From assembly GCA_023396915.1 (NCBI GenBank), contig JAEWUV010000001.1, positions 21,206 to 85,205 on the forward strand: a stretch of DNA of 64,000 nt, in the 5' to 3' direction. Of this stretch, positions 1 through 64,000 are shown one piece after another. A model generated the notes under the pieces. It worked only from the letters and a program-made list of their open reading frames with translations, made no database searches and was not told the DNA's origin. Origin of the DNA: Candidatus Parcubacteria bacterium (GTDB taxonomy: Bacteria; Patescibacteriota; Microgenomatia; UBA12405). Numbering within the stretch: position 1 is the stretch's first letter; each line of letters begins with the position of its first letter. The translations under genes were made by a program, and so were the position numbers.

Positions 1-818
1 CTTCCTGCCATACTATAAAATGACACATCAGCTTCTCCGGCTACTGCTTTAGCCAACAAAGTTTTCCCCACTCCGCTTGGGCCGACTAACAACACTCCCT
101 TAGGCGCCCTGGCTCCCATTTTTTGATATTTTTCTGGGTGTTTCAAAAAATCAACCACTTCCATCAAATCATCCTTAGCCTCTTTTACCCCAGCCACATC
201 TTTAAAAGTCACATTTTGTTTACCTTTCACAAACAATTTTGCCGTTGATTTACCAAAACCAAACATTCCACCACCAGCTCCACCGGACTGCTTTCTAAAT
301 AACCACAAAATAAAAAGAATCGGAATTCCTATAGTCAGCAATATACTCAAAACATCCCCCATCATCTTCCAACCTTGTCGATTATTTACTTCCATATTTA
401 CTTTAGTCAAATCAATTCCTTCTCTTTGTAATATTTCTGTCAACGAAATCGTCGGTTCTTTGGAGGTTACCATTATTTTTTTATCATCCTTTAGTTGAGC
501 CACAATCTGATTATCCGAAACCATCAAACTCTCCACCTTGTCTTGTTTAATTGTATTTACCAACTCTGAAATAGAAACCTGATTTACTCCTGCCGATTCC
601 AACAAACCTCCCAAACTAGATAATAACCAAAAAATCAAAATCAAATAAATAAACCACTTAATTATTTGTTTTGGCCCAATTTCAATTTTTTTAATTTTTA
701 CCCCCGGTGGCAAATTTTTCAAAAAATCCTCTTCTAACTTCTTGTTTTTACCTATCTCTCCCTTATTTTTTATATCTTTACCCTCAGTTTTTTTCTTCAA
801 AACATCAAATATTTTCAT
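1..818 (-). CDS. ftsH: ATP-dependent zinc metalloprotease FtsH, N-terminal part (runs off the window at coordinate 1). TM segments plus the AAA Walker A motif.
   Basis: Reverse-strand translation from the ATG (complement of 816-818) gives [27 protein letters not shown]...[32 protein letters not shown], the classic FtsH N-terminus and AAA P-loop. Not in the ORF track because it is truncated by the window edge. Confidence 0.8.
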
Positions 819-861
819 CCTGTCATTATACCATCTCAACCAACGTCTATGAATTAATATT

Positions 862-945
862 TTGACGCAGACAATGTTTTTTGCAGGGCGCAGTCTCTGA
901 GTGGATATTACGATGGTTACAAGCCCGAAAAAAATATTGTCGAGT
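862..945. repeat. R2 repeat copy 1 (gcgcagtctctgagtggatattacgatggttacaagcccgaaaaaa core), about 44 nt upstream of the ftsH start.
   Basis: Near-identical to 7730-7830. The shared core is gggcgcagtctctgagtggatattacgatggttacaagcccgaaaaaa. Confidence 0.7.
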
Positions 946-1104
946 CAAAATAAATTTTCAAAATTCGTAACAAAAATTTAAATAAAATTATCTCCGCATT
1001 TTCTCCTTTTTTACTCCGCATCAATATTTTCAAACAAAACCTTCCTCCGGGTAAACCGGTATCCTCCCTTAAAAAAGGAGGAAGTATTCAAGCAAAAAAA
1101 AAGA

Positions 1105-1157
1105 CTGCTCCCTTTTTTAAGGGGAGCTGTCAAACGAAGTGAGACTGAGAGGTTTTT
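1105..1157. repeat. Composite GC-hairpin element, copy A: ctgctcccttttttaaggggagctgtc...gactgagaggttttt. On the minus strand it reads as a hairpin plus U-run, a possible terminator of the 95-aa gene.
   Basis: Same 5' half as the 7021-7077 copy. On the minus strand it reads gacagCTCCCCttaaaaaaGGGAGcagtcttttttttt. Further CCTCC...GGAGG and ccgggtaaaccgg hairpins lie at 1047-1082. Confidence 0.55.
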
Positions 1158-1164
1158 ACTTCAA

Positions 1165-1452
1165 TTAATACTTACTCAATTCTATCAACAAATCTTTATT
1201 ATCATTTCCTGCCGCTTCTACCCAAAAATGATGATTACAGTTCTCGCAATTATAAAAAATTCTAAATTTTCCATTTCGATATTCACTTCTGATCGGCCTC
1301 ATTAATCCTTTGCACATACTCGCCCTATCTCCTGGTATTTCTTCATCCACATGCTTTCCCCAAAGACACTTCGGACAATGATCAGTTGTCCCATTACCTA
1401 TCACTTTCTCCTCACACACTTCACAAACAAAATCTTCCACCACTTTTTTCAT
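1165..1452 (-). CDS. Small Cys-rich zinc-ribbon protein (RNHCP-like; CxxC x4).
   Basis: 95 aa with the pairs CEVC, CPKC, C...C and CENC. Resembles RNHCP-domain proteins. Confidence 0.45.
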   Translation of the reverse strand: MKKVVEDFVCEVCEEKVIGNGTTDHCPKCLWGKHVDEEIPGDRASMCKGLMRPIRSEYRNGKFRIFYNCENCNHHFWVEAAGNDNKDLLIELSKY

Positions 1453-1545
1453 ACCAAAATTATATCTTAAAATTTAAGTCTAAAACCACATTTTTATTTT
1501 TGACGAAGATATTTATTTTAAAAAATTCCATTTTTCACTTATAAA

Positions 1546-1626
1546 AATTCGAAGCTATAATTTTTCAACGAATTTCAACACGCCAGTATTGACTGAGGTG
1601 AAAAATTGATAGCAAGAATTTTAAGT
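1546..1626. repeat. R1 repeat copy 1 (~85 bp: aattcgaa..taatttttYRacgaatttcaacRcg.cagYattgactgagg..aaaaattc...agaattt).
   Basis: One of five copies of an ~85-bp family. It lies 94-174 nt upstream of the minus-strand 95-aa gene start. Confidence 0.75.
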
Positions 1627-1654
1627 AAAAAAAATAATAAATTTATTTTTAAAA

Positions 1655-4618
1655 TCATTTCCCCAACACCACTCCCATCTTCACATCCTCATCCAGTTTC
1701 AAATTAAACAACACCTTCCCCCCCACAATACTTGCTGTCGGTTCAACTTGTAATGGTTGCCAACTCTCGGGATATGATATCAGACTCACCAAACTCGTTT
1801 CTCCAGTCCCTGGCTGTTTTTGAATATACTTCATATAAGTAAACTCCTTCCCCGCACCAAAATCAAAATTACTATTGTATTTCACTTCTAAAATTCTTTT
1901 CTTCAAAACCGGTACTGTCATCAAAAACCCTACCTCTTTTTTCCCATCAACCTCCTTAATATTTATTTCGCTATTAACATAAACTTTTTTAACTGAAGTA
2001 TCATATCCATCAGCCACACTAATTTGACTTAATTCCACCTCTTTTGGCAAATAAATTCTCACATAATTCTTATAATCTCCTCCTGGCCAATTATCATTTT
2101 TAGCTGTATTTTCATAAGTCACCCGAATTGTTCTGTTTAAACTCGACTGAGTAATTTCGGTTACTTCTTCAATCCCCTTTTGAATAAAATAATTTGCCTT
2201 ATTTACACCTAAATTTGCTTCAACTAAATACCAAAAATCAGGGACACAATTTTCCCGAGCACATTTTCCATTATAAATTTTCCCATCCCATCCCAAATCA
2301 TTAATTTTCTTGGCCAAACCACTATTATTAACCGCTATCTGAATCTCATTTTTTTGAAGCAAGTCCAACATCGAATCAACCAATAACCCCATTTTTTCTA
2401 TATTTAAATTTTTAATTTCCTCAAACATCTGAGCCCCTAGCCCTCCCAAGAAACTCGCCTTTTGCACCGACCCTGGAAAAAATTTAGTCTCAGCATAAAA
2501 CTCTGCCTGTTCATAAAGATTGTCAGCCGATATTTTTTCATCAAAATCAGGTACGTGAACTTCCCCTATTACCCCCAACATCGACTTAGCCACCGCCAAA
2601 TCAATCCCTATAATTCCATCAACCTTCTGTCCTGTTTCTTTTTCCAAAAACCACTGAATGTCAGCCCCTGTCTTCACAAAATCCGCCTTCCAGTTAGCAT
2701 CTCTCATATACCAATTTGCCTCATTTAAATGACTTTTAATTTCCCAAGGAGGTTCTACATGACCCTCCAATTGACCATCTGCTTCATAAACATCTTTAAT
2801 TTTAAACTCTGTCAATTTTCCACCCTTAAAAGTTATCAACCCATAACTACCAATAAACCCTCCTGTCGGCCTCAACTCCGACTCGTTTTGAAATAAAATC
2901 ATATATTTTCTTTCCTTACCGTCTACCCCCAAAAATTCTGGCAATAAATTAACTGTCTCTTTCCCCAAAGTAATCTTCACCCTAGTCTCATCCAAAACTT
3001 TTTCACCTTTCTGCAAAGACGACCTCCAACCAGCCGGCAACCAACTATAATCCCCTGATAATCTCGCTTGTAATAAACCAATATTATTTTCTATGTCCCC
3101 AATTCCTGTTTTTAGTATATCCAATTCCGTTGTCCAGTCTATCTGATTTCCCTTAAAAATAGCATTATTAATTTCTTCTGCCGCTTTAACTGTTGTTGGT
3201 AAACTTTTTTCTAAAATCAAAAAATCCATCAAAACTTTTAACCCACTTTGATAATTTCTCCCTAAAACAAAACTATTTAAACCCAATTCGCTTATTCTAG
3301 TATCAATCTCCTCTAATCCTTTAAGTCTTTTATCTGCCAAAATCTCAACCTGATTATATTTTTTATCCTTTATCAATTCCGGTATTTCTTTAACACTCCT
3401 CATAGCTCTATTTGTCACCCAACCCCATCTCATTGGTTCAAACAACAAAACTATTAAAAAACACACTACTATCACCCACCAATATCTCCACCCTTTCCAC
3501 CTTTTTTGTTTCTTTACCTTTTTCTCATTCTTTGTCTCACCAAAGATTTCAGCGACAGCGGCCTCCTCACTTTCCTCTTCAATATAATCTTTTTCCTTTG
3601 TCTCCTTTGTCTCCTTTTTCCCTATCAACCTTGGTAAATCAAAATCGTCACTTTTTTCCTCATAAACTACCATTTTTGGTTCTACCTTCTCCTTTTCTTC
3701 GATTTTTTCCTTTGTCTCACCAAAACTTTCAACGAAAGTGGGTTTTTCCTCTACCATCTCATTTTCCTCAACTAAAATATCAAATAATTTTTCATGTGTA
3801 TCCTTTTTTATTTTTTCTTCCATTTTTTTATCCTGAGCTTGTCGAAGGACACTTGCTGTTTTTCGTCTATTCTCTTCATCCATTAAAGAAAAAAAATACT
3901 GCAAAGTTCCATCAATTCCTTTATTAAAATCCATTTCTGCTTTCCAACGTAATTGTCTTTCACTTTCATCAGCTAATTTTTCATTCCCTTGATTAATTTC
4001 TTGATTAACTTCCATCACTTTAAATCTCGTCATTTTTGCCTTATCCATCAAAACCTTAGCTAGTTGTTCAAAGGTTATCTCTTTGCCTAAAAGTAAAAAA
4101 TATTCATTAGCCGTCCCCGACAAAAAACAAGCTCTTAAAATAGCTTCCACTAAATCACTTACAGCCAATAATCTAATTGTTTTACCGGCTTCAGGTAGCT
4201 CTAAATTCTTATTTCGCACCGCCTCTTTTATAACCTTAGACAAAAAATTATTTTCACCCATTCTTTCTCCATAAACACCCAAAGCCTCTACAATTCGCCA
4301 ATCTCTATCCAAAGTAGTTGCTTCCCGACTCAAATAACTTTTTCTCGTTTCATTGTCCACTGAAACCAAAACCAGTTTCTCTCCTTTAATTTTCCCCCAA
4401 TCGTTTTTATCGCCATAGAAATCAAAAACATAATCAAATTCCCCCTCAACTTCATCCAAATTCATTGCCCATTCAAAATTTTTTAAATCAGACAATCCAT
4501 TTATCATCTCTCCCACCCCAACCACATGAATATCTTTTTCTACCAATTCTTCCGCCAATTTTTTTGCCACAAAATGATCAATTCCCAAAATTAATGCTGT
4601 TGGAACCCCATGACTCAT
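1655..4618 (-). CDS. Large membrane-anchored protein with an N-terminal Rossmann/epimerase-like domain, an E/K-rich low-complexity linker, one TM segment and a C-terminal DUF4012-like domain.
   Basis: N-terminus ALILGIDHFVAKKLAEELVEKDIHVVGVG is a Rossmann-like motif. TM segment at WVIVVCFLIVLLF. C-terminal region contains LRPTGGFIGSYGLITF, characteristic of DUF4012. Two FGETK(E/N)(K/E)K repeats sit in the linker. Confidence 0.55.
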   Translation of the reverse strand: MSHGVPTALILGIDHFVAKKLAEELVEKDIHVVGVGEMINGLSDLKNFEWAMNLDEVEGEFDYVFDFYGDKNDWGKIKGEKLVLVSVDNETRKSYLSREATTLDRDWRIVEALGVYGERMGENNFLSKVIKEAVRNKNLELPEAGKTIRLLAVSDLVEAILRACFLSGTANEYFLLLGKEITFEQLAKVLMDKAKMTRFKVMEVNQEINQGNEKLADESERQLRWKAEMDFNKGIDGTLQYFFSLMDEENRRKTASVLRQAQDKKMEEKIKKDTHEKLFDILVEENEMVEEKPTFVESFGETKEKIEEKEKVEPKMVVYEEKSDDFDLPRLIGKKETKETKEKDYIEEESEEAAVAEIFGETKNEKKVKKQKRWKGWRYWWVIVVCFLIVLLFEPMRWGWVTNRAMRSVKEIPELIKDKKYNQVEILADKRLKGLEEIDTRISELGLNSFVLGRNYQSGLKVLMDFLILEKSLPTTVKAAEEINNAIFKGNQIDWTTELDILKTGIGDIENNIGLLQARLSGDYSWLPAGWRSSLQKGEKVLDETRVKITLGKETVNLLPEFLGVDGKERKYMILFQNESELRPTGGFIGSYGLITFKGGKLTEFKIKDVYEADGQLEGHVEPPWEIKSHLNEANWYMRDANWKADFVKTGADIQWFLEKETGQKVDGIIGIDLAVAKSMLGVIGEVHVPDFDEKISADNLYEQAEFYAETKFFPGSVQKASFLGGLGAQMFEEIKNLNIEKMGLLVDSMLDLLQKNEIQIAVNNSGLAKKINDLGWDGKIYNGKCARENCVPDFWYLVEANLGVNKANYFIQKGIEEVTEITQSSLNRTIRVTYENTAKNDNWPGGDYKNYVRIYLPKEVELSQISVADGYDTSVKKVYVNSEINIKEVDGKKEVGFLMTVPVLKKRILEVKYNSNFDFGAGKEFTYMKYIQKQPGTGETSLVSLISYPESWQPLQVEPTASIVGGKVLFNLKLDEDVKMGVVLGK

Positions 4619-4942
4619 ATCAATATTTTAACCTGTTTTTACTCCTTACTACCAACCAATAACTAATAACTAAACAATACGGTAATATTTCGGTTTATTT
4701 GCGGTTATTAACTATTAAAAATGTATGAACAGCCATGAGAGGGAAGTATCAGAACGTGAAAAAACGTCATAACGTCAATATGTGTATCTGTATTTACAAA
4801 AAATTAAATTCCAAGCTAAAAATCTCAAAAACAAACAGTCTAATAATCAAAATTTACGTTCGAACCTGATTCCAAAGTTGTCAAAACAAAATCATATTTT
4901 GTACATATTCCAAAGCAAAAACAACATCAATAATTTTATATT

Positions 4943-5030
4943 TAAATTCGAAACTATAATTTTTTGACGAATTTCAACGCGACAGCATTGACTGAGGCAA
5001 AAAATTCGTAGTGAGAATTTAAAAAAACAA
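4943..5030. repeat. R1 repeat copy 2.
   Basis: aaattcgaaactataattttttgacgaatttcaacgcgacagcattgactgaggcaaaaaattcgtagtgagaattt. Followed by the shared tail aaaaaaacaaaattgttatcaggccaaaaaat. Confidence 0.75.
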
Positions 5031-5066
5031 AATTGTTATCAGGCCAAAAAATAAAATTATCCAAAC

Positions 5067-6284
5067 CTACTTTCTCTTTACCAACATCCCTGTCATCAAC
5101 ACTACCGCTATCAATTCTGTCAAAACCGTTATCCAAGCCGCTCCATTAATTCCAAAAGAGGGGATTAATAATAAGTTCCCCCCAATATTTACCACCAAAG
5201 AAACTAGACCTACCAACAAAACCTGTTTTTGTTTTCCTAAAGCAATCAAAGTAAAACCCACTAAATGCCCCAAATAAGCAAATATCATCGCTACCAACAA
5301 AATTCTCAAAACCAATACTGATTTTTCAAATCCATTTCCAGACAATACCCCAATAATCCACGGCGCCAAAAAATAAACCACCCCAGACACCACTATTGCT
5401 CCTAGAAACATCAAAACCCCGGTTTGCCAAAAAAGTCTCTTTCTGTCGTTTTGCTTATTCGACAGCATTGGAAATACACTGTTAATCAAATAATATGCTG
5501 GCTGAACCAAGTTCCCATAAATTTTGTACGCCAAACCATAAAAAGCCAAATCTCTTACCCCGATCAACTGTTTAATCAAAATCGAATCTACCGCCCTGTC
5601 GTAACCAGAAAACAAAATCATATACACCCCCATCGGCCACGACTGTTTCAAAAAATTTACCCAAAAAGTTTTATTAGGTCTAACTAGTTTTAACCTACCC
5701 AAAAGTTTACCTGTTAAACCCAAACCAACCCCCAAGCTAATAATCCGGGCTATCAAATAAACCCCAAAAACTCCAATTAAATTAACTTGGGCTTGCCAAC
5801 CGAATAACCAAACCACAAATATTAATGGGAATAAAATATCTATCCATACTTTTAACTCCATTCTCATTTCTGTTTGAAAAATTATTTCCAAACTTCCAGC
5901 CACAGCCGTAAACCCAACCATCAACAAACCCATTAACGCCTCTATTTCTATCCCATCAAAACCACTCCACAGTAAAATTACTCCCAATCCTACCAAAAAC
6001 ATTAGTAGGGAAGCAAACAACCTAAACCAAGCCACCTGAATATAAATTTCTTTTCTTTTTTCTTCGCTTTCTTTTGCTGCCTCCCTAACCCCCATCACTT
6101 TAGTTCCAAAATCAGCTGCCGAATCCAACAGTAGCCACATTGAACCAATCAACATATAATTTCCATAAACTTCCACCCCCAATTTTCTGGTCAAAATCGC
6201 TGTTGTTACCAAACTCAAACCCACAGTAATACATTTCCCCAACACTTGTACCAAGGTGTTCCAAATCGGTTTCTTCATCAACAT
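5067..6284 (-). CDS. Polysaccharide biosynthesis protein / oligosaccharide flippase (Wzx-like, MOP superfamily).
   Basis: Polytopic membrane protein. N-terminus LGKCITVGLSLVTTAILTRKLGVEVYGNYMLIGSMWLLLDSAADFG is typical of Wzx/PST-family flippases. Confidence 0.6.
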   Translation of the reverse strand: MLMKKPIWNTLVQVLGKCITVGLSLVTTAILTRKLGVEVYGNYMLIGSMWLLLDSAADFGTKVMGVREAAKESEEKRKEIYIQVAWFRLFASLLMFLVGLGVILLWSGFDGIEIEALMGLLMVGFTAVAGSLEIIFQTEMRMELKVWIDILFPLIFVVWLFGWQAQVNLIGVFGVYLIARIISLGVGLGLTGKLLGRLKLVRPNKTFWVNFLKQSWPMGVYMILFSGYDRAVDSILIKQLIGVRDLAFYGLAYKIYGNLVQPAYYLINSVFPMLSNKQNDRKRLFWQTGVLMFLGAIVVSGVVYFLAPWIIGVLSGNGFEKSVLVLRILLVAMIFAYLGHLVGFTLIALGKQKQVLLVGLVSLVVNIGGNLLLIPSFGINGAAWITVLTELIAVVLMTGMLVKRK

Positions 6285-6312
6285 AAATCTATTTTATCCT
6301 AAAATTTTTATT

Positions 6313-6400
6313 TAAATTCGAAATCGTAATTTTTTAACGAATTTCAACACGCCAGTATTGACTGAGGTAAAAAATTCATGATGAGAATTTAAAAAAATAT
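6313..6400. repeat. R1 repeat copy 3, 29-116 nt upstream of the flippase start.
   Basis: aaattcgaaatcgtaattttttaacgaatttcaacacgccagtattgactgaggtaaaaaattcatgatgagaattt, then tail aaaaaaatattaccaagccgaaaaat. Confidence 0.75.
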
Positions 6401-6418
6401 TACCAAGCCGAAAAATTT

Positions 6419-7690
6419 TTAAACCAGTGCTAATACCAAAGACAACAGCCACATGTTCTGGGGTAGGGTAAACCAATAATGATCTACCATCCCACTCATA
6501 AAAATTACCCCCAATACCACCCAACTCCATTTACCCAAGTCTCCCCATTTAATCTTTTTAGCCAATAACAAAATTGTTCCCATTAATCCCAAAATTCCTA
6601 CCTCTGACACCAAAAGCAAAAATATATTATGTACCGGTTGTAACCAAAAAGTATGGTTATTTTTTAAAACATTAGGCAAATTAGCCAAATAATTTCCCAG
6701 CCCTACTCCTACCCAAGGTGATTGTCGAATCATTTCTATTGCCGCTAAATTTAATTGACCTCTTTTGATCATTCCATTCTCATCCCACCCACCAAAAAAA
6801 TTACCCAAAGGATAATTAAAATCAACCAATTTTAATAAAAACAAAATTAAAATTAATCCCAATACTACAAATTTAATTTTATTTCTGATTTTCCAATCAT
6901 TTTGCCAAAACCAAAAACACATTACTCCCAAAGTTAAAAACCAAATTGTTCTACTTCCAGTCAAAAATATTCCCATCAATCCCAACCAAAATACCCCCCA
7001 CCATTTAATTTTTTCTAAGACTGCTCCCTTTTTTAAGGGGAGCTGTCCCGATTTATCGGGACTGAGAGGTTTGTTCCTTATCCACCACACCAACCCCACT
7101 AACAAAAAACCAGCCAAACTATTCGGGTGAGAAAAAGTTCCATAAGCCCTTACTAAACCTGTATTAACCACTGACATTTGAGCAATTCCTATTGTATTAA
7201 AATCAAATCTTCTTTCACCCAAAAACCACCACAAACCATTCAAACTTCCACCTTTAGATATTTGTCCCAATGCTAAAAGTGACTCAAGTATTATCCAATA
7301 GGGAATAACTTTAATCATAATATCTCCAACAATTCTCTTATTTTTTACTACCCAAAACCAAAAATAACCCAATTCCACCACTCTCAACCACTTATAAACC
7401 GCCACCCATTTATTAATCGACACTAAAATATTTATCCCCACAAAAACTAATCCCAATAAACACCAAAAACTAACCTCCCATTTCCTCTTCTTACTTTCTG
7501 CCAACAAATTAGTTATTAACCAAAGTACAAAGACTAAATCTACTAAATAAAAAGTCGGTGAAAAATAATCAATCCTTATTCCCAACACTGTCGACCAATC
7601 AAACCAAAAATGTTTTCCCAATTGTGTTGGAATTAACAAAATCAACCAAAACAACAAAATTTTTGTCACCTTACCCCAAAATCCTTTCAC
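6419..7690 (-). CDS. O-antigen ligase/polymerase-like (Wzy_C family) membrane protein carrying an in-frame hairpin-repeat insertion.
   Basis: C-terminal motif PVHNIFLLLVSEVGILGLMG (H-N...E.G..G) is typical of the O-antigen ligase family. Polytopic. Residues RNKPLSPDKSGQLPLKKGAV are encoded by repeat copy B at 7021-7077. Confidence 0.6.
   Translation of the reverse strand: MKGFWGKVTKILLFWLILLIPTQLGKHFWFDWSTVLGIRIDYFSPTFYLVDLVFVLWLITNLLAESKKRKWEVSFWCLLGLVFVGINILVSINKWVAVYKWLRVVELGYFWFWVVKNKRIVGDIMIKVIPYWIILESLLALGQISKGGSLNGLWWFLGERRFDFNTIGIAQMSVVNTGLVRAYGTFSHPNSLAGFLLVGLVWWIRNKPLSPDKSGQLPLKKGAVLEKIKWWGVFWLGLMGIFLTGSRTIWFLTLGVMCFWFWQNDWKIRNKIKFVVLGLILILFLLKLVDFNYPLGNFFGGWDENGMIKRGQLNLAAIEMIRQSPWVGVGLGNYLANLPNVLKNNHTFWLQPVHNIFLLLVSEVGILGLMGTILLLAKKIKWGDLGKWSWVVLGVIFMSGMVDHYWFTLPQNMWLLSLVLALV
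7021..7077. repeat. Composite GC-hairpin element, copy B (ctgctcccttttttaaggggagctGTCCCGATttaTCGGGACtgagaggtttgttcc), in frame inside the ligase-like CDS.
   Basis: First 27 nt are identical to copy A at 1105. The second hairpin CCCGAT-tta-ATCGGG is shared with the copies at 25641 and 19314. Confidence 0.7.
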
Positions 7691-7729
7691 AACCCAATCT
7701 TACCACAAAGCCAAAAGTTTAATTGTAAT

Positions 7730-7830
7730 TTTGGCGCAGATAATATTTTTGAAGGGCGCAGTCTCTGAGTGGATATTACGATGGTTACAAGCCCGAAAAA
7801 ATTGTTATCAAGCCAAAAAATTACAATAAA
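7730..7830. repeat. R2 repeat copy 2 plus the shared tail, about 40 nt upstream of the ligase-like gene start.
   Basis: ttttggcgcagataatatttttgaagggcgcagtctctgagtggatattacgatggttacaagcccgaaaaaattgttatcaagccaaaaaat. Confidence 0.7.
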
Positions 7831-7842
7831 AATATTATGTAC

Positions 7843-8313
7843 TTAAGCCTTTGGCTTAATCACCACATGCCTTTGTTCACCTTCGCCTTCCGACTCACTT
7901 ACCACCCCTTCCATTTCCGAAATCACCATATGACAAATCCGTCTTTCATAAGAACTCATATTAGCCAAAGCCACATCTTTATTGCTTACCAAACATTTCT
8001 CAGCCAGACCTCTCACCATATTTGTCAATCTTTCTTTTTGTTCATTTCGATAGTTATTAATATCAAGAAGAACTCTGACTTCTTCACCGACTTGATTCCG
8101 CACTATCAAAGCCAAAATTAACTGCACTGCCGCCAAGTTTCTTCCTCTAAAACCAATTAATCCTGCCGGATTAGCTACTGTAATTCCCACTAATACTTGA
8201 TTTTCTTCACCCTCAACGTCTTCCACAAAGGCTTTTTCCACTTCAAAATTGATCTGTGCCAAAAAATCACAAGTAAGTTGTAAGATTTTTTCATTTCTTT
8301 TTTTATTATCCAT
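7843..8313 (-). CDS. jag: Jag/KhpB-like RNA-binding protein (KH + R3H).
   Basis: R3H-like C-terminus (LTNMVRGLAEKCLVSNKDVALANMSSYERRICHMVI). Sits in the conserved yidC-jag position next to the origin. Confidence 0.7.
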   Translation of the reverse strand: MDNKKRNEKILQLTCDFLAQINFEVEKAFVEDVEGEENQVLVGITVANPAGLIGFRGRNLAAVQLILALIVRNQVGEEVRVLLDINNYRNEQKERLTNMVRGLAEKCLVSNKDVALANMSSYERRICHMVISEMEGVVSESEGEGEQRHVVIKPKA

Positions 8314-8354
8314 AGCCGCTATTTTAGCATAAAAATTTCCCGATAAAATAATAA

Positions 8355-8440
8355 ATTTAAATTTAGAAGTTATAATTTTTCAGCGAATTTCAACGCAAAG
8401 CATTGACTTAAGATGAAAAATTCGTAACAAGAAATTTAAA
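8355..8440. repeat. R1 repeat copy 4 (the most diverged), upstream of jag.
   Basis: aaatttagaagttataatttttcagcgaatttcaacgcaaagcattgacttaagatgaaaaattcgtaacaagaaattt. Confidence 0.65.
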
Positions 8441-8445
8441 TAGAA

Positions 8446-9228
8446 TTATTTTTTACTAAGTCTATTTACCAAAACCTGTTGGCCGACGGTTAATAGAGAC
8501 GTAGTAAACCAATACAACAACAAACCCAAAGCAAAATTCCAGCCAATAAAAATTGTCATCAATGGCATCATATAAAGTGATTGGGTTCTCATCGCCGCCA
8601 TCATATCATCACCTTTTTCCTTTGTAGTATCGGCAATATTTTCACTTACTTTAGGGCTAGGCATCATAATTTTTGCTGCTAAAAACTGTAAGGCTCCTGA
8701 ACCTAATAATAAAACTACTGCCATTATCAAATTCATTCCCATACCCTGAGCAAAAGCCTTTGATGGAGTCAAAGATAAATCACTCCCCAAAAAATTTAAA
8801 TTAAAATTAAAACCTTCCTCAATTCTAAAAGAGGGGATTAATTGGGCATTGATATCCGCCACACTACTTTTTTGTCCAGCTCTCGAAAAACCACTTACCA
8901 TATTAAAAGCCGAAAAGAAAAGCAATAGCACTACTATTTGTAAAATCTGTGGCAAACACCCCGACATTGGATTAACCCCTTCTTGTTTATATAAACTCAT
9001 CTGAGCCTGAGCCAAAGCTTGTTTATTAGTTCCATATTTCTCTTTTAATTTATTCAATTTAGGTTGTAATTCTCTTATTTTTCCGGCCGATTTTAAACTT
9101 GGCCAAATCAATGGAAAGAGTATTACTCTCAATAAAACTGTTACTGCTACAATCGACCAACCAAAATTCCCAAACCAATAATAAAAAGCAAACAATGCAT
9201 TAACAAATGGCGCTATTAATAAATTCAT
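8446..9228 (-). CDS. yidC: Membrane protein insertase YidC (short form).
   Basis: Motifs of the YidC/Oxa1 family (LLRVILFPL..., GCLPQILQIVVL) and the conserved origin-region gene order. Confidence 0.9.
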   Translation of the reverse strand: MNLLIAPFVNALFAFYYWFGNFGWSIVAVTVLLRVILFPLIWPSLKSAGKIRELQPKLNKLKEKYGTNKQALAQAQMSLYKQEGVNPMSGCLPQILQIVVLLLFFSAFNMVSGFSRAGQKSSVADINAQLIPSFRIEEGFNFNLNFLGSDLSLTPSKAFAQGMGMNLIMAVVLLLGSGALQFLAAKIMMPSPKVSENIADTTKEKGDDMMAAMRTQSLYMMPLMTIFIGWNFALGLLLYWFTTSLLTVGQQVLVNRLSKK

Positions 9229-9237
9229 AAGTAATAG

Positions 9238-9441
9238 TCATTTTAACAAATCAATTCCTTTTCCACCACCCGGCCTACACCTCAAAACCCGATTTAATCC
9301 CAACCATAAACCTTTTACAACTCCATATTTTTCTACCGCCTGATAGGTATATTCCGAACAAGAGGGGATAAATCTACATTGTTCACCCCTAGAAATATAT
9401 TTTTTATACCAAACCAACAACTTTAAAACTATTTTTTTCAT
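9238..9441 (-). CDS. yidD: Membrane protein insertion efficiency factor YidD.
   Basis: CRFIPSCSEY motif. 67 aa. Confidence 0.9.
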   Translation of the reverse strand: MKKIVLKLLVWYKKYISRGEQCRFIPSCSEYTYQAVEKYGVVKGLWLGLNRVLRCRPGGGKGIDLLK

Positions 9442-9773
9442 TAAAGCTTTGGGATTAACCTGTCCACCTCTTTTTCTAAATCAACCACACTTGCCTCTAA
9501 AGCTGCTTTTTTAACCAAAAACAATACCCTCAACCCACTCTGAAACTTATCCAACTTTTTACTTAAAACTACCATTAGTCTTCTCTTAATCTTATTTCTA
9601 TCAACCGCTCTTTTAGAAATCTTTTTAGAAATAATTACCCCAAATTTAAGTAATTTATCCTCTTTATCTTCCGTTACCACTCCAAAAAAAGGGGACGACA
9701 ACACCATTTTCCCTTTTTCTTTTAAATCCCCAAACTCCTTCCTTTTAGAAATCCTGTTTATCTTTTTCAGCAC
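9441..9773 (-). CDS. rnpA: RNase P protein component.
   Basis: Basic 110-aa protein immediately downstream of rpmH. Its stop overlaps the yidD start (ATGA). Confidence 0.8.
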   Translation of the reverse strand: MLKKINRISKRKEFGDLKEKGKMVLSSPFFGVVTEDKEDKLLKFGVIISKKISKRAVDRNKIKRRLMVVLSKKLDKFQSGLRVLFLVKKAALEASVVDLEKEVDRLIPKL

Positions 9774-9787
9774 AAGATAATTATACC

Positions 9788-9925
9788 TTAGGCACTAATC
9801 TTTTTTCGTCCCTTAGCCCTTCGTCTTTTCAAAACATTTCTGCCAGTAGCGCTTTTCATTCGCTTCAAAAATCCGTGAACCCGTGAATGTCTTTTACTTT
9901 TTGGTTGATATGTTCTTTTTGTCAT
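9788..9925 (-). CDS. rpmH: 50S ribosomal protein L34. Not in the ORF track because it is under 60 aa.
   Basis: Translation [45 protein letters not shown] is near-universal L34. Confidence 0.92.
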
Positions 9926-9954
9926 AAGTCGTATTTTAACATATAAAAAGTTAA

Positions 9955-10040
9955 TTATTATAAATTCGAAATCGTAATTTTTTGACGAATTTCAACACGC
10001 CAGTATTGACTGAGGCAAAAAATTCATGATAAGAATTTAT
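9955..10040. repeat. R1 repeat copy 5, 30-115 nt upstream of the rpmH start (minus strand).
   Basis: aaattcgaaatcgtaattttttgacgaatttcaacacgccagtattgactgaggcaaaaaattcatgataagaattt. Confidence 0.75.
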
Positions 10041-10051
10041 AAGTTTGCTTC

Positions 10052-10170
10052 AAATTATCCTCTTTCATTTTGTGGAAAACTCATTTATTATGATGTGGAT
10101 AACTCAAAAACAACTCCTCCGGTTGTTTGCAGTCCCGCTACTGCGGGATTATCCTTCCCCACACCACTGC
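10052..10170. promoter_or_regulatory. rpmH-dnaA intergenic region: DnaA boxes (TGTGGATAA at 10094-10102, TGTGGAAAA at 10071-10079, plus weaker ttatcctct/ttatccttc) and a palindromic hairpin TCCCGCtactGCGGGA (10133-10148).
   Basis: Direct read of 9-mers matching TTATCCACA or its reverse complement. The dnaA promoter and autoregulation region. Confidence 0.6.
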
Positions 10171-10213
10171 CTAATTTATTTTTTTAGTCATTAGAAGTTA
10201 GTTATTTTTATTT

Positions 10214-11554
10214 ATGGATTTAGATCGTCTTTGGAAAAATACTCAAGAAGAACTTAAAATTGTCATGGCTCCGGCTGTTTACCAAACATTTGTCAGTAAA
10301 ACCCAACTTATTAAATTAGAAAATAATCTTGCCATTCTAGCCTGTCCTAATTCCTATTTAGTAGATATCAACAAAAAACGCCATTATCAAACTTTTAAAC
10401 TAGCCCTAGATAACCAAACCAAAACAGATAATCATATTGAATTTACTATCCAGCAAACAGAAAAACAAAACACCTCAATAGACTCCTCTCCTTTATTTGA
10501 ATATTCTAAACAAAAAAACACTTTTCAGTCTGGTCTCCACCCAAAATACACTTTCGACACTCTTATTGTTGGTAATAGTAATAATTTTGCCTATGCTGCC
10601 GCCCAAGGTATTATCAAAAACCCCGGTCTGTCTTACAACCCTTTCTTTATTTGGGGTGGGGTAGGAGTCGGCAAAACCCATTTAATGCAAGCTATTGGTC
10701 ATGAGCTTTTAAAAAATAATCCTGATTATAAAATTTCTTATTTCCCCGCAGAAACTTTTGGTAATGAACTCATCGCCGCCCTTAAAAGCAAAACTATGAA
10801 CAAATTCAAAGATAAATACCGCAATCTTGATTGTATTTTAGTCGACGATATTCAATTCATTGCCGGAAAAGAATATATCCAAGAAGAGTTTTTCCACACT
10901 TTCAACAGTCTTCATATGAATGGCAAACAAGTAATTCTCACCTCTGACCGTAAACCCAGTGAAATTGACCACCTTGAAGACCGATTAGTTTCTCGTTTTA
11001 TGGGTGGATTAACCGTTGATATTCAACTTCCAGATTATGAAATGCGAACCGCTATTATTAACCAAAAAATAGAAGAAAAAGGCTTAAAAATTACCCCAGA
11101 AGCCGCTTCTTATTTAGCTAATAATATTGAATCAAATATTCGTGAAATTGACGGCAAATTACAACAAATAATTATTCAATCAATCGCCAATAAAACAGAA
11201 GAAATTGATATTAATTTTATTCACCAGTTTTATAGTCCCCAATCAAACTTTGGTTTTAATGACTCCAACCAAAACATTAACCCTCGTCATATTATTTCTG
11301 TTTGTGCCAAATTTTTTAATATTAAAACAGGGGATTTATGTGGTAAAAGCCGAAAAAAAGAACTTGTCCAAGCCCGTCATATTACCGCTTATCTTTTACT
11401 TAATGAAATTAATCTTCCACTTGAAGAGGTTGGTCGCCTTCTTGGGGGCCGTGACCACACCAGTATTATGCATGCCCGAGACAAAATCCACACTGACTTA
11501 TCCACTAATTCACAAATTAGCAAAGTTATTAACCAAATTAAATCTGCTTTTTAA
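10214..11554 (+). CDS. dnaA: Chromosomal replication initiator DnaA.
   Basis: AAA+ Walker A GGVGVGKTHLMQAIG and DnaA domain IV (ARHITAYLL...GGRDHTSIMHA). Confidence 0.95.
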   Translation: MDLDRLWKNTQEELKIVMAPAVYQTFVSKTQLIKLENNLAILACPNSYLVDINKKRHYQTFKLALDNQTKTDNHIEFTIQQTEKQNTSIDSSPLFEYSKQKNTFQSGLHPKYTFDTLIVGNSNNFAYAAAQGIIKNPGLSYNPFFIWGGVGVGKTHLMQAIGHELLKNNPDYKISYFPAETFGNELIAALKSKTMNKFKDKYRNLDCILVDDIQFIAGKEYIQEEFFHTFNSLHMNGKQVILTSDRKPSEIDHLEDRLVSRFMGGLTVDIQLPDYEMRTAIINQKIEEKGLKITPEAASYLANNIESNIREIDGKLQQIIIQSIANKTEEIDINFIHQFYSPQSNFGFNDSNQNINPRHIISVCAKFFNIKTGDLCGKSRKKELVQARHITAYLLLNEINLPLEEVGRLLGGRDHTSIMHARDKIHTDLSTNSQISKVINQIKSAF

Positions 11555-11833
11555 TCAAAATTTACTTATCCACAAAATTATTAGTTTATCCACCAACTTA
11601 TCCACAAAATTATTTTTCTTTTTCCCCCGAAACTTACCCCAACTCCATATTTATTTTATAAGATAATTAAAATCAAAAATAACCAAAATATCGCCAAATT
11701 TAGTTTTTAAACACAATTAATTTTCAAAAAACATGATTCTTACCACTTTTTCATCAAACTATTCCACTTATAAACCCCACCTAATAACTAACACTACTAT
11801 TTTTTTTATTAATTTATATCTATAATAAAGCCA
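11555..11833. promoter_or_regulatory. Candidate oriC between dnaA and dnaN. Three same-orientation DnaA boxes (TTATCCACA 11566-11574, TTATCCACC 11586-11594, TTATCCACA 11598-11606) are followed by an AT-rich putative unwinding element (about 11640-11830).
   Basis: Perfect consensus 9-mers read directly. The downstream stretch is extremely AT-rich with A/T tracts. Confidence 0.7.
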
Positions 11834-12949
11834 ATGAATCTCTCTCTTCTCCAGGAGAACCTCAACCTTGCCCTGACCAACGTTTCCCGTTTTGTTTCTT
11901 CTAAAAATCAACTACCAGTATTAAATAATATTTTATTGTCTACCAATCAGGGTCGTCTCAAGTTATCTGCCACTAATTTAGAACTAAGTATTAATTATTG
12001 GATTGGTGCCAAAATAGAAGAAGAGGGGAGTATCACTATCCCCTCAAAAGAAATCACCGAATTTGTTTCTTATCTACCAACAGGAAAAATTGACTTAGAA
12101 CTCAAAAACAACCTTTTAACTCTTTCTTCTGAAAAAACCAATTCCGAATTCACCACTACTCCAGCTACAGATTTCCCCGAGTTTCCTAAAATAAATCCTG
12201 AAACCATATTCGAAATTGATTTTGATCTTTTTACTCAAAGCATTAATCAAATTTCTTTTTCCGCTGCTCTTGATGACACTCGGCCTATTTTAACTGGTGT
12301 TTTATGTATTTTTGAAAAAAAATCTGTCAAATTTATTGCCACTGACGGTTTCCGTCTTTCTTTAAAAGAAATCAAATTAGAAATACCACTTGATATTAAA
12401 AAAGAATCTTTGAGTTTTTTGATTCCCGCTAAATCCTTAATAGAAGTCACTAAACTGGCTAAAAACGATTCAAAAATTAAAATAGGTCTTACATCTGATG
12501 AACACCAAGTAATATTCATTCTAGACGATATAGAACTAGTTTCTCGACTTATAGAGGGTGAGTTTCCGGATTATAAAAAATTAATTCCTGAAAACTACTC
12601 TACCAAAGTCTTTATAAATAAAGATGAATTATTCCAATCAGTTAAACTTGCCTCTGTTTTTGCCAGAGAGTCAGCTAATGTAGTTAAAATCAATATTAAA
12701 AATAATAATTTAGAATTAACCGCTAACGCCCCTCAGGTTGGCCAAAATTTAATTAAAATAGACTCAAAAACTGAAGGAGAGAACTTAGAAGTTGCTTTTA
12801 ATTATAAATTCCTAATCGATTTTCTTAATGTTTGCAAAAGTAATGAGATTCTAATTGAATTAAATGAGAGTCTCAGTCCTGTTTTTTTTCACGACCAATC
12901 CGACCCTTCCTTTACTCATATAATAATGCCAGTTCGTTTACAAGACTAA
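11834..12949 (+). CDS. dnaN: DNA polymerase III beta sliding clamp.
   Basis: MNLSLLQENLNLALTNVSRFVSS... beta-clamp N-terminus, about 370 aa, downstream of dnaA. Confidence 0.9.
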   Translation: MNLSLLQENLNLALTNVSRFVSSKNQLPVLNNILLSTNQGRLKLSATNLELSINYWIGAKIEEEGSITIPSKEITEFVSYLPTGKIDLELKNNLLTLSSEKTNSEFTTTPATDFPEFPKINPETIFEIDFDLFTQSINQISFSAALDDTRPILTGVLCIFEKKSVKFIATDGFRLSLKEIKLEIPLDIKKESLSFLIPAKSLIEVTKLAKNDSKIKIGLTSDEHQVIFILDDIELVSRLIEGEFPDYKKLIPENYSTKVFINKDELFQSVKLASVFARESANVVKINIKNNNLELTANAPQVGQNLIKIDSKTEGENLEVAFNYKFLIDFLNVCKSNEILIELNESLSPVFFHDQSDPSFTHIIMPVRLQD

Positions 12950-14688
12950 TTACTTGTCTCCACTGCATTTTCATCCCAGAATTGTGCTCCCTGAAAATAA
13001 CCTGGCCCAAAAACTTGTTGATTAGCAAGGAATAAGGACCCTGCTATAATTGCAATCAAAATTCCAGCCGACACTGCTACTGCCGCTTTTACTTTAAACC
13101 CTCCAATAGAAGAAAGTGCTCCCCCTAAACCATTAACTCCCTTCAAAAATCCACCTCCAAGCCTCGTAATTCCATTTCCCAACCCTTTTCTAATCCCTGG
13201 CCCTAATCTACTCCCTAAGTCTCCCAAAGATTTTTTCAAAAAACCACCTGTTGTTGCCGACAAGTTCTTTAATCCATTTGAAATATTTCCCATTAATCCC
13301 AATCTCATACCCCCTCCATTTGCCATACCAGCATAAACCCTCCCCATCGCATCACCAAGACTGTTCCCAGTAAACATTTTTATCGACCTTTCTATATTTT
13401 GATTTTGTTGGCTCCCAATTTTTCTTTGTCCGCCCATAAACCGGTACATATTTACTTTTGTTTCCCCAAAGAGAGCCCTTTTTCTTTGAATTCGCTCCAG
13501 TGCTCCTTTGACTTTCTCATCTTTTCTTAAAACCGCATTTACTCTGTCAAAAGCATCTAAATTAGAATCAGCTGGAATTTTTAAACCACCCAATACTACA
13601 TCTGCTTTTTCCGACTTTTCCAATATATCTCTTGTTTCTTTAGGAGATATATTTACATATCCCGCCGTTACATTAAAATTATCAACGGCAATTTTAGCTT
13701 TACCGGAAGGGTCTTTACTTAATATTGAATTTTCTTGATTTTTAATTTCATTGTCTAAATTAAGCACTTGACTAGATAATTTCTTTTTTACCCTTACAGC
13801 TTGTTTTTGCTCTTCGGTTATTTTCCCTCCATTTTCTTTTTTAACTTTTTCTACAAACCTTTCAGTCAAATAATTATCGACTGCCTCACGATGCTCAGAT
13901 GCCCATTTTTCTAACTCTAATGTTATCGCTTTAATTTTTACCTTATATTCCAATTGAGATATTTCTCCTTTAGCCACAGCTCTGGTTAAATCATTTATTT
14001 TTTCTTCATTACTCTTAATTTCTGACCCATCTATAATTCTTTCCATTTCAGTTTCAATTCTGCTTATTGTTTCCTTATCTACCTCACTCTTCCCGGATTC
14101 TTGAGCCAATTTTCTGCTTAAATCTTGAATTTTCCCCTTCACTAATTTCACATCTTCTTTAACTTTTTTATCAACAACTTCTTCCCTTACTACTGTCCCA
14201 TCTTCAGCCTTACTTTTATCTTCTGGTTTTTCCTCTATAACAACCCCTTCCTCCGCTTTAATTTTTTCACTTTTAAGTTTAGTTTGAGTCTCAATAAATC
14301 TTCTTATATTTTCATCAGCTAAACTTGGTTTTTTATCTAAAATATCTTGAATTTCTTTTAAAACAGCCTCACTACTATTATCATTTTTGGCTTGTTTTTC
14401 ATCAAACTCTTTTAATAATTCATCTAGTTTTTGCTTACTAATTTGCTCATCACCAATCTTTTTTTCCGCATCTGCTTTTCTTTCTAGACTATTGATTGCT
14501 TCGTCAACTTTGTCAGATATAACCCCTTTAACTAATTCATCGAGAGATTTTTTAAACTCACCATTTGGGTCTAACTCTCCTCCTAATTCTTTTAACTGTC
14601 GCAAATAAATTAAACCATCATCAAAAGAAATTACTTTTATACTATTCAAAAAAACAATTTGTCCTTCTCTGTCATTTGGTAACGCCAT
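12946..14688 (-). CDS. Hypothetical 580-aa protein: long coiled-coil N-terminal two-thirds, a Gly-rich (GxxG repeat) region and a C-terminal TM helix. Last gene of the VirB4 operon.
   Basis: E/K-rich heptad-like sequence, then GGGMRLGLMGNISNGLKN...GLGNGITRLGGGFLKGVNGLGGALSSIGG, then AAVAVSAGILIAIIAGSLFL. No recognisable catalytic motif. Confidence 0.4.
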   Translation of the reverse strand: MALPNDREGQIVFLNSIKVISFDDGLIYLRQLKELGGELDPNGEFKKSLDELVKGVISDKVDEAINSLERKADAEKKIGDEQISKQKLDELLKEFDEKQAKNDNSSEAVLKEIQDILDKKPSLADENIRRFIETQTKLKSEKIKAEEGVVIEEKPEDKSKAEDGTVVREEVVDKKVKEDVKLVKGKIQDLSRKLAQESGKSEVDKETISRIETEMERIIDGSEIKSNEEKINDLTRAVAKGEISQLEYKVKIKAITLELEKWASEHREAVDNYLTERFVEKVKKENGGKITEEQKQAVRVKKKLSSQVLNLDNEIKNQENSILSKDPSGKAKIAVDNFNVTAGYVNISPKETRDILEKSEKADVVLGGLKIPADSNLDAFDRVNAVLRKDEKVKGALERIQRKRALFGETKVNMYRFMGGQRKIGSQQNQNIERSIKMFTGNSLGDAMGRVYAGMANGGGMRLGLMGNISNGLKNLSATTGGFLKKSLGDLGSRLGPGIRKGLGNGITRLGGGFLKGVNGLGGALSSIGGFKVKAAVAVSAGILIAIIAGSLFLANQQVFGPGYFQGAQFWDENAVETSN

Positions 14689-14721
14689 TTACTAAATTAT
14701 AGCAACTAATTACTACGCAAA

Positions 14722-17007
14722 TTAAATTATTCCACTATCTAGTAAATCGTCAGGAGTAGGTTCGTTGCTGTTTGTTTTATTCTCAAACAAAGGCGTCGGT
14801 TTTTTTGCTAATTGTGGCGGTTGGGGAATATTGGTCTCTTCTGTTTTTACAAAAATCGGTTTTTGTTTTTGTTCTGGTTCTAGTACCTCCATTTTAGGTG
14901 GTACAAATCTGTCTTGTTTTTCTTGACTATCCAATCTAATCTCTCCTGATAAATTAGGCTTTTTAACCTCAGCTTTTTCTAACTCATCAATCTTTTTTTG
15001 AAGTATATCTTCTACTTCATTTTTTTGAACCTCTTTACTTTCCTCTGAACTTTCACTTTTTGGAGTTTCAGTCAGAGGCTGATTAACCACTGGCTGAGGA
15101 GCTGGAATTTCAGCTTTTGGTTGAGGAACTGGAGTCTCAGTCTTTGGCTGAGGAGTTGGAGTTTTTTCAAGTGTTTCCAATTTTCTTTTTCTCAAAACCT
15201 CTTCCGGGTCAGAAGTAATTAATTGATGTTCTTCCTCTGAAGCAATAACTTCTACTGCTACATGGTTCTGTCCAGCAAAAAAGAGACCTTGGCCTTTATC
15301 AGCGGTTAATAATAATTGTTTTTCTCCTTCACTTAAATAAAATACCTCACCCACCTGATCAATTGCCGCCGCGTGTTGTTTAAGTAAAATCTGAATCGAA
15401 CTATTAGTTACAATTTCTTTTCCGTAAGTACTCTTTAAAAAATCATTAACATCCTGAGTAATTGTAGTCACACCCAAATAATATTTTCTACCTCTTTTAA
15501 CTACCCCTCTTAAAAACTGAGCCGAATCTTCGTATTGCATCATATACCAAGCTTCATCTACCACTAAAATCCTTTTCTTTAATGTCTTTTTAACTATGGT
15601 CCAAATATAGTCCAAAATAATATGCATCGCTACTGGCCTCAAAGTTTCTTCTAGATTTTTTATCCCAAACACCACAAATTGATTGGTTAAATTAACTGTA
15701 GTTTTTTGATTAAAAATACCCGCAAACGACCCTTTAATATATTTTTCCATCCTAGCAGCTATCATTTGGGCTTTTTCTTCCTCTCTTCCTATTAAAGCTT
15801 TATAAACATCCTCAATCAAAGGTGGCTCTTTATTTTGGGTTTCTGGGTCTGGGGTTATCCCTTTTGCTTTATAAGCATCCATCAAAGCCTTATCTAAAAT
15901 AGACTCTTCCATTGGATCTAATGCCCCCAACATTACCTTCATTAATTTATGGACCGAAAGAGTTTTACTGTTCAAAGCATTCTCTCCTTCCTCTTCTACC
16001 AAAGACAAATCCATTGGGTTTATTTTCGACTCTTCATTGTAGCCAAAAGCAATATATTGCCCTCCGGCCGCATCGGCCAAGTCCTTATATTCGTTTTCAG
16101 GATCTATTACAATTACTTCTGTTCCAAACATCAAAGATCGCAATACTTCCAACTTAATCATATAAGACTTTCCTACGCCTGAGGTAGCAAAAACCACTGA
16201 GTTGTAGTTCGGCATGGAAAATCGGTCAAAAATTATTAACGATCCATTATGGGCATTAATCCCATACATTACTCCCTTATCGTCAGACAAATCAGAAGAT
16301 ACAAATGGAAAAGTTGTTGCCAACGAAGTGGTGTCCATATTTCTGGTTATTCCCAATCTGTCACTATTAGCCGGTAAACAAGTTATAAAACCATCTTCCA
16401 TCTGCAAAGTTGCTCTTTTACTCACTACCAACAAAGACCCTAATGCCGCCTCTAAATTTTTATTAATCCTATCCAAATCCTCTTTAGAATCTGCTGAAAT
16501 ATTTATATAAAGCCCAAACTGAAAAAACCTTTCTTCTCCTTTTACTAAATCTGCTTGTAAATTCAAAGCGTCTTCAAGCTTTGCTTGTGTTGCCGGATTT
16601 ACCAATCGACCACGTTGGATATCAGTACTTAATTCCGCCTCCATTTCTGTAATTTTGCGTCGTAAATCATCTAAAATCGCCTTGCCATCAGTTGGATAAA
16701 TATACATCGAGATATTCAGTGTCCAATCAAAATTAATCAAAGAAGACAGCCAATTCATCCCGACAAACCTTGGATAACCGGATACAAATAAGGTTCGAAA
16801 ATATTTATCACCAATTCTGACATGGTTAAAATCAACTTCCAAAGATGATGGGGCAATTATATCTTTAATCGAAACTAATCCATCGGAAAAATCTCTTTTT
16901 TTAGTATTATCAACAACTCCAGATTCCTCTGTTTTTTCCTTAGAATTACCCTTGTTTTCCACAGCCACAGTTTTTGGTTTTCTAATTATATTTTTCAATA
17001 AATCCAT
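14722..17007 (-). CDS. virB4: VirB4/TrsE/PrgJ-family type IV secretion ATPase (C-terminal 761-aa portion) with a P/Q/K/E-rich disordered tail.
   Basis: IAPSSLEVDFNHVRIGDKYFRTLFVSGYPRFVGMNWL is the CagE_TrbE_VirB N-region. Walker A is FATSGVGKS and Walker B is ILVVDEAWYMM. The tail has PTPQPKTETPVPQPKAEIPAPQP repeats. Confidence 0.85.
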   Translation of the reverse strand: MDLLKNIIRKPKTVAVENKGNSKEKTEESGVVDNTKKRDFSDGLVSIKDIIAPSSLEVDFNHVRIGDKYFRTLFVSGYPRFVGMNWLSSLINFDWTLNISMYIYPTDGKAILDDLRRKITEMEAELSTDIQRGRLVNPATQAKLEDALNLQADLVKGEERFFQFGLYINISADSKEDLDRINKNLEAALGSLLVVSKRATLQMEDGFITCLPANSDRLGITRNMDTTSLATTFPFVSSDLSDDKGVMYGINAHNGSLIIFDRFSMPNYNSVVFATSGVGKSYMIKLEVLRSLMFGTEVIVIDPENEYKDLADAAGGQYIAFGYNEESKINPMDLSLVEEEGENALNSKTLSVHKLMKVMLGALDPMEESILDKALMDAYKAKGITPDPETQNKEPPLIEDVYKALIGREEEKAQMIAARMEKYIKGSFAGIFNQKTTVNLTNQFVVFGIKNLEETLRPVAMHIILDYIWTIVKKTLKKRILVVDEAWYMMQYEDSAQFLRGVVKRGRKYYLGVTTITQDVNDFLKSTYGKEIVTNSSIQILLKQHAAAIDQVGEVFYLSEGEKQLLLTADKGQGLFFAGQNHVAVEVIASEEEHQLITSDPEEVLRKRKLETLEKTPTPQPKTETPVPQPKAEIPAPQPVVNQPLTETPKSESSEESKEVQKNEVEDILQKKIDELEKAEVKKPNLSGEIRLDSQEKQDRFVPPKMEVLEPEQKQKPIFVKTEETNIPQPPQLAKKPTPLFENKTNSNEPTPDDLLDSGII

Positions 17008-17009
17008 AG

Positions 17010-17708
17010 TTATTTGGTTGTGACCATTGGGCTGTAATAATTAACCTCTTTAAGTTTTTGGTTATCCGCTACTTCCGGGTTATATATTTTATAAAATAAT
17101 TCAGTTAACTCTTTGTTTTCCAAAAGTGAAACCTCCAAACCTAATCTCGAGAATAACCTTATCAAATGATCTTTTTTCGGTTCTAAACTCGCTTTCGCCT
17201 TTTCTAGAATATAACTTTTAGGATAAGGCAAACCAATATTTCTATCTTTTTTTATCAATCCTTTTAAACTTTGTTTACCCATACTCTTAATTCCCAATTC
17301 TGCCGAAGAAAACTTGACCACCACATAAAACGATTTAGATAAAACATCATTTCTTTTAACTATATCTTCGATAAACTTTCTATATTTTTTAATTCTCTCT
17401 TTCAACATTTTATTCTCCTGTTTTTCTTCCGCTTCATTCAACCTTTTCATATAAGACCCAATGTCTTTAGTGTCAGATTTAATTATTATTTGAACAGGAA
17501 AGTTTAAAGAATTTAAAATTCCACCGTAAGCCATTATCAACGCCGATTGTTCCCTCTCTGACAATAAATCAAAATTTACCGAAGAAACTCTTAATATTGA
17601 AACCGCTGAACCGTCTTTCAAAATAACTACATCCTCAATAATATCCTCAATCGGCAAATGCTCTTGAGTTGTACCTTTAATAGCTATTTTAAGAGGATCG
17701 TTTGGCAT
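17010..17708 (-). CDS. VirB4-family N-terminal domain fragment (232 aa). Probably the 5' part of the same virB4 gene, separated by a frameshift.
   Basis: LPIEDIIEDVVILKDGSAVSILRVSSVNFDLLSEREQSALIMAYGGILNSLNFPVQIII resembles the extreme N-terminus of Gram-positive VirB4 (PrgJ/TcpF-like). Its stop (17010-17012) lies 2 nt from the next ATG, which is in a different frame. Confidence 0.55.
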   Translation of the reverse strand: MPNDPLKIAIKGTTQEHLPIEDIIEDVVILKDGSAVSILRVSSVNFDLLSEREQSALIMAYGGILNSLNFPVQIIIKSDTKDIGSYMKRLNEAEEKQENKMLKERIKKYRKFIEDIVKRNDVLSKSFYVVVKFSSAELGIKSMGKQSLKGLIKKDRNIGLPYPKSYILEKAKASLEPKKDHLIRLFSRLGLEVSLLENKELTELFYKIYNPEVADNQKLKEVNYYSPMVTTK

Positions 17709-17722
17709 ATATTAATAATAAA

Positions 17723-18661
17723 CTAATTGTGAGCTATTATTCTAACTGGGTCAACAATTTCACCTTTCAAATCAATATTAACTCTATCAAAACCATAACC
17801 TTCCTTTTCGGCAATCAATAGATACCTTCCATTAGCCAGTGGAGTCGATATTTTAAACTGACCCAAAGCATTAGTTTTGATAACCCTAGTTGGATTCCCA
17901 TGCATGTCTTGAATTTCTATAATTACTCCATCAACTATCTTCCCTTCACTATCTGTCGCCATCCCTACAATTACATTGGAAATATCTGGTCTATTCGGCA
18001 TTGGAATACTGCCAAAAACTGCCTTTCCTGTGGCTTCCAATTTTTCTTTCTTTAAATTTAAATCAACTGTTTTCCTCTCTTGAATATTAATTTCCTCTAT
18101 TTTTTCTTCCGGTATCACTTCTGTTACTTTTCTGATTTCATCAGAAACAGGTTCAATTACTCTTTCTTTAACACTGTTTTGTTTTGGCTTTATTTCAATT
18201 GCCTCATTTTTTTTATTTTTAGCGATTTTAATTTTAAAATTACTCCCAACATTAGAAGTATTTGTTTGATCTATCTTTTTCTTAAAAACAATATCAGCGT
18301 TTTTATTTTCGTACAATTGAGCCGTTTCTTCCTCTTTTTTTTGAGGGCTACTTAATTCCAACCAGTCTTCATTTTTCTTCTTGTAAGTATATATTGTCGG
18401 AGCATAAATCGACTTTAGAAAAGCTATAGCCCATGTTTCCAAGGGCCTATCTTCAAAAGGAATAAAAGCCAACGCTAATCCTAAACCGCCGGTAGCAAAC
18501 ATTAACGGCCACTTAAATATCGCCAATAATTTCGTTTTATATATTAATATCGCAATTATTATGCCTCCGGCAGCTTTTGCAAACTGCTTTAACGTCATAT
18601 CTCCTACCAATTTAAATTCATAGGATGATATTTGTTGTGGAATCGGGTGTTGCATTTCCAT
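17723..18661 (-). CDS. PrgI-family (VirB3-like) T4SS membrane protein fused to a C-terminal carboxypeptidase-regulatory-like (CarboxypepD_reg) beta-sandwich domain.
   Basis: N-terminus QISSYEFKLVGDMTLKQFAKAAGGIIIAILIY...FIPFEDRPLETWAIAFLKSIYAPTIYTYKK matches PrgI family (PF12666) features. C-terminus GKIVDGVIIEIQDMHGNPTRVIKTNALGQFKISTPLANGRYLLIAEKEGYG matches the carboxypeptidase regulatory-like domain. Confidence 0.6.
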   Translation of the reverse strand: MEMQHPIPQQISSYEFKLVGDMTLKQFAKAAGGIIIAILIYKTKLLAIFKWPLMFATGGLGLALAFIPFEDRPLETWAIAFLKSIYAPTIYTYKKKNEDWLELSSPQKKEEETAQLYENKNADIVFKKKIDQTNTSNVGSNFKIKIAKNKKNEAIEIKPKQNSVKERVIEPVSDEIRKVTEVIPEEKIEEINIQERKTVDLNLKKEKLEATGKAVFGSIPMPNRPDISNVIVGMATDSEGKIVDGVIIEIQDMHGNPTRVIKTNALGQFKISTPLANGRYLLIAEKEGYGFDRVNIDLKGEIVDPVRIIAHN

Positions 18662-18670
18662 TACTAAATT

Positions 18671-19285
18671 CTACCGTAAAATCTCCGCCAGTTTCCAGTT
18701 TGATTTTTCATAATCACCTGGGTTATACCAATATGTTTGCCAACCCATTTGTTTAGGTATTTCTAAATTTTCCTGTTTATTATCTATGAACAAGATTTCA
18801 CTACTTTCAACCTCGGCTCTTTTTTGGGCAATTTCATAAATTTTTCTATCCGGCTTTCTGCATTTCTCTATTGACGAATCCGCAATCACATCCCAATTCA
18901 TGTTTGGAATCAATCCTTTTTCTTTAATCAAATTCAACATCCCTTCATACATATTTGTTAACAAACCCACTTTATATTTATTTTTAACACTATTTACTAT
19001 TTGCCAAATTCCTTCGTTTCTAACAAAAAAATTATTTACCATATCATCACCAATGGAATAATTATTCGGCAAATTAATCCCAAATCTATCTCTCATTATT
19101 AAGGGAAAATCTCTCAATTTTTTACCTTTTTCTAAATCTTTTTCAAAAATATCAAAAAAATCATCAAATTTTTGTTGTTGAGAATCCTTTAACCCTAGTT
19201 TTTTTAATAATACTTTCCAACCATTATCATCGTCACTCAAATCTTTTATCAATACCCCGCCAACATCAAAATAAACAAATTTCAT
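18671..19285 (-). CDS. HAD-superfamily hydrolase.
   Basis: FDVGGVL (DxG motif I), LLTN, KPD, FIDN motifs. Confidence 0.65.
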   Translation of the reverse strand: MKFVYFDVGGVLIKDLSDDDNGWKVLLKKLGLKDSQQQKFDDFFDIFEKDLEKGKKLRDFPLIMRDRFGINLPNNYSIGDDMVNNFFVRNEGIWQIVNSVKNKYKVGLLTNMYEGMLNLIKEKGLIPNMNWDVIADSSIEKCRKPDRKIYEIAQKRAEVESSEILFIDNKQENLEIPKQMGWQTYWYNPGDYEKSNWKLAEILR

Positions 19286-19313
19286 ATTTAATTCTACCTT
19301 AATCTATTTTTTA

Positions 19314-19365
19314 AGCCCTCCCTTTTTCAAGGGAGGGTGCCCGATAGGGCGGGTGGGTTTAATTC
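19314..19365. repeat. Composite GC-hairpin element, copy D (agCCCTCCCtttttcaaGGGAGGGtgCCCGatagggCGGGtgggtttaattc), immediately upstream of the 5'-3' exonuclease start.
   Basis: Shares hairpin-1 architecture and the gggtgggtttaatt tail with copy C at 25641. Confidence 0.65.
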
Positions 19366-19379
19366 TGCTAAACTACATC

Positions 19380-20270
19380 ATGTCTAAATTATTGATTATT
19401 GACGGTCATGCTGTTATTCATCGGGCTTACCATTCCATTCCTAACCTTACTGTCAATGGCCAACCAGTCAACGCTCTTTATGGGTTTTATTCCATGTTAC
19501 TTTCGGCCATTTCTCAAATTAACCCCAAATATTTAATTGTTTGCCTTGACTCTCCTGGTCCAACCTTTCGTCAATCAGAATTTGTTGGCTATCGGGCCAA
19601 ACGCAAAGCTCCAGACAGGGAATTAATTTCTCAACTTCCTCTTTTAGCCACCACTCTTGAACAATCTAATATCAAAACTTTTGCCATAGGTGGGTACGAA
19701 GCAGATGATCTTATTGGCACCATCGCTCGTAAGGCCTCAAAAAAGAAGTTTATCAGTGAAACTATAATTATCACTGGCGACAAGGATTTGATGCAATTAG
19801 TCGACTCTAAAACCCATTTACTTATGCCTCTTCGTGGTCTTTCAGAGACTAAATTATTTAAATCTCCAGATGTTGTCGAAAAATTAGGAGTAAAACCAGA
19901 CCAAGTCGTCGACCTTAAAGCTTTAATGGGGGACATGTCTGACTGCTATCCTGGCGTTGCCGGTATTGGTCCAAAAGCCGCGACAAATCTTTTATCTGAA
20001 TATCAAAATTTAGACAATATCTACTCTCACCTAGAAGAAATTAAACCAAGCATCAAAGAAAAATTAGCCAAAGAAAAAGACAATGCCTATCTTTCCCAAA
20101 AATTAGCCACTATTATTGACAACATCCCTCTTGATTTCAAATTCTCAGAAAGCAAATGGAGCCCGGAAATTATCTGTAGTCTCAAAAATATGTTTAAAAG
20201 TTATAATTTTAAATCTCTCATTTCTCGTCTCGACCAAGACACCAAACCCCAACAATCTTCTTTATTTTAA
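19380..20270 (+). CDS. 5'-3' exonuclease / FEN (Pol I N-terminal-like). The real start is likely the ATG at 19380 (MSKLLIIDGHAV...) rather than the track start at 19353.
   Basis: LLIIDGHAVIHRAYHS N-terminus and acidic metal-binding residues. The upstream in-frame codons lie within the hairpin element. Confidence 0.85.
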   Translation: MSKLLIIDGHAVIHRAYHSIPNLTVNGQPVNALYGFYSMLLSAISQINPKYLIVCLDSPGPTFRQSEFVGYRAKRKAPDRELISQLPLLATTLEQSNIKTFAIGGYEADDLIGTIARKASKKKFISETIIITGDKDLMQLVDSKTHLLMPLRGLSETKLFKSPDVVEKLGVKPDQVVDLKALMGDMSDCYPGVAGIGPKAATNLLSEYQNLDNIYSHLEEIKPSIKEKLAKEKDNAYLSQKLATIIDNIPLDFKFSESKWSPEIICSLKNMFKSYNFKSLISRLDQDTKPQQSSLF

Positions 20271-20271
20271 T

Positions 20272-21381
20272 ATGAAAAAAAATAACTTAAAAATTGCCCT
20301 TGTCCATGATTATTTAAACGAATTTGGTGGTGCTGAAAGAGTTTTGTCAGTTCTTTCAGAAATATATCCAAAAGCTCCAATTTATACCGCTTTTTACAAA
20401 AAAAACTCTACTGCTTACAACCACTTTAAAAATAAAAAAATAATTCCTTCATGGGTTCATTACATTCCTTTTTTTAGTTCAAAATTACACAGCCCTTTGC
20501 GGTTTTTAACTCCTTTAATTTGGGGAAGTTTTAATTTCTCAAAATATGATGTCATTATCGCCTCATCAAGCTGGTACATCACCAAAGGTTTTAAAAAAGG
20601 CCCAAATACCAAAGAAATTTGTTATTGTCACACTCCACCTCGTTGGCTTTATGGTTTTAAAACATCAGTTGGTTTTCAAAAATATTGGATAGTCAAACTT
20701 TATGCTATCGTCGTTGGTCATTTTATGCGTCTTTACGATTTTAAACAGGCCCAAAAAGTCGATATTTTTGTCGCCAATTCTAAAAATGTTGCCAATCGTA
20801 TCAAAAAATTTTATCGTCGTGATTCTGTTGTTATTTATCCACCAGTTTCTCTTTTACCAGTTCCAAAAGTTGAAAAAGAAGATTTTTATTTAATTATTTC
20901 TCGTATTGTTGGTGCCAAAGGTATTGATTTAGCCGTCAAAGCCGCCAATAAATTAGGAATTAATCTAAAAATTGTTGGCGAGCCAGCTGGTTATTATTCC
21001 GAATATAAGGAACTTCAAAAAATATCTGGCAACAATGTTGAATTTTTAGGCCGTCTTTCAGATGAAAATCTAGTTAAATATTATACCAAAGCTAAGGCGT
21101 TTTTAGCTTTATCAACCGATGAAGATTTCGGTATGACCCCAGTTGAATCAATGATGGCCGGTACTCCAGTAATTGCTTTTAAAGGTGGTGGTTATTTAGA
21201 AACTATTATTGATGGTAAAACTGGTGTCTTCTTTGACCAACCTACTGTTGAATCATTAATCTCTGCCATCAAACGATTTCAAAAATTAAATATAAAATCG
21301 TCAGATTGTATTTCTCAAGCTCAAAATTTTTCCAAAGCCAAATTTATTTCCAAAATTAAAAAATTGGTTTCACAAAAATAA
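20272..21381 (+). CDS. Glycosyltransferase family 4.
   Basis: MKKNNLKIALVHDYLNEFGGAERV, GT4 C-terminal E..G motifs (GEPAGY, FGMTPVESMMAGTPVIAF). The track ORF start at 20116 overlaps the exonuclease and was rejected. Confidence 0.85.
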   Translation: MKKNNLKIALVHDYLNEFGGAERVLSVLSEIYPKAPIYTAFYKKNSTAYNHFKNKKIIPSWVHYIPFFSSKLHSPLRFLTPLIWGSFNFSKYDVIIASSSWYITKGFKKGPNTKEICYCHTPPRWLYGFKTSVGFQKYWIVKLYAIVVGHFMRLYDFKQAQKVDIFVANSKNVANRIKKFYRRDSVVIYPPVSLLPVPKVEKEDFYLIISRIVGAKGIDLAVKAANKLGINLKIVGEPAGYYSEYKELQKISGNNVEFLGRLSDENLVKYYTKAKAFLALSTDEDFGMTPVESMMAGTPVIAFKGGGYLETIIDGKTGVFFDQPTVESLISAIKRFQKLNIKSSDCISQAQNFSKAKFISKIKKLVSQK

Positions 21382-21402
21382 TTATTTTTATATAATACAA
21401 GC

Positions 21403-22245
21403 ATGACTACTTTTAAAATAACCTGTCTTGCTGAAAATACCACCTATAGGCACAACTGTTTAGCTCAACACGGACAATCTTTTCTAATTGAAACTGATGG
21501 TTATAAATTACTTTTTGATGTTGGTGAAGTTCCTGGTGCCGTCGAATACAATCTTAATCAATTAGGAATTAGTTTAGATGAAATAAATGATGTTTTAATT
21601 TCTCACCGGCATATTGATCATGTGGGGGCATTAAACGAAATACTTCCAAAATTGAACAAACAACGTTTATTTTTACCAATACAACTTGGGGAAGATGATA
21701 TTAAAAACCACCCTTATAAATATAATTTTTTAAAGAAAGATAATGAGGATCAATATAATTTAGCGATTTCAAAAAAAGATTTATCGGTCATTGAAAACTA
21801 TCAATATAAAAATATCATTAGCAATGATGGCGTTGAATTACGCGATTCAATATTTTCAACCGGTTGTATCGGGGAACCAATGTCTGAACAAGCAGTAGTA
21901 ATTGACCAAGGCGATTTAGGTATCACTTTAATTTTAGGCTGTTCCCACCCAGGGGTGGAACCATTGATTAAAAAAGCTATGGAAGCAACGAAGAATAATA
22001 AACTTAGAGGAATTATTGGGGGAATGCATTATACTGATTTTTCAAATGAAGAAATGATAACCCACGCAACCAATTTAAAGCAACTTAACCCAGAGTTTAT
22101 CACTCCTGGTCACTGTACTACTATTCAAGGTTGTTCTGTTTTATCCGAGATCATCGGAAAATCTGTTATTCTATCAACAACAGGTTCTTTTGGAGCAGGT
22201 AATTCTGTTATCTTGGGAGAAAAAATTGAATTCGAATTCGTTTAA
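21403..22245 (+). CDS. MBL-fold metallo-hydrolase.
   Basis: HRHIDHVG (HxHxDH) motif. Confidence 0.75.
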   Translation: MTTFKITCLAENTTYRHNCLAQHGQSFLIETDGYKLLFDVGEVPGAVEYNLNQLGISLDEINDVLISHRHIDHVGALNEILPKLNKQRLFLPIQLGEDDIKNHPYKYNFLKKDNEDQYNLAISKKDLSVIENYQYKNIISNDGVELRDSIFSTGCIGEPMSEQAVVIDQGDLGITLILGCSHPGVEPLIKKAMEATKNNKLRGIIGGMHYTDFSNEEMITHATNLKQLNPEFITPGHCTTIQGCSVLSEIIGKSVILSTTGSFGAGNSVILGEKIEFEFV

Positions 22246-22246
22246 T

Positions 22247-23197
22247 TTATTCTTTTTCTAACCACTTCTCCGCATCCAGTGCCGCTCGACAACCTTCACC
22301 CGCCGCCACAATTGCCTGTTTATGTTTCACATTTACACAATCTCCGGCTGCAAAAATTCCTTCCATATTTGTCATCGTTACAAATTCACTATTTTTACCT
22401 GTCAATACCTGCCCGGTTTCCGATAAATCCACCAACCCTTCCAAAAATTTGGTTGCCGGTTGACTGCCAATAGCCACAAACAAACCATCTAAGACCAATT
22501 CTTTTTCTTCGTTAGTTTGATTATTAACCACTTTAATCGACTCTAGCATTTCTAGACCTTTTATTTCCTTCACTTCGCTATTCCATAAAATTTCTACATT
22601 TGGGTTATTCAAAACTTTTTTTTGTTCAGCTATTGACGCCCTAAATTGATCTCTTCGATGAATCAAATAAACTTTAGTACAAATCTTTGATAAAAAATTT
22701 GCCTCTTCACAGGCCGTATCTCCACCTCCAACCACCGCTACTGTTTTACCCCTAAAAAACATTCCATCGCAAGTGGCACAACCACTTACTCCGTGACCAA
22801 TTAATTTCTTTTCGTTTGGTAAATCCAACCATTTTACCGCCGCCCCTGTTGCCACAATTACTGCCTTACTTTCCAAAATTTCTCCGCTTTCCAACTCAAC
22901 CTTAAATTTCTCACTTATTTTTTTAACTAATCCCGATTTTATTTCCACTCCTAAATTCTTCACCTGTTGCTGCATATCCATCATTAACTTCACTCCACCA
23001 GTTCCAGTCGGAAACCCCGGCCAATTATCTACCAAAGTCGTAATTGTTAACTGTCCTCCCGGTTGATTTCCAGCAACTACTATTGTTTTTAAATCAGCCC
23101 TGGCATTATAAATTGCCGCCGTCAATCCAGCCGGCCCCGAACCAATAATTACTACATCATAAATTTGATTTTTTTCTTCCATAGATGATTTTAGCAT
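22247..23197 (-). CDS. trxB: Thioredoxin-disulfide reductase.
   Basis: FAD-binding IIGSGPAGLTAA, redox-active SGCATCDG, NAD(P)-binding VVGGGDTA. Confidence 0.9.
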   Translation of the reverse strand: MLKSSMEEKNQIYDVVIIGSGPAGLTAAIYNARADLKTIVVAGNQPGGQLTITTLVDNWPGFPTGTGGVKLMMDMQQQVKNLGVEIKSGLVKKISEKFKVELESGEILESKAVIVATGAAVKWLDLPNEKKLIGHGVSGCATCDGMFFRGKTVAVVGGGDTACEEANFLSKICTKVYLIHRRDQFRASIAEQKKVLNNPNVEILWNSEVKEIKGLEMLESIKVVNNQTNEEKELVLDGLFVAIGSQPATKFLEGLVDLSETGQVLTGKNSEFVTMTNMEGIFAAGDCVNVKHKQAIVAAGEGCRAALDAEKWLEKE

Positions 23198-23249
23198 TAC
23201 TTTTGGCTTTACTTTTTACTTCTTTAACCGGATAATTTAATAAACTGCC

Positions 23250-24170
23250 ATGATTAAAAAAACCAAAATTACCTTATTTTTAATTTTCAAGATTATCCAA
23301 GATAAGCCCCGTTTTTTGTTTTGGTTTTTTATTCGTTTTCTTTCCTCTCTTTTACCACTCCTAACCATTTATCTCTATTCCCGAGTTATTGAAAATATTG
23401 AAACTAAAGTAGTTTTTAGTACTCTTTTCTTTTTGATTCTTATTATCCTTCTGGTTCGTTTAGTAGATAATTTTCTGCGTTTAAAATCAATTTTTAAACT
23501 AGATGAGTGTATTAGTGATATTAGTTTTGATATTCATAATTTTTTTACCAAAGATCTCCATACCAAAGACAAAGAAGAACGCCATCAAAGCATTCAGGCC
23601 ATTAGAAACTTTTCCGATGCCAGCGCTATGACTTTAACTTTATTTCGGCAACCTGGAATCGACAGTATCGTTTCTTTGTCTATCATCCCTGCAATCTTGT
23701 GGTTTGTTGATCTTCGGGTATTTGTCTTAGAAATGGTTTACATCGTTATTTATATGATTATTGACTATTACACTACTCAAAAATATGTCAAACTCAGAGA
23801 TTTGCAAAACACTAAAACTGAAACTTATTATGGCAAATTACAAGAAAGTAATGATGTTGAATTAGAGCAAAAATCTTTTACCAGACATTTTACTCGTCTT
23901 TCAAACTGGAATTTTACAGAATGGTTTGTTCTCCAAAATGGTGCCGTTTTCTTTTATTGTCTTATTTTGGCTTATTCCATAATTGCTGTTTACTCTGGCA
24001 CAAAACAAATCTCGGACATAGTTTTAATCATGGGTTATGTTTCTTCCACCCAGACTTATCTTAATTCATTTTCAGATATCAAAGATAGTTTAGCTGACAT
24101 GACTGTTGCTGTCGATCACCTTGCTAAAAACAAAAGTATTTCCGTCATCGACCTCGACGATTTAGTCTAA
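23250..24170 (+). CDS. Membrane protein resembling an ABC-exporter transmembrane domain only (no nucleotide-binding domain encoded). Possibly a truncated or remnant gene.
   Basis: Six predicted TM helices. The N-terminus resembles ABC_membrane domain starts. The ORF ends where an NBD would begin. Confidence 0.35.
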   Translation: MIKKTKITLFLIFKIIQDKPRFLFWFFIRFLSSLLPLLTIYLYSRVIENIETKVVFSTLFFLILIILLVRLVDNFLRLKSIFKLDECISDISFDIHNFFTKDLHTKDKEERHQSIQAIRNFSDASAMTLTLFRQPGIDSIVSLSIIPAILWFVDLRVFVLEMVYIVIYMIIDYYTTQKYVKLRDLQNTKTETYYGKLQESNDVELEQKSFTRHFTRLSNWNFTEWFVLQNGAVFFYCLILAYSIIAVYSGTKQISDIVLIMGYVSSTQTYLNSFSDIKDSLADMTVAVDHLAKNKSISVIDLDDLV

Positions 24171-24171
24171 A

Positions 24172-24732
24172 TTAATTAAAAGGTTCATTAATTGCTGTAT
24201 CTACAATTAAATAAGCCTCGGTTGCTCCATGAATTAACATGTCTCTTTGTTCCGGTTCTTTACCTGCAGTTATTTTTGACATAAATTCTATAAACACCGG
24301 ATCAATCTCTCTAACTATTTCAATTTTTCTTTTAACAAAATCAACCAAATTCCCTGACATTTTCCCTTCCATATTTTTCGCAAGCCGTTTATCGACATCT
24401 TTATCCTTTATAGAAGGAAAAGGAAAGTTTCCATTACTAGTTTCAAAAGAATTCTTAATTAATTTTAATCCGAGATAAAAACCTTCTGTTATATCCCCAC
24501 GTTCTGTGTAATTAACCGTATTAACATCAGCAATACGACTTAATAATTTAATTAAACTCAAGTTTTCTTTTTTATTGGTAAAATCATACATTTCACGGCA
24601 CACCTGTGCCAAACCCCCAGAAGTAATTTCTACCAAAGTTCGTTCTGCGACATCTGTACTTATTGGCAAAGGAAGCCCGCTTCCTACTTTTTCCCCAATC
24701 ACCTTAAATTCTTTCATGGCGTATAGTAGCAT
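24172..24732 (-). CDS. Hypothetical protein (186 aa).
   Basis: Intact ORF with coding-like composition. No recognisable motifs. Confidence 0.4.
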   Translation of the reverse strand: MLLYAMKEFKVIGEKVGSGLPLPISTDVAERTLVEITSGGLAQVCREMYDFTNKKENLSLIKLLSRIADVNTVNYTERGDITEGFYLGLKLIKNSFETSNGNFPFPSIKDKDVDKRLAKNMEGKMSGNLVDFVKRKIEIVREIDPVFIEFMSKITAGKEPEQRDMLIHGATEAYLIVDTAINEPFN

Positions 24733-24796
24733 AAAGCTGTTTTTGGTTCTAGAGTTATACTAATAGCTACTTATTAATTAACTAGATTGCTAATTT

Positions 24797-25639
24797 ATGC
24801 CTGAGCTTCCCGAAGTCGAAACAGTCCGTCTCTTTTTAGACAGCCATATTTTAAATAAAACCATTTCTAATATCGAGATTTTAAACACTAAGTCTTTTGT
24901 CGGCGATCCAAAATTAGCTCTTAACCAAAAAATAATTTCTACATCCCGTCTAGGTAAACAACTTTCAATTCATCTAAAAAATGGTCTAATTCTTCTTTTC
25001 CATCTCAAAATGACCGGTCAGATTATTATTGGCGATTCAGTTTTAGGTCATCCTACCCCAAAAGAAAACAAGTCTCATCTACCCAATAAATCTACTCGTC
25101 TCATTTTCACCTTTTCCGATAGCACTAAACTATTTTTCAACGATCAACGCAAGTTCGGTTGGGTTAAATTATTTACTCAAACTGAATTAAAAAATTTTCA
25201 GAAAAATGTTGGTGTCGATATTTTGGATTCGGCATTTACTAATAATTATTTTTACAACCAAATCCAAAAAACCTCCCGAGCTATCAAATTAGTTTTACTT
25301 GATCAATCAAAATTTGCCGGCATTGGTAATATCTATGACAATGATGCTTTGTTTTTAAGCCATATTCACCCCGAAACTTCAGCCAATAAATTAACTAAAA
25401 ATCAATCTCAAAAACTTCATCAAAATTTAGTCGATTTAATGAAAGAATCACTGTTTCATGGTGGTTCTACCGCCAAAGATAATAAATATATTCACCCCGA
25501 CGGTTCTGTTGGTCAACATCAATATTTCTTTCGGGTTTATCAAAGAGCAGGGGAACCTTGTCTTGTCTGTAAAACGCCTATTAAACGAATAAAAATCGGT
25601 GGTCGGGGTACTTTCTTTTGTCCCCATTGTCAGAATTAA
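24797..25639 (+). CDS. mutM: Formamidopyrimidine-DNA glycosylase (Fpg/MutM).
   Basis: MPELPEVETVR N-terminus (catalytic Pro2, Glu3) and C-terminal zinc finger CLVCKTPIKRIKIGGRGTFFCPHCQ. Confidence 0.9.
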   Translation: MPELPEVETVRLFLDSHILNKTISNIEILNTKSFVGDPKLALNQKIISTSRLGKQLSIHLKNGLILLFHLKMTGQIIIGDSVLGHPTPKENKSHLPNKSTRLIFTFSDSTKLFFNDQRKFGWVKLFTQTELKNFQKNVGVDILDSAFTNNYFYNQIQKTSRAIKLVLLDQSKFAGIGNIYDNDALFLSHIHPETSANKLTKNQSQKLHQNLVDLMKESLFHGGSTAKDNKYIHPDGSVGQHQYFFRVYQRAGEPCLVCKTPIKRIKIGGRGTFFCPHCQN

Positions 25640-25640
25640 A

Positions 25641-25693
25641 AGCCTCCTTTTTTAAGGGAGGTCCCGATTTATCGGGGGTGGGTTTAATTTTCC
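25641..25693. repeat. Composite GC-hairpin element, copy C (agCCTCCttttttaaGGGAGGTCCCGATttATCGGGggtgggtttaattttcc), between mutM and the iscRS fusion.
   Basis: Two consecutive hairpins followed by the gggtgggtttaatt tail. May act as the mutM terminator and/or the isc leader. Confidence 0.65.
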
Positions 25694-25758
25694 TCATTGA
25701 CACATTTTTATTTTTTTAATAAAATCAATTCGGACAAGTTTAGTCCGATATAAACTAA

Positions 25759-27282
25759 ATGAAGTTATCTACTAAATCTCGTTATGCGCTTCGCGCTTTG
25801 GCCAACCTAATGGATCAAGGTTGTTGTTGCTCCGTCAAAAAAATTGCCCAAAATGAACATTTACCCTCTGATTATCTTGAAAAAATTTTTGCCAAACTAA
25901 AAAAAGTTGGAGTTCTTGAAGTCGAAAGAGGTGCGTCTGGCGGTTATATGCTTTCTCGTGACCCCAAAGATATTTCTCTAAAAGAGATTATTACCGCCCT
26001 AGAAAAACCGGAGTTTTCTTGCCCTGACGTCTGTCAGTGTCACACCAAAAATCTTTACCAACAAATTCAAACTGGATTTAATCAAGTTCTTAGTTCAATT
26101 AGTCTAGACTCTGTCGGTGATTCCAATAAAACAGTTTATTTAGATTATGCCGCCTCCACTCCAGTTGACCCCCAAGTTGTTTCCACTTTAGTTTCATATT
26201 TAAACCCTAAATACTCCGGTAATTCTTCTTCTCTTCATCAATTTGGTCTAAATGCGGCCCAGGTAGTCGAGGACAGTCGTACTGTTTTTGCTAAGATTTT
26301 AAATGCCAAAGAAGAGGAAATAGTTTTTACTTCTTCAGCTACCGAATCCAACAACACGGTTTTAAAAGGTGTTGCTTGGGCCAACTCTAAAAAAGGCAAA
26401 CACATTATAATTTCCAGTATTGAGCATGATTGTGTCAGAAATTCAGCCCAATGGTTAAAAACCCAAGGTTTTGAGATTACTCAAATTCCAGTAAATCAGC
26501 AAGGCTTTGTTGATATAGATTTTATAAAGTCCAGTATTCGTCCCGACACTGTTTTGGTTTCTGTCATTCATGGCAATAACGAAATTGGTACTGTTCAGGA
26601 TATCCGAAAAATCGGTGAAATTTGTCATAAACATGGAGCTTATTTCCATACAGATGCCGCTCAAAGTTTTTCAAAACTACCTATTGATGTCCAAAAAGAT
26701 AATATCGATTTTTTAACTATTTCCTCTCAAAAAATTTATGGCCCAAAAGGAGTTGCTCTTTTATATGTCAAATCTGGCTCAAAAATTACTCCACTACTTC
26801 ATGGTGGTGGTCATGAGTTTGGAATTCGTTCTTCCACGGTCAATGTGCCTTTAATCGCCGCCTTTACCAAGGCCGCCCAAATTGCTATTGATTCTATGGA
26901 TTCGGAGAACAAACGACTTACTCAACTTCGCGATTATCTTATTAAAAATATTTTAACCAAAATCCCAGATACTCATTTAAACGGTTCCGTCAAAAATCGT
27001 CTTTGTAATAATATCAATATTTCTTTTGACAAGATTGAAGGAGAGTCAATTTTACTTGATCTCGACATGAATGGCATTATTTGTTCTACTGGTTCCGCTT
27101 GCTCTTCACATTCTTTAGAACCAAGTCATGTTTTATTGGCTCTAGGCCAAAAACCAGAACAAGCCCACAGTTCCATTCGTTTTAGTCTTGGTCGTTTTAC
27201 TACCAAAGCCGATTTAGATTATTTGTTAAAAATTTTGCCTCAAACTATCAAAAAATTAAGGCAACTTTCACCCTTTAAATAA
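25759..27282 (+). CDS. iscS: Fusion protein: Rrf2/IscR-family transcriptional regulator (N-terminal, about 120 aa) plus cysteine desulfurase IscS/NifS (C-terminal).
   Basis: N-terminus MKLSTKSRYALRALANLM...GASGGYMLSRDP (Rrf2 HTH) and CPDVCQCH (3 Cys + His). Then VYLDYAASTPVDPQV...HGNNEIGTVQD...SSQKIYGPKGVALLYVK...STGSACSS (class V aminotransferase/IscS). Single continuous ORF. Confidence 0.8.
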   Translation: MKLSTKSRYALRALANLMDQGCCCSVKKIAQNEHLPSDYLEKIFAKLKKVGVLEVERGASGGYMLSRDPKDISLKEIITALEKPEFSCPDVCQCHTKNLYQQIQTGFNQVLSSISLDSVGDSNKTVYLDYAASTPVDPQVVSTLVSYLNPKYSGNSSSLHQFGLNAAQVVEDSRTVFAKILNAKEEEIVFTSSATESNNTVLKGVAWANSKKGKHIIISSIEHDCVRNSAQWLKTQGFEITQIPVNQQGFVDIDFIKSSIRPDTVLVSVIHGNNEIGTVQDIRKIGEICHKHGAYFHTDAAQSFSKLPIDVQKDNIDFLTISSQKIYGPKGVALLYVKSGSKITPLLHGGGHEFGIRSSTVNVPLIAAFTKAAQIAIDSMDSENKRLTQLRDYLIKNILTKIPDTHLNGSVKNRLCNNINISFDKIEGESILLDLDMNGIICSTGSACSSHSLEPSHVLLALGQKPEQAHSSIRFSLGRFTTKADLDYLLKILPQTIKKLRQLSPFK

Positions 27283-27283
27283 T

Positions 27284-27760
27284 ATGGCTCAACCCGTCGG
27301 TTATTCCAAAAAAGTTTTAGAACATTTCAGAAATCCACATAATTTTGGGGTTATTAAAAATGCCACTACTGTTGGCCAAGTAGGGAACCCCGCTTGTGGT
27401 GATGTTATGAAACTTTATTTAAAAATTGACAAAAATAAACAAGGTCAAGATTTTATTAAGGATGTTAAATTTGAAACCATGGGTTGTGCTGCCGCCATTG
27501 CCACCAGTAGTGTTGTTACCGATTTAGCTTTTAGTAAGACCATAGAAGATGCTCTAAAGTTGGACAATAAAGATGTTATCGAGGCGCTCGAATATCTTCC
27601 CGATATCAAGATTCATTGTTCTCTTTTAGCCATCGATGCTCTAAACGAAGCTATTTTTAATTATTACCAACAAATTAAACATTCCATTTCAGAGTCTCTT
27701 CAAAAGAAACACGATAGAATTACTGTTTGTCAAGCTAGGCTCCATGACCAACATCGATAA
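27284..27760 (+). CDS. iscU: Fe-S cluster assembly scaffold IscU/NifU-like, with a C-terminal extension.
   Basis: Three conserved Cys: GNPACGDVMKL, GCAAAIATSS, IHCSLLA. Confidence 0.88.
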   Translation: MAQPVGYSKKVLEHFRNPHNFGVIKNATTVGQVGNPACGDVMKLYLKIDKNKQGQDFIKDVKFETMGCAAAIATSSVVTDLAFSKTIEDALKLDNKDVIEALEYLPDIKIHCSLLAIDALNEAIFNYYQQIKHSISESLQKKHDRITVCQARLHDQHR

Positions 27761-28817
27761 ATTTTCTTGCCCAGATTGCCATCCTCAAAAGAAATCTAAC
27801 CTATTGTTTTTGGTTATTTTTATAGTTCTAGTTTTTTTCTTTTTTATCTTCAATCAATTTAATCTTCTTCCGTTACTTAGTCTTGATTTTCAAAGTTCTC
27901 TCCCTTTATTTTTTCTTCTGGGTGTTTTAGCCAGCCTTTCCAGTTGTAGCGCTATTATTGGCGGCCTATTGCTTTCAATTTCTAAAAATTGGTTGGATTT
28001 TAAATCACATTTATTTTTCAATTTATCCAGAATTATCACTTTTGTCCTTCTAGGTGGATTACTTGGACTAATTGGTTCTTTTATTAATATTTCTTCCTCA
28101 GTTTTTCCAATCATAATTACTACTATTTCCTTAATTATGATTTACTCTTCTTTACCACTTTTAGGGATTAACCTTCCAAAAATTTCTTTTCTCCCCAAAA
28201 AGTTTCTTAACAAAACATTTTCTCAAAATCTTTCACCAATTATTTTTGGTATTTTAACCTTTCTTCTCCCTTGTGGTTTTACTTTTACCGCCCAAAGTTC
28301 TGCTTTAATTTCAGCCAATCCGCTTAGAGGTTCTCTTATTCTTCTCTTCTTTGTTCTGGGTACTACCCCCAGTCTTTTATTAATCGGTTTTTTTAGTTCC
28401 AAACTTTTCAAAAACCCTGCTCTTTCTAAAAAATTTTCTCTTTTAGCTGGCTTTCTTATATTATTTTTCGCCTTATCCAACATTTTTATTCAGGCCAAAA
28501 ATCTATTCCCATCAAAAAACAGTTCATCGGTTGTCATCTCCGATCAAAAACAAATTATCAATATGACCGTGACCAACTCTGCTTATTCCCCCAGTTATTT
28601 TGAAGTCAAAACCAACACTCCAATTGTCTGGCAAATTACCCCAAAAGGTATTACTAGCTGTACCACCACTTTAGTCTCACCTTTAATTTTGGATAAACCA
28701 ATTAATCTTTCACCTTTTCAAAGTACAACCGTTGAATTTACTATCAAAAAGCCAGGAACATATAGTTTTTTCTGTTCTATGGGGATGGTTACTGGAATTA
28801 TCAAAGCAGTCGACTGA
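27744..28817 (+). CDS. Membrane protein with an N-terminal CxxC, a TauE/DsbD_2-like TM domain and a C-terminal cupredoxin-like domain. Putative metal handling.
   Basis: FSCPDCHP, LLGGLLGLIGS...LTFLLPCGFTF TM motifs. C-terminus TTVEFTIKKPGTYSFFCSMGM resembles cupredoxin-like domains, although His ligands are not evident. Confidence 0.45.
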   Translation: MTNIDKFSCPDCHPQKKSNLLFLVIFIVLVFFFFIFNQFNLLPLLSLDFQSSLPLFFLLGVLASLSSCSAIIGGLLLSISKNWLDFKSHLFFNLSRIITFVLLGGLLGLIGSFINISSSVFPIIITTISLIMIYSSLPLLGINLPKISFLPKKFLNKTFSQNLSPIIFGILTFLLPCGFTFTAQSSALISANPLRGSLILLFFVLGTTPSLLLIGFFSSKLFKNPALSKKFSLLAGFLILFFALSNIFIQAKNLFPSKNSSSVVISDQKQIINMTVTNSAYSPSYFEVKTNTPIVWQITPKGITSCTTTLVSPLILDKPINLSPFQSTTVEFTIKKPGTYSFFCSMGMVTGIIKAVD

Positions 28818-28842
28818 TTATTAATTTAAAGGGAGGCCACAT

Positions 28843-28929
28843 ATGGCAGCATCAAAAAAATGTAGCTGCGGTTGCACTAGCTGCAATTGCGGTCCAAAGT
28901 GTTCTTGCGGTTGTAATTCTAAAAAATAA
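28843..28929 (+). CDS. 28-aa Cys-rich metallothionein-like peptide (MAASKKCSCGCTSCNCGPKCSCGCNSKK). Not in the ORF track.
   Basis: Strong SD aaagggagg 7-15 nt upstream and 9 Cys in CxC/CxxC arrays like small fungal Cu-metallothioneins. Followed by a strong terminator hairpin. Confidence 0.55.
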   Translation: MAASKKCSCGCTSCNCGPKCSCGCNSKK

Positions 28930-28932
28930 ACC

Positions 28933-28972
28933 GCCCACAAGATAGCCCCGCTTTTAGGGGCTGTCTTGTTGT
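28933..28972 (+). terminator. Rho-independent terminator-like hairpin (ACAAGAtAGCCCCgctttta GGGGCTgTCTTGTtgtt) after the Cys-rich peptide gene.
   Basis: Near-perfect 12-bp inverted repeat with a T-rich tail. Confidence 0.6.
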
Positions 28973-28989
28973 TATAATTTAAACATCTT

Positions 28990-29448
28990 ATGTTTCTAGT
29001 AAAAGCTGCTTACGCTCAATGCCCGGTTTGTATTGTCACCGTTGGGGGGGGGATGATTTTGGCCAAAAAACTTGGTATTGATGATTTTTTGGTTTCTCTT
29101 TGGATTTCAGGACTCAACACGGCTATCTCTTTTTGGCTAGCTCAAAAAATAAAAAATAAATTTTTTGGCAATCCAATTATCTTGTCTGTTTTAATGTTGG
29201 GAGCCACCTTGTCTTATTTTATGTTTACTGACCAAACCGGTTCTGCCAGTAATCAATTGTTTGGTCTAGATAAAATTATTTTTGGCCAATCTTTAGGTTT
29301 ATTAATTTGGCTTTTGGGTATTTTTGTTGATCGTAAAACACGTGTTTTAAATGGTGGTAAAATTCTTTTCCCTTATCAAAAAGTTATTTTCCCTCTTGGA
29401 ATTTTAACTTTACTAACTATTTTATTTAAATTAATATTTAAGTTATAA
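28990..29448 (+). CDS. Hypothetical membrane protein (152 aa, 4 TM).
   Basis: Hydrophobic segments. No motif. Confidence 0.45.
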   Translation: MFLVKAAYAQCPVCIVTVGGGMILAKKLGIDDFLVSLWISGLNTAISFWLAQKIKNKFFGNPIILSVLMLGATLSYFMFTDQTGSASNQLFGLDKIIFGQSLGLLIWLLGIFVDRKTRVLNGGKILFPYQKVIFPLGILTLLTILFKLIFKL

Positions 29449-29502
29449 AACCCCATTCCCCGTCTTGTCAAAGAAGGGGTTAGGGGAAGATTGAATTAAA
29501 TT

Positions 29503-30036
29503 ATGAATTCAAAAGACCTTCAAAAATTTATCGACAAAGCCAAATCACTTGAAAAAGGTCATCAAATGGACTTATCTTCCGGTGAAGATTTATCCGTTGC
29601 TATCATGAATCTTATTGGAATTGAGGAACATATGTTTTTTACCTCTCAAAAACTAGGCGACACCAAGTATATTGATGTTTTAAATACTGCCCGAGAAATG
29701 AGAAAGGAGTTAATGAAAAAAATAGTCAAAGAAGGCCAAGGTGAAGTTTGGTGTACCAGTAAACACCTTTTATCAGCTTCTATGAGACTTATGGAAGTTG
29801 GCACAAAAAGTTTAACTAAAGGTGACAAAAAAGAGGCCAATGATTATTTCAAAAAATCTTTTGATCTTTATAATCTTTTTTGGAGTTTAAATTTAGGTTT
29901 AATCAAACCAGATAATTCTGTAGAGACGCATCATGATGCGTCTCTACCTGTAAAAGAAAAGCCACTACCAACCAAAGATTTTTTGGGTAAAGTCGGCCAG
30001 ACTATCAATAAAATTCTTGATTGCTGCCGAGAATAA
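29503..30036 (+). CDS. Hypothetical protein (177 aa).
   Basis: Intact ORF preceded by a hairpin and AT-rich leader. No motif. Confidence 0.4.
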   Translation: MNSKDLQKFIDKAKSLEKGHQMDLSSGEDLSVAIMNLIGIEEHMFFTSQKLGDTKYIDVLNTAREMRKELMKKIVKEGQGEVWCTSKHLLSASMRLMEVGTKSLTKGDKKEANDYFKKSFDLYNLFWSLNLGLIKPDNSVETHHDASLPVKEKPLPTKDFLGKVGQTINKILDCCRE

Positions 30037-30069
30037 TTACTTTTTAAAATATCATTTTAATATCCAAAC

Positions 30070-30738
30070 ATGTCAGGTGAGGGGGGCGAAAAACCACAAC
30101 CAAAAATTCACATAAAACACGGGCTTAATCAAACTCGTGCCGATCAAGTCCTTCAAACACCTCACCCTTATCAAGGTCCCTCTGTTATAGATACCGCCCA
30201 AAATATTTTTGATCATATAGAATCACTCAAAAAAATAATTGAAAGATTAAAAAATGAAAAGAAAATTAATTCACGGACCCAACTTCCTAATGAAGAGGCT
30301 CTAAATGAATTTATTAACATTTTTGATAATAAACCAGGTAGTATTATTGCCACCTATATAGATCTTAAAGGTTTTGGAGAAATTAACCGAACCGTTGGTC
30401 ATAATGCGGCCAATAAAAAAATTTATGAATTTGGTAATTTCTTTCAAGAAAAAATTAGAGAAAATGATCTATTGTTCCATTTACACGGGGATGAGTTTGT
30501 ATTACTTTCTACTTATAGAATTGACCCCAAGGAACCAAATAACCCACAAGAAGGTTTAAAAAATCACCTAGAATCTATAAACGGGGAATCAGAAGTTAAA
30601 TTTGATTTTGTTTCAGTTATTTATGATAAGAGTAAACACAAAAGTCTTATTGATACTGTAAAAGAAGCGGATAAAATCCTTATGGCAAAAAAAGAAGCTG
30701 CTCGGGAAGCTAGAAAAACAACCCCAAATTCATCCTAA
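30070..30738 (+). CDS. GGDEF-like domain protein with a degenerate HGDEF signature.
   Basis: YIDLKGFGEINRTVGHNAANKK...LLFHLHGDEFVLL follows the GGDEF domain pattern (D.K.F..iN...GH ... GGDEF) with the first Gly replaced by His. Confidence 0.55.
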   Translation: MSGEGGEKPQPKIHIKHGLNQTRADQVLQTPHPYQGPSVIDTAQNIFDHIESLKKIIERLKNEKKINSRTQLPNEEALNEFINIFDNKPGSIIATYIDLKGFGEINRTVGHNAANKKIYEFGNFFQEKIRENDLLFHLHGDEFVLLSTYRIDPKEPNNPQEGLKNHLESINGESEVKFDFVSVIYDKSKHKSLIDTVKEADKILMAKKEAAREARKTTPNSS

Positions 30739-30747
30739 CTCTAGTTT

Positions 30748-31992
30748 TCATAACTTCTCTAACTCATAAAACCTAATATTTTCATTTAAACTTTCCTCTC
30801 TTTTTACCTCAAACTTTCCAAAGGAATTCACTTCCCATACCGTTTCAATTTCTGGTGGTCGATCGACTGGCGCGACTAAAAATAATGTTTTTGCTTTTGG
30901 ATATTCTTCCACTCCCATCGGTTTACATCCTTTAATAATCAATAAAAATCTCAAATCATAAGATCTCGTATCACCCGTAAGAGTACTTGTTATGTTGTAA
31001 TTTTCAGGACATCCGTTTATTAAGATTTTATTTACTGCTTCTTTTTGTCTTAAATAATTCCATCCTTTTGGACTTTTATATGGCAAAGGATAATTAAGCA
31101 AACGCATTTGTATCAAACTAACTCCTATAATCATTACTAAACAAACTAAAAGTTTACCCTTTTTAATTTTATTTAATATCCAAGCCAATCCCCAAAAAAT
31201 AAAAATACCCAAGGAATGGGTAAAATAATATAGTTCTAAGTGTTCTTTACCTAAAGTTTGTCCCATTACCAAAAAGACTGTCTTTATATTGTAAAAATTA
31301 TTTCTAATTTCAAAAATAAACCAAGGTAAATCGCCTATTACAAAAAATAAAGAAACAATTAATATTTTCCAATTCAACAATTTTTTATTTTTCAATAAAA
31401 CTATTAACAATGGGATAGCCCAAAGTACGGATGAATAGTGGAACCCAAATGCTAACCCCCACAAAATACCAAAACCTAAAATATATTTAATTTTTTCAGT
31501 TTGAACATATTTATCCAACGCTACCACTGCCATTATTCCTAGTGGTAACAAAAAATGTGGGTTCCAAAAAAAACGACTATGCATAATAAAGTACTTTGAA
31601 AAAGATATTAATCCAAATATTGTCAACGCTTCCACCACCCCATATTTTTTACGTATCCAATTTACAAAATATACGAAAAATATTAATTCAATAAACAAAA
31701 AACTTAGGCTAATCAATATTGGATTCCATCTGGTCAATTGGCCAAAAATTGCCAAGACATAATAATATTGAGGTCCAATAAAAAACCCTCTATCCAAAAA
31801 CGTCTTTGAAGTCACCATTGGGCCAATCAGTCGAATATCTTTATTAGTCACCATTTCCCAAGTTTCTAATAATTGAAAACCTTGATCTAAACCAAAGGCT
31901 GTTTTTTCTTCAAACTTAAAAATCCGTAAAAATAAATAGATCCCTACTAAAGTCATTAACCCAATCACGAAAATTATTTTTTTACCTTTCAT
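30748..31992 (-). CDS. Polytopic membrane glycosyltransferase-like protein (GT39/GT83 ArnT/PMT-like).
   Basis: More than 10 TM helices and a conserved loop after the N-terminal TM helix. Weak family assignment. Confidence 0.4.
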   Translation of the reverse strand: MKGKKIIFVIGLMTLVGIYLFLRIFKFEEKTAFGLDQGFQLLETWEMVTNKDIRLIGPMVTSKTFLDRGFFIGPQYYYVLAIFGQLTRWNPILISLSFLFIELIFFVYFVNWIRKKYGVVEALTIFGLISFSKYFIMHSRFFWNPHFLLPLGIMAVVALDKYVQTEKIKYILGFGILWGLAFGFHYSSVLWAIPLLIVLLKNKKLLNWKILIVSLFFVIGDLPWFIFEIRNNFYNIKTVFLVMGQTLGKEHLELYYFTHSLGIFIFWGLAWILNKIKKGKLLVCLVMIIGVSLIQMRLLNYPLPYKSPKGWNYLRQKEAVNKILINGCPENYNITSTLTGDTRSYDLRFLLIIKGCKPMGVEEYPKAKTLFLVAPVDRPPEIETVWEVNSFGKFEVKREESLNENIRFYELEKL

Positions 31993-32017
31993 TAATTCTT
32001 AAGTTTATAATACATTA

Positions 32018-33748
32018 ATGCGTTGGTTGGCCAAAACTATTTTTATTTTTGTCTTATTTTTATTTCTTCACCAATCTACTCTCGCCAACGAAAAGTTTGT
32101 TACTATAGTCAACCCGGTCAGAAGTCGCGAGTTGTGGAAAGACAAGAGCTTAAAACCTCTAGATAATCAATATCAAATCATCGACAGGCTTCAACTCAAG
32201 GCCACCTGGTTACTCCAAAATGATGTTTTTAGTGACGTCGATTTAGTTTCTAAATTTAAAAAATTTAACTCCAATCAAGAATTCGGACTTTTTTTGGAAA
32301 TCAGTCCCCATTTAGCCACCAAAGCCAGAGTTTATTACCCCAGCCAAACTGAGTGGTATTCACCCAAGGCTGTTTTTCTTTCTGCCTATAATCCCACCGA
32401 CCGAAAAAAACTCATTGATCAGATAGTTTTAGATTTCAAAAATACTTTCGGCTTTATCCCAAAATCTGCCGGTGCTTGGTGGATTGACAGTTGGTCCCAA
32501 AATTATTTGGCTCAAAAGTACAAAATTTATTCATTAATGATTGTTGCTGACCAAAAAACCACCGATAATTACGGGGTTTGGGGACAGTGGTGGGGTTATC
32601 CTTACATTGCTTCATCTCAAAATATTTTAGTTCCCGGAAATTCTCAAACTGTTGTTATCCAATGGGCTCAGAGGGATTTAGAAAAAGCTTACAACGGTTC
32701 TGGACCTTTAGTTTCTAACTATTCACTCCAGGCCAATGATTATTTAAGTCAAAAGTTAGATTTTAACTATTTTAAAAATTTAGCTAGTCAATATTTATCA
32801 GTTGAACCATTGGGACAAATTACCGTTGGTTTAGAAACCGGTATGGAAAGTGTTGGTTATGAACAGGAATATAAAAAACAGTTAACCTGGATTTCAGAAA
32901 ATAAAATAAATCCTCTTACCATGAGTCAGTTTTCTGATGTTTACAAACAAATTTACAATAACCACAATCCATCAGAAATTAAGTTGGGGAATTGGTCATT
33001 AACTTCTCAATCACGTAGCAATCCAAATTTATCTGATGAAATTATTTATCAGCCAAATATTAGTTTTTCTGACAAATTTATTGCCGACCAAAATTCCTTT
33101 TTAAATCGGGATTTGAATAATTTATCAGCCAAAATTGAAATTTTTTATTTTCCTTTTTTTCTCTTATTAATCCCAGTTTTATGTTGGTACAGTAAAAGTT
33201 TTGTCCCGGTTATTTTTACTCTCATATTATATTTTCCTATTTTTAGATCATTTTATGGATCTGGTTGGAAAATATTTTATGGTCCGGTTCTAAATAATTT
33301 ATTACTTTGGCAGGTTTTAATCTTAATTATTTTTACAGTTTTAATTACTAAATTTAATCAAAAATTTAAAATTCACTGGACATCCTGGTTTTCTGTCTGG
33401 GTTTTGAATTTACTTCTTTTCACTGCTAGGTATTCAATTGTCGACGGTCAACGCTATTTTGGTTTTTTGCTCGATAAATTTAGGTTTATCGGAATTACTC
33501 TCGGAAATAGGGTTCACTTTTTTAACCAAGATTTATCCGGTTTGGTTGCTTCGTCTATGCTCAAATTTGACCCGAGTTGGATTTGGCAAAACTGGTGGTC
33601 CTGGACTTTGGTTTATCCAATCATGGAAATAATTTTAGTTTTAATAATTAACAAAATTATTCTCAAAAAGTTAAGATTTTTTATGTTTATTTTGTCAGGC
33701 TTATTTATAATTTACTTATTCAACCAAATTCCTTTATGGGTAAAGTAA
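32018..33748 (+). CDS. Hypothetical exported protein with a C-terminal multi-TM region (576 aa).
   Basis: Signal peptide or TM at the N-terminus, Trp-rich soluble domain, hydrophobic C-terminal third. Overlaps the next gene by 13 nt. Confidence 0.4.
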   Translation: MRWLAKTIFIFVLFLFLHQSTLANEKFVTIVNPVRSRELWKDKSLKPLDNQYQIIDRLQLKATWLLQNDVFSDVDLVSKFKKFNSNQEFGLFLEISPHLATKARVYYPSQTEWYSPKAVFLSAYNPTDRKKLIDQIVLDFKNTFGFIPKSAGAWWIDSWSQNYLAQKYKIYSLMIVADQKTTDNYGVWGQWWGYPYIASSQNILVPGNSQTVVIQWAQRDLEKAYNGSGPLVSNYSLQANDYLSQKLDFNYFKNLASQYLSVEPLGQITVGLETGMESVGYEQEYKKQLTWISENKINPLTMSQFSDVYKQIYNNHNPSEIKLGNWSLTSQSRSNPNLSDEIIYQPNISFSDKFIADQNSFLNRDLNNLSAKIEIFYFPFFLLLIPVLCWYSKSFVPVIFTLILYFPIFRSFYGSGWKIFYGPVLNNLLLWQVLILIIFTVLITKFNQKFKIHWTSWFSVWVLNLLLFTARYSIVDGQRYFGFLLDKFRFIGITLGNRVHFFNQDLSGLVASSMLKFDPSWIWQNWWSWTLVYPIMEIILVLIINKIILKKLRFFMFILSGLFIIYLFNQIPLWVK

Positions 33749-35076
33749 TTTCCCAAAAAATTAAAATTCTCTTTTTCTCCTTAGCCTTTATCATTTTATT
33801 TCTTTTGCCTGCCAAAACTTTTGATTCAATTGATGGGTTAATGTATTTAAACACAGCCAAAAGTATTGTTTATCAGGGTAATTTTTCAATCAATGAAAAA
33901 ATACCCAGTTTAATCAAGGGAGTTACCGGAGAATTCTATTCTGTTGGTGGTCTAGGTTGGACTATTTGTTTAGTAATTCCAATTTGGATTAATAAAATTG
34001 CTGGCGGAAATATTGAAAATATTCAACTTGTTGCCAATTTTACTAATCCGTTTTTATCTTTTTGTTTACTTATAGTTTTATATAAACTCTATTCACTTAT
34101 TTCTAAAAATCAAAAAATTGCTTTAATTGTCGCCGCTATCACTGTTTTTTCCACTAACTTATTACCCTTATCCAAGCATTCATTTGCCCACATGTTTTCA
34201 ATTTTAACCATAATTTCCAGTATTTATTTTGGGTTGAAATGCTCTTCACTTAAGAAAACTAAAAATCTGATTCTATCAGGAATCTTTTATGGATTATTTA
34301 TTCTTAGTTACAATTATAGTTTTGTTTTGGTTAGTTTTGTCTTATTTTTAGTCTTAATTTTCAAAAAAGTTCTTAATAAAAAAATTATCACTTACTGGTT
34401 TATTGGAGTAATCCCGTTTATCTCTCTCTTCTTCTTTTACAATTACTTCCGGTTCGGAAATATTTTTGAAACTGGTTATCTTGCCGGCAGCAGTACCAGT
34501 ACAGAAACCAATCTTAGAAATAGTTTTATCGACGGATTTTGGGGGTTACTCTTAAGTCCTGGTAAAAGTATTTGGGTTTATAGCCCTATTCTGATTTATA
34601 GTTTTTATTTAAGTCTTAAAAATATCAAAAAAAACTGGGTTTATGCCCTGTTTGTAAGTTTCCTCACCTTAAACACTATTTTCTATGCCAGACTGGCTTT
34701 TTGGAGTGGAGAACTAAGTTATGGCCCTCGATATTTTGCCATACTTATTCCATTTGGTGGTTTAGTTTTGGTTCAGCATTGGCACCAAATTAATAAAAAA
34801 ATCTTGACTGGTTTAGTGCTACTTGGGCTATGGGTTCAGTTTGTTGGAGTATCAATCCCTTATACAAAACAGTACCAATGGTACGATATGGAATTTATGT
34901 GTGTTGGCAGTCAAGGCCTAAGTCGTCAAGGCGAGTTTGATTATTGGTCTATTGGCCAATTTATTCCTCGATATTCTCCTCCATATAGGCTTAAAAAAGA
35001 ATTATTTCAAAGATGGAATAATCTAATTTTTAAACGAAATGGGGATCTTCCTGATTTTTGGTGGGTAAAAGACTAA
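33736..35076 (+). CDS. Polytopic membrane protein, GT39/ArnT-like glycosyltransferase family (tentative).
   Basis: More than 10 TM helices. Gene context with the other envelope glycosylation genes. Confidence 0.4.
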   Translation: MGKVISQKIKILFFSLAFIILFLLPAKTFDSIDGLMYLNTAKSIVYQGNFSINEKIPSLIKGVTGEFYSVGGLGWTICLVIPIWINKIAGGNIENIQLVANFTNPFLSFCLLIVLYKLYSLISKNQKIALIVAAITVFSTNLLPLSKHSFAHMFSILTIISSIYFGLKCSSLKKTKNLILSGIFYGLFILSYNYSFVLVSFVLFLVLIFKKVLNKKIITYWFIGVIPFISLFFFYNYFRFGNIFETGYLAGSSTSTETNLRNSFIDGFWGLLLSPGKSIWVYSPILIYSFYLSLKNIKKNWVYALFVSFLTLNTIFYARLAFWSGELSYGPRYFAILIPFGGLVLVQHWHQINKKILTGLVLLGLWVQFVGVSIPYTKQYQWYDMEFMCVGSQGLSRQGEFDYWSIGQFIPRYSPPYRLKKELFQRWNNLIFKRNGDLPDFWWVKD

Positions 35077-35684
35077 CTCTTAAACTTTTCTCCCCACGCC
35101 TCTACCAACGAATAACAACAACCGCAATAATTTTGCTTATAGAACCCGCTGGTTTTTAAATCTTTTACAACTTTTTTCGGTATCAAAAATTTTATTCCAT
35201 ATTCTTTTTCTAGCGTCTTTCCGATTTCCTCAATTTTATTTTTATTCTGATAATGACTGGTTAATAGGGTAGTTGAAACCGCCTCAAAATTATTTTTAGA
35301 TGCATACTCAAACGTCTTTCTTAATCTCAACTCCCAACACCCATCGCATCTGGTTTTACTTTTTAATGGCTCCATTTCATCAAGGGGAGCTGTCCGCAGG
35401 ACTGAGGGGTTTTGTTTTAAAGTCTCCCTTTCTTCAAAGGGAGAAGCGGCGTAGCCGAGAGGGATTTTAGAAAACCATTCTCTTGGGCTCCAATCAGCCA
35501 CCACCAATTTAATTTTATTCTCTTCCGCTATTTTTTGAATCGCTTTTAATCTGGATAAATATTCTGCTCTCGGATGAATATTTGGATTATAAAAATAAGC
35601 CGTTACTTCAATGTCTTCATTCTTCAATGACGCCACCATTTTTACCAAACAATCCGCACAACAAGCATGAATTAGAACCTTCAT
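35073..35684 (-). CDS. queH: Epoxyqueuosine reductase QueH (DUF208) containing an in-frame insertion of about 34 codons derived from tandem hairpin repeats.
   Basis: HACCADC, YFYNPNIHPRAEYLSRL, RCDGCWELRLRKT, TTLLTSHYQNK are QueH hallmarks. The insert is GYAASPFEERETLKQNPSVLRTAPLDEMEPLKSK. Confidence 0.75.
   Translation of the reverse strand: MKVLIHACCADCLVKMVASLKNEDIEVTAYFYNPNIHPRAEYLSRLKAIQKIAEENKIKLVVADWSPREWFSKIPLGYAASPFEERETLKQNPSVLRTAPLDEMEPLKSKTRCDGCWELRLRKTFEYASKNNFEAVSTTLLTSHYQNKNKIEEIGKTLEKEYGIKFLIPKKVVKDLKTSGFYKQNYCGCCYSLVEAWGEKFKS
35369..35470. repeat. Two tandem copies of the composite GC-hairpin element (copies E1 and E2) inside queH, in frame.
   Basis: E1 is gGCTCCatttcatcaaGGGGAGCtGTCCgcaGGACtgaggggtttt. 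E2 is gtCTCCCtttcttcaaaGGGAGaagCGGCgtaGCCGagagggatttt. Confidence 0.7.
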
Positions 35685-36841
35685 TTTTTTGCCAAAAGCT
35701 CCCTTATTCCTTCTAACCCTTCTTTTGCCTCTCCGCTTTCAAAATGTTTTCTGGCCGGCTCTAACTTTTCAATCAACCAATCAGCCAAGCCATTTTTTAA
35801 ATCTAATGGGAATAATTCTCCTGATTTATAGTCTTCAATTAATTTATTAACGTTTGTATACAACAAATCACCTCCAAATTTTTCTGGTCTAGAAATTTTA
35901 AATTCACCCGTTTTTTCTCCCCAAAAGACTAAGGTTTCTACCCAATTTATTAATGGGTTAAACTCAATTTCTTGTGGTGGTCCGTATGCTTTTCTCACTT
36001 TATCCCTAATTTCATCAGGTGTGTCATGAATAAAAATTGCACTATTTGGCTTTGATTTACTCATTTTCAAACTTTCTTCAACTGCAATTTCTCTGTTTTC
36101 TTCAACTGCTTTTTTATCTTGTTTAATTTCAAAAGCTTTATCTGGTCCAGTTAATCCCGCAATCAAATTTTGGTGAATTGCAATTGGAGCAATTACTTCA
36201 CCTTTTTTATTTCTAAGTGGGTTAATAGTTAGTTTTTTGGCCACATCTCGGGCAATCACATGGGCCTTTCTTTGGTCCATTCCTGCATGAGCAATGTTTG
36301 CTTTTAAGGTAAAAATATCGGCCACTTGCAGTGGAGGATAAAACAGTGTTGACATATTTACGTCTGTCCCTTGAGTCTTACCCATAATCGAAATTGACCG
36401 TAAATTTCTGGATAAAGTTACATTACTACCTACTTCCATAAATGTTTCCCAGTGAATCAAGTTGTTTTCATATAAATCTCGTCCCATCACAAATTCAACC
36501 TGATTTTCTTCCACTCCAAAACATTTTAACGAGGCAATTAACCCTTGTTTAAAGTAATGCTCAGTTGCCCAGCGAATATTTTCCCAGTTCCCTCCAAGTT
36601 TGTTATTTAAATAAGAATGGAAATCTGCCAAAAATATCTTACATTTAATCCCAGCTTTTATAAAATCAGCAATTTTCCCCATCGACATTAATCCTGTGCC
36701 TAAGTGAATTAATCCTGAAATTTCAAATCCAATATAATGATTTATTTCAGTTCCAGATTCAATTAGCTTCCTTAAATCTTCTTCGGTCAAAACTTCCTGA
36801 CAGTTTCTGGTTATCAAATGGATTTTTTCTTCAGTAGTCAT
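35681..36841 (-). CDS. tyrS: Tyrosyl-tRNA synthetase, archaeal/eukaryal type. Probable start is MTTEEK at 36841; the track start is at 36895.
   Basis: YIGFEISGLIHLG (HIGH-like), KMSKS, RPEKFGGDL and LDLKN align closely to M. jannaschii-type TyrRS. Confidence 0.85.
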   Translation of the reverse strand: MTTEEKIHLITRNCQEVLTEEDLRKLIESGTEINHYIGFEISGLIHLGTGLMSMGKIADFIKAGIKCKIFLADFHSYLNNKLGGNWENIRWATEHYFKQGLIASLKCFGVEENQVEFVMGRDLYENNLIHWETFMEVGSNVTLSRNLRSISIMGKTQGTDVNMSTLFYPPLQVADIFTLKANIAHAGMDQRKAHVIARDVAKKLTINPLRNKKGEVIAPIAIHQNLIAGLTGPDKAFEIKQDKKAVEENREIAVEESLKMSKSKPNSAIFIHDTPDEIRDKVRKAYGPPQEIEFNPLINWVETLVFWGEKTGEFKISRPEKFGGDLLYTNVNKLIEDYKSGELFPLDLKNGLADWLIEKLEPARKHFESGEAKEGLEGIRELLAKK

Positions 36842-36852
36842 ATTTTTTAGCC

Positions 36853-37338
36853 TTATTTTTTGTAGTATTCCTTTACTTGGAACAAGACATACCAACTTAA
36901 CCCGGTTCCGATAATTAATTTTCCTAAATCCATACTCAAAAGTGCCCCGACTGCATTAATTAAAGACATCCAAAACATTATTTTCCAAACTCTTTTTTCT
37001 CTTTTAAATAATCCCGGAATAATTATTACTGCCAAAATTGCTCCTACCAACAAAAATAATATTGAAAGTGAATAAGTCAGACCAAAATGCATCCCTCTCA
37101 TAAAGTAAAACGGAGTCAACATCGAGAAACCCAAAAGTGCTAAAACCATTGGAATAGTTACTATCAAACTTAAAATCACCAAATAAGGGGCAATTTTAAC
37201 TATTACTTCCCGTACTTTTTTAGGTAATTGCCAAACTTTTTTGGTAAAAAACTCATCTAATTTTTTCTCTAAATTATTAACCATCTCGACAAAACCAGTT
37301 GCTTTTTTATTTGTTTCTTTTTTTACTTCTTTTTTCAT
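36853..37338 (-). CDS. Hypothetical membrane protein (161 aa, about 4 TM).
   Basis: Hydrophobic helices. No motif. Confidence 0.45.
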   Translation of the reverse strand: MKKEVKKETNKKATGFVEMVNNLEKKLDEFFTKKVWQLPKKVREVIVKIAPYLVILSLIVTIPMVLALLGFSMLTPFYFMRGMHFGLTYSLSILFLLVGAILAVIIIPGLFKREKRVWKIMFWMSLINAVGALLSMDLGKLIIGTGLSWYVLFQVKEYYKK

Positions 37339-37393
37339 ATAACCGATTTTATCATTCTTTTCTTGTTTTTATAAAAATATTGGTTTATAGTAA

Positions 37394-38779
37394 ATGACTC
37401 TTACCCCTATGTTTACCAAAACCAAAGCTATTATCAAAAAACCCATCTTTAAATCGTTAATTAGTCTTTCTATTCCCATAATTTTAGCTAACCTTTTTCA
37501 GGTTATGTATCAGATGACCGATTCTTTTTGGCTAGGTCGTCTAGGCGGTGCTGCTTTGGCTTCAGTTTCAATTTGTTCCCCAATTATTTTTTTAACTGTA
37601 GCCTTGGGAATTGGCTTTGCTATCGCCGGATCAACTTTAGTGGCTCAATATTTCGGTGCCAAAAATTATCACATGGTTTCTCATTCAGCCGCTCAAACCC
37701 TTTTAATGATTACTGCTACCTCATTAGTTTTTAGTACTCTTGGTTTTATTTTTGCTCCTCAAATTCTTCATTTTATGGGAGCCAATAGTGAAATATTTCC
37801 CTCTGCCCTCGGATTTTTAAGAGTTTCATTCTTGGCCATTATCTTTAATTTTTCTTTTTTCATGTTTCAATCTATTATGCGGGGGATTGGTCGACCCCAG
37901 ATTCCAGTTTACATTGTTGTTGGTACCGTTTTGCTCAATTTTTTTCTTGACCCATTGTTTATTTTTGGTTGGAAATCAATTCCTGCTTTGGGAGTTTTAG
38001 GAGCCGTTATTGCCACTATTATTACCCAAGGAATTGCCGCCATAATTGGCTTAGCTATTCTTTTTGGTGGTAAATATGGAGTCGATTTAAAAATAAAACA
38101 TTTTATTCCTGATTTTAAATTCATTAAAAAATCGTTTTTTATTGGATTGCCAGCATCAATTGAACAATCCAGTCGTAATTTAGCCATGGCTTTCATGATT
38201 TCTTTGGTTGCTGGTTTTGGTACCACCGCCGTCGCTTCTTATGGTGCCGGATCAAACATTATCCAAGTAGCCATTTTCATTGGTATGGGTTTAGCAGTTG
38301 CTAATGGTACTTTAGTTGGTCAAAATATTGGCGCAAATCAAATCGACGAGGCAGTTAAAGTTTCCAAACTTAGTGCTGTAATCTCTTTTTTAGTTTTATC
38401 CCTCCTCGGTGTTGTTACTTTTATTTTTTCCAAAAACTTAGTTTCCTTTTTTATTCCAAACGACTCAAATGTTATTCAAAGTGGTTCAATTTTTATAAAA
38501 ATTGTTGCCCTAAGTTTTGGTTTTATTGGACTTCATATGTCTTTTGGAAATGTTTTTTCAGCCGCCGGTCTTACTCGAGTTCCTATGTTTTTAACCATTG
38601 CTTCCCAATGGCTTTTCCAAATTCCTTTGTCTTTTATTCTTTCTAAATATACTTCTCTTGGTCTTTATGGTGTTTGGCTCTCTATCCCTTTTACTAATAT
38701 CCTCGTTTCTTCGATTGCCTTTATTTTATACGCCCGTGGTTCTTGGAAAAAAGTTCGACTTATCGAAGATCATAAATAA
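37394..38779 (+). CDS. MATE-family efflux transporter.
   Basis: 12 TM helices. N-terminus PIILANLFQVMYQMTDSFWLGRLG is typical of MATE. Confidence 0.8.
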   Translation: MTLTPMFTKTKAIIKKPIFKSLISLSIPIILANLFQVMYQMTDSFWLGRLGGAALASVSICSPIIFLTVALGIGFAIAGSTLVAQYFGAKNYHMVSHSAAQTLLMITATSLVFSTLGFIFAPQILHFMGANSEIFPSALGFLRVSFLAIIFNFSFFMFQSIMRGIGRPQIPVYIVVGTVLLNFFLDPLFIFGWKSIPALGVLGAVIATIITQGIAAIIGLAILFGGKYGVDLKIKHFIPDFKFIKKSFFIGLPASIEQSSRNLAMAFMISLVAGFGTTAVASYGAGSNIIQVAIFIGMGLAVANGTLVGQNIGANQIDEAVKVSKLSAVISFLVLSLLGVVTFIFSKNLVSFFIPNDSNVIQSGSIFIKIVALSFGFIGLHMSFGNVFSAAGLTRVPMFLTIASQWLFQIPLSFILSKYTSLGLYGVWLSIPFTNILVSSIAFILYARGSWKKVRLIEDHK

Positions 38780-38820
38780 TTTTTCAGCTTCTTTTCAGTT
38801 TCCGGACTATAATAATACTT

Positions 38821-39489
38821 ATGAAAATACTTGTTATCGAAGACGAACATTTAATCGCCACTTCACTCAAAAAAGGTCTAGAGCAAGAGCACTATACTGT
38901 TGATGTCGCTTTTGATGGTATCGAAGGTTATGATTTGGCCTCAGCCGAAAATTATGATCTTATTCTTCTTGACCTCATGCTTCCGGGTATGGACGGACTT
39001 TCTATTTGTAAAAAATTACGAGAAGACAAAAATAATACCCCAATTTTAATGCTAACTGCCAAAAGCCAATTAGAAGATAAAGTTAATGGTCTAAATTGTG
39101 GTGCTGACGATTATCTAACCAAACCTTTTGCTTTCGAAGAATTATTAGCCAGAATTCGTGCCCTTAGTCGTCGTCCTCAACAAAGTACGGGTAAAGCACT
39201 AATCGTAGGCGACTTAACCCTTGATACTACTTCTTATCAAGTTAAACGAGCTAACAAAGAAATTCGTTTATCTAGCAAAGAATATTCCCTTCTCGAGTGT
39301 CTCATGCGTCATTCCGGCCAAATTTTAAACAAAGATCAACTTATTCAATATGTCTGGAGTTATGAATCTGACATCCTCCCCAACACTGTCGAAGTTTATA
39401 TTAGAAATCTCCGTCAAAAAATCGACAAAAATTTCAAGAAAAAGTTAATCCAAACCATTCGTGGTTTCGGTTACAAATTAAGTGAATAA
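38821..39489 (+). CDS. OmpR-family two-component response regulator.
   Basis: Receiver DLILLDLMLPGMDG and a winged-helix C-terminus. Confidence 0.9.
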   Translation: MKILVIEDEHLIATSLKKGLEQEHYTVDVAFDGIEGYDLASAENYDLILLDLMLPGMDGLSICKKLREDKNNTPILMLTAKSQLEDKVNGLNCGADDYLTKPFAFEELLARIRALSRRPQQSTGKALIVGDLTLDTTSYQVKRANKEIRLSSKEYSLLECLMRHSGQILNKDQLIQYVWSYESDILPNTVEVYIRNLRQKIDKNFKKKLIQTIRGFGYKLSE

Positions 39490-39523
39490 TATAAATACTA
39501 AAAAATTTTTTGAATTAATATTT

Positions 39524-39570
39524 CTCCCTTTCATCAAGGGGAGATATCAATTTATTGACAGAGGGGTTTT
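39524..39570. repeat. Composite GC-hairpin element, copy F (CTCCCtttcatcaaGGGGAGatATCAATttaTTGAcagaggggtttt), ending 3 nt before the kinase ATG.
   Basis: Hairpin1 + hairpin2 + AGAGGGG SD-like tail, then tttaa and ATG. Confidence 0.65.
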
Positions 39571-39572
39571 AA

Positions 39573-40589
39573 ATGTTTAAACAAGCCCGTCTTAAATTAA
39601 CTGCCTGGTACCTTTTAATCATCACTGTCATTAGTTTATTTTTTAGTTTTTTAATTTATAATCTTGCCGACAAAGAAATTAATCGTTTTGCCGCTTCTCA
39701 ACGAAATCGAATTGAGCGTCGTTTGGTTATCCTTAACCCGGAATTACCGCCCCAACCAGTTACTATCGTCGATCAAGATCTCATTAACGAAAGTCGAGAG
39801 CGCCTTAAATTAAGCCTTTTAATAATTAATGGAATCATTATATTTTTATCCGGCAGTCTTTCTTATTTTTTGGCAGGTCTTACTCTTAAACCAATCCAAG
39901 AAATGTCCGAAGACCAAAAGCGTTTTATTTCCGATGCTAGTCATGAATTAAAAACTCCGATTACCGCCTTAAAATCTCTTTTTGAAGTTACTCTTCGTGA
40001 TAAAAAACTAAGTCTAAAAGAAGCCCAAAATGCTCTTAAATTAGGTATTGACCAAAGTAATCGTCTTACCAATCTCTCCAATTCTCTTTTAGAGCTTAGC
40101 CGTCTTGAAATAAATCATATTGCCAGTCAATTTTCACTTCTTGATCTAAAGAAAATAATTTCTGAATCCATCTCTCAAATCAAACCACAAGCTGACAAAA
40201 AAAAGATAAAAATTATTTCTCGCCTTACCTCTTCAAAAGTCAAAGGAGATCAAAACAGACTTGTTGAACTTTTTACTATCTTTCTTGATAACGCCATCAA
40301 ATATAGTCCCCAAAAAACTACCATAAAAATCATTTCTGAAAACAAAAACAAACAAGTATCGATAAAAATTATTGATCACGGTATAGGTATTGACCAAAAA
40401 GATTTAAATAAAATTTTTGATCGTTTTTATCAAATAGACAATTCTCGAACTAAAGTAAATAATTCTGGTTATGGCCTAGGACTTGCCATTGCCAAAAAAA
40501 TTATCAGCTCACACCACGGTTCCATCAAAGTTTTTAGTAAACTCAACCAAGGAAGTAAATTTATTATTACCTTGCCTCTTTTCAGTTAG
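39573..40589 (+). CDS. Sensor histidine kinase.
   Basis: 2 TM helices, H-box FISDASHELKTPITAL, G-box GYGLGLAIAKKII. Confidence 0.9.
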   Translation: MFKQARLKLTAWYLLIITVISLFFSFLIYNLADKEINRFAASQRNRIERRLVILNPELPPQPVTIVDQDLINESRERLKLSLLIINGIIIFLSGSLSYFLAGLTLKPIQEMSEDQKRFISDASHELKTPITALKSLFEVTLRDKKLSLKEAQNALKLGIDQSNRLTNLSNSLLELSRLEINHIASQFSLLDLKKIISESISQIKPQADKKKIKIISRLTSSKVKGDQNRLVELFTIFLDNAIKYSPQKTTIKIISENKNKQVSIKIIDHGIGIDQKDLNKIFDRFYQIDNSRTKVNNSGYGLGLAIAKKIISSHHGSIKVFSKLNQGSKFIITLPLFS

Positions 40590-40619
40590 TCTTCAGTTTA
40601 GAATCCTAAACTCCCGATT

Positions 40620-42005
40620 ATGAAAGCTATCAAAACTTTTTTTGCCACTTTTTTGGCAAAATTTACCTCTTTACCAAAGTTTTTAAGAATTTTAATTATC
40701 ATTGTTTTGGCCGGCGGAATCGCTTTTTTTACCTACTCTAAAATTCATAATTCAGGTAAATCTCAAACCAGTTACAAAACTACTACTGTTGAAAAAGGCA
40801 CCTTAATTACCTCAATTTCTGCCACTGGTACCATCACTTCCAGCAACAAAACCGCCATTACTACCGGAGCTACCGGTACTATCAAAAAAGTTTATGTTAA
40901 AAATGGCGACACTGTCACCAAAGGTCAAAAAATTGCCGATATTACTCTAGATGATGATGGTATTTATAATCAAACCACTGCTTGGGCCAACTACACTTCC
41001 ATGCTTGAAAAACAGCAACAAGCCATTGCTGATCAGACCAGTGCTGATATTCAAATGTGGAATGATCGTCAAAGCCTTTTAGATGCCGAAAAAGAATATA
41101 ACAAGATGATTGCCGGCGCTTGGAACGATAAAACCAAAGCCGAATACACTTATAACGAAAAGGCCATTGTCACCAAGACTTTTGAATTAGCCAAAGAAAA
41201 ATTTACCACCGATGAAACTACTTTTAATAACTATAACGCCGTTATTGCCAAAGCCAAACAACAAACTAGTAATGCCTATAATAACTACAAAAAAGTTTCT
41301 TCGGTTATTTATGCCCCTGTATCTGGTGTTATTAGCAATTTAAGTCTCGCCGAAGGTGTCATTATCAGTAATTCTTCCACCTCTATTACTGTTTCTACTG
41401 GCACCAATAGCAGTGAAAATTCATCTTCTGTTACCTCTCATACTGTTGGTAGTATCACTAATCCAAAAGGTCAATATCAATCAACCTTAAGCCTGACCGA
41501 ATCGGAAATTGTCAAAATCAAATCTGGTCAAAAAGTTACTATGACTTTAGATGCCTTTTCGGATGCTACCTTTACTGGTGAAGTTTTATCAGTTGATGTC
41601 GCTGGGTCCACCAATTCCGGGGTTACTTCTTACTCGGTTGTGGTTTTACTTGACGATACCGACAAAGAAATTTATACCAATATGGCCGTAACTGCCACTA
41701 TTATTATTAACTCTCAATCAGACGTTTTATTAATTCCATCCACTGCCATTGATACTGACGCCAATGGAAATTCTACAGTCCAGTTAATCAAAGACGGAGT
41801 AACTTCTAGCGTTATTATTACTGTTGGCTCTACTAATGACAGTCAAACCGTAGTTACTCAAGGCCTAAGTGAAGGCGACACTATTATTGCTTCATCCGTT
41901 ACCAATCAGGCCAAATCCAACAATAATACTTCCTCTGACTTCAGTTCTAGCAACAACAGAAGTGGTGCTGGATTTATTATGGGTGGTGCTCCTTTGGGAA
42001 GATAA
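40620..42005 (+). CDS. HlyD/MacA-family periplasmic adaptor (membrane fusion protein).
   Basis: N-terminal TM helix, lipoyl-like KGQKIADI hairpin, beta-barrel C-terminus. Sits upstream of the MacB-type ABC pair. Confidence 0.7.
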   Translation: MKAIKTFFATFLAKFTSLPKFLRILIIIVLAGGIAFFTYSKIHNSGKSQTSYKTTTVEKGTLITSISATGTITSSNKTAITTGATGTIKKVYVKNGDTVTKGQKIADITLDDDGIYNQTTAWANYTSMLEKQQQAIADQTSADIQMWNDRQSLLDAEKEYNKMIAGAWNDKTKAEYTYNEKAIVTKTFELAKEKFTTDETTFNNYNAVIAKAKQQTSNAYNNYKKVSSVIYAPVSGVISNLSLAEGVIISNSSTSITVSTGTNSSENSSSVTSHTVGSITNPKGQYQSTLSLTESEIVKIKSGQKVTMTLDAFSDATFTGEVLSVDVAGSTNSGVTSYSVVVLLDDTDKEIYTNMAVTATIIINSQSDVLLIPSTAIDTDANGNSTVQLIKDGVTSSVIITVGSTNDSQTVVTQGLSEGDTIIASSVTNQAKSNNNTSSDFSSSNNRSGAGFIMGGAPLGR

Positions 42006-42007
42006 TT

Positions 42008-42748
42008 ATGTCCAAAACCAAGGCAATTATTGTTGTTAAAAATCTTTCCAAGATTTATCAAACCGACATGCTAAAAACGGTTGCTGTCGATAATGTTTCC
42101 TTCCAAATTAACCAAGGTGAATTTGTGGCCATTATGGGTCCATCCGGTTCTGGTAAATCAACCTTAATGCATATTTTAGGTGCTTTAGACAAACCCACCT
42201 CTGGTCAATATATTCTTGACGGCAAAGATGTTAGTCATCTTTCCGAAGATGACTTAGCTGACATCAGAAACCGTAAAATTGGTTTTATCTTTCAGGCATT
42301 TAATCTTTTACCTCGTACTTCAACTCTAAAAAATGTTATGTTGCCCATGTCTTATGCCGGCATTCCCAAAGAAGAACGTGAAGCCACTGCCACTAAATTT
42401 TTAAAAATGGTTGGGCTAGGGGATCGCCTCAATCACACCAGTAATCAAATTTCGGGCGGTCAACAACAACGGGTCGCTATTGCCCGATCTTTAGTTTTAA
42501 ATCCAGCCCTAATCTTAGCCGACGAACCCACCGGTAATATCGCCACTTCTCAGGCCGACGAAATTATGGAAATTTTTGAAAAGTTAAACGACGACGGCCA
42601 CACCATTGTCATGATTACTCACGAACCCGATATTGCCGAGCACGCCAAAAGAATTATTTTTATTCGAGACGGCAAAATTGTCAAAGACAGTATCAACCAC
42701 CAACGTCGTGGTTCCTCAATCAAAAAGGAGGTTGCCAAAAATGACTGA
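42008..42748 (+). CDS. ABC transporter ATP-binding protein (MacB/LolD-like).
   Basis: Walker A GPSGSGKST, signature LSGGQQQRVAIARSL, Walker B ILADEPTGN. Confidence 0.95.
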   Translation: MSKTKAIIVVKNLSKIYQTDMLKTVAVDNVSFQINQGEFVAIMGPSGSGKSTLMHILGALDKPTSGQYILDGKDVSHLSEDDLADIRNRKIGFIFQAFNLLPRTSTLKNVMLPMSYAGIPKEEREATATKFLKMVGLGDRLNHTSNQISGGQQQRVAIARSLVLNPALILADEPTGNIATSQADEIMEIFEKLNDDGHTIVMITHEPDIAEHAKRIIFIRDGKIVKDSINHQRRGSSIKKEVAKND

Positions 42749-43964
42749 ATTTTGGGAATTACTCAAAGAAAGTTTTTTAAGTCTTAAACTCAACAAAATG
42801 AGAACTGGCCTAGCTATGCTGGGCATTATTATTGGTATTGGATCAGTCATTGGTCTTATTTCTATTGGTGAATCATCAAAAAAATCCATCACTTCTCAAA
42901 TCGAGGCCTTGGGTTCTAATCTAATTACTGTTTCGCCTGGTTCTCAGCGTTCCGGTATGGTTCGAAGTTCTAGTACTGTCAAAACTCTCACTCTAGCCGA
43001 TGCTCAAGCCTTAGAAAAGGAAAATTTATCAGCCATTTCTTTAGTTTCTCCAGAATATTCAAATCGTTACCAAGTTGTTGCCGGTGACGCTAATACCAAT
43101 ACCACCATTTATGGGGTTACCTCCGCCTATACCACTGTTCATAATCTCAAGGTCAGCAGTGGTCGTTTTATTACTGACAGTGACAATAATTCCAATTCTC
43201 ATGTAGCTGTTATTGGGCCCGATACCGTTTCCGAACTTTATGGTGATGCCAATTACAATTGTCTAGGGCAAACCATTCGTATTAATGGTCAAAATTTTAC
43301 CATCATTGGTATTACTGTCGCCAAAGGAACCACTGGTATGAGCAGTACCGACAGTGCTATTTATATTCCGCTTTCAACGGGGCTAAAACAGCTTTTTGGA
43401 GTTAATTATTTAACTTCTTTATCCATCCAGTCTGCTAGTAGTGATGTTATTATTCAGGCCCAAAATCAAGTTGGTTATTTTCTTCTTGCTCGTCACCAAA
43501 TTAGTGATCCATCCAGTGCCGATTTTTATATTCGATCTTCTGCCGAAATGTTAGAAACTGTCAATAGTGTTACCGGCACTTTTACCTCTCTTTTATCCGG
43601 CGTTGCCGCTATATCACTAATTGTCGGCGGTATCGGTATTATGAATATTATGTTAGTGACCGTCACTGAACGTACCCGCGAAATTGGTCTTCGCAAAGCT
43701 CTTGGTGCCAAGAAAAAAACCATTATCACTCAATTTTTAACCGAGTCAGTTATCCTTACATTTGGCGGAGGCGTCATTGGGGTAGTCTTAGGAATTGCCC
43801 TATCTTATGGTTATTCTATTTACAATTCGTCCATTTTCACTATTTCTATCAACTCTGTTTTATTAGCCTTTTTTGTCTCTGTCGGTATTGGAATTCTTTT
43901 TGGTTGGTATCCTGCCAAAAAAGCTTCATCTCTTCAACCCATCGAAGCCCTAAGATACGAGTAA
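42741..43964 (+). CDS. ABC transporter permease (FtsX/MacB-type). The start at 42741 overlaps the previous stop (ATGACTGA); the longer track ORF start was rejected.
   Basis: MTEFWELLKESFLSLKLNKMRTGLAMLGIIIGIGSV N-terminus and four FtsX-type TM helices. Confidence 0.88.
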   Translation: MTEFWELLKESFLSLKLNKMRTGLAMLGIIIGIGSVIGLISIGESSKKSITSQIEALGSNLITVSPGSQRSGMVRSSSTVKTLTLADAQALEKENLSAISLVSPEYSNRYQVVAGDANTNTTIYGVTSAYTTVHNLKVSSGRFITDSDNNSNSHVAVIGPDTVSELYGDANYNCLGQTIRINGQNFTIIGITVAKGTTGMSSTDSAIYIPLSTGLKQLFGVNYLTSLSIQSASSDVIIQAQNQVGYFLLARHQISDPSSADFYIRSSAEMLETVNSVTGTFTSLLSGVAAISLIVGGIGIMNIMLVTVTERTREIGLRKALGAKKKTIITQFLTESVILTFGGGVIGVVLGIALSYGYSIYNSSIFTISINSVLLAFFVSVGIGILFGWYPAKKASSLQPIEALRYE

Positions 43965-44079
43965 TTTTTTTAGTTTAAATAGGTCGAATTTTGAAGCATA
44001 GCATCAAAATTTGCCTATTTACACAATCCCGCTACTGCGGGACAAAACACATTATTAATTAATTATTAATTAAAAAAAT

Positions 44080-44565
44080 ATGACAGAAAAAAATAAAAAA
44101 TATATTCTTCCCGTCTCTTTGTCCGTCGTCTTTTTAGTTGTTGGTTTTGGTCTAGGCATTCTTTATCAAAACAATCATATTAAATCTACTTTCACCTCTC
44201 GCATGGGTCAATTTCAAACCGGTGAAGGCTTAGGTAATCGCACCGGCACTGTTCGTAACAATACTGGCACCAGAGGTACTGGTATGGGTCTTCGGGATGG
44301 TTCTGGTAGTGGTGCCACTTTTGGTGAAGTTACCAAATTGGACGACTCTTCTTTAACCATCAAAACCGCCGATGGTAGTTCCAAAATTATTTTACTTTCC
44401 GATAGCACTGTTTTTAACCAATCTATTACCGCCGCCAAAACTGACTTAAAAGTTGGCGATCAAGTCCGAGTTGATGGTACTACTGACAGCAATACCGGCA
44501 GTGTTAATGGCGAAACTATTGAAATAAATCCCGCCAGAATCGGTCAAGATACCCCTCAACAATAA
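44080..44565 (+). CDS. Hypothetical membrane-anchored Gly/Thr-rich protein.
   Basis: N-terminal TM, then GNRTGTVRNNTGTRGTGMGLRDGSGSG. Confidence 0.45.
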   Translation: MTEKNKKYILPVSLSVVFLVVGFGLGILYQNNHIKSTFTSRMGQFQTGEGLGNRTGTVRNNTGTRGTGMGLRDGSGSGATFGEVTKLDDSSLTIKTADGSSKIILLSDSTVFNQSITAAKTDLKVGDQVRVDGTTDSNTGSVNGETIEINPARIGQDTPQQ

Positions 44566-44581
44566 TAAATTCTTAAAATAT

Positions 44582-44625
44582 TTCCCCTCCTTTCCTCAAA
44601 GGAGGGGAATAAGTGGTAGATTTTG
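44582..44625. repeat. GC-hairpin element copy G (CCCCTCCtttcctcaaaGGAGGGGaataagtggtagatttt). Likely a terminator for the upstream + gene.
   Basis: 7-bp GC stem with a U-rich loop, followed by a T-rich tract. Confidence 0.55.
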
Positions 44626-44675
44626 ATTTATTTTATTCTAAATCTGACTAACTGATTAACTGAAAAGCTGACAAT

Positions 44676-44969
44676 CTAATTTTTATTTTTCCCCGCCCAC
44701 AAATTCAACCCACCAATCACCATCGCCGGCATATAAATTACCCACGCTTCCAAACTCATCACCATAAAAGCTATTTCCAAAACCAGCCACAAAATCCCTC
44801 CCAAAACCTCTTTCTTCCACGAAATTATTGTCACTATTATCAATACAAAACTCGGTATCAAATGCATCATCAACGCCACCAACCATTGTTCTTCTCCAAC
44901 CACATCCACCACAAACAAACTAATAAACAAAATAAAAACTATCGATAATATCCTAGTTATTTTCTTCAT
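44676..44969 (-). CDS. Small membrane protein (97 aa, 3 TM). Last gene of the island operon.
   Basis: Hydrophobic helices. Overlaps the fic stop region. Confidence 0.4.
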
Positions 44970-45819
44970 AATAATAAGAATAATCTATTCCTTTCATAAA
45001 TATTTCCCGACTATTAATTTTATTAGTTAAAGCCTTTTTTAATAATTTTTTTATTTCACTATTATCTTTCGGGCTTTGTATCATCGCTTTTAGATAATCA
45101 TTTTTGCCTATTTTGCTCCAGTCAACGCATTTTTTTAGCTGTTTTTTAAAAATCAAATCCAACCAGATCCGGGTAGTTCTACCGTTACCTTCCATAAATG
45201 GATGAGCCAGATTCATCTCCACATATTTATCGGTAATTTGGTTAAAAGTATCTTGAGGCATTTGCTCAATCTGTTTTAGAGTATTGTCTAAAAATTGAGC
45301 CATGGCAAATTGAAACCCGCCTTTTGATATATTTTTTTGCCTGATTTGCCCGGCAAAATTATATAATCCACCAAACAAATAAGCATGGATCTGTTGCAAA
45401 CCTTTAATTGTACCGATTTCTATTTCATCTATTAAATTACTTTCAAACAAAGCATAAGCTTTTTTCTTGCTTTGCCCATCAATAGTATTGTCACTATAAG
45501 TAAACCAATCAAGAAACGACATAGATTTTTTACTCGGAATTGCTTTTACCACCTCAACAATGTCATCTTGTGAAAAACAATCAGTAGCGTATTTTTTCCC
45601 ATCTGATGCGACTAATTTCAGTTGCCTACATTTTGTAGTCAACTGATTTCCTTCTTTTTTTAATCGTGTTTTCAACACACTCCAATATTTTCGTGGATTC
45701 GCACTTTCCGTCAAAGCAGCCACGATATCAAGAACTGAAAACCACCACTTATTTTTCTCTTCATCCCAAACCGCCCGCACTTCTTTATCATCAAAAAACC
45801 GAATTGATATTTTATCCAT
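44953..45819 (-). CDS. Fic/DOC-family protein with an N-terminal BRO-N/DinD-like domain.
   Basis: Fic motif [12 protein letters not shown] (HPFx[DE]GNGR). N-terminus [34 protein letters not shown] resembles BRO-N/RhuM-N. Confidence 0.8.
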
Positions 45820-45845
45820 AATTATTCTTTAACCTATCTTAACAT

Positions 45846-46607
45846 TTATTTAATCTTTTCAACTGCCTTCACATAATTGCAGTAATCACAATCAGCACTA
45901 GATTCAGGAATTTCTTTGCTATTCAAACACTTATAAATATCCTTAATCGTTTGCTCAATCCAATCAGTCTTGCCAGTATAAGGTAGTAATTTAATATCAA
46001 ATTCCAATTTTCCATCAAAAGCCACTCTATCAGTTTTCCCGTTACAATAGACAAAATAGCCAGTATCCGACACCTCAAAACCATTTTTTCTAAATAGCCA
46101 CTGATACACTTCCATCTGTCTTTTGTATCCATCTTGCCATTCCGCATCCAAGTTTACTTCACTTTCTTTTGATGTCGATTTGTAATCTACAATTATCAAT
46201 TCATTTTTTGAATTAATCCAAACATCATCGACTGCTCCAGTAATTAACAAATTAGTTTCTGGATCCAAATAGGTAATTCCTTTAAAATTTTCTCGCCATT
46301 CATCCATTTTTGGATGTTCAAAAGGTACTGCATCCAATCCATAAGCTTTCATCAATGGGTGAGTTGTATGTTTATTTCTATGAATATCAAATTCTTTTTT
46401 AAGCAGCTTATCAACCGCTGAATTTAATGAAAAGGGGAATCCTGGTGGTTGGGCAATTCCAAGCACTCGATCCAAATAAAAACACCTTGGACATTTTATA
46501 AACAAATCAATCTTCGACCGACTTATCTTAAACGCTTGTCGGCCTGTGGCCGAGTTTTTTCCTTCATACAATCCCAGTTGTCTGTTTGGCTTATAGTATT
46601 GCGACAT
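45846..46607 (-). CDS. PD-(D/E)xK nuclease with a 4-Cys (Fe-S) cluster, Cas4/AddB-nuclease-like.
   Basis: N-terminal CPRCFYL, core IIVDYKS (D...(D/E)xK), C-terminal CDYCNY. This is the Cas4-type Cx(n)CxxC arrangement. Confidence 0.65.
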   Translation of the reverse strand: MSQYYKPNRQLGLYEGKNSATGRQAFKISRSKIDLFIKCPRCFYLDRVLGIAQPPGFPFSLNSAVDKLLKKEFDIHRNKHTTHPLMKAYGLDAVPFEHPKMDEWRENFKGITYLDPETNLLITGAVDDVWINSKNELIIVDYKSTSKESEVNLDAEWQDGYKRQMEVYQWLFRKNGFEVSDTGYFVYCNGKTDRVAFDGKLEFDIKLLPYTGKTDWIEQTIKDIYKCLNSKEIPESSADCDYCNYVKAVEKIK

Positions 46608-46662
46608 AAGCTATTTTACTCTAAGAACAAATCGTATCAAAAAATAGTTGTTAAAGATTACT

Positions 46663-47541
46663 CTAAGCAATCCTAAAAATTGCAGTATCCGAAGGCTGGA
46701 ACTCACTGTGTTTAATGTATTTCTTTAATGAAAAAAAATCTTCATTATTTGATGACAATATTTTTGGTGTAATTGTACCTTCTTTGATATGTACATCAAT
46801 ATTTTTATCTTTGCAAAATTTTATTACGTAATTTACCATAGAATTATAAAACTCTTTGACACCAACTTGATTAGAAATCATACTATTATAATTCCATCTA
46901 CCAAACACAATTTTATCCACAAATGAAATCGACTCCAAGATAGTCTTAATGTCTTGCTTTACTATATTTGATGTTGGATATGGTTCCATACTAACCCATG
47001 TTTTTAACCCAGATTTATGTAGCTCTTTTAGAGACTCTATTCTCTTTTTAATCGGAGCAGCTCCAGGTTCAAATTTCTTCCTATATTCTTCTGATAACGA
47101 AACTATTGTTGAACCATATTCGTTTAAAGAATTATATTTACTAGCGTTAATTAATTCTTTTGGATATATCCCTTTTGTTATTATTGTTGACCTTATACCA
47201 TAAGTATTTAATTTTTCTAGTATTTTCAACGTCAATTTAATAACTTCTAGTTGTTTATACATAAATGGATCAGATGAAAAACACAAAAACACACAGTGGA
47301 TTTTATTTTTTAGTCTTGGAAGTTCTTTATCCAATAATTCCATTGCATTTCCAACAATTTTTGGGGATATCCACTCATTATAACTTTTAACGACTCCACA
47401 TCTTTTTTTCATCATGTATGCATAACAGGGAAATTTACATCCATGAGAACAACCTTCGATATGATTCAATCCATAATCCGCATATTCGACATTACTTTTG
47501 TATAGAAGTGATTTACGATTTATTTTAGGTAAACTTTTCAC
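46663..47541 (-). CDS. Three-Cys-motif (CSHGCKFPC = Cx3Cx3C) radical-SAM-like protein.
   Basis: GCSHGCKFPCYAY near the N-terminus. Paired with the RlmJ/TcmP-like gene 21 nt upstream. Confidence 0.45.
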   Translation of the reverse strand: MKSLPKINRKSLLYKSNVEYADYGLNHIEGCSHGCKFPCYAYMMKKRCGVVKSYNEWISPKIVGNAMELLDKELPRLKNKIHCVFLCFSSDPFMYKQLEVIKLTLKILEKLNTYGIRSTIITKGIYPKELINASKYNSLNEYGSTIVSLSEEYRKKFEPGAAPIKKRIESLKELHKSGLKTWVSMEPYPTSNIVKQDIKTILESISFVDKIVFGRWNYNSMISNQVGVKEFYNSMVNYVIKFCKDKNIDVHIKEGTITPKILSSNNEDFFSLKKYIKHSEFQPSDTAIFRIA

Positions 47542-47562
47542 TTATTTAGTTTAGCAGTATTT

Positions 47563-48486
47563 TTACTTTGGAGTATAGTCTTCTTTATCAAACATATACA
47601 TTTGTCCTGTGTATGTGGATTTATCTTTATTTTTAAATATATGGTCTATTATTTTTTTTGCACTTGGACATCTTGATGCAAATAAAAGAAAATAGGAGGT
47701 TTCATTTTTATTCGGTCTTAACATTTGGTATACAGATAATTGATTTAATTTTGAATCAGCAAATATTTCTTTAATAATCATCAACATTAAATCTTTGTCT
47801 TTTTTACTAAAACTATCAGTTAATGATTCAATCTCATGAAGCGATTTTACAGAATTTAATAGTTTTTCTATTTTTTCTTTATTTCCATTGTTACTAATTA
47901 ATTTCTTTACATAAGCCAAAACTCTCGATGTTCCACAAATATAGTTTAATATCAAATCATTAGGGCTTTTCTCTCCACGGCTTACTATTTGTTTTATTGT
48001 TTCTTTCTTTATTTCTTTTGGTCCCCACGGATCAATAAAAAATAAAACTGGTCTATATTTTATTTTTTCAATAATATTTCCAATTTCTATATTAATATCA
48101 CCCAGTATAAGATCAATATTAACAAATTTTCTGTAAGGTTCACAAAAATTCTCCAATTCTTTAACTGATTTTTTATTTTTTTCAACAAAAATACAATTCA
48201 GCTTTACAGTTCCAGAGTGTTTCAAATAAAGAGATTTTGCATATTCTAAGGCAATTAATGGAGATCCATTTATCGAATCCATTATTCCATTATTGTGATA
48301 CATTCCTCTCCCAGCATAACAGTCTATATAATAAGCAGTTTTTGCCCATTGTTTTTGATGATTTAGATATTGAGCAAAAATAATAGTAGCCCATTTATTA
48401 AGATATTCTTTTAAAATTTCCAATTTTCTTTTAGTATGGGGTCTATTTGTTATATCCCAATAATTACTTTTATTCATAAAACACAA
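47563..48486 (-). CDS. RlmJ-like / TcmP-like protein (putative N6-adenine methyltransferase fold; 'three-Cys-motif partner protein').
   Basis: YIDCYAGRGMY, GSPLIALEYAK and LFFIDPWGPKE parallel RlmJ motifs (YLDTHAGAGRY, GSPLIA, LIDPPYE). Its start is 1 nt after the upstream RM-like gene stop. Confidence 0.5.
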   Translation of the reverse strand: MCFMNKSNYWDITNRPHTKRKLEILKEYLNKWATIIFAQYLNHQKQWAKTAYYIDCYAGRGMYHNNGIMDSINGSPLIALEYAKSLYLKHSGTVKLNCIFVEKNKKSVKELENFCEPYRKFVNIDLILGDINIEIGNIIEKIKYRPVLFFIDPWGPKEIKKETIKQIVSRGEKSPNDLILNYICGTSRVLAYVKKLISNNGNKEKIEKLLNSVKSLHEIESLTDSFSKKDKDLMLMIIKEIFADSKLNQLSVYQMLRPNKNETSYFLLFASRCPSAKKIIDHIFKNKDKSTYTGQMYMFDKEDYTPK

Positions 48487-48487
48487 T

Positions 48488-51400
48488 CTATTTTACATTT
48501 TCTTCTGTAATTTTAATTTCTTCCTCAATTTTTAAATATACTTTATCAATTCTAATTTGAATTTCTTTTGTTAATTTTAATACTGTCACCACCCTACAAT
48601 AATGTCGAATATCTTCATCTGATAAAGTTTTTTCCACCCTATCTTTAAGCCACTTATCTAATACTTGATATCCGCCAATATAATAATTCCAAATCTCAGG
48701 AGTAACATCATCAAAATATTGAGAATCATTTATATAAACACGATTGTTTTCTAGATCGTATTTTCTTTTGTTAACTTTTCCTTCTCCCTGACCAAAAAAT
48801 CTTGTAGAAGGGTTATCTAATTCTGATGAATTTAATAAATGTAGATTTATTAAATCTTCACCTAAAGAAGATAGTAATTGAAAAGTTTCTAAGTTTTCTG
48901 TAAAAGGAATCCTAGGAAAATCTATTTTTAAAAATTCTTTGTATTTCTCTCGATAGATATTTGAATAAAGAATCGCATAAATATAATAAAAAATTGCCTC
49001 ATTTGTTTGAATAAAATTACCTGATATTTTTGATGCGAATGATGGAACTTGTTGGATAAAATTTGGTAACTTTGACCAGTTGTAATTTGACGACCTAATT
49101 TTTGATTCCGACAACTCTTGTTGAGAACTGTAAATATAAAGTGGAAATGTATATGCCGAATCTTGAGCATTATCTAAATAATGAAAATCGGTTATGGTAT
49201 TTGTTATACCAAAATAATTTAAACTTAACTGACGGTTTCTTTTAGCAGATATTAATATCAAATTGTTCCGCATAAAAATATGTTTTGTAACTTCATTGCG
49301 TACTCTCCATATAGCAGATGGATGATTGAATATCCAACGATTATCAAATGGTCTATAACTGTAGTTTGAATAATATTTATTAATATTCTCAAGATTTTTT
49401 AATTTCAATTTTGTTTCAGGAATTCGTTCAGAATAAATCTTACTTAATTTAAAAGTATTTTTAATAAATTCATCATCACCAACACTGTTTATAAAACTAT
49501 TAATTTTTGTTTCGAGTTTATGTTTATCAAAATCAATCACAAAGTTATCATTCGCGGTTAGAATACCAGTACTATAAATATTAAAAATATCCGTTAAAGG
49601 TATAAACTTTTGGTATTTTTCATTACCTTCTTCATTTCTTGGAACTAAGAAATAATAAGGTTTAGATGGAATTAATTTTTGCCATTTTGTTGTTGTAATA
49701 TCATTTGATTCAAGCCATTTATATTTATCTTCACGTAAACCCCATTGATCACAATAGAATATTTGTTTAGTTTTAACAGGTGTCTTACATAATAAAACAA
49801 TAGATACTCCAGTTTGAATATCAAAAACATTTTCGTCTTTTTTACCTTCAGGTGTCTTTTCCTTTTTAAGGATACTACCGTGTAAATTAACAACATATAT
49901 TTCATTAAAAGTATTTAACATGGAATATCTCATACCACGGAAAGTTGGATTATCAAGCCAAGCATGATTAGTAATAAATCCTAAAATTCCCTGTTTATTT
50001 TGTTCAATCTTCCATTGAGAAAATCTGAAAAATTTTACATAATCATCTTGCAACCAATCTTTTTTTTCATTTAATTTTTCTCCCTCAATCTGGCGATATT
50101 CATTAATTTCCCCCAGTATCCAATCTCCTTTATTTGTAGAAACAGCTGAATAGGGTGGATTACCCATAATAACCATTACCTTTTTATTTTTTTTAACATC
50201 ATTAGCTTGACGAGATTCTTCTGATAAATCAGAAAATAATGGAAGATCCATGTGTGGAAGATTATTCAAATCAAGCGTATTAGTTAAAAAAAGATTAAAT
50301 CGTTCATACTGCCCTAATTTATATTTGTGTTCATCAAAAATCAAAGATGCTTTAATGTGTCCTAAAACATAAGGTGACATCATTAATTCAAAAGCAAAAA
50401 AATGAGGGATAATATGATTTTTTATCAAATTATTAATTCCTCCATCACCATATCTGTTTTTATATTCATCTATGGCTACTTTAATTGCTTCAATCGGAAA
50501 GGTTAATGTACCAGCAGCAGGATCAAGTAAAGTTACTGAATTACTAGCTAATCCATCCGGTCTTTTAAATTTTTTTTGAAGAATTTTATGAACTGAATTT
50601 ACTATATATTTAACTACTGGCTCCGGTGTGTAATATACTCCTCTTTTTGCCCTCTCTTTTGGATCATACTCAGCAAGAAAAGTTTCATAAAAATGGATAA
50701 TAGGATCATTACCCTTACCATTTAAATAATAATTATCAACAATCTTTGTAACATCCGTGTTTTTAAGTAATTCGGCAATATCGTCAATAATCCATTCCAT
50801 ATTTTTAGGTAAATCGTTAGATGAAATGAAACGAAATATGCTTCTTAAAACTCCAATTGTAGATGGAATAGTTTTAAAAGCATTTAAACGATTAAAATCT
50901 GATGATGATCGAAGACGAGCTGCGAATAAACCAAAAGTAATGGTTTGAGAAAACAAATTTGCAAAATCATCAAGATTTAAAGAGGATATTAAATATTCTT
51001 TGAACAGTTTATAAATTCCCTCAAGTGTTTGAGTTCCAGTTTGTGTTTCCTCTTTTAACTCCTCAATAATGCAGTTTTCTTTAAGAAAACTAGTTCTTTT
51101 AGCAAGTTCTATTGCTAAAGTTTTAGCTGTATTGATTTTTGGAGTAGAAAAAGAGAAAAATTCAGCTAATAACTTTTGGAGATATAACTCATTTTCTACC
51201 GGCGGAACAATCCCAAGCTGATTAAGGATAACAGGACGACCTATCATTACTTTATCTATTTGTTCTCCGTTGCGGTAAAGTCTAAATTCGAGAAAATTTG
51301 TCAAAATCAAATTAGGGAAAGTTTTAAGGTATCTTTGTAGTTGTTCTGTTTGTTCTATAGCGTCGAGGTTTTCAATATTTGGTTCTTTTGCTTCTATATA

Positions 51401-51607
51401 ACCAATAAGTTGATATTTCTGAGTTTGAATTCTGAAATCAGGATTTCCTGCTTCAGTTTTTTTAGGCAAAATAGTTACACTAATTTCTTTTTTATTTTGG
51501 ATTGCATAAGCCTCAATTAATTTTTTCAGATCTGGGTAATAACTTTCTTCACGAACATCTCCAGCGTTAGTAGTCGCAGACAAATCAGATAAATATTCTT
51601 TAAACAT
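48488..51607 (-). CDS. MmeI-like type IIL/IIG restriction-modification enzyme: N-terminal PD-ExK nuclease, gamma-class N6-adenine methyltransferase, C-terminal target-recognition region.
   Basis: NPDFRIQ...GYIEAKEP (PD...ExK), MTase motif I LLDPAAGTLTF, motif IV MGNPPYS. 1039 aa. Very AT-rich codon usage. Confidence 0.75.
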   Translation of the reverse strand: MFKEYLSDLSATTNAGDVREESYYPDLKKLIEAYAIQNKKEISVTILPKKTEAGNPDFRIQTQKYQLIGYIEAKEPNIENLDAIEQTEQLQRYLKTFPNLILTNFLEFRLYRNGEQIDKVMIGRPVILNQLGIVPPVENELYLQKLLAEFFSFSTPKINTAKTLAIELAKRTSFLKENCIIEELKEETQTGTQTLEGIYKLFKEYLISSLNLDDFANLFSQTITFGLFAARLRSSSDFNRLNAFKTIPSTIGVLRSIFRFISSNDLPKNMEWIIDDIAELLKNTDVTKIVDNYYLNGKGNDPIIHFYETFLAEYDPKERAKRGVYYTPEPVVKYIVNSVHKILQKKFKRPDGLASNSVTLLDPAAGTLTFPIEAIKVAIDEYKNRYGDGGINNLIKNHIIPHFFAFELMMSPYVLGHIKASLIFDEHKYKLGQYERFNLFLTNTLDLNNLPHMDLPLFSDLSEESRQANDVKKNKKVMVIMGNPPYSAVSTNKGDWILGEINEYRQIEGEKLNEKKDWLQDDYVKFFRFSQWKIEQNKQGILGFITNHAWLDNPTFRGMRYSMLNTFNEIYVVNLHGSILKKEKTPEGKKDENVFDIQTGVSIVLLCKTPVKTKQIFYCDQWGLREDKYKWLESNDITTTKWQKLIPSKPYYFLVPRNEEGNEKYQKFIPLTDIFNIYSTGILTANDNFVIDFDKHKLETKINSFINSVGDDEFIKNTFKLSKIYSERIPETKLKLKNLENINKYYSNYSYRPFDNRWIFNHPSAIWRVRNEVTKHIFMRNNLILISAKRNRQLSLNYFGITNTITDFHYLDNAQDSAYTFPLYIYSSQQELSESKIRSSNYNWSKLPNFIQQVPSFASKISGNFIQTNEAIFYYIYAILYSNIYREKYKEFLKIDFPRIPFTENLETFQLLSSLGEDLINLHLLNSSELDNPSTRFFGQGEGKVNKRKYDLENNRVYINDSQYFDDVTPEIWNYYIGGYQVLDKWLKDRVEKTLSDEDIRHYCRVVTVLKLTKEIQIRIDKVYLKIEEEIKITEENVK

Positions 51608-51656
51608 ATCCCTATTTTACCTCAAACCTCATCTTTTCTCGCGCTATACTTTACCT

Positions 51657-52178
51657 ATGGAATATTTAATTATCATTGTTTTAATGGTTGTACTTTTTAA
51701 GATTTTTTATAAACGCATTTTTATACAAGATGAATCAGAAAGTCATAATAAAAAATTTTCAAATTCATCCAAAATCACTCCAGGCAATTTTCGACTTCGT
51801 CCATCACTTTTAAATAGTAATGAACGAGTCTTTTTTGAACAACTCAAATTAGCAGTAGGGAATCAATACGATATCTATCCTCAAACTTCTTTAAGTGCTA
51901 TTTTTGAACCAATTGAACATTGGAATAACTGGGGTGATCTAAGTCGTTTGAACAAAAGAATTGATTTTGTTTTGTTTGACAAAAATACTCAAACTCCAAA
52001 GATTGCTATCGAGCTAGACGGTGACTCCCATTCTAAGTTTAAAAGTATTAAACGTGATGAATTTGTTGGCGATCTTTTTGAAAAATTTAATATTCCTTTA
52101 GTCCGCTTTAATAATGGCAATTATTCTGCCGAAGAGATTAAAAACAAACTTTCTATTTTTCAATTACTTTCTTTTTAA
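51657..52178 (+). CDS. DUF559/Vsr-like PD-(D/E)xK endonuclease-domain protein with an N-terminal TM helix.
   Basis: RIDFVLFDKNTQTPKIAIELDGDSHS...KRDEF...NIPLVRF is the DUF559/DUF2726 signature. Convergent with, and overlapping, the RhuM gene's 3' end. Confidence 0.55.
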   Translation: MEYLIIIVLMVVLFKIFYKRIFIQDESESHNKKFSNSSKITPGNFRLRPSLLNSNERVFFEQLKLAVGNQYDIYPQTSLSAIFEPIEHWNNWGDLSRLNKRIDFVLFDKNTQTPKIAIELDGDSHSKFKSIKRDEFVGDLFEKFNIPLVRFNNGNYSAEEIKNKLSIFQLLSF

Positions 52179-53163
52179 CTTTTTTCTCTACTGCTTTGAT
52201 ACTTTCCAAATAATCTTCTTCCACCGGTGACAGAGTTTTTATTTGATATTTTTTATATTCTGCCAAGGCTTTTACTTCAGCTTCAATTTTGCTGATTTTA
52301 CCGGCATTTTGTAATACAGTTCTGTCCATTGAAACCACCAACTTATCCAATTGATTTATATAATCTTCCATAGTTGTCTGTATTCCGTCAATTGCCCTCA
52401 ATTCGGCGATGTCAAAATAAGCCGATACTATATTATTTAATTTTTTAAGTTCCTGTTCGGTCAAATAATTTTTAGCCACAGTTATATCGGATTTTCTGAC
52501 TCCGTCTTTTGAAAAAGTCATCAATCCCATAAATGGTTTATCTGCATCAGCCCGTTCAGAAATTAATTCAGATGCTGTTTTTCCGTTGGCAGCATAATGA
52601 AGTTTATTTTGTACTATGGCAAAAAACTTTTTCGATTCCTGACTTTGTGGATTGTAATCAATACTGGTGGCATACAAATCTAATACTTGTCTGTACAAAA
52701 CCTTTTCACTACTACGAATATCCCGAATTCTATCCAAAAGCTCTTTCCAATAATTTCCACCACCATTATTTTTTAGTCGCTCATCATCCAAAGTAAAACC
52801 TTTAACAATATACTCGCGAAGTCGTGCCGTTGCCCATTGGCGAAAACGAGTCCCTTCTATTGAACTAACCCTATACCCAACAGAAATGATAACGTCCAAA
52901 TTGTAATGTTTTACGACATATTCTTTACCATCAGATCCAGTCCGTCGGAATTCCCGACATACTGAATTTTCTTCCAATTCTCCTTCATTAAAAATATTTA
53001 AAATGTGTTCAGTAATAGTAGATCGACCTTTATTAAACAGTTCAGCAAGCTGATCCTGATTAAGCCATACTGTTTCACTCTCTATTCGTACCTCAATTTT
53101 CGGCTGACCGCCGTCTCCTTGATAAATAATTATTTGGTTATCCGGTTGTTTATTTTTATCCAT
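52153..53163 (-). CDS. RhuM-family (DinD-like) protein.
   Basis: KIEVRIESETVWLNQDQLAELFNKGRSTITEHILNIFNEGEL...YNLDVIISVGYRV...FRQWATARLREYIVKGF matches RhuM-family hallmarks. Confidence 0.8.
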   Translation of the reverse strand: MDKNKQPDNQIIIYQGDGGQPKIEVRIESETVWLNQDQLAELFNKGRSTITEHILNIFNEGELEENSVCREFRRTGSDGKEYVVKHYNLDVIISVGYRVSSIEGTRFRQWATARLREYIVKGFTLDDERLKNNGGGNYWKELLDRIRDIRSSEKVLYRQVLDLYATSIDYNPQSQESKKFFAIVQNKLHYAANGKTASELISERADADKPFMGLMTFSKDGVRKSDITVAKNYLTEQELKKLNNIVSAYFDIAELRAIDGIQTTMEDYINQLDKLVVSMDRTVLQNAGKISKIEAEVKALAEYKKYQIKTLSPVEEDYLESIKAVEKKVKKKVIEK

Positions 53164-53241
53164 GTTTTATTTATAACCCAAATAAAACCCGAAATCAATC
53201 ACTATTGCTAATTTTTTTTATTTACTTCTATAATTAACCAA

Positions 53242-53628
53242 ATGCTTAAACAATTTTTTGTGGCTTTGGGGAGTTTTTTAGTTGTTGATGGTCTGTGGCT
53301 TACCCTAATTGCCAAAAATTTTTATAACAAACACCTTGGTTTTTTGATGGCTAAAACCCCAAATTTAATTGCCGCCGGCATTTTTTACCTCATCTACGTT
53401 TTTGCCATGGTATTTTTTGTTGTTTCCCCGGGAATTGAAAAAGGTTCTTTTTGGTCCACTGTTTTAAGTGGTGCTTTGTTTGGTTTAGTTTGCTATGCCA
53501 CTTATGATTTAACTAACCTGGCCACTGTCCAGGGTTGGCCGTTAGTCGTCACTATTGTTGATTTAATCTGGGGAACTTTTTTGTCGGCCACTATTGCCGC
53601 TATTAGTTTTTTGATTTTTCAAAAATAA
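53242..53628 (+). CDS. DUF2177-like small membrane protein.
   Basis: 4 TM. GSFLVVDGLWLTLIAKNFY...ATYDLTN pattern. Confidence 0.45.
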   Translation: MLKQFFVALGSFLVVDGLWLTLIAKNFYNKHLGFLMAKTPNLIAAGIFYLIYVFAMVFFVVSPGIEKGSFWSTVLSGALFGLVCYATYDLTNLATVQGWPLVVTIVDLIWGTFLSATIAAISFLIFQK

Positions 53629-53630
53629 AT

Positions 53631-54497
53631 TTATCTCGACAACCCTAGTGCTCCTAAAATCATCACTGCTGCTGCCGCAAATCGAACTATATATACTTTG
53701 ACTGTATGTTTTTCCAATAAATCCGGTTTCCAAAAAACAAAAAATAACGACAATACCATCGATAATGGCAAGCTAAAAATTATTGACGACACCCCAACAT
53801 TCCCTTCATATGCCTTGTATACTGCCAAATCACTTAATCCTCCAAAAATTGCCAACAACACCACCCCACTATAATCCTTTATTTTTGTCTTTTTTAAATC
53901 TTTATAAAATCGCGGGTAGTTTATCCCAAAAGAAAAAATAATGGATATAATCACCATCCACATCATCCCGGTCCAATAACTGTTTTGACTTAAGGCTCTG
54001 TTAATCAAAAGTACTTGGATTGAAGCAAAAAACATTAAAAATATCCCTAACATTATATTTTTATTCAAAAATGACTTTAAACTAAAACGTTCATCCATAG
54101 TGGCAAAAATTCCGGCTACCACCACCACTCCTATCAAAACCATCATTCTGGTTGTTAATATTTCACCCAAGAAAAAATATCCCAATAAAACTGTCGCCAC
54201 CGATTTTAAATTAAATAAAGGGGACAAGACTGTCACGTCTAATTTTTTAACTACTATCAGATAAATTAAGTTACTAATGGCCAAAAATAACCCGGCCAAA
54301 ATAATGAAAGTCCAATTTTTTGGCCACCCGGCTCCATTTAATAACGCCATTCCGATAGTGATAAATCCTCCAAATAAAGTGGCAAAAAAAGAAAATTGAG
54401 ACGGATTAGTAATCTTATATTTTCCCGTTAGTTTGGCAATAATCGCATAAAATCCCAGCAAAAGTGTTCCTACCCAAGCATAAACATAATAAGGCAT
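53631..54497 (-). CDS. EamA/DMT-family transporter.
   Basis: 10 TM helices in two EamA-like halves. Confidence 0.55.
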   Translation of the reverse strand: MPYYVYAWVGTLLLGFYAIIAKLTGKYKITNPSQFSFFATLFGGFITIGMALLNGAGWPKNWTFIILAGLFLAISNLIYLIVVKKLDVTVLSPLFNLKSVATVLLGYFFLGEILTTRMMVLIGVVVVAGIFATMDERFSLKSFLNKNIMLGIFLMFFASIQVLLINRALSQNSYWTGMMWMVIISIIFSFGINYPRFYKDLKKTKIKDYSGVVLLAIFGGLSDLAVYKAYEGNVGVSSIIFSLPLSMVLSLFFVFWKPDLLEKHTVKVYIVRFAAAAVMILGALGLSR

Positions 54498-54535
54498 GAA
54501 GTGATTTTAGTACAAATCAATAACCACCACAATGA

Positions 54536-55060
54536 TTGGAATTTTACACATTTTTGCTACTATTAAATATGTCTCTTAAAATTAATCCAGATTATTTTCG
54601 CAGTATTGTTTTTGGTTGCCAAGATGCTTTGGTTTCTACCACCGGTGTTGTCGTTGGTATCAGTGTTGGTGTTCAAAATCGTCAATTTATTATTCTTTCG
54701 GGTTTAGTCACCATTGCCGTCGAAGCTTTGTCCATGGGTGTCGGCCAATATTTATCCGAAAAATCAGTTCATCAATTACCTGGAAGTAACCACAAAGACA
54801 ATTTAATTACCGGGGGAGTATTGATGTTTTTATTTTATCTTATCGGTGGTTTTGTCCCTCTTTTACCAATATTTTTTACTCTACCTCCATTTAGCTCACT
54901 TTTATCTGTTGCTTTTGCTTTTGTCGGTTTATTTACCTTAGGTTTTTTCAAAGCCAAATTATTTGCCAGTCATATTTGGCGCAGTGCTTTTGAAATGTTA
55001 GTCCTTGGTGGTTTAGCTACCTTAATTGGTCTGGCTGTCGGTCTTATTTTCAAAATTTAG
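54536..55060 (+). CDS. VIT1/CCC1-family (DUF125) metal transporter. Alternative start at 54569.
   Basis: GCQDALVSTTGVVVGIS...LSMGVGQYLSEKS signature. Confidence 0.65.
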   Translation: MEFYTFLLLLNMSLKINPDYFRSIVFGCQDALVSTTGVVVGISVGVQNRQFIILSGLVTIAVEALSMGVGQYLSEKSVHQLPGSNHKDNLITGGVLMFLFYLIGGFVPLLPIFFTLPPFSSLLSVAFAFVGLFTLGFFKAKLFASHIWRSAFEMLVLGGLATLIGLAVGLIFKI

Positions 55061-55467
55061 TTTTTCTTTTCCAATATTTCCAAAATCTTATTTAGTTTTT
55101 CGTTTTCAATTCTAGCCAAAGATTTTTGCAAATCTTCAATTTCCCGCTTGGCTGCTTTATTTGTATCAAAATCACTTTTTGCCTGTACTCTATCGCGCTG
55201 ATTTTGTCGGTTTTGAGCCATCATGATAATTGGTGCCGCATAAGCCGCTTGAGTCGAGAATAATAAATTAAGCAAAATAAACGGATATGGATCCCAATGA
55301 TTAATATAAGCGGTCAAGTTAAAGGCTATCCAAACCAAAATCATCACTGTTTGGGCGATTATAAAAGCCCAACTTCCCATAACCCTAGTTATTTCATCAG
55401 CAATTTTTTGTCCGGGGGTTAATTTTTGACGATGTTGTTGATGCCAATCTAAAGTATTTTCATCCAT
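55057..55467 (-). CDS. DUF1003 family membrane protein.
   Basis: GSWAFI...WDPYPFILLNLLFSTQAAYAAPIIMMAQNRQNQRDR is the DUF1003 signature. Confidence 0.75.
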   Translation of the reverse strand: MDENTLDWHQQHRQKLTPGQKIADEITRVMGSWAFIIAQTVMILVWIAFNLTAYINHWDPYPFILLNLLFSTQAAYAAPIIMMAQNRQNQRDRVQAKSDFDTNKAAKREIEDLQKSLARIENEKLNKILEILEKKN

Positions 55468-55528
55468 AACTTAACTATACACTATATTTTTTTAGCGTTT
55501 ATAGCTTTAATGTTAAAATAGGCTATCT

Positions 55529-56026
55529 ATGAAACAAAAAAGAATTGCCGTTTATGCCGGTACTTTTGACCCTCCTACCAATGGTCATCTTTGGATGATT
55601 CAAAAAGGAGCCTCTCTTTTTGACCAGCTTATTGTCGCCATCGGTAGCAATCCTGACAAAAAAGCTGTTTTTACAGTTGAGCAACGCCTGGAGATGCTCA
55701 AAGCCTTAGGAAAAAATATTAAAAATATTACTTTGACCCATTTTGATAATCAATATTTGGTTGATTTTGCCAAAACCACCAAAGCTAATTTTATTCTTCG
55801 CGGTGTTCGCAGTCAGTCAGATTTCCTTTACGAGCAAGAAATGTGCAATATTAATCAGGATATAAACAAAAATATTACCACCGTATTTTTAATGCCCCCC
55901 AGAAAACTTTGTGAAGTCAGTTCCAGTATGGTCAAAGGCCTGGTTGGTCCCGCTAGTTGGCCGGAAAATGTCAGCAAATATGTCCCTTCTGCAGTTCTTG
56001 ATCAAATGGTCAAAAAATTCAAATAA
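55529..56026 (+). CDS. coaD: Phosphopantetheine adenylyltransferase.
   Basis: IAVYAGTFDPPTNGHLWMI (T/HxGH). Confidence 0.9.
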   Translation: MKQKRIAVYAGTFDPPTNGHLWMIQKGASLFDQLIVAIGSNPDKKAVFTVEQRLEMLKALGKNIKNITLTHFDNQYLVDFAKTTKANFILRGVRSQSDFLYEQEMCNINQDINKNITTVFLMPPRKLCEVSSSMVKGLVGPASWPENVSKYVPSAVLDQMVKKFK

Positions 56027-56028
56027 TT

Positions 56029-56610
56029 TTACAAAACCAATTTTGCCTTCGTCGGTTTCATTAAGTATTTGTATAATTTTTCTGTTTTTTCTTCTAATTC
56101 TTTCAAACTACATTCCGTATCAATTACCACATCCGCTTTTTTCTTTATCAAACTTTCTTTACTTTGGTTTTTAATCCTTAAATTAATCTCTTTATCAGTC
56201 AAATTATTTCTCTTTTTTATTCTCTTTTTTCGTTCATCAATTTCACAAACTGTCACTATATTTTTTACCATGTCCTTGTTTTTGCCGGTTTCAAACAAAA
56301 TCGCTGTTTCCACTAAAACTATTTTTTCTTCACTTAGTTTTTTAATTAATTTATCTAATTTTAACCATACCTTAGGGTGAATTAAACTTTCAACCTCTTT
56401 TTTCTTTTTTGAATTTTTAAAAATAATTTCTTTATTTTTTCCCCAAATTTTTTCCAAGCTTTTTTTAATTTTACTTATTTTACTTATTTTTTTTGCCTCT
56501 GCATCACAGTCAAAAACTACTATATTAGAATATTTTTTTTGTAACATTTTTGCCACCGTACTTTTTCCACTTCCAATTCCACCAGTTAACCCAAAAATTT
56601 TTTTAGTCAT
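56029..56610 (-). CDS. coaE: Dephospho-CoA kinase. Start taken at MTKKIFGLTGG; the track extends to 56652.
   Basis: P-loop GLTGGIGSGKST. Confidence 0.8.
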   Translation of the reverse strand: MTKKIFGLTGGIGSGKSTVAKMLQKKYSNIVVFDCDAEAKKISKISKIKKSLEKIWGKNKEIIFKNSKKKKEVESLIHPKVWLKLDKLIKKLSEEKIVLVETAILFETGKNKDMVKNIVTVCEIDERKKRIKKRNNLTDKEINLRIKNQSKESLIKKKADVVIDTECSLKELEEKTEKLYKYLMKPTKAKLVL

Positions 56611-57700
56611 TTTTATAAAAAGCGGCGATAGCCACTCCCTGAGCACAGGCATTAATACTCATGTCATCGCCACACAAAACCGGTTGTTCTCCTTTTGCTT
56701 TATCTATTATTTGACTAACTCTATTCATTACTCCCGGCACTCTAAAACCACCACCATGGTAGGCTACTACTGTGTCTCCGGCTTTAGTCATTAAATTATT
56801 AATGTTAGCCACTCCAACTATTCCACAAGCGAGCAATATTGCCGAATTTTCATAAAGTTTTTTGGCCAGTTCATCACCTTGTTGGTATTTATTACTTATT
56901 TCTATTCCACTCAAACTCTCTCCGGTTATTTTTTTATAAATACTTTCCACTCCGGCTCCACTAGCCGCCACTCTTTCAATACAAACATAATCTCGTCCCA
57001 ACAAACCACATGGGGTATCTTGTTTATGCCAATTTAGTTCATCTGCCAATCTGGTATGACCCACTTCAGTGGCAATGATTTTATTGTTTTTTATAAACGC
57101 TAACCCAAATCCACCCCCATCTATTACAAATTCCAACGACCCGTTTTCTTTCATTTTGCCGCTTATTCTGGCTTCTACTGCCGCAGTTTTAATTCCCGCC
57201 TGAGCATCATTATTAACTGCTTTTAAAGTCGGGAACAAATTGGCAAAATCTCCATTATATTTTCTGTCTAAATCAGCTTTAAAATCAGTCGCATTGGGGA
57301 TTCCCTGAGGGCATGTTCCTGTCAAAGGTCCAGCAAAAGAAATTGCTACATTCATTTTTCTTACTCTTGCTTCCTCAGCCGCTTTTTCAAAAAATTCTGT
57401 ATAGTTAGCTCCCTTATCTATTTTTTTAACTCTTTCAATTGAATTAGTGTCGGCTACCAATCGTCCCTTAATTATTTTCCAAAAAATCCTAGTTACCTTA
57501 TCTCCACCCATATCTACTGTTAACAATTCGGCTCCTTCATTATCTTGAATTAATCTTATCGCCTTATCCGGATTAAACTCTTCCACTTCCTGTTGAAATA
57601 CATTCTCAGGTACAAATAATTTCATCTGTTCATCGGGCAAATTTGGCACTTCTGCCAAAGTCAATAAATCTTTTCCCAAAGACGTATCTATGCAATGCAT
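56603..57700 (-). CDS. ASKHA-superfamily sugar kinase (ROK/BadF-like, N-acetylglucosamine-kinase-like).
   Basis: VDMGGDKV, DGGGFGLAF, HGGGF gly-rich ATPase motifs. Confidence 0.5.
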   Translation of the reverse strand: MHCIDTSLGKDLLTLAEVPNLPDEQMKLFVPENVFQQEVEEFNPDKAIRLIQDNEGAELLTVDMGGDKVTRIFWKIIKGRLVADTNSIERVKKIDKGANYTEFFEKAAEEARVRKMNVAISFAGPLTGTCPQGIPNATDFKADLDRKYNGDFANLFPTLKAVNNDAQAGIKTAAVEARISGKMKENGSLEFVIDGGGFGLAFIKNNKIIATEVGHTRLADELNWHKQDTPCGLLGRDYVCIERVAASGAGVESIYKKITGESLSGIEISNKYQQGDELAKKLYENSAILLACGIVGVANINNLMTKAGDTVVAYHGGGFRVPGVMNRVSQIIDKAKGEQPVLCGDDMSINACAQGVAIAAFYKND

Positions 57701-57775
57701 AAAGTCATTATAGCAACCCTCGTCAAATTAAAATTATCAAATTCAAAATTTAGTAATTTTGTATTATAATTCCCT

Positions 57776-59128
57776 GTGACTAAAAAAACTTTTGACGTTG
57801 TTGTCGTCGGTGCCGGTCCGGCTGGAATTTTTGCCTGTTATCAACTTATCCAAAAAAACAAAAAACTCAAGATCGCTTTAATTGATCGAGGTAATCGAAT
57901 TGAAAATCGCAAAGCTAATGAAATCATGTTTGGTTTTGGTGGTGCCGGAGCTTATTCCGACGGCAAACTTCACTTCACCCCTAAACTTTCTCACGAACGA
58001 ACCTTTGATATTATCGACCCCGAAGATTATGCCAAAATCCTTGATCAAGTAGATAAGATTTTTATGGATTTTGGAGTTGATACCCCGGAATTTCCCAAAA
58101 ACAAAGCCGAAGTTAATCAGTTAGTTGAAGAAGCCCAAATCCACGACATTGAATTAGTTGTCAGAAGAGCCAAACACGTTGGTACCGACAAACTAAAAAT
58201 CGTTATGGAAAAATTCCAAAAATATTTAGAGAAAAATGGCGTCACTTTTTTTGATAAAACCGAAGTAACCGATTTAATTGTCAAAAACAAAGAACTTACT
58301 GGTGTTAAAACCGAAAAGTTTGATTTATTTGCCAAAAAAGTTTTACTTGCCCCGGGGCGGGGAATGGCTCGATGGTTTCAAATCATGTCTGATAAATACA
58401 AAATCCAATACACCTATGATATGGTCGAAGTTGGTGTCAGAGTCGAATTTCCTGCTTATGTTATGCGCCGTCATGCCGAAGCCTTGTATGAAGTCGTTTT
58501 TAAGATTAGAACCAAAACTTTTGACGATATTATCCGAACCTTTTGTAGTTGTCCTAACGGTTATGTTGCCAAAGAAGATTACGCTGGTTATGTTTGTGTC
58601 AACGGCCATTCACTTTCTGACCACGCTTCACCCAATTCTAATTTTGCCTTTGTTTGTGAAGTTCATTTAACCGAACCGGTCGAAAATTCATTACTTTACG
58701 CCCGATCTATTGCCGAATTAGCTACTACCATTGGTGGTGGTAAACCTGTTCTTCAGCGCCTTGCCGATTTAAAAATGGGTCGCCGCACTACTGTTTCTCG
58801 TCTCCGAAAATCCATGGTTACTCCTTCATTAAAAGATGTTACCCCGGGGGATATTTCTATGGCCCTACCTCATCGTATTGTTACCGACATCCTCGAAGGT
58901 TTAGAACAACTAGACAAAGCTATGCCGGGAATTAACTCTGGTTCAACTTTATTGTATGCTCCCGAAGTTAAATTTAGATCTACCAAAGTCAAAGCTGATT
59001 CTAATATGCAAGCCAATATTAAAAATTTATTTATTGCCGGTGATGCTTCTGGTATGGCTGGTTCAATTACTGGTGCCGCCGCTACCGGTATCATGGCCGC
59101 TGATGGTATTCTTAACACTTTAAAGTAA
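57776..59128 (+). CDS. FAD-dependent oxidoreductase (COG2509-like).
   Basis: VVVGAGPAGIFA dinucleotide-binding motif at the N-terminus and GDASGMAG near the C-terminus. Confidence 0.6.
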   Translation: MTKKTFDVVVVGAGPAGIFACYQLIQKNKKLKIALIDRGNRIENRKANEIMFGFGGAGAYSDGKLHFTPKLSHERTFDIIDPEDYAKILDQVDKIFMDFGVDTPEFPKNKAEVNQLVEEAQIHDIELVVRRAKHVGTDKLKIVMEKFQKYLEKNGVTFFDKTEVTDLIVKNKELTGVKTEKFDLFAKKVLLAPGRGMARWFQIMSDKYKIQYTYDMVEVGVRVEFPAYVMRRHAEALYEVVFKIRTKTFDDIIRTFCSCPNGYVAKEDYAGYVCVNGHSLSDHASPNSNFAFVCEVHLTEPVENSLLYARSIAELATTIGGGKPVLQRLADLKMGRRTTVSRLRKSMVTPSLKDVTPGDISMALPHRIVTDILEGLEQLDKAMPGINSGSTLLYAPEVKFRSTKVKADSNMQANIKNLFIAGDASGMAGSITGAAATGIMAADGILNTLK

Positions 59129-59137
59129 AATTAGTTA

Positions 59138-60544
59138 ATGAAACAAACATCTGTTGTTGATTTTTCTTCTTATACCTCTCCTTTTACTTGGCGTTACTCC
59201 TCTCCCGAAATGCGTTTTCTCTTTAGTGAAGAATATAAATTCAAAACCTGGCGTCAACTTTGGGTGGCTTTAGCCGAATCTCAATACAAATTAGGTCTAA
59301 TTAGTAAACAAGAATTTTTAGATTTAAAAAATAATCAAGACAATCTCGACATCGACAGAATTTTAGAAATCGAAAAAGAAACCAAACACGATGTGGTTGC
59401 CGCTATCAAAGAATTTAGCGAAAAAGCCACAGTCGGTGGGGGGAAGATTCATTTAGGGGCTACCAGTATGGACATTAATGATAATGCCGAAACTTACCGC
59501 ATTAAACAAGCCTTAGATTTAATCGAAAGCAAAGTAAAAGATATTCTCAAACTTTTTTCCCAAAAAATTAATGAATTTATTGATGTTCCTTGCATTGGTT
59601 ATACTCATCTTCAACCAGCCGAACCAACCACTATTGGTTACCGCTTTGCTCTTTATGCTCAAGATTTATTAATCGATTTTAATTTCCTTCAATTTGTCAA
59701 AAAAGAATTAAAGACCAAAGGTTTTAAAGGCGCTGTTGGCACTGCCGCCAGTTATGACGAACTATTTAATCACAAACATTCTGACACTCAAAAAATGGAA
59801 GATTTAATTATGAAATCTCTCGGACTCGAGGCTTTTTTAATTACTTCCCAAACCTCTACCAGAAAAATTGATTACCTTCTTCTATGTCTCCTTTCATCAA
59901 TTGCCTCAACTCTTGCTAAATTTTCTGGTGATCTTCGAATTCTCCAATCACCTAACAATGGCGAATGGCAAGAACCTTTTTCATCAACTCAAGTTGGATC
60001 TTCAGCCATGCCTTTCAAAAAAAATCCCATAAGTTCCGAAAAAATTTGTTCTTTAGCTCGTTATATTAGTACTCTTCCTCAAGTCGCTCTCGAAAATGCT
60101 ACCCTTTCGTATCTCGAGCGAACTCTTGATGATTCAGCTAATCGCCGCATTATTATTTCTGAAAGCTTTCTAGCTCTTGATGAAATTTTAATTACCGCCC
60201 AAAAAAATATTTCCGGGCTTATTATTAACAAAACCAAAGTCCAACAAAACTTTGACAATTTTGCTCCTTTTGCCGCTACCGAATCAATTATTATCGAATC
60301 AGTCAAAAAAGGTGCCAATCGCCAGGAAATGCACGAAACCCTCAGACAATTATCTCTAACTGCTTGGGCCGAAATCCAACAAGGCAAATCAAATCCGCTC
60401 AAAGAACTTATTATTAACAACCCCGAAATTAAAAAATATTTATCAGAAATTGAAATAAATAGTCTTTTTAATCTGAATTCTCACTTGGGGACTGCTACTA
60501 TTCGTTCCCAAAAACTAGTCAAACTTATCAATCAAATCCTCTAA
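59138..60544 (+). CDS. purB: Adenylosuccinate lyase.
   Basis: Fumarate-lyase family (GATSMDINDN, SSAMPFKKNP signature region). Confidence 0.85.
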   Translation: MKQTSVVDFSSYTSPFTWRYSSPEMRFLFSEEYKFKTWRQLWVALAESQYKLGLISKQEFLDLKNNQDNLDIDRILEIEKETKHDVVAAIKEFSEKATVGGGKIHLGATSMDINDNAETYRIKQALDLIESKVKDILKLFSQKINEFIDVPCIGYTHLQPAEPTTIGYRFALYAQDLLIDFNFLQFVKKELKTKGFKGAVGTAASYDELFNHKHSDTQKMEDLIMKSLGLEAFLITSQTSTRKIDYLLLCLLSSIASTLAKFSGDLRILQSPNNGEWQEPFSSTQVGSSAMPFKKNPISSEKICSLARYISTLPQVALENATLSYLERTLDDSANRRIIISESFLALDEILITAQKNISGLIINKTKVQQNFDNFAPFAATESIIIESVKKGANRQEMHETLRQLSLTAWAEIQQGKSNPLKELIINNPEIKKYLSEIEINSLFNLNSHLGTATIRSQKLVKLINQIL

Positions 60545-61477
60545 CCAGGATTCTCCGTAACCACCTAAACTTATCGAGGCTAATTTTGTTCCAATTTGTG
60601 CTGCCTCTTCAATAGTTTTATTTTTAATCATCCCATACAAAAACCCGGCCGCAAAAGTATCTCCCGCTCCAGTACTATCAATAATTTTTTTTGGTTTAAC
60701 CGAAGGCATTTTAAATTGTTTTTCAGCCGTTGTTATCAAAACTCCATCACTCCCCAAAGTACAAACCACTATTTTAGGGCCATATTCTAGCAGTTTTTTA
60801 CTTTCATAAACAAAATCTTTGGTTTCATTCAATCTTTCCATTTCCCATTTATTAGAAAAATATACTTCTGTTTTTTTTAGTATTGGTTTTAATTTATTTA
60901 ATCCATAACCAACATATGTGGCCGAAGGGGTAAAAGTAATTTTTGGTCCTTTAATTTCATCCACTAAATCAACTACTTTTTCAAAAGTAACTTCCATATC
61001 TTTAGTAAAAAATGGCGACAAATGAATAAATTTAGACTGGTTTATATAATCCATATTAATCTTATTAAAGACATTATCTTCTTTTTTATTTGCATAAACT
61101 ACAAAAGTTCTTTCTTGCCCTTTATTAGTTATTAGGCAAAAACATTTAGCCGTTTCTCCTCCGCTTATGACTTCATCGATATCAATACTTTTTATTTTTT
61201 CGCGAACAAATTTCCCATCACTATCATTACCAATAATTCCCAAAGTACCGCATTTTAATCCTAATTTAGACAAAACCATTATCGTATTTACGGTCATTCC
61301 TCCCAGACTTTTAGTTTTTAATTTCAATCCTTTTAAAAACAATTTTTGATTTTTTTTAAATTTATCTTCCCACAGACAGTCTTCTTCTATCGTTAGACCA
61401 ACTTTTTTTAAGTGATCTACTTCAGTTTCAAAAAAATAATCAACAAAAATTGATCCTAAGCCGACGACATCAAGCAT
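60515..61477 (-). CDS. PfkB-family carbohydrate/ribo-kinase.
   Basis: [16 protein letters not shown] signature. Confidence 0.85.
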
Positions 61478-62036
61478 GCCTTTATGTTATCATCAATTTA
61501 TCATGAATAATCCAACTATTAGCATCATTATGGGTTCAGATTCCGATTTGCCTATAATGCAAGACGCCGCTACTTTTTTAGAAGAAATGGGAATTAGTTG
61601 TGAAGTTTCGGTAATTTCAGCTCATCGTACTCCGGATTTAGCCTTTGATTACGCCAAAAAAGCCAAAGACAGGGGAGTTAAAGTTATCATTGCCGGTGCC
61701 GGCTACGCTGCACATCTTCCTGGTGTCATTGCCGCTTTAACCACTTTACCGGTTATTGGCGTTCCTATCATGAGTAAATCCCTCCAGGGACTAGATGCTC
61801 TTTTATCAATTGTTCAAATGCCTTCCGGTATTCCTGTGGCTACTGTCGGTATCGACAATGCCAAAAATGCCGCTATTTTAGCCGCCAAAATTTTAGCTCT
61901 TAACAACCAAGATTTACACCAAAAACTGGTTGAATTCCAACAACAATTAGCTACTAAAGTTTCTGAAAAAAATACTAAACTTCAACAAATTGGTTACCAA
62001 CAATATGTTAATGATTTACTTAAGGATAAAAAATAA
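61476..62036 (+). CDS. purE: N5-carboxyaminoimidazole ribonucleotide mutase PurE.
   Basis: [14 protein letters not shown]...VISAHRTP. Confidence 0.9.
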
Positions 62037-63002
62037 ATGGTCTCAGAGTTAGATGTCAAAAATGCTTTAGACAATGTTTTAAAAACAGTCGATCTCCCTT
62101 TTTTGGGCGAAAAACACCAAGGTAAGGTTCGTGATTTTTATATGGTTGGGGATAAAAGAGTTTTAATCACCACCGACCGCCAATCAGCTTTTGACGTAAT
62201 TTTAGGACATATCCCTTACAAAGGTACCGTTTTAAATTTACTAACTCAATTTTGGCTCGAAAATACCAAAGACATTGTTCAAAACCATATGGTTTCTGTT
62301 CCTGACCCAAACGTTATGATCAGTCAAAATTGTGGCCTTATTCCTATCGAAATGATTGTCCGAGGTTACATTACTGGCGTTACCAACACTTCTATTTGGA
62401 CTGCTTATCAAAAAGGGGAAAGAGTTTTTTGTGGCAATGTTCTTCCTGAAGGTTTAGTTAAAAATCAAAAACTAGAAAAACCCATTATTACTCCTTCAAC
62501 TCACGCCGAAGCCGGAGCCCACGACGTCAATATGAGTCGAGCCGAAATTATTGAGCAAGGAATTGTCAGTGAGGATATTTATTCCCAAATGGAAACAGCC
62601 GCTCTAAAATTATTCGCTCGTGGTACTGAAATTTGTCAACAAAAAGGCTTAATTTTAGTTGATACTAAATACGAATTTGGATTGCTTAATGGAGAATTGA
62701 TATTAATTGACGAAATTCATACTCCGGACTCTTCTCGTTTCTGGAAACTTGATTCTTACCAAGATAGATTATCCCAAGGCCTAGAACCAGAAAATTTTGA
62801 CAAAGAATTTATCCGTCTTTGGTATGTTGATCATGGTTACAAAGGCGACGGGGAACCTCCCAAAATGCCCATAGAGTTGGCTGTCGCCGCTTCTCAAAGA
62901 TATGTTGGAAATTATGAGCTTATAACAGGGAATGAATTTAAACCTTACCAATATCCTATCAATCAACGCATCATCGACAATCTAAAAGATTTGAAGATTT
63001 AA
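62037..63002 (+). CDS. purC: SAICAR synthetase (long form).
   Basis: GKVRDFYMVGDKRVLITTDRQSAFD. Confidence 0.85.
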   Translation: MVSELDVKNALDNVLKTVDLPFLGEKHQGKVRDFYMVGDKRVLITTDRQSAFDVILGHIPYKGTVLNLLTQFWLENTKDIVQNHMVSVPDPNVMISQNCGLIPIEMIVRGYITGVTNTSIWTAYQKGERVFCGNVLPEGLVKNQKLEKPIITPSTHAEAGAHDVNMSRAEIIEQGIVSEDIYSQMETAALKLFARGTEICQQKGLILVDTKYEFGLLNGELILIDEIHTPDSSRFWKLDSYQDRLSQGLEPENFDKEFIRLWYVDHGYKGDGEPPKMPIELAVAASQRYVGNYELITGNEFKPYQYPINQRIIDNLKDLKI

Positions 63003-63003
63003 T

Positions 63004-63405
63004 TTATCTTTTGTCTCCACATTTGAGACAAAAATCTCTGTGAACACAAAGTAATTCCCAACACTTTTTACACGTCCATTTCTTTTTCTGATTATCAAAA
63101 AACTTTTTAAGCCCCAACTTTTTAATATTTTCCAAATTTTCAATCATACTCATTTGATATTTTGTTCTGTATCTTTTATCTAAATCTTTTAGTCGTTTAC
63201 ATGGATATTTTTCACATTTACTCGAACAAAATTCCATTTTATTGTCTTTTAAAATCTGACAACTTCTAATAATACATTTTCTCCCATAACTACTCTCATA
63301 GGCGTCTCTTTTTTTACATCCCGGACATCTATTTTTTTCTCTTTGATACCCCAAACAAAGTCGACAATCCATTCCGCACGGTGCAATTAAGTTTTTATTT
63401 GTCAT
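63004..63405 (-). CDS. DUF3795-like Cys-rich protein.
   Basis: CGMDCRLCLGY...CPGC...C arrays. Confidence 0.5.
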   Translation of the reverse strand: MTNKNLIAPCGMDCRLCLGYQREKNRCPGCKKRDAYESSYGRKCIIRSCQILKDNKMEFCSSKCEKYPCKRLKDLDKRYRTKYQMSMIENLENIKKLGLKKFFDNQKKKWTCKKCWELLCVHRDFCLKCGDKR

Positions 63406-63424
63406 ATACAGTTATAATACCAAT

Positions 63425-64000
63425 ATGAAAGCAAAGAGGGTGATTATCGTTACCAATGGGGTATTAGACCAAGATTTTATTAAAGATATAAAAGCATCTG
63501 ATTTTATTATTGGCGTTGACCATGCCGCTTATTGGCTAATCAAACACAACATTACCCCTAACCTGGCTATTGGCGATTTTGACTCTACCACCAAAAAAGA
63601 ATTACTCGATATAAAAAAATCTTGTCCAAATACTCAAATTTTTTCATCCAAAAAAGATTTCACTGACACTGAGTTAGCTGTTAAAAAAGCCATTAAACTA
63701 AACCCTCAAAGTGTTATAATTTACGGGGCCATAGGTAACAGAATAGACCATACATTAGGCAATATTTTACTTTTAGAAAAACTACTAAAAAAAGGAATAG
63801 TCACCTCTATTAAAAATTCAAACAACCAAATTTATTTAATTGATAAAACTTTAATTTTAGACAAAGACAAAAATTTTCCTTATCTTTCCATTTTGCCGCT
63901 TACTAAATCTATTAATATTTCCTTAACTGGTTTTGCATATAATCTAAACCACAAAATCATTACCCGCGGCCAATCTATTGGTGTTAGTAATCAGATCACA
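63425..64000 (+). CDS. Thiamine pyrophosphokinase (5' partial; runs off the window).
   Basis: MKAKRVIIVTNGVLD...AIGDFDST...TDTELAV...YGAIGNRIDHTLGN are TPK motifs. Confidence 0.7.
   Translation, partial: MKAKRVIIVTNGVLDQDFIKDIKASDFIIGVDHAAYWLIKHNITPNLAIGDFDSTTKKELLDIKKSCPNTQIFSSKKDFTDTELAVKKAIKLNPQSVIIYGAIGNRIDHTLGNILLLEKLLKKGIVTSIKNSNNQIYLIDKTLILDKDKNFPYLSILPLTKSINISLTGFAYNLNHKIITRGQSIGVSNQIT

Follow-up and report, generated by a model that had tools for sequence, protein, structure and literature searches.

A single gene in this stretch of DNA joins an Rrf2 regulator domain to a type-I cysteine desulfurase in one polypeptide, and sequence comparison indicates that the fusion is a trait of a clade of tiny-genome (CPR) bacteria. 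With somewhat better than even confidence, we regard its product as a bifunctional, self-repressing IscR-like/IscS enzyme in which a desulfurase, a dyad-binding Rrf2 repressor and Fe-S-sensing feedback would be combined. The main coding features lie as follows within the window, by which we mean the whole 64-kb stretch that was analysed.

25759..27282, plus strand: fused gene for an Rrf2 regulator domain and a type-I cysteine desulfurase, 507 aa
25759..26115, plus strand: Rrf2 H-wHTH domain, aa 1-119 (Pfam, NCBIfam)
26098..26133, plus strand: junction, aa 114-125 (ISLDSVGDSNKT), where a natural Rrf2 C-terminus meets a natural desulfurase N-terminus with no added linker
26134..27279, plus strand: type-I (IscS/NifS-group) cysteine desulfurase domain, aa 126-507
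27284..27760, plus strand: IscU/NifU_N-type scaffold gene (NifU_N E 1.6e-42)

The ORF list gives an ATG-started frame at 25759..27282 on the plus strand with no stop and no frame change, and in Pfam aa 3-119 match Rrf2 with 98.7 bits, where the cutoff is 30 (E 3.9e-28), and aa 126-489 match Aminotran_5 (PF00266; E 3.7e-85). The uninterrupted frame and the profile matches bear out the first-pass annotation, which had described a single-ORF fusion of an Rrf2/IscR-type regulator with an IscS-type enzyme, and the Pfam boundaries agree with its estimate that about 120 aa of Rrf2 run into the IscS fold. Each of the three strings that it quoted is found in the ORF, with GCCCS at aa 21-25, CPDVCQCH at aa 88-95 (nt 26020-26043) and VYLDYAASTPVDPQV at aa 126-140. 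The junction at nt 26098-26133 contains no in-frame ATG, GTG or TTG, making a separate desulfurase start there impossible. PDB searches returned no entry covering both the Rrf2 and the desulfurase domains.

Because IscR and IscS are usually separate, and because the overlapping genes of related lineages would fuse by one indel, the fusion might be an artefact or pseudogene peculiar to this genome, produced by a sequencing or assembly error or by a very recent stop loss. We consider this exceedingly improbable. Gene calls on 15 contigs, all but one of them 50 kb or longer, give the identical protein, the in-frame junction is common to about 52 diverged protein clusters and 20 loci from independent projects, and the junction residues S113, L116, K124 and Y127 are conserved. 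Both halves are under strong purifying selection, with dN/dS of 0.03-0.24 for the Rrf2 half and 0.08-0.22 for the desulfurase half. The same architecture in about 52 clusters and on 15 contigs puts the fusion far beyond chance. The earlier suggestion of a lost stop codon or an assembly error thus fails for this genome, while as an account of evolutionary origin it appears to be essentially right. Stand-alone CPR Rrf2 proteins have their C-terminus no more than 5 residues from ‘TLxDL’, that is, at the fusion junction, and in a sister lineage a separate rrf2 (‘...SLASLIDEND*’) overlaps iscS (‘MKMTNNKQIYLDY’) by 14 nt. Since the sister lineage still has this overlap, the sequences point to a frameshift within such a 14-nt overlap as the event that joined two separate genes, rrf2 and iscS, an account that we take to be essentially correct.

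When related genomes were searched for the same fusion, as had been proposed, it was recovered repeatedly, in about 52 protein clusters with this architecture (61-91% identity, 100% coverage), in 20 sequenced loci and in three mis-annotated loci. Among the matches listed in the metagenome scan, with fusion status decided by domain HMMs on the fetched loci, an Rrf2-domain identity of at least 56% went with fusion in 18 of 18 judgeable loci (those holding enough gene sequence for a verdict), and all loci at 47% or below had separate genes. The three loci annotated as unfused are actually fused in frame, the gene caller having trimmed the N-domain. In the genome-contig scan, one of the 80 loci among the matches listed (L001) is truly fused; many matches described there as ‘1-215’ had looked like fusions and were rejected as separate neighbouring iscR-iscS genes, and three Dehalococcoidia loci (L058, L059 and L063) are unfused. 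When the Rrf2 half by itself served as the query, a homology search listed only stand-alone Rrf2 proteins (at most 44% identity) and one fragment, and the fused family went unlisted.

In public annotation the fused proteins are named only ‘cysteine desulfurase’, and the N-domain is trimmed in at least three genomes. Such annotation hides the fusion, and regulators in these phyla will therefore be counted too low when Fe-S regulation is surveyed across genomes.

Other Rrf2-desulfurase fusions were found in Clostridia (the P0246 family) and in P0251, P0260, P0268 and P0370. In a neighbour-joining tree without support values, the desulfurase halves of all five group with the unfused enzymes of their own lineages, and by this sequence-based grouping the fusions in Clostridia and other lineages are of independent origin. 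Their domain order is identical to that of the CPR protein, and P0246 has a promoter and a GACTA-like site upstream and NifU_N downstream; they differ in having a canonical Cys loop (C-x4-C-x5-C) and a longer linker. Independent repetition of the fusion, in Clostridia together with NifU_N, argues for a functional advantage. These proteins are uncharacterised and are annotated only as ‘cysteine desulfurase NifS’.

Type-I desulfurases carry their catalytic Cys in an SSGSACTS-like loop. The C-terminal half has the Aminotran_5 fold, the PLP-binding Lys and the catalytic Cys loop of this type, the two catalytic residues being encoded as follows.

26731-26733, plus strand: PLP Lys325
27100-27102, plus strand: catalytic Cys448 (STGSACSS)

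Along with His223, Asp299 and Gln302, both are invariant in 32 of 32 sequences. Among the NCBIfam models, the IscS-subfamily model NF002806 was passed (351.9 against 304), but the equivalog models fell below cutoff (NifS 484.2 against 530.75; IscS 442.2 against 548 and 430.8 against 643.2), which makes the domain a member of the NifS/IscS group assignable neither to NifS nor to IscS proper. Its best solved match is Archaeoglobus fulgidus IscS (4EB5/4R5F, E 3.5e-112), Foldseek gives TMt of 0.87-0.94 to IscS, NFS1 and NifS, and the fold matches IscS-IscU complexes. The scaffold ATG lies one base beyond the stop codon of the fused gene, and every orthologous locus, like the Clostridial fusion, has a NifU_N gene 3' of the fused one. 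No second desulfurase or second Rrf2 gene was found within the 64-kb window, and the 11.7-kb contig carrying the fused orthologue P0020 has no free Rrf2 gene beside it.

The Rrf2 half scores 94.0 with the superfamily model TIGR00738 (cutoff 73.3) and matches Pfam PF02082 likewise, placing it in the Rrf2 superfamily. It falls short of the IscR equivalog cutoffs (TIGR02010, 65.6 against 207.55 bits; NF008110, 44.3 against 275) and of that of the CymR model (NF047409, 76.1 bits against 195); among the named NCBIfam models, the N-domain scores best, after the superfamily model, with CymR, followed by IscR. The nearest solved structures are Thermincola potens IscR (4CIC, E 5e-16) and CymR (2Y75), and the AF2 secondary structure agrees with the Rrf2 H-wHTH assignment, including an equivalent of the dimerisation helix.

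26041..26097, plus strand: helix aa 95-113, Rrf2 dimerisation-helix equivalent (AF2), aligned with ‘TKSVWEKVKKSIEEVLDSITL’ of 4CIC and with the CymR helix

Rrf2 proteins and IscS are both obligate dimers, here linked by a junction of about 12 residues. The recognition helix S37-K49 (YLEKIF..KLKK), the wing-motif residues (L47-x3-G51-x6-G58-x2-G61G62-x2-L65) and R57 are invariant in 26 of 26 family members, as is Y63 beside R57, G58, G61 and G62. In characterised Rrf2 proteins, the Lx3Gx6Gx2GGx2L wing motif and an Arg (Arg59 of EcIscR, Arg60 of ScNsrR) contact DNA, the Arg in the minor groove (PMC9338935).

Upstream of the fused gene, we found a near-consensus promoter followed by a perfect dyad.

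25697..25725, plus strand: sigma-70-type promoter TTGACA-17-TAAAAT of the fused gene, 11/12 consensus matches
25730..25748, unstranded: candidate operator, perfect dyad TCGGAC-N7-GTCCGA, 5 nt past the -10 box
25727-25751: extended 25-mer dyad, AATTCGGACAAGTTTAGTCCGATAT

The TTGAC of the -35 box is invariant across 17 orthologous upstream regions, and the dyad, which begins 5 nt beyond the -10 box and hence overlaps the expected transcription start, is present upstream of every fused orthologue (20 of the 20 loci listed) while the flanks diverge. It occurs in one exact copy in the 64-kb window. In CPR relatives without the fusion, a related dyad lies ahead of the separate rrf2 gene, and promoter, dyad, rrf2 and iscS follow one another as in the fused loci; this common layout suggests that the fused domain inherited an autoregulatory role.

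Compared with the E. coli Type-1 consensus ATASYYGACTRWWWYAGTCRRSTAT, sister-subgroup dyads agree at 20-22 of 25 positions and are unique within their loci. The window dyad agrees at 17 of 25, which is the background level (78 sites are at least as good in this AT-rich DNA), and the name ‘Type-1 box’ was accordingly rejected for it and kept for the sister-subgroup version only. A second dyad-like site at 54741, with 2 mismatches, lies inside the ORF at 54536-55060 and is compatible with chance; the dyad search of the 64-kb window gave no basis for a regulon.

The conserved dyad might instead act as RNA, in the form of a 5' leader hairpin or a terminator, given that it could form a 6-bp stem with a 7-nt loop and that a consensus scan calls its minus strand terminator-like. 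This is very improbable: with the dyad starting 5 nt past the -10 box, the left arm would be mostly untranscribed, arm changes in L096 and L101 are one-sided and lack compensation, RNA beginning at the predicted start gains no folding stability over shuffled sequences (z -1.21), and no minus-strand gene ends at the dyad. In the second subgroup the -10 box itself lies within the dyad, which excludes an RNA hairpin there. The hairpin or terminator was therefore rejected on position, one-sided arm changes and folding, and we treat the dyad as a candidate operator.

It could also be supposed that the Rrf2 domain has left DNA altogether and been co-opted as a module of the enzyme, serving as a cluster or sulfur acceptor, as an IscU docking platform or as an allosteric brake. 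The sulfur acceptors TusA and rhodanese are fused to the same N-terminus in other lineages, which shows that partners of the catalytic loop can sit there; the Rrf2 domain is unusually rich in Cys, and a repressor present at the copy number of an enzyme would be odd. We judge such a role to be quite improbable, because the recognition helix, R57 and the wing glycines, which a non-DNA role would not need, are invariant throughout the family, and because a dyad of the Rrf2-operator type, inherited from free-Rrf2 lineages, stands at every fused promoter with no second Rrf2 protein encoded in the window or the 11.7-kb orthologous contig that could use it. Repression through the dyad by the fused domain is the reading that we retain.

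The Rrf2 half also has two cysteine loops.

25822..25830, plus strand: Cys22-Cys23-Cys24 loop between helices 1 and 2
26020..26040, plus strand: remodelled Cys loop C88-P-x-x-C92-x-C94, a candidate Fe-S or thiol sensor

In the first of these, Cys occupies each position in 21-22 of 26 members, the replacements being CRCS, CLCS, SRSS and QPCS, and in the alignment with Staphylococcus aureus CymR the loop falls on the Cys of ‘GQGCIS’. In the second, C88, C92 and C94 are invariant in all 26 members. The IscR cluster ligands are C92, C98, C104 and H107, spaced C-x5-C-x5-C-x2-H (PMC6599224). By comparison, the loop here is C-x3-C-x-C with no conserved His, residue 95 being Gln in 17 of 26 members and His in 6 of 26; the ‘3Cys+His’ ligand set read from this loop in the first-pass annotation does not hold, and the loop is unlike that of IscR. 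C88 and C94 correspond to the second and third canonical Cys with their C-x5-C spacing kept, the first canonical Cys has been lost through a deletion that leaves the loop about 10 residues shorter, and four Cys are seen in the intermediates L102 and P0052. We could assign no fourth ligand: His95 varies, and position 8, where NsrR and RsrR use Asp or Glu, is an invariant Arg. On this pattern of conservation, the most likely role of C88, C92 and C94 is to carry an Fe-S cluster acquired at the neighbouring assembly site.

Alternatively, the protein may be a CymR-like autorepressor whose signal is not Fe-S. DNA binding might then depend on whether the PLP enzyme joined to it has cysteine bound or carries a persulfide, like a covalent counterpart of CymR-CysK, or on oxidation or persulfidation of the Cys-rich loops (CCC and CPxxCxC). 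CymR outscores IscR on the N-domain (76 against 65.6 bits), CymR structures are among the top PDB matches, the CCC loop aligns with the ‘GQGCIS’ Cys, and the second loop is non-canonical and offers no assignable fourth ligand. There is also precedent, since Bacillus subtilis CymR binds DNA only when complexed with the PLP enzyme CysK in the presence of cysteine, and S. aureus CymR loses DNA binding when a surface Cys is oxidised (PMC9338935). Yet CymR has no three-Cys loop, whereas three Cys are invariant here and two of them keep the C-x5-C spacing inherited from three- or four-Cys ancestors; some members do without the CCC loop (SRSS, QPCS), the operon is one of Fe-S assembly (IscU) and not of cysteine biosynthesis, and the CymR model score lies far under its cutoff (76 against 195). 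We therefore see a CymR-like signal as rather unlikely, and continue with a cluster-sensing repressor as the preferred reading.

IscR-type feedback is a textbook mechanism of Fe-S homeostasis, in which the sensor behaves as a low-priority cluster client. In the version proposed here, the C-terminal 380 residues would form an active type-I cysteine desulfurase passing sulfur to the IscU scaffold encoded just downstream, and the N-terminal 120 residues a still functional Rrf2 winged-helix domain, whose dimer would bind TCGGAC-N7-GTCCGA over its own transcription start and repress the fused iscS-iscU operon. With clusters plentiful, the tethered sensor would be loaded and the operon off; under high cluster demand, the sensor would be empty and the operon on. 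Overall, this would amount to negative feedback of the IscR type exerted by a single polypeptide. We infer that the fused protein binds DNA at the dyad, represses the operon, takes its signal from cluster binding and is an active enzyme, and with this that it senses Fe-S. The earlier idea that the fusion tethers regulation to the enzyme is backed by its recurrence, by purifying selection, by the invariant residues and by the conserved promoter dyad. A bolder version, which we offer tentatively and would put well short of even, is a self-contained Fe-S homeostat, the sensor being supplied directly by the IscU-IscS site with a cluster or persulfide, either in cis or across the dimer in trans. 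If so, one polypeptide would make, sense and transcriptionally limit the Fe-S supply.

The fusion has arisen repeatedly and independently, in CPR bacteria, Clostridia and others, and ‘Rosetta-stone’ reasoning would lead one to expect free IscR-type regulators to bind physically to IscS/NifS in ordinary bacteria as well. Such docking, if true, would mean that IscR reads cluster demand through a step not recognised so far. A natural covalent regulator-desulfurase in a minimal two-gene system also offers a compact, purifiable model in which to ask whether sensor and assembly machinery work in physical contact. It would add one more ‘trigger enzyme’ (catalyst and transcription factor in one) in genome-reduced CPR bacteria with few regulators. 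A literature search for any description of an Rrf2-desulfurase fusion returned nothing relevant, and a one-protein feedback loop of this kind appears to be undescribed so far.

Several known systems resemble the fused protein in part. The closest solved relative of its N-domain, T. potens IscR (4CIC/4CHU), is a free protein with a canonical C-x4-8-C-x5-C loop. The stand-alone CPR Rrf2 proteins (about 130 aa) have the same promoter-dyad-rrf2-iscS layout and end exactly at the junction position, but are likewise free and canonical in their C-x4-8-C-x5-C loop; T. potens IscR and the stand-alone proteins alike show at most 47% identity to the fused domain. The MocR/GabR/PdxR regulators and the ‘trigger enzymes’ PutA and BirA are single proteins linking metabolite state to pathway transcription, and share with the fused protein a DNA-binding domain joined to a PLP-fold or metabolic enzyme domain. 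MocR-type proteins combine a GntR-type HTH with a catalytically degenerate aminotransferase class I/II-like domain, whereas the fused protein has an Rrf2 HTH and a class V PLP domain with intact desulfurase residues; the domain profile search found no GntR match in it, and the resemblance to MocR is by analogy only.

In the isc operon of E. coli and Pseudomonas aeruginosa, with its separate IscR and IscS, the Rrf2 gene similarly lies immediately 5' of the desulfurase and IscU genes, negative feedback comes from a dyad operator at its own promoter, and the dimerisation helix follows a three-Cys loop (PMC6599224). Here, by contrast, a single polypeptide contains both regulator and enzyme, a minimal operon consists of iscS-iscU alone, and the C92/C98/C104/H107 ligands of IscR are replaced by C-x3-C-x-C without a conserved His (PMC6599224). 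In B. subtilis CymR-CysK, an Rrf2 repressor likewise acts while bound physically to a PLP-dependent enzyme from cysteine and sulfur metabolism, and DNA binding is governed by the ligand state of the enzyme (PMC9338935). That coupling is non-covalent and involves a fold-type II O-acetylserine sulfhydrylase and a CymR lacking the Cys loop, whereas the fused protein has a covalent link, a fold-type I desulfurase and three invariant Cys.

The Rrf2 regulator and the cysteine desulfurase are encoded together, between an upstream promoter with a dyad and a downstream scaffold gene:

25697-25725, promoter TTGACA-17-TAAAAT, near-consensus (11/12 matches)
25730-25748, perfect dyad TCGGAC-N7-GTCCGA, beginning 5 nt past the promoter
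25759..27282, + strand, fused rrf2-desulfurase gene, one unbroken ORF of 507 aa
27284..27760, NifU_N/IscU-type scaffold gene, its ATG one base past the fused gene's stop codon

The single-ORF fusion proposed by the first-pass annotation, all of whose quoted sequence strings occur in the window, is borne out by Pfam, which assigns residues 3-119 to Rrf2 (E 3.9e-28) and residues 126-489 to Aminotran_5 (E 3.7e-85). Among NCBIfam models, the N-terminal part passes the Rrf2 superfamily cutoff and scores well under the IscR and CymR equivalog cutoffs; the C-terminal part falls in the NifS/IscS group, passing the IscS-subfamily model NF002806 and remaining under the NifS and IscS equivalog cutoffs. 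Reading the sequence, we found no in-frame ATG, GTG or TTG at residues 100-135, so a separate desulfurase cannot be initiated at the junction. An AlphaFold2 model (pLDDT 81, pTM 0.71) shows an H-wHTH, a long helix (95-113), a junction that is not helical, and the desulfurase fold, with low confidence in the Cys loop and very low confidence confined to the mobile catalytic loop (446-465). The desulfurase half matches Archaeoglobus fulgidus IscS in a search of solved structures (E 3.5e-112) and aligns with IscS, NFS1 and NifS structures at TMt 0.87-0.94; PDB searches found no solved structure spanning both Rrf2 and desulfurase.

An assembly error, or another artefact, can for practical purposes be dismissed. 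Gene calls on 15 contigs, 14 of which reach 50 kb or more, include the identical 507-aa protein, and the window itself is part of a 906,714-bp scaffold. Of the 120 best homologues, those numbered P0001-P0052 each have both Pfam domains, at 61-100% identity and 100% coverage, and were drawn from NCBI, JGI, ENA and Logan assemblies. Their named members are Candidatus Shapirobacteria and Woesebacteria, of the Microgenomates group of Patescibacteria. A metagenome scan with the Rrf2 half alone returned at least 80 loci, whose fusion status was judged by domain HMMs: every listed locus with Rrf2 identity of at least 56% and a gene complete enough to judge (L083-L099, L101) has a single fused ORF, and in all those listed at 47% or less, rrf2 is a gene of its own that in most cases abuts or overlaps the one for the desulfurase. 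Three further high-identity loci (L100, L110 and L115), whose contigs end inside the Rrf2 domain, were left out of the count.

Three seemingly unfused Shapirobacteria proteins of 388-400 aa (P0053, P0054 and P0056) lie in loci syntenic with the window, and the unannotated gap of about 400 nt upstream of each gene translates as a complete in-frame Rrf2 with no stop. The depositors' gene start is placed at an internal codon in these loci, so public annotation records the fusion less often than it occurs. In the NCBI records GCA_028685145.1, GCA_028710865.1 and GCA_028709405.1 (L163, L164 and L165; region about 2100-2500), the misplaced start, an internal ATT in L164, leaves the Rrf2 domain as an 'intergenic' gap. 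One 672-aa call, P0059, combines PF00814, Rrf2 and Aminotran_5, which may reflect a triple fusion or merging at the gene-calling step. A contig titled 'uncultured Gammaproteobacteria bacterium' (CAYUUU010000007.1, L001) bears a CPR-type fused gene, 63% identical over the query's first 215 residues, and a CPR-type operator; the MAG's taxonomic label looks doubtful.

Both halves are under purifying constraint: over ten orthologue pairs, Nei-Gojobori dN/dS spans 0.03-0.24 in Rrf2 and 0.08-0.22 in the desulfurase, values that are approximate given dS of 0.6-1.4, near saturation. The anatomy, conservation and selection of the fusion are matters of direct evidence. Invariant in 26 fused sequences are the recognition-helix segment Y39-L-E-K-I-F44 with L47-K-K49, and R57, G58, G61, G62 and Y63; PLP Lys325, catalytic Cys448 and the other active-site residues are invariant in 32 of 32 aligned desulfurases. 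The window sequence matches the Rrf2 wing motif Lx3Gx6Gx2GGx2L, and R57 is the equivalent of EcIscR Arg59 (+2 offset, alignment to 4HF0/4HF1); crystallography has identified both the motif and Arg59 as DNA contacts (PMC9338935).

The exact dyad occurs once in the 64 kb (a dyad-like match at 54741 has two mismatches, is intragenic and was rejected), and a dyad stands at the equivalent position in every fused orthologue. An alignment of 17 upstream regions averages 44% identity per column, its invariant positions being the -35 TTGAC plus half-sites CGGAC and TCC. The window's version, AATTCGGAC-N7-GTCCGAATT, directly follows the -10 box and scores 15-17/25 against the Escherichia coli IscR Type-1 consensus ATASYYGACTRWWWYAGTCRRSTAT (PMC6599224), which is background level; the version in a sister subgroup, ATATCGGACTAAAATAGTCC, encloses the -10 box TAAAAT and scores 20-22/25, the unique best match in each locus. 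The ATG in that subgroup (L089-L098, L001, L163) lies only about 5 nt past the dyad, and with the enclosed -10 box this suggests that its mRNA is probably leaderless or nearly so. Unfused CPR relatives carry AAAACCGAC-N7-GTCGGTTTT or CCGACTA-N3-TAGTCGG between the promoter and a separate rrf2, itself 5' of iscS, a related layout which argues that the autoregulatory arrangement is older than the fusion. That the dyad instead acts as an RNA hairpin is unlikely: its left arm is located at, or upstream of, the expected transcription start, the sister subgroup's dyad contains the -10 box, changes in the arms affect one side only, and the leader RNA folds no better than shuffles. Conservation of this candidate operator, together with the invariant DNA-contact residues, also makes an accessory role of the Rrf2 half away from DNA quite improbable.

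Several other features of the window stand out. Right after the fpg stop codon, the hairpin CCTCC-TTTTTTAA-GGGAGG (25643-25662) is probably the fpg terminator; a consensus scan did not report it. It precedes a 14-nt palindrome, CCCGATTTATCGGG, seen twice in the window (7047-7060 and 25663-25676), where shuffles predict none, and a single time in the orthologous, 63%-identical L001 locus, at the matching place after fpg (3900-3913). The palindrome may be a terminator or a small hairpin element that is repeated. Downstream, a 357-aa ORF (27744-28817, +) shares 17 nt with the end of iscU and encodes a DsbD_2 membrane domain (E 2.3e-26) and a C-terminal cupredoxin-like domain (E 3.6e-11); the source gene calls omit it for two short minus-strand ORFs (L081). 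It is missing from the syntenic L163-L165, where a 152-aa gene adjoins nifU, and may be a lineage-specific insertion tied to metal or redox handling. GC skew is negative across the window (1-64000) and becomes extreme, at -0.47 to -0.48, over the first 8 kb, which holds three large minus-strand ORFs (1655-4618, 5067-6284 and 6419-7690); GC content falls to 0.28 at 48-52 kb, coincident with a 1039-aa minus-strand ORF (48488-51607).

The '3Cys+His' ligand set read earlier from CPDVCQCH keeps its three cysteines (C88, C92 and C94, invariant in 26/26) and loses its His, the residue after C94 being Gln in 17 of 26. Stand-alone CPR Rrf2 relatives have the canonical loop C-x4-8-C-x5-C, and four Cys (C-x6/10-C-x3-C-x-C) occur in the closest unfused relative, L102, and in the early-branching fused P0052. 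In the main fused clade a deletion has shortened the loop by about 10 residues and removed the first Cys, leaving the second canonical (C88), an extra (C92) and the third canonical (C94). Three thiolate ligands thus appear conserved in a remodelled, putative cluster site; a fourth is not assignable, position 8 being an invariant Arg where NsrR has Asp8 (PMC5411485).

We consider it fairly probable that the fused protein is a bifunctional enzyme-repressor. Its desulfurase domain would partner with IscU, its Rrf2 domain would bind the promoter-overlapping dyad and repress its own two-gene operon, and the three-Cys site would signal Fe-S status much as in IscR, whose cluster-ligated form binds Type-1 sites and represses (PMC6599224). 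We infer here the enzyme activity, the binding to DNA and the kind of signal sensed. The main rival, which we regard as unlikely, keeps autorepression and makes the signal an enzyme ligand or persulfide state, or thiol oxidation, with precedents in CymR-CysK and in Staphylococcus aureus CymR, where oxidation of a surface thiol is reported to abolish DNA binding (PMC9338935). The CCC loop, the GCCCS noted as unusual, aligns to the Cys of 'GQGCIS' in that protein and varies among the 26 fused members (CRCS, CLCS, SRSS, QPCS). In the enzyme-repressor, the Rrf2 helix and the desulfurase core, each an obligate dimer interface, would have to be accommodated together across a junction of about 12 residues.

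Stand-alone CPR Rrf2 proteins terminate a few residues from 'TLxDLIK'. Where the two genes are separate, in the sister lineage (L166/L167), the Rrf2 product finishes with '...SLASLIDEND*', while the desulfurase starts 'MKMTNNKQIYLDY' in another frame with a 14-nt overlap; the window junction, '...SLDSVGDS-NKTVYLDY', reads as the expected product of a single frameshift in such an overlap, with natural termini and no added linker. Searched exhaustively, 1.84 billion representatives yielded full-length two-domain proteins besides the window's family (P0036) in P0246, P0251, P0268, P0260 and P0370, as well as desulfurases with N-terminal TusA (P0247), rhodanese (P0357) or HTH_3 (P0249). P0246 (526 aa; 1,875 members in its 90% cluster) stands at the head of a family of about 15 Clostridial clusters, is labelled 'cysteine desulfurase NifS', lies directly 5' of NifU_N and has a canonical Cys loop. 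A neighbour-joining tree of desulfurase halves, drawn without support values, places CPR fusions within CPR enzymes, Clostridial fusions among unfused Clostridial NifS, and P0260/P0268 near proteobacterial-type IscS, a grouping that indicates several independent fusions.

Database names for the fused proteins mention cysteine desulfurase only, and our literature searches, together with a 2026 review of Fe-S biogenesis, turned up no description of an Rrf2-desulfurase fusion. The fusion is not categorically new; it is a clean, recurrent and unstudied natural design through which physical coupling of an Fe-S sensor to the assembly machinery becomes directly testable. Its parts are textbook (an Rrf2/IscR-type repressor, a type-I desulfurase, IscU and a dyad operator), and what is new is their covalent union with the putative autoregulatory site retained. 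Since the N-terminal domain differs from IscR both by score and by ligand pattern, we describe it as IscR-like in function rather than as IscR.

Follow-up and report, generated by a model that had tools for sequence, protein, structure and literature searches.

A conserved 28-residue cysteine-rich peptide encoded behind a DsbD_2-cupredoxin membrane protein, a putative copper metallothionein

Gene organization of the locus

The locus lies in a 64-kb window (the whole stretch of DNA that was analyzed), and all of its genes are read from the plus strand. The transcription unit opens with a 507-aa fusion of Rrf2 to an IscS-type cysteine desulfurase (25759–27282; Pfam Rrf2, E = 4e-28; Aminotran_5, E = 4e-85), which is also the first gene of the operon in L005, L009 and L098. 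The second gene encodes an IscU/NifU_N scaffold (27284–27760; NifU_N, E = 2e-42) whose 3′ end overlaps the following gene by 17 nt, an overlap kept in L005 (3544–4017 and 4001–5077). The third gene (27744–28817) encodes a 357-aa membrane protein, and the fourth (28843–28929) a 28-aa metallothionein-like peptide whose translation is exactly MAASKKCSCGCTSCNCGPKCSCGCNSKK.

The coordinates and length of this small ORF are as the first-pass annotation gave them; its count of nine Cys is corrected here to eight, at positions 7, 9, 11, 14, 16, 20, 22 and 24 (29% of residues). The Cys pattern is CxCxC-x2-CxC-x3-CxCxC, with F, W, Y and H absent. The peptide therefore has the small size and very high Cys content (8 Cys in 28 aa), as well as the CxC/CxxC/CC-type motifs and few or no aromatic or His residues, by which metallothioneins are recognized. 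Of the window's 682 ORFs with 20 aa or more, it has the highest Cys fraction, the runner-up reaching 13%, and the expected number of ORFs this rich in Cys is ~3.6e-5 as calculated from the six-frame Cys-codon frequency; the Cys richness is far above chance. The source record calls no gene at 28843–28929 and the exact sequence is absent from a collection of 15 billion proteins, so the peptide is indeed unannotated. The strong Shine-Dalgarno site that had been reported, aaaGGGAGG, was read at 28828–28836 (+), the GGAGG core ending 6 nt before the ATG. An antisense ORF (28852–28938 and 28821–28940, minus strand) was rejected because only the plus frame makes the substitutions synonymous, and the Shine-Dalgarno site, too, is on the plus strand. 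Fusion of the 357-aa protein to the peptide by alternative-code read-through was rejected as well, since a TAA lies three codons past the TGA of the upstream gene and no fusion is possible. No RNA family of Rfam was found across the window.

The iscS-iscU-dsbD2cup-peptide unit is closed by an intrinsic-terminator-like hairpin (28937–28969, +; 13 bp, 7 G-C) that folds on its own in both the minimum free energy and centroid structures (region z = −4.3). The element had been described as a strong terminator; its tail is T-rich yet interrupted (TGTTATAATT). Both arms of the hairpin co-vary in L005, L007, L009 and L098 with pairing kept. Directly past the hairpin and 11 nt before the next ATG is an extended −10-like element, TGTTATAAT (28970–28978, +), identical in 10/10 aligned relatives although the neighboring hairpin sequence varies. 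This putative promoter element probably gives the downstream gene a promoter of its own.

The downstream gene (28990–29448, +) encodes P152, a 152-aa membrane protein with an N-terminal CPVC motif and no Pfam or NCBIfam match, which neighbors the peptide in two different gene arrangements. Homologs of P152 follow the peptide gene in L005–L010, L098 and L107, and one lies near it in L114; the homologs fall into 329 representative clusters, some of them fused to weak glutaredoxin-like domains. Whether P152 is part of a module with the peptide is uncertain. P177, a very conserved Microgenomates housekeeping-like hypothetical protein, was dropped as a candidate part.

Conservation and selection on the small ORF

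Homologs of the peptide were sought by flanking-gene look-ups, with a degenerate DNA pattern and with a profile seeded with longer relatives. Wherever a relative has the flanking genes, it also has the small ORF; the first-pass annotation had named loss of the ORF in such relatives as the result that would undo the proposal. L005, L006, L010 and L104 encode the same peptide residue for residue (1–5 synonymous and 0 non-synonymous differences), and the L007/L008 gene differs by 10 synonymous and 1 non-synonymous changes (dN/dS ~0.01); the adjoining membrane protein is merely 73–83% identical in the close relatives. Diverged versions of the peptide survive in a clade at 54% identity (MTTSKKCPCCATKTCTCSSSCPCGCNSKKK and MATPKKCSCCGKTKCTCGPKCSCGCKTK). 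The GGAG core is at an unchanged distance from the ATG in L005–L010, L009 and L098, and the non-Cys residues G, P, K, N and S are conserved along with the Cys. From the Shine-Dalgarno site, the terminator, the almost purely synonymous changes in close relatives and the diverged versions in the 54%-identity clade, we judge the ORF to be a real gene under purifying selection.

This pattern bears on one alternative, that the ORF is a Cys-sensing leader peptide of an attenuator controlling the downstream gene, as the succession of a short Cys-codon-rich ORF, a terminator hairpin and a gene might suggest. The conservation of non-Cys residues, the low dN/dS, the isolated terminator with no antiterminator alternative in the fold, the conserved −10-like element after the hairpin and the opposite-strand position of the gene 3′ of the homologous peptide in L064 and L114 make such a device hardly credible.

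Beyond the close relatives the pattern scan of metagenomes was noisy, and 22 of its 31 matches were chance occurrences within longer or unopened frames of high-GC DNA. When 80 genome loci that have a DsbD_2-cupredoxin homolog were scanned for Cys-rich small ORFs, the peptide turned up in L010 and L064 only, the remaining ORFs listed being out-of-frame noise, so the peptide is not a general companion of the DsbD_2-cupredoxin protein.

The membrane protein and its cupredoxin domain

The 357-aa protein consists of a first helix (TM0), a six-helix DsbD_2 core and a C-terminal CupA-like cupredoxin domain (Pfam DsbD_2, E = 2e-26; Cupredoxin_1, E = 4e-11), and a cytosolic CxxC remnant (C9, C12) is present at its N-terminus. 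It had been called TauE-like; the Pfam TauE profile gives no match, and the protein belongs instead with DsbD_2 (LysE-type), its only Pfam match besides Cupredoxin_1. Some homologs carry the source-given name "sulfite exporter TauE/SafE". The profile match, together with a conserved Cys in TM1 and another in TM4, places the core among DsbD/CcdA-like proteins: Cys68 and Cys177 are invariant in the homolog alignment, and the AF2 model shows TM0 plus six TM helices, with kinks at C68 and C177.

The cupredoxin-like domain that had been noticed at the C-terminus (residues ~260–357; 28521–28814, +) is of the CupA type both by profile and by predicted fold. Searched against the PDB, its profile matches CupA (2mry/4f2e, E = 1.7e-11) and the metal-binding domain of Streptococcus pneumoniae CopA (4f2f, E = 1.2e-8), and Foldseek superimposes the predicted domain on 4f2e with a TM score of 0.89 and an rmsd of 1.2 Å. 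The C...CxMxM ligands align in these profile matches and mark Cys306 (28659–28661), Cys344 (28773–28775), Met346 (28779–28781) and Met348 (28785–28787), all on the plus strand, as candidate Cu(I) ligands; C306, C344 and M346 are invariant across 21 homologs. Our reading of the positive-inside rule predicts that the domain faces outside.

Copper genes around homologs of the membrane protein

Homologs of the 357-aa protein carry an N-terminal HMA domain, which matches the metal-binding domains of Cu-ATPases and CopZ, and are usually located between csoR and copA. The 147 immediate neighbors of 80 homologs include HMA proteins (46), P-type ATPases (38) and CsoR-family regulators (23). The homologs that are accompanied by the peptide are all without the HMA domain. 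In ~17 HMA-bearing homologs a C-terminal Cys/Gly-rich tail is fused to the cupredoxin domain, which speaks for a link of the peptide with copper-binding domains. These tails sit on a domain predicted to face outward and the free peptide has no export signal, so the two may not be equivalent, which weighs against a copper reading by analogy with the tails.

Gene order in L016 and L033 is IscS-IscU-...-CsoR-HMA-DsbD2cup-CopA-...-P152-P177, with mnmA and other genes between the isc and cop genes, compared with IscS-IscU-DsbD2cup-peptide-P152-P177 at the locus studied here. In the peptide-bearing clade the locus no longer contains HMA, csoR or copA. As the isc and cop genes are apart in L016 and L033, the isc adjacency at our locus, which had been counted toward a metal module, looks like a synteny remnant, tightened by gene loss, and is no proof of shared function.

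The isc-operon position, with the peptide co-transcribed with Rrf2-IscS and IscU in every member of the clade, would be explained if the peptide were an accessory of a minimal IscS-IscU Fe-S machinery, for instance a cluster or persulfide carrier. The separation of isc and cop genes just described argues against this, as does the finding that relatives of the peptide in L064, L110, L114 and L130–132 are not beside isc genes. The tight CxCxC spacing is also unlike the usual Fe-S ligand motifs, and we consider an Fe-S accessory improbable.

The peptide family and its regulators

The 28-aa peptide fits a new family that we define by an N-terminal (K/E)KK ahead of CxC...CxCG(P)xCxCGC, with lengths of ~26–60 aa and the core motif CxCGPxCxCGC. 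At E ≤ 1 a family profile retrieves 90 clusters, and 34 remain at E ≤ 1e-3; every one is named "hypothetical". The family occurs in CPR bacteria, in gut and environmental genomes of Firmicute-like type and in high-GC bacteria. Just one cluster, P0196, contains a Pfam domain (a YtxH fusion), and in P0191 the peptide motif is joined to a partial HMA domain. The peptide itself matches nothing in Pfam at E ≤ 0.1 or in NCBIfam at E ≤ 1. The only PDB matches of the peptide or profile, pacifastin-type protease inhibitors (E ~0.1), were dismissed as Cys-composition noise. A literature search returned nothing relevant for the peptide motifs or for metallothionein in CPR/Patescibacteria.

Relatives of the peptide share their regulation with copper genes. 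The L064 locus has the operator TACTACACTTGTAGTA with a TTGACA −35 element upstream of both its DsbD_2-cupredoxin gene, which adjoins a CopY/BlaI-family repressor gene, and its peptide gene 2 kb away; by our comparison with PMC7253601 this operator agrees with the refined cop operator at 14/16 positions. L110 and L114 have a cop-box match ~25–35 nt upstream of the peptide ATG. A CsoR gene bearing the C-H-C signature follows family member P0163 after 56 nt, and two GC-rich palindromes are present in the promoter of P0163; in L096 a MerR-family regulator gene is directly upstream of a Cys-rich ORF containing CGPKCRCGC. In the CopY-like repressors near homologs, an N-terminal CxCxCx3C motif is present in place of the CxC motifs that are canonical at the C-terminus, and several members of the wider family have surroundings without metal genes. 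Together with the CupA ligands and the HMA/csoR/copA contexts of the membrane-protein homologs, the CopY-like, CsoR and MerR links of peptide relatives strengthen the idea of a copper module that the first-pass annotation had proposed.

These surroundings also speak to a reading of the peptide as a RiPP or bacteriocin-like precursor, whose Cys-rich product would be modified or secreted. Its small size, its Cys richness, its lack of annotation and the CxxC membrane protein on either side favor that reading; the conserved surroundings, however, are copper or thiol genes, and no radical-SAM, lanthipeptide, cyclodehydratase or peptidase-transporter gene occurs within ~5 kb on each side. As a leader/core architecture is absent, and the Lys-rich ends and total lack of hydrophobic residues set the peptide apart from known precursors, a precursor role is very improbable.

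Proposed role in copper handling

We think it somewhat probable that the peptide, encoded by the last cistron of the isc unit, is metallothionein-like, binds Cu(I) through its thiolates in the cytosol and cooperates with the membrane protein. The ORF would be a genuine translated small gene at the end of the iscS-iscU-dsbD2cup-peptide transcript, and its eight Cys in CxC and CxCxC arrangement would most likely form a cytoplasmic thiolate cluster around several Cu(I) ions. It could then serve as a copper buffer or as a donor or acceptor for the co-transcribed membrane protein, which offers two invariant membrane Cys and a predicted outward-facing CupA-type Cu(I) site. The loss of HMA, csoR and copA from the locus and the presence of a free peptide lead us to propose that the task of binding copper in the cytosol passed from the lost HMA domain to the peptide. 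Copper would then be handled by sequestration or relay in place of ATP-driven efflux, and the co-expressed Fe-S assembly proteins may be shielded from Cu(I) by the peptide. Metal binding, specificity for copper, cytoplasmic location and the direction of copper flow are presumed in this scheme.

Several observations count against copper. The metal specificity of thioneins is not readable from sequence, and no profile or HMM ties the peptide to a known metallothionein family or structure. At this locus the peptide gene is under the Rrf2/isc promoter, and the 64-kb window contains zero cop boxes and no copA, csoR, copY or dsbA homolog. The family members away from metal genes, the CopY-like repressors without a C-terminal CxC and an operator matching only 14/16 positions point the same way.

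A Zn/Cd thionein or general thiol/redox buffer that is specifically linked neither to copper nor to the membrane protein would accommodate the several family members without copper genes nearby, the MerR-family regulator of unspecified metal in L096 and the lack of a copper regulator in the window; Cys-rich thioneins often bind Zn and Cd too. Against it are the CupA-type Cu(I) site of the operon partner and the relatives placed under a CopY-type operator or beside a C-H-C CsoR, and CxC-rich, His-free, very short thioneins, such as that of Neurospora crassa, are Cu-thioneins (PMC4755600). We regard a Zn/Cd or thiol buffer as unlikely, and retain the Cu(I)-thiolate peptide as the preferred reading.

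A broader version of the copper reading is possible, though we lean slightly against it. The peptide would be the founder of an unrecognized, widespread prokaryotic Cu-thionein family that gene callers have overlooked and that is controlled by CsoR-, CopY- or MerR-type regulators according to phylum. In this CPR lineage the peptide would have replaced the fused HMA domain, csoR and copA of an ancestral cop operon; ATP-driven efflux would have given way to cytosolic sequestration, coupled to a LysE-superfamily membrane protein relaying Cu(I) through two membrane thiols to the outward-facing CupA-like site, the peptide being co-expressed with the Fe-S genes it protects.

Bacterial metallothioneins are thought to be rare, a picture that a 28-aa family invisible to standard annotation would change. 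If it is a thionein, the peptide would be the shortest bacterial one and near the "archetypal" fungal Cu-thionein in size and motif. The finding also provides a handle on the uncharacterized HMA-DsbD_2-cupredoxin proteins that are standard in Patescibacteria cop operons, and the locus illustrates a way in which an organism with a reduced genome may cope with copper when no CopA is encoded close by. At 28 aa the peptide can be made by synthesis, which makes the central claim directly and cheaply testable. The tryptic peptides of MAASKKCSCGCTSCNCGPKCSCGCNSKK include CSCGCTSCNCGPK and CSCGCNSK, and a comparison peptide to MAASKKCSCGCTSCNCGPKCSCGCNSKK is MTEEKKCTCGPKCDCGCKNGSGCNCG.

Comparison with known systems

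The likeness to tiny fungal Cu-metallothioneins that had been pointed out is real at the motif level. The peptide aligns over nearly its full length with the family-8 Cu-thionein of N. crassa (26 aa, P02807; sequence from PMC4755600), with z = 4.0 against composition-preserving shuffles. The two are 28 and 26 aa long, both are without aromatic residues and His, both contain the stretch SCNCG-xx-CSC-...-C-x-SK, and a Cu(I)-thiolate cluster is expected in both. The N. crassa protein has 7 Cys in the pattern CxC-x5-CxC-x3-CxC-x2-C, whereas the peptide has 8 with other spacing at both ends; of the family-8 signature it shares only the central CxC-x3-CxC block, with no HMM or PDB match. The likeness may be convergent.

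Known bacterial metallothioneins comprise, in the review PMC7558416, only the SmtA/BmtA type (zinc-finger fold, ~55 aa) and MymT (Mycobacterium tuberculosis, a 4.9-kDa Cu-thionein). These are small Cys-rich metal-binding proteins like the peptide, and MymT, too, was once a small ORF without annotation, with a tie to copper resistance (PMC7558416). The peptide differs in being about half their size, with no His ligands, no zinc-finger-like elements and another Cys pattern, and matches neither the SmtA/BmtA profile (Pfam Metallothio_Pro) nor any NCBIfam model, those for metallothioneins included. By these comparisons it fits no described bacterial metallothionein family and reads as a new family of a known kind. 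The earlier remark that such a peptide is atypical for bacteria holds in this sense, but not for the core motif, which occurs in ~90 unannotated bacterial clusters.

The partner domain has the same fold and C...CxMxM set as the N-terminal cupredoxins of S. pneumoniae CupA and CopA (4f2e, 4f2f), and in CupA this set forms a bis-thiolate S1 and a Met-rich S2 Cu(I) site. CupA is a chaperone anchored by a single TM helix that faces the cytoplasm and feeds CopA, whereas the domain described here stands behind seven TM helices including the DsbD_2 core, is predicted to face outward and has no copA homolog in the window. The "heavy metal transport/detoxification" proteins of COG2836 (HMA-DsbD_2), inferred to be members of the CsoR regulon in gut Clostridiales (PMC4938975), have the same DsbD_2 core with two membrane Cys. 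Compared with them, the 357-aa protein has lost HMA except for the CxxC remnant, has a CupA-like domain in place of DUF2318, and is encoded by a gene translationally coupled to iscU and followed by the peptide gene. The cytosolic CopZ/HMA chaperones would share the role proposed for the peptide, namely to bind Cu(I) in the cytosol in partnership with a membrane copper protein. They are ferredoxin-fold domains with a single CxxC site, whereas the peptide would be an unstructured multi-Cys thionein, and it occurs just where the fused HMA domain is missing.

A conserved cysteine-packed peptide gene

The ORF at 28843-28929 (+), the last cistron behind iscS, iscU and a gene for a 357-aa membrane protein, translates to MAASKKCSCGCTSCNCGPKCSCGCNSKK, which contains eight Cys where the first-pass annotation had counted nine. 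The other features proposed there are borne out: a Shine-Dalgarno sequence (aaaGGGAGG, 28828-28836, +) ends its GGAGG core 6 nt 5′ of the ATG, and a 13-bp hairpin with seven G-C pairs (28937-28969, +) is followed by TGTTATAATT. Folding of 28820-28995 yields this hairpin as an isolated stem in both the MFE and centroid structures (z = −4.3). Among 682 ORFs of at least 20 aa, the peptide is the window's extreme Cys outlier (runner-up, 13% Cys), and the six-frame Cys-codon frequency predicts ~3.6e-5 ORFs with at least eight Cys per 28 codons by chance. Only one other ORF of appreciable length in the window stands out as Cys-rich, with 15 Cys in 133 aa (63004-63405, −; MTNKNLIAPCGMDCRLCLGYQREKNRCPGCKK...). 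The source record (906-kb scaffold, ENA ERZ28596294) has no gene call at the peptide position, and the exact peptide sequence was not found among the ~15 billion proteins of the collection.

Relatives were gathered through homologs of the 357-aa protein, exact-protein look-ups, a genome scan and a metagenome pattern scan. The earlier proposal had been staked on conservation in relatives sharing the flanking genes, and the small ORF is present at the same position in every same-operon locus. Four loci (L005, L006, L010, L104) encode the identical peptide, their genes differing by 1-5 synonymous changes and no non-synonymous ones, and two others (L007, L008) show 10 synonymous changes and one non-synonymous change (S13T); dN/dS is ~0.01 (Nei-Gojobori), while the membrane protein is merely 73-83% identical across the same comparisons. 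A clade with a 54%-identical membrane protein encodes MTTSKKCPCCATKTCTCSSSCPCGCNSKKK or MATPKKCSCCGKTKCTCGPKCSCGCKTK. The spacing of the GGAG box is kept in relatives, and the terminator arms co-vary so that pairing is preserved. The ORF is a genuine coding gene, and purifying selection on it is strong. Antisense ORFs over the gene are excluded, since the substitutions are synonymous in the plus frame only. We also reject a Cys-sensing attenuator leader, as the fold contains no antiterminator, the entire peptide is conserved, and the gene 3′ of the homologous peptide lies on the opposite strand in L064 and L114. A RiPP precursor is unlikely, given that the peptide has no leader and no maturase is encoded nearby.

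Directly 3′ of the hairpin lies an extended −10-like element, TGTTATAAT (28970-28978), identical in 10/10 relatives, among which the hairpin sequence varies. It sits 11 nt 5′ of the next ATG, so the next gene's transcript would be near-leaderless, from a putative promoter overlapping the terminator T-tract. That gene encodes P152 (28990-29448), a 152-aa protein with ~5 TM segments, an N-terminal CPVC and no Pfam or NCBIfam match. Its relatives form 329 representative clusters, many with an extra signal-like N-terminus and some being 320-370-aa fusions with weak glutaredoxin-like N-terminal domains; in L114 a DsbA-like gene is the divergent neighbor of the P152 homolog. P152 may be a membrane thiol-disulfide protein. 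P177, which follows (29503-30036; 177 aa, WCTSKH motif, C-terminal ...DCCRE, no Pfam match), has 4208 homologs, the best 120 of which are all at least 75% identical; those with names are labelled Shapirobacteria or Woesebacteria. P177 is a strikingly conserved Microgenomates hypothetical protein and hints at the affiliation of the window's organism.

The upstream membrane protein has a CupA-like domain

The 357-aa ORF (27744-28817) overlaps iscU by 17 nt, an overlap retained in relatives, and matches Pfam DsbD_2 (E 2e-26) and Cupredoxin_1 (E 4e-11); Pfam TauE gave no match, and DsbD_2 replaces the earlier TauE-like label. The C-terminal-domain profile matches the S. pneumoniae copper chaperone CupA (2mry/4f2e, E 1.7e-11) and the CopA cupredoxin metal-binding domain (4f2f, E 1.2e-8), and the invariant C...CxMxM of the family aligns with SPC...FACGMNM of CupA. 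An AlphaFold model (21-sequence input, pLDDT 73) predicts TM0 and six TM helices followed by a beta domain, with kinks in TM1 and TM4 at the invariant Cys68 and Cys177. Foldseek returned 4f2e as the top structure (TM 0.89, rmsd 1.2 Å; 4f2f, TM 0.87), so the cupredoxin-like domain seen in the first pass stands, with CupA as its match by both profile and structure. A review describes the copper of CupA as a binuclear Cu(I) cluster, in which S1 is a bis-thiolate site and S2 is rich in Met (PMC7558416). Seven TM segments, with lysine-rich loops on the same side as the N-terminus, lead us to infer a cytosolic N-terminus and a cupredoxin domain that faces outside. The public source record leaves this gene uncalled (L001 1755-2828) and calls two antisense ORFs (74 and 86 aa) within it; the sequence is not in the protein collection, and homologs in relatives do have gene calls.

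Membrane-protein homologs are encoded in copper operons

Across 113 homologs, an HMA domain (GMHCxSC) is present at the N-terminus of all those beyond ~50% identity and matches Cu-ATPase metal-binding domains and CopZ. No HMA domain occurs in the peptide-bearing clade (P0002-P0014), which retains just FSCPDCHP, both Cys of which align with the HMA CxxC, or nothing. In a census of 80 genome loci, most of them from Patescibacteria, the products of the 147 immediately adjacent genes included 46 HMA proteins, 38 P-type ATPases, 23 CsoR-family repressors and four BlaI/CopY-family repressors; BlaI/CopY-like genes lie at most 4 kb from the homolog in 11/80 loci. An earlier study had assigned HMA+DsbD_2 proteins (COG2836) of gut Clostridiales to the CsoR regulon by inference (PMC4938975). 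The DsbD_2-cupredoxin protein is therefore a regular, uncharacterised component of cop operons. A Cys/Gly-rich tail follows the cupredoxin domain and a low-complexity linker in ~17 HMA-bearing homologs (within P0015-P0069; for example ...GQSCGCGGGK, GGCGGGCDGSCGVTCGSPTCSH and NGCSCNGGCRGSTAGCSMDIK) and leads into a second cupredoxin-like domain in P0016-P0018. These tails, which hang on a domain predicted to face outside, would provide an independent link between the peptide and copper.

Two related loci (L016, L033) have the order IscS-IscU-MnmA-...-CsoR-HMA-DsbD2cup-CopA-...-(thioredoxin-like)-P152-P177, and the window has IscS-IscU-DsbD2cup(no HMA)-peptide-P152-P177. The locus of the window lineage has lost csoR, the HMA domain and copA, with the peptide there instead. 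No copA, csoR, copY or dsbA homolog was found within the whole 64-kb window. The gene at 25759-27282 fuses an Rrf2 (IscR-like) DNA-binding domain to an IscS-type cysteine desulfurase (507 aa), an unusual regulator-enzyme fusion to head a minimal isc operon, and also occurs in L005, L009 and L098.

Peptide relatives and copper regulators

A profile built from the peptides (core CxCGPxCxCGC) matches 90 small protein clusters of 29-92 aa (consensus MEEKKCNCGPDCTCGCQEGKECTC...), all unnamed, the sole Pfam domain being in a YtxH fusion (P0196). P0192 has a TM anchor, and in P0191 the motif is fused to part of an HMA domain (E 1e-4, under the Pfam threshold). P0163 lies 56 nt 5′ of a CsoR gene with a Cys...His-x3-Cys signature, and its promoter contains two GC-rich palindromes, ATACCCCGGCGGGGTAT and TATACCAGTAGGGGGTATA, that resemble Firmicute CsoR operators. 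Dual CsoR sites have been reported as common (PMC4938975). On the high-GC (72%) contig L096 (2-885), a 67-aa ORF with CGPKCRCGC (CGCGCGPKCRCGC) starts 5 nt after the gene for a MerR-family regulator whose C-terminus is rich in Cys (GCGCTGHGAFCGC). Four clusters (P0116, P0131, P0151, P0202) have genomic contexts without metal genes. A role as an Fe-S accessory is weakened, because peptide relatives are located away from isc genes. In at least two unrelated lineages a NUDIX hydrolase gene is immediately 5′ of the Cys-rich peptide gene (L110 285-695, L115 953-1354, L124 4279-4680), with a 10-nt gap in L124-L126.

In L064 the peptide (MTEEKKCTCGPKCDCGCKNGSGCNCG) is encoded ~2 kb 3′ of a DsbD_2-cupredoxin gene without HMA, which itself comes after a Penicillinase_R (BlaI/CopY-family) repressor gene. 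Both the peptide and DsbD_2-cupredoxin genes are preceded by a 16-bp palindrome, TACTACACTTGTAGTA, and an equidistant TTGACA. The sequence TACANNTGTA, the classical cop box and common to BlaI and MecI operators as well, has two matches in 5.4 kb of L064 (0.09 expected), and a cop-box match lies shortly 5′ of the peptide ATG in L110 and L114, whose peptides are near-identical. By our reading, the L064 site agrees at 14/16 positions with the refined cop operator consensus, RNYKACANNYGTMRNY (PMC7253601). The closest repressor homologs start with MSCNCHCNSKC, MNCDCHCNGKC or MSCDCNCNAKC, and this N-terminal CxCxCx3C is found in the BlaI/CopY-family repressors encoded close to DsbD_2-cupredoxin genes at L020 731-1087, L034 2673-3023 and L047 2579-3040. 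Canonical CopY has its Cys cluster (CxC...CxC) at the C-terminus; the N-terminal motif may be a new way to build a copper sensor on the BlaI/CopY scaffold. L064 (DATMWB010000039.1) is labelled 'Candidatus Methanoperedens sp.' and has low GC and Microgenomates-like genes; its DsbD_2-cupredoxin protein, 92-aa TM protein and peptide differ little from those of L110 and L114, where P152 and P177 genes of Microgenomates type are present. The L064 contig probably comes from a CPR bacterium and was mis-binned.

A proposed copper-handling module

Genomic context lends good support to a copper role for the peptide, and the copper or metal module of the first-pass annotation is sharpened by the copper-operon context and the CupA-type domain. 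We propose that the apo-peptide would be cytosolic and largely unstructured, and that its eight thiolates would bind several Cu(I) ions as it folds round them. Encoded on one mRNA with the membrane protein and produced in step with it, the peptide could act as a cytosolic copper store or donor-acceptor, the job of the fused HMA domain in relatives. The DsbD_2 core, in which two kinked helices contain one Cys apiece, would connect to the outward CupA-like Cu(I) site and might carry Cu(I) or reducing equivalents, in either direction. Fe-S assembly is a known copper target, and co-transcription with iscS and iscU may protect it; alternatively, the linkage may be synteny compacted by gene loss. 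A Zn/Cd thionein or a redox buffer is also possible, because metal specificity is unreadable from sequence.

Comparison with known metallothioneins

The peptide matched no Pfam model, NCBIfam model or PDB sequence and gave no significant alignment to the human MT2 beta domain or C. glabrata MT1; full-text literature searches returned nothing relevant on its motifs or on metallothioneins with CPR/Patescibacteria. The likeness to tiny fungal Cu-metallothioneins noticed in the first pass holds for the N. crassa Cu-thionein (MGDCGCSGASSCNCGSGCSCSNCGSK, 26 aa, 7 Cys; PMC4755600). The two align nearly end to end (CSC-GCTSCNCGPKCSC-GCNSK vs CGCSGASSCNCGSGCSCSNCGSK) with a score of 80, against 49 ± 7.7 for composition-preserving shuffles, 1/2000 of which scored as high. 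The peptide shows all the sequence-level features of the operational metallothionein definition and falls outside fungal family-8 and SmtA/BmtA and, as far as compared, outside MymT. It represents a new, metallothionein-like family.

Follow-up and report, generated by a model that had tools for sequence, protein, structure and literature searches.

The closest described counterparts of the repeats considered here are the BoxC/PIT/TMECO sequences of E. coli, other Proteobacteria and Cyanobacteria (Hoyne et al. 2000; Holder et al. 2015, PMC4666352). TMECO, CCCTCNCCC-N3-6-GGGNGAGGG-N3-GGGNGAGGG, is a class II motif whose single strand forms a triplex by CD and NMR; tests on double-stranded DNA and DMS footprinting in vivo gave no triplex, PIT elements were without terminator activity in E. 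coli, and the E. coli motif is too uniform for covariation (PMC4666352). The family described below, two members of which lie inside a queH gene, resembles BoxC/PIT/TMECO as a dispersed repeat of a few dozen nucleotides in which one strand carries a pyrimidine block, then the purine block complementary to it, then a mirror block rich in G. In both, stems are more conserved than loops, copies occur as head-to-head inverted pairs, flanks are unusually variable among relatives, and neither an associated transposase (here among the 61 ORFs of the window) nor a function is known. The second loop, which is 3 nt long in TMECO, is in the present family a variable mini-hairpin of 13–23 nt that often bears a C-GNA-G triloop. 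As to sequence, the family departs from CCCTCNCCC and GGGNGAGGG, and only the 19305-type copy (Table 1) resembles TMECO. TMECO shows no orientation bias and is always intergenic in E. coli K-12, whereas 175 of 199 copies of the family lie on one compositional strand, about a third are genic and in frame, and several subfamilies provide natural three-way covariation. By its predicted fold the element shares the TMECO architecture class, yet it is not a TMECO member.

As far as one account of them goes (PMC10969869), the Rickettsia palindromic elements (RPEs; Ogata et al. 2000) of Alphaproteobacteria are likewise small palindromic repeats; in a reduced genome they occupy unrelated housekeeping genes without shifting the frame, are translated as an extra peptide at fold-compatible positions, and have intergenic copies too. 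That account describes elements of about 100–150 bp and mentions no mirror or triplex motif, whereas the present elements, whose consensus is built of G/C blocks and a mirror relation, fall short of that size at 55–70 nt, are read in at least two frames and occur in tandem with up to three per site. REP/BIME repeats and MITEs are also short, abundant, mostly intergenic, hairpin-forming and clustered. In the present family, a conserved 5' tetranucleotide accompanied by a RAYT gene, as in REPs, was not seen, the gene search covering the 61 ORFs of the window; terminal inverted repeats around the core and target-site duplications, as in MITEs, were not found either; and the third, mirror block of the family is without counterpart in REPs and MITEs. 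A search of the literature on CPR, Patescibacteria and Shapirobacteria found no repeats of comparable kind.

The insert in queH probably comprises two independently acquired members of a family of dispersed structured repeats, one whose copies have multiplied in Candidatus Shapirobacteria and related Microgenomates and which would adopt a single-stranded-DNA triplex fold; the insert most likely leaves the enzyme working. In the window, the whole 64-kb stretch of DNA that was analysed, the queH ORF matches the Pfam QueH family (E = 4e-45, 154.4 bits; gathering score 23.5) in two stretches with the insert between them. Against Thermotoga maritima QueH (7lc5; E = 1.7e-25), residues 3–72 and 108–196 align and about 35 residues are unmatched. 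The insert consists of two adjoining units of 54 nt (18 codons), which together encode residues 73–108 and lie between the conserved DWSPxEWF and RCxxC motifs, in agreement with the placement between W... and RCDGC in a preliminary description of this DNA. Tandem hairpin elements in frame within queH, as proposed there, are borne out by a direct repeat on the plus strand at 35361–35468 (29 nt, 83% identity, 54-nt spacing), by the family model and by the 36-codon reading. The proposed length of about 34 codons was correct as to an in-frame insert but short of the 36 codons found, and the 34-residue string was offset by a few residues. The layout hairpin 1, hairpin 2 and gaggggtttt is present as written, each unit running on the plus strand through TTTTAA, hairpin 1 (CTCC../..GGAG) and hairpin 2 to GAGGGGTTTT or GAGAGGGATTTT; the two copies, however, come from different subfamilies.

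Read on the minus strand, unit b gives K73–K90 (KIPLGYAASPFEERETLK) and unit a gives Q91–K108 (QNPSVLRTAPLDEMEPLK). Unit b contains a 9-bp inverted repeat without mismatch, and its pairing of arm with mirror tail, present in 10 copies, ranks second in frequency among the non-seed combinations of the family. Unit a, whose counterparts in three orthologous loci (L003, L009 and L011) are 89–96% identical, displays the triplets GCT, CGG, TAA, CGG, CGG, AGG, TAT and TAT; the AGG triplet contains the one broken hairpin-1 pair of the window copy. Arms, mini-hairpin and tail all differ between the units, and within each unit they are consistent with one another. Judged by these sequences, they are members of different subfamilies and hence are not the result of local duplication. 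By itself, the hairpin stability of the insert does not stand out (z = -1.3 for the plus strand, -2.6 for the minus strand). A chance origin of the units is excluded by the family covariance model. Because both units were among the nine sequences that trained the model, their own scores are non-independent evidence; independent support for the family comes from the empty background of the window, where no score outside the nine family members is better than E = 0.5, and from 190 further copies in loci outside the window, none of which entered the model.

Table 1. Coordinates of queH, its two inserted units and the other family copies in the window
Feature	Positions	Strand	Evidence or remark
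queH (epoxyqueuosine reductase QueH), 203 aa	35073–35684	minus	Pfam PF02677, PDB 7lc5, AF2/Foldseek, synteny
Unit a, 54 nt	35361–35414	plus	covariance-model match 35357–35418, 55.7 bits, E = 1e-11
Unit a pyrimidine arm GCTCCATT	35369–35376	plus	
Unit a loop	35377–35381	plus	
Unit a purine arm AAGGGGAGC	35382–35390	plus	
Unit a mini-hairpin GTCC-GCA-GGAC	35392–35402	plus	
Unit a mirror tail TGAGGGGTT	35403–35411	plus	
Unit b, 54 nt, other subfamily than unit a	35415–35468	plus	covariance-model match 35423–35469, 35.1 bits, E = 3e-6
Unit b pyrimidine arm TCTCCCTTT	35423–35431	plus	
Unit b loop CTTC		plus	
Unit b purine arm AAAGGGAGA	35436–35444	plus	
Unit b mini-hairpin CGGC-GTA-GCCG	35447–35457	plus	
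Unit b mirror tail AGAGGGATT	35458–35466	plus	
In-frame copy in Wzy_C/O-antigen-ligase-like gene (6419–7690, minus)	7011–7078	plus	54.3 bits, E = 2.5e-11; Pfam Wzy_C
Head-to-head inverted pair, intergenic	1031–1094 and 1095–1161	minus and plus	54.6 and 56.7 bits
Intergenic copy, CCCTCCC/GGGAGGG/GGGTGGG subfamily	19305–19366	plus	60.6 bits, E = 6e-13
Intergenic copy, begins at stop codon of fpg-like gene (24797–25639)	25630–25691	plus	56.6 bits
Intergenic copy between response-regulator and histidine-kinase genes	39511–39575	plus	55.9 bits
Degenerate intergenic copy	44574–44635	plus	45.4 bits

Six of the nine family copies in the window are intergenic, though about 92% of the window is coding. 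The copy in the Wzy_C/O-antigen-ligase-like gene, which encodes ..NKPLSPDKSGQLPLKKGAVL.. in a reading frame different from that of the queH units, confirms the earlier claim that the window holds another in-frame insertion; in the L054 ortholog of this gene, the corresponding site is occupied by a copy with another mini-hairpin. The inverted pair is located downstream of an RNHCP-domain gene (1165–1452), and the CCCTCCC-type copy lies between divergent genes, directly upstream of a 5'-3' exonuclease gene. In the degenerate copy the purine arm is no longer mirrored by the tail (AAAGGAGGG with tail ATTTTGATT). Rfam and tRNA scans of the window gave no matches, and the motif GAGGGGTTTT alone is not enriched there (9 matches against 8.4 expected); the family signal resides in the composite architecture rather than in this motif by itself.

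The covariance model detected 142 + 57 = 199 copies, at most seven in any 8-kb locus, mostly from Candidatus Shapirobacteria and related Microgenomates MAGs. In a pattern scan with one genome per species, most of the matches listed were in MAGs of Shapirobacteria, Microgenomates, Woesebacteria and Parcubacteria. The elements are dispersed in intergenic DNA and in unrelated genes; of the 142 copies, 46 fall within ORFs of 100 codons or more. On the strand that bears the purine tail, a pyrimidine arm and its purine complement enclose a T-rich loop of 4–6 nt, and a variable mini-hairpin separates the purine arm from the G-rich mirror tail. The mini-hairpin has at least 3 bp in 124 of 142 copies and the C-GNA-G motif in 68 of 199. 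Stems of the type CTCCC(TT)/(AA)GGGGAG span 7–9 triplets and are A/T-extended, in a genome of 34% GC. Information content in the family drops to background level 6 nt before the pyrimidine arm begins, and does so again directly behind GGTTT(T).

In the gaggggtttt tail the hairpin-1 purine arm is repeated in mirror order, a relation that points to an intrastrand triplex. Hairpin 1 itself is paired in 97.3% of cells, and four of its eight pairs show compensatory changes on both sides. When the tail is set in mirror register, 1194 of 1271 cells (94%) in 142 copies obey the purine-motif triplet code, and shifted registers of the tail reach at most 61%. The three-way tables read TAA 83, GCT 21 and CGG 17; TAA 104 and CGG 22; and CGG 110, TAT 14 and TAA 6. 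Permuting tails among copies gave 1023 ± 10 compliant cells against the 1194 observed, 420 ± 6 against 485 of 513 in a second set of loci, and 509 ± 11 (maximum 549 in 5000 permutations) against 652 of 695 for 78 copies outside the scan pattern, all of which overstate independence, in that copies share ancestry within subfamilies and about seven arm/tail haplotypes carry the signal. In all three sets the observed compliance lay above every permutation. At least seven arm/tail combinations can be distinguished, and all follow the triplet code. A non-canonical triplet occurs at tail column 109, where A stands opposite a G–C pair in 52 of 142 copies; this A may lie opposite a bulged G. The pattern suggests that the element is a class II purine-motif intrastrand-triplex motif. 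In the single-stranded element, hairpin 1 would form and the tail would lie in its major groove as the third strand, through the triplets G·G-C, A·A-T, T·A-T and T·C-G, with the mini-hairpin serving as the second loop. We infer from the covariation that the element would actually form such a triplex.

Selection might instead act on an RNA. The pyrimidine-headed form, which the mRNA carries in most genic copies, could adopt two hairpins, or else a pyrimidine-motif triple helix (U·A-U, C+·G-C), with an effect on mRNA stability or ribosome pausing, and selection on the RNA would then keep the structure inside genes. This explanation accommodates the finding that the sense strand bears the complementary form in 34 of 46 genic copies, the fold of the queH insert on the minus (mRNA) strand (z = -2.6), the third positions of unit a, which are 83–94% identical as against 58–67% at synonymous sites of queH, and the equal retention of triplets in genic and intergenic copies (7.4 and 7.2 of 8, respectively); pyrimidine-type intrastrand triplexes are, moreover, possible in RNA (PMC4666352). 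The covariation of A with T (T·A-T) and of C with T (T·C-G), however, fits the antiparallel purine motif, and the equivalents on the complementary strand, A·A-T and A·C-G, are not pyrimidine-motif triplets. Runs of 4–6 C+ would also require acidic pH, intergenic copies follow strand composition rather than any preferred orientation to flanking genes, and no Rfam family matches. A role as RNA appears unlikely. It is decidedly improbable that the arm/tail mirror relation reflects a protein-binding site, or another constraint on a REP/BIME-like repeat, with no triplex at all. In favor of such a site, similar-sized repeats in other bacteria are bound by proteins, and the TMECO triplex went undetected in vivo (PMC4666352). 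The signal is also based on a limited number of subfamily haplotypes. But the equivalences G/G, A/A or T, and C/T are those of reverse-Hoogsteen triplets and are confined to one register. Protein dimers recognize inverted or direct repeats, and mirror repeats lack that symmetry.

The site in queH has a history of its own. For the preliminary description, a segment of comparable length here in QueH homologs generally would have spoken against an insertion. Within the clade, extra residues are in fact frequent at this site: among 116 orthologs, the loop is 5–8 aa long in 26 and reaches up to 57 aa (0–3 units) in the other 90. The additional residues are nevertheless recognizable as element-derived peptides of several subfamilies and frames, and the base state of 5–8 aa is close to the loop of about 9 aa in T. 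maritima QueH. At the exact position of the insert, syntenic orthologs are empty (L005, WFKEVKIDGDRC) or carry one unit (L003, L008), two (L011 and L007, as in the window) or three (L009). L007 and L010 are 100% identical over nucleotides 1–213, yet differ by a 90-nt indel at the insert site. Insert types are scattered over a rough tree of the orthologs, which marks the site as a hot spot of fast turnover. One ancient insertion followed by vertical descent finds no support, with 20 changes against 23.8 for shuffled labels on a rough and weak NJ tree; on the same tree, type a requires 10 changes for 11 carriers.

The proposed check by structure prediction fits tolerance of the insert. In the AF2 model of the insert-bearing QueH the core is kept (pLDDT >90), and residues 78–107 are disordered (pLDDT <50, without secondary structure). 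The best Foldseek match of the model is T. maritima QueH, and target-normalized TM-scores for 7lc5, 7lc7 and 9deu are 0.74–0.78. Across 120 orthologs, CCADC (residues 8–12), RC113xxC116 and C187GC189 vary hardly or not at all, and the window protein retains C8, C9, D11, C12, R112, C113, C116, C187 and C189. The RCxxC sequence is a putative metal-binding Cys motif, the assignment of metal ligands being based on conservation and on the names of PDB entries. It may be envisaged that two elements inserted side by side in an AT-rich stretch encoding the surface loop before RCxxC. Both are open in the queH frame on the coding strand and are therefore translated, as a hydrophilic loop of 36 residues that is predicted to be disordered. 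QueH most likely tolerates the insert as such a predicted loop, with its invariant residues intact, and the model leads us to infer that the enzyme would remain active.

The opposite view, that the insert has inactivated queH and that the gene is decaying in a reduced genome, can draw on the position of the insert, which ends 4 residues before RCxxC, on the broken pair of unit a as a sign of incipient decay, and on ORF identification, which found neither tgt nor queA among the ORFs of the 64-kb window. Yet the ORF is intact, the residues and the predicted core are preserved as described, and the rest of the protein is conserved in the 90 orthologs with inserts. The class Ib aminoacyl-tRNA synthetase gene upstream (35681–36895) still overlaps queH by 4 nt, the order MatE, hypothetical, tRNA-synt_1b, QueH is kept in orthologous loci, and an identical QueH protein was found on 17 contigs. 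Inactivation is accordingly judged very unlikely. As to the origin of the segment, local tandem duplication of one element would explain why the units adjoin and agree in orientation, 54-nt length and frame, but they share only the generic family consensus, with arms, mini-hairpin and tail that match different dispersed subfamilies, and each occurs alone elsewhere, unit b in the queH of L008 and unit a in that of L003. An adaptive loop unrelated to repeats is at odds with the intergenic occurrence of the same DNA element, with the predicted disorder of the peptide and with the use of other frames in other orthologs. Both of these origins are so improbable that they hardly merit consideration beside two separate acquisitions.

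The orientation of copies tracks strand composition. Relative to flanking genes, 26 intergenic copies are co-oriented, 30 opposite, 9 convergent and 11 divergent, and transcription was rejected as the determinant of orientation on the strength of the 26 to 30 ratio. The bias may be linked to replication; GC skew and element orientation both keep their direction across the dnaA–dnaN region of the window. Since no terminal inverted repeats beyond the hairpin and no target-site duplication were found around the elements, and no transposase among the 61 ORFs of the window, it is the distribution of copies alone that argues for mobility. Copies could spread via insertion through a single-stranded DNA intermediate, or alleles could spread by recombination. 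Purifying selection would then remove copies that break the frame or lie in the disfavored orientation.

A more far-reaching reading, which we put forward tentatively and with considerable doubt, is that these repeats, rather than being inert insertions, are a new class of structured CPR genomic element in which the single-stranded-DNA triple-helix fold is itself selected. The element would act during replication, for instance by being tolerated on only one template strand or by marking it, and would time and again settle in the same loops of housekeeping genes. Selection on the fold is suggested by three-way compensatory covariation across subfamilies, conservation in genes above that of synonymous sites and one preferred orientation with respect to strand composition. 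If true, nature would supply evolutionary evidence that intrastrand DNA triplexes arise in vivo and have consequences there; their role in the cell has been debated since BoxC/PIT was described. With its haplotypes, its strand bias and its many genic copies, where neutral decay would show, the family makes the triplex question testable by comparative genomics and a few oligonucleotides. The inserts also extend the Rickettsia phenomenon of selfish DNA within protein-coding genes to the Candidate Phyla Radiation, and offer a concrete source for unexplained insertions and length variation in CPR proteins. Pfam matches are split and protein clusters inflated by such inserts, which may also confound binning and the alignment of orthologs.

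Several simpler properties of the element were also considered. An element length that is a multiple of three by design was rejected, as genic core lengths fall 8/8/15 over the three classes; with all three classes represented, preservation of frame comes from selection on the whole indel. A function as an intrinsic terminator was likewise rejected: most copies lack, on either strand, a T-run immediately following a hairpin. With regard to the idea that the tail donates a Shine-Dalgarno sequence, only the 39511 copy directly precedes a start codon; its tail, GAGGGGTTTT, stops 3 nt short of the ATG at 39573, with AA and then ATG following it.

The 203-residue product of queH, the gene for epoxyqueuosine reductase QueH, matches the Pfam QueH family (E = 4e-45) in two separate stretches, and T. 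maritima QueH (7lc5) aligns with residues 3–72 and 108–196, leaving about 35 residues unmatched. A direct repeat with a period of 54 nt lies at 35361–35468 of the plus strand; both units run TTTTAA, hairpin 1, hairpin 2, G-rich tail and then T's, exactly matching the unit of the preliminary description (hairpin 1, hairpin 2, G-rich tail). Its proposal of two hairpin-repeat copies in frame inside queH is borne out by the split Pfam match, the direct repeat and the membership of the units in a dispersed family, although the insert comprises 36 codons rather than about 34. The other in-frame insertion to which it alluded, counting queH as the second, corresponds to a family copy in a Wzy_C-type membrane protein gene. 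The hairpin energy of the queH insert is unremarkable on either strand (z = −1.3 plus, −2.6 minus). Because each unit matches a different dispersed subfamily, units a and b represent two acquisitions; their differing arms, mini-hairpins and tails rule out a single duplication.

Coordinates of the repeat copies and other features in the window
Position	Strand	Feature	Detail
1031–1161	both	two family copies	head to head, opposite strands
7011–7078		family copy in Wzy_C/O-antigen-ligase-like gene	reads in frame as NKPLSPDKSGQLPLKKGAVL
7843–12949		jag/R3H, yidC, rnpA (−); dnaA, dnaN (+)	
10214–11554	+	dnaA	
11586–11613		DnaA-box-like tandem	TTATCCACAAAA, between dnaA and dnaN
11834–12949	+	dnaN	
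14722–17007		TraG/AAA_10-type ATPase gene	
15091–15162		27-nt tandem repeat	2.7 copies, TGGCTGAGGAGCTGGAGTCTCAGCCTT; in frame by length
28990–29448		ORF	
about 29044–29052		nine-G run	near start of ORF
35073–35684	−	queH	
35361–35414	+	unit a	Q91–K108, QNPSVLRTAPLDEMEPLK, in queH frame
35415–35468	+	unit b	K73–K90, KIPLGYAASPFEERETLK, in queH frame
35681–36895		class Ib (Tyr/Trp-type) aminoacyl-tRNA synthetase gene	overlaps queH by 4 nt
about 44950–53200		low-GC block (0.26–0.30)	Fic, PD-(D/E)XK nuclease, radical SAM protein, DUF2726, RhuM, 1039-aa Type ISP restriction-modification enzyme

A scan of the window for a CTCC..GGAG hairpin followed by a G-rich tail yielded seven copies beyond the two queH units. 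A covariance model built from an alignment of these nine, run with filters off, recovers exactly the same nine (E 6e-13 to 3e-6); they are the model's training set, and the weight rests on the empty background (next best match in the window, E = 0.5) and on copies elsewhere. Six of the nine are intergenic, though coding sequence makes up about 92% of the window; the others are the queH units and the Wzy_C-type copy. Neither Rfam nor tRNA scans gave a hit in the window, and no transposase is encoded among its 61 ORFs. A pattern scan of one genome per species found at least 115 stretches; among the matches listed, most lie in Candidatus Shapirobacteria MAGs and in MAGs labelled "uncultured Gammaproteobacteria", and further ones in Microgenomates, Woesebacteria and Parcubacteria. 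On the listed loci the covariance model found at least 142 copies from 88 sources (the first set) and at least 57 in the remaining 35 loci (the second set), with up to seven in 8 kb at the densest locus.

The repeat-rich "uncultured Gammaproteobacteria" TPA MAGs, among them those with loci L010, L018, L060, L089, L098 and L100 (CAZCFJ01) and many others, probably carry a wrong organism label; CAZCFJ01 has the Shapirobacteria queH synteny. Single copies occur in six non-CPR assemblies: L046 (Elusimicrobium simillimum isolate), L059 (Ruminococcus MAG), L044 (Cytophagales), L066 (Flavobacteriales), L118 (Leptolyngbya) and L125 (Pseudomonadales). These score a significant 29–46 bits with the covariance model and are complete, with both arms, the mini-hairpin and the mirror tail; they could reflect contamination, convergence or a wider distribution.

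Conserved sequence begins about 6 nt ahead of hairpin 1, with (A)AGACT, and ends directly after GGTTT(T); neither flanking inverted repeats nor a duplicated target was found around family copies. In hairpin 1 the pyrimidine arm (e.g. TCTCCCTT) pairs with the purine arm (AAGGGGAGA), with 97% pairing across copies and compensatory changes at four positions. The second hairpin is variable in sequence and 13–23 nt long, with at least 3 bp in 124 of 142 copies; 68 of 199 copies contain C-GNA-G, a motif of unusually stable DNA mini-hairpins. At one outside locus (L011 487–575) an extra hairpin (..GTCCTCCGAAGTGGAGGA..) is nested within loop 1 of hairpin 1.

The tail is a mirror image of the purine arm and covaries with it: GGGGAGA is found with AGAGGGG, GGGGAGC with TGAGGGG, GGGGAGG with GGAGGGG, GGGAGGG with GGGTGGG, AAAGGGAGA with AGAGGGATT, AAAGGGGAA with AAGGGGATT, and GGAGGGG with GGGGTGG. 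Scored by the purine-motif triplet code (G with G, A with A or T, C with T), 1194 of 1271 cells of the first set comply in the mirror register, as against at most 61% in shifted registers and 1023 ± 10 cells when tails are permuted among copies. The second set gives 485 of 513 (420 ± 6 permuted). Ascertainment bias is removed in a test of 78 copies, since these do not match the scan pattern; 652 of 695 cells comply, versus 509 ± 11 permuted (maximum 549 in 5000 permutations). Pyrimidine arm, purine arm and tail switch jointly in three-way tables: T-A*A 83, G-C*T 21 and C-G*G 17 in one; T-A*A 104 and C-G*G 22 in another; C-G*G 110, T-A*T 14 and T-A*A 6 in a third. Because copies within a subfamily are related by descent, the signal comes from about seven haplotypes, and in 52 copies a single tail position has A facing a G-C pair. 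Mirror symmetry cannot be read by a protein dimer or through Watson–Crick pairing; it suggests a third strand running antiparallel to the purine strand.

This architecture, with pyrimidine, purine and reverse-Hoogsteen blocks on one strand, is that of a "class II" intrastrand triplex (Hoyne/Maher; Holder et al.). The E. coli BoxC/PIT/TMECO element, CCCTCNCCC-N3-6-GGGNGAGGG-N3-GGGNGAGGG, forms a stable triplex in vitro as a single strand, but neither duplex DNA nor DMS probing in vivo revealed one; the element lacks promoter and terminator activity, PIT elements block DNA polymerase in vitro, and in RNA purine-motif triplexes do not form, while pyrimidine-type ones can (PMC4666352). The T*A-T and T*C-G equivalences observed here fit a DNA purine-motif strand, not its complement. 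TMECO occurs in inverted pairs and is linked with local genomic variability; in E. coli K-12 every copy is intergenic and strand bias is absent (PMC4666352). The present family shares the inverted-pair arrangement, as at 1031–1161; adjacent pairs are also seen in L014, L062 and L086, and L073 has an opposite-strand pair with wider spacing. It differs in that its second loop is a mini-hairpin, in that the purine-tail form favours the C-rich strand (126 of 142 copies in the first set, 49 of 57 in the second), and in that 46 of the 142 fall within ORFs of 100 codons or more. In Rickettsia, repeats that sit in frame inside housekeeping genes have been described (RPEs; PMC10969869). By their defining features, the element is not a TMECO, RPE or MITE, and probably not a REP either; literature searches turned up no similar repeat from CPR, Patescibacteria or Shapirobacteria. 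The element fits best as a novel form of intrastrand-triplex repeat with RPE-like behaviour.

When single-stranded, the purine-tail strand would fold into hairpin 1 plus a third strand, the mini-hairpin joining the two. Strand bias might arise from insertion via a single-stranded intermediate, or from selection against the orientation that would fold on a long-lived single-stranded template. Orientation is constant across hundreds of kilobases on large contigs, and intergenic copies are oriented without preference with respect to the genes beside them (26 co-oriented, 30 opposite, 9 convergent, 11 divergent). A link with replication is weakened because neither GC skew, negative throughout the 64 kb (about −0.5 to −0.03), nor the orientation of the window copies flips at dnaA–dnaN. 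The dnaA coding strand is itself C-rich.

Genic copies carry the complementary form on the sense strand in 34 of 46 cases and use at least two frames, with peptides such as QNPSV..TAPLDEREPLK, QNLSVDKSTSPLKKGRSLK and KPLS..QLPLKKGAV. Since their core length is not constrained modulo 3, frame preservation reflects selection on the whole indel. Their flanks are 75.5% AT, versus 66.1% in the rest of the gene, and they keep 7.4 of 8 triplets, versus 7.2 in intergenic copies. Surviving genic copies may be those in AT-rich, loop-coding stretches that had an open frame and a length that is a multiple of three. The Wzy_C/O-antigen-ligase-like gene is a second orthologous hot spot; in another Shapirobacteria MAG, its ortholog in L054 carries a copy at the same site (6548–6615) with a different mini-hairpin.

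The order MatE, hypothetical, class Ib aminoacyl-tRNA synthetase, QueH is kept across orthologous loci. At these loci the queH loop ranges from an empty site in L005 (WFKEVKIDGDRC) through single units, a in L003 and b in L008, to three units in L009. Two are present in the window and in L011; L007 likewise has two, the second from a different subfamily, and L010 keeps a remnant consisting of the pyrimidine arm and its loop. In 26 of 116 orthologs the linker has 5–8 residues, and it measures up to 57 in the rest; at least five kinds of peptide derived from the element can be recognised. Across four species unit a is 89–96% identical (third positions 83–94%), with a sharp boundary to flanking queH, which is 74–80% identical (58–67%). 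L007 and L010 are 100% identical at nt 1–213 and about 375–500, and differ by a 90-nt indel at the loop site with clustered substitutions adjoining. On a rough NJ tree, insert state requires 20 changes, nearly as scattered as shuffled labels (23.8), and type a requires 10 changes for 11 carriers. The varying unit number, sharp conservation of unit a, L007/L010 indel and scattered tree thus indicate that the loop is a fast-turnover hot spot, probably through re-insertion, deletion and/or recombination between alleles. The overlapping synthetase–queH pair keeps its synteny throughout the clade; should the synthetase be TyrRS, the synthetase of a Q-modified tRNA would be coupled with a Q-pathway enzyme.

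All residues invariant in 120 orthologs are kept (CCADC 8–12, R112, C113, C116, C187 and C189). In an AlphaFold2 model from the 120-sequence alignment, the QueH core has pLDDT mostly above 90, and the insert lies between helix 67–73 and the helix starting at RCxxC, with residues 78–107 below 50 and lacking secondary structure. Structurally the model comes closest to T. maritima QueH entries (target-normalised TM-score 0.74–0.78), and the identical protein is found on 17 contigs from several samples. The enzyme probably tolerates the loop. The window's 61 ORFs include neither tgt nor queA. Residues 8–12 are CCADC in 120 of 120 clade orthologs versus CCAPD in T. maritima QueH, for which the PDB holds C9S and D13N mutants of the motif; the metal ligands may differ.

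Elsewhere in the window, the genes at 7843–12949 are in the classical origin-region order. The low-GC block looks like an acquired defence island, and no family copies lie between 45 and 64 kb. The nine-G run stands out against a genomic GC content of 34% and may be a tract for slippage or phase variation, and the 27-nt tandem repeat lies inside the TraG/AAA_10-type ATPase gene.
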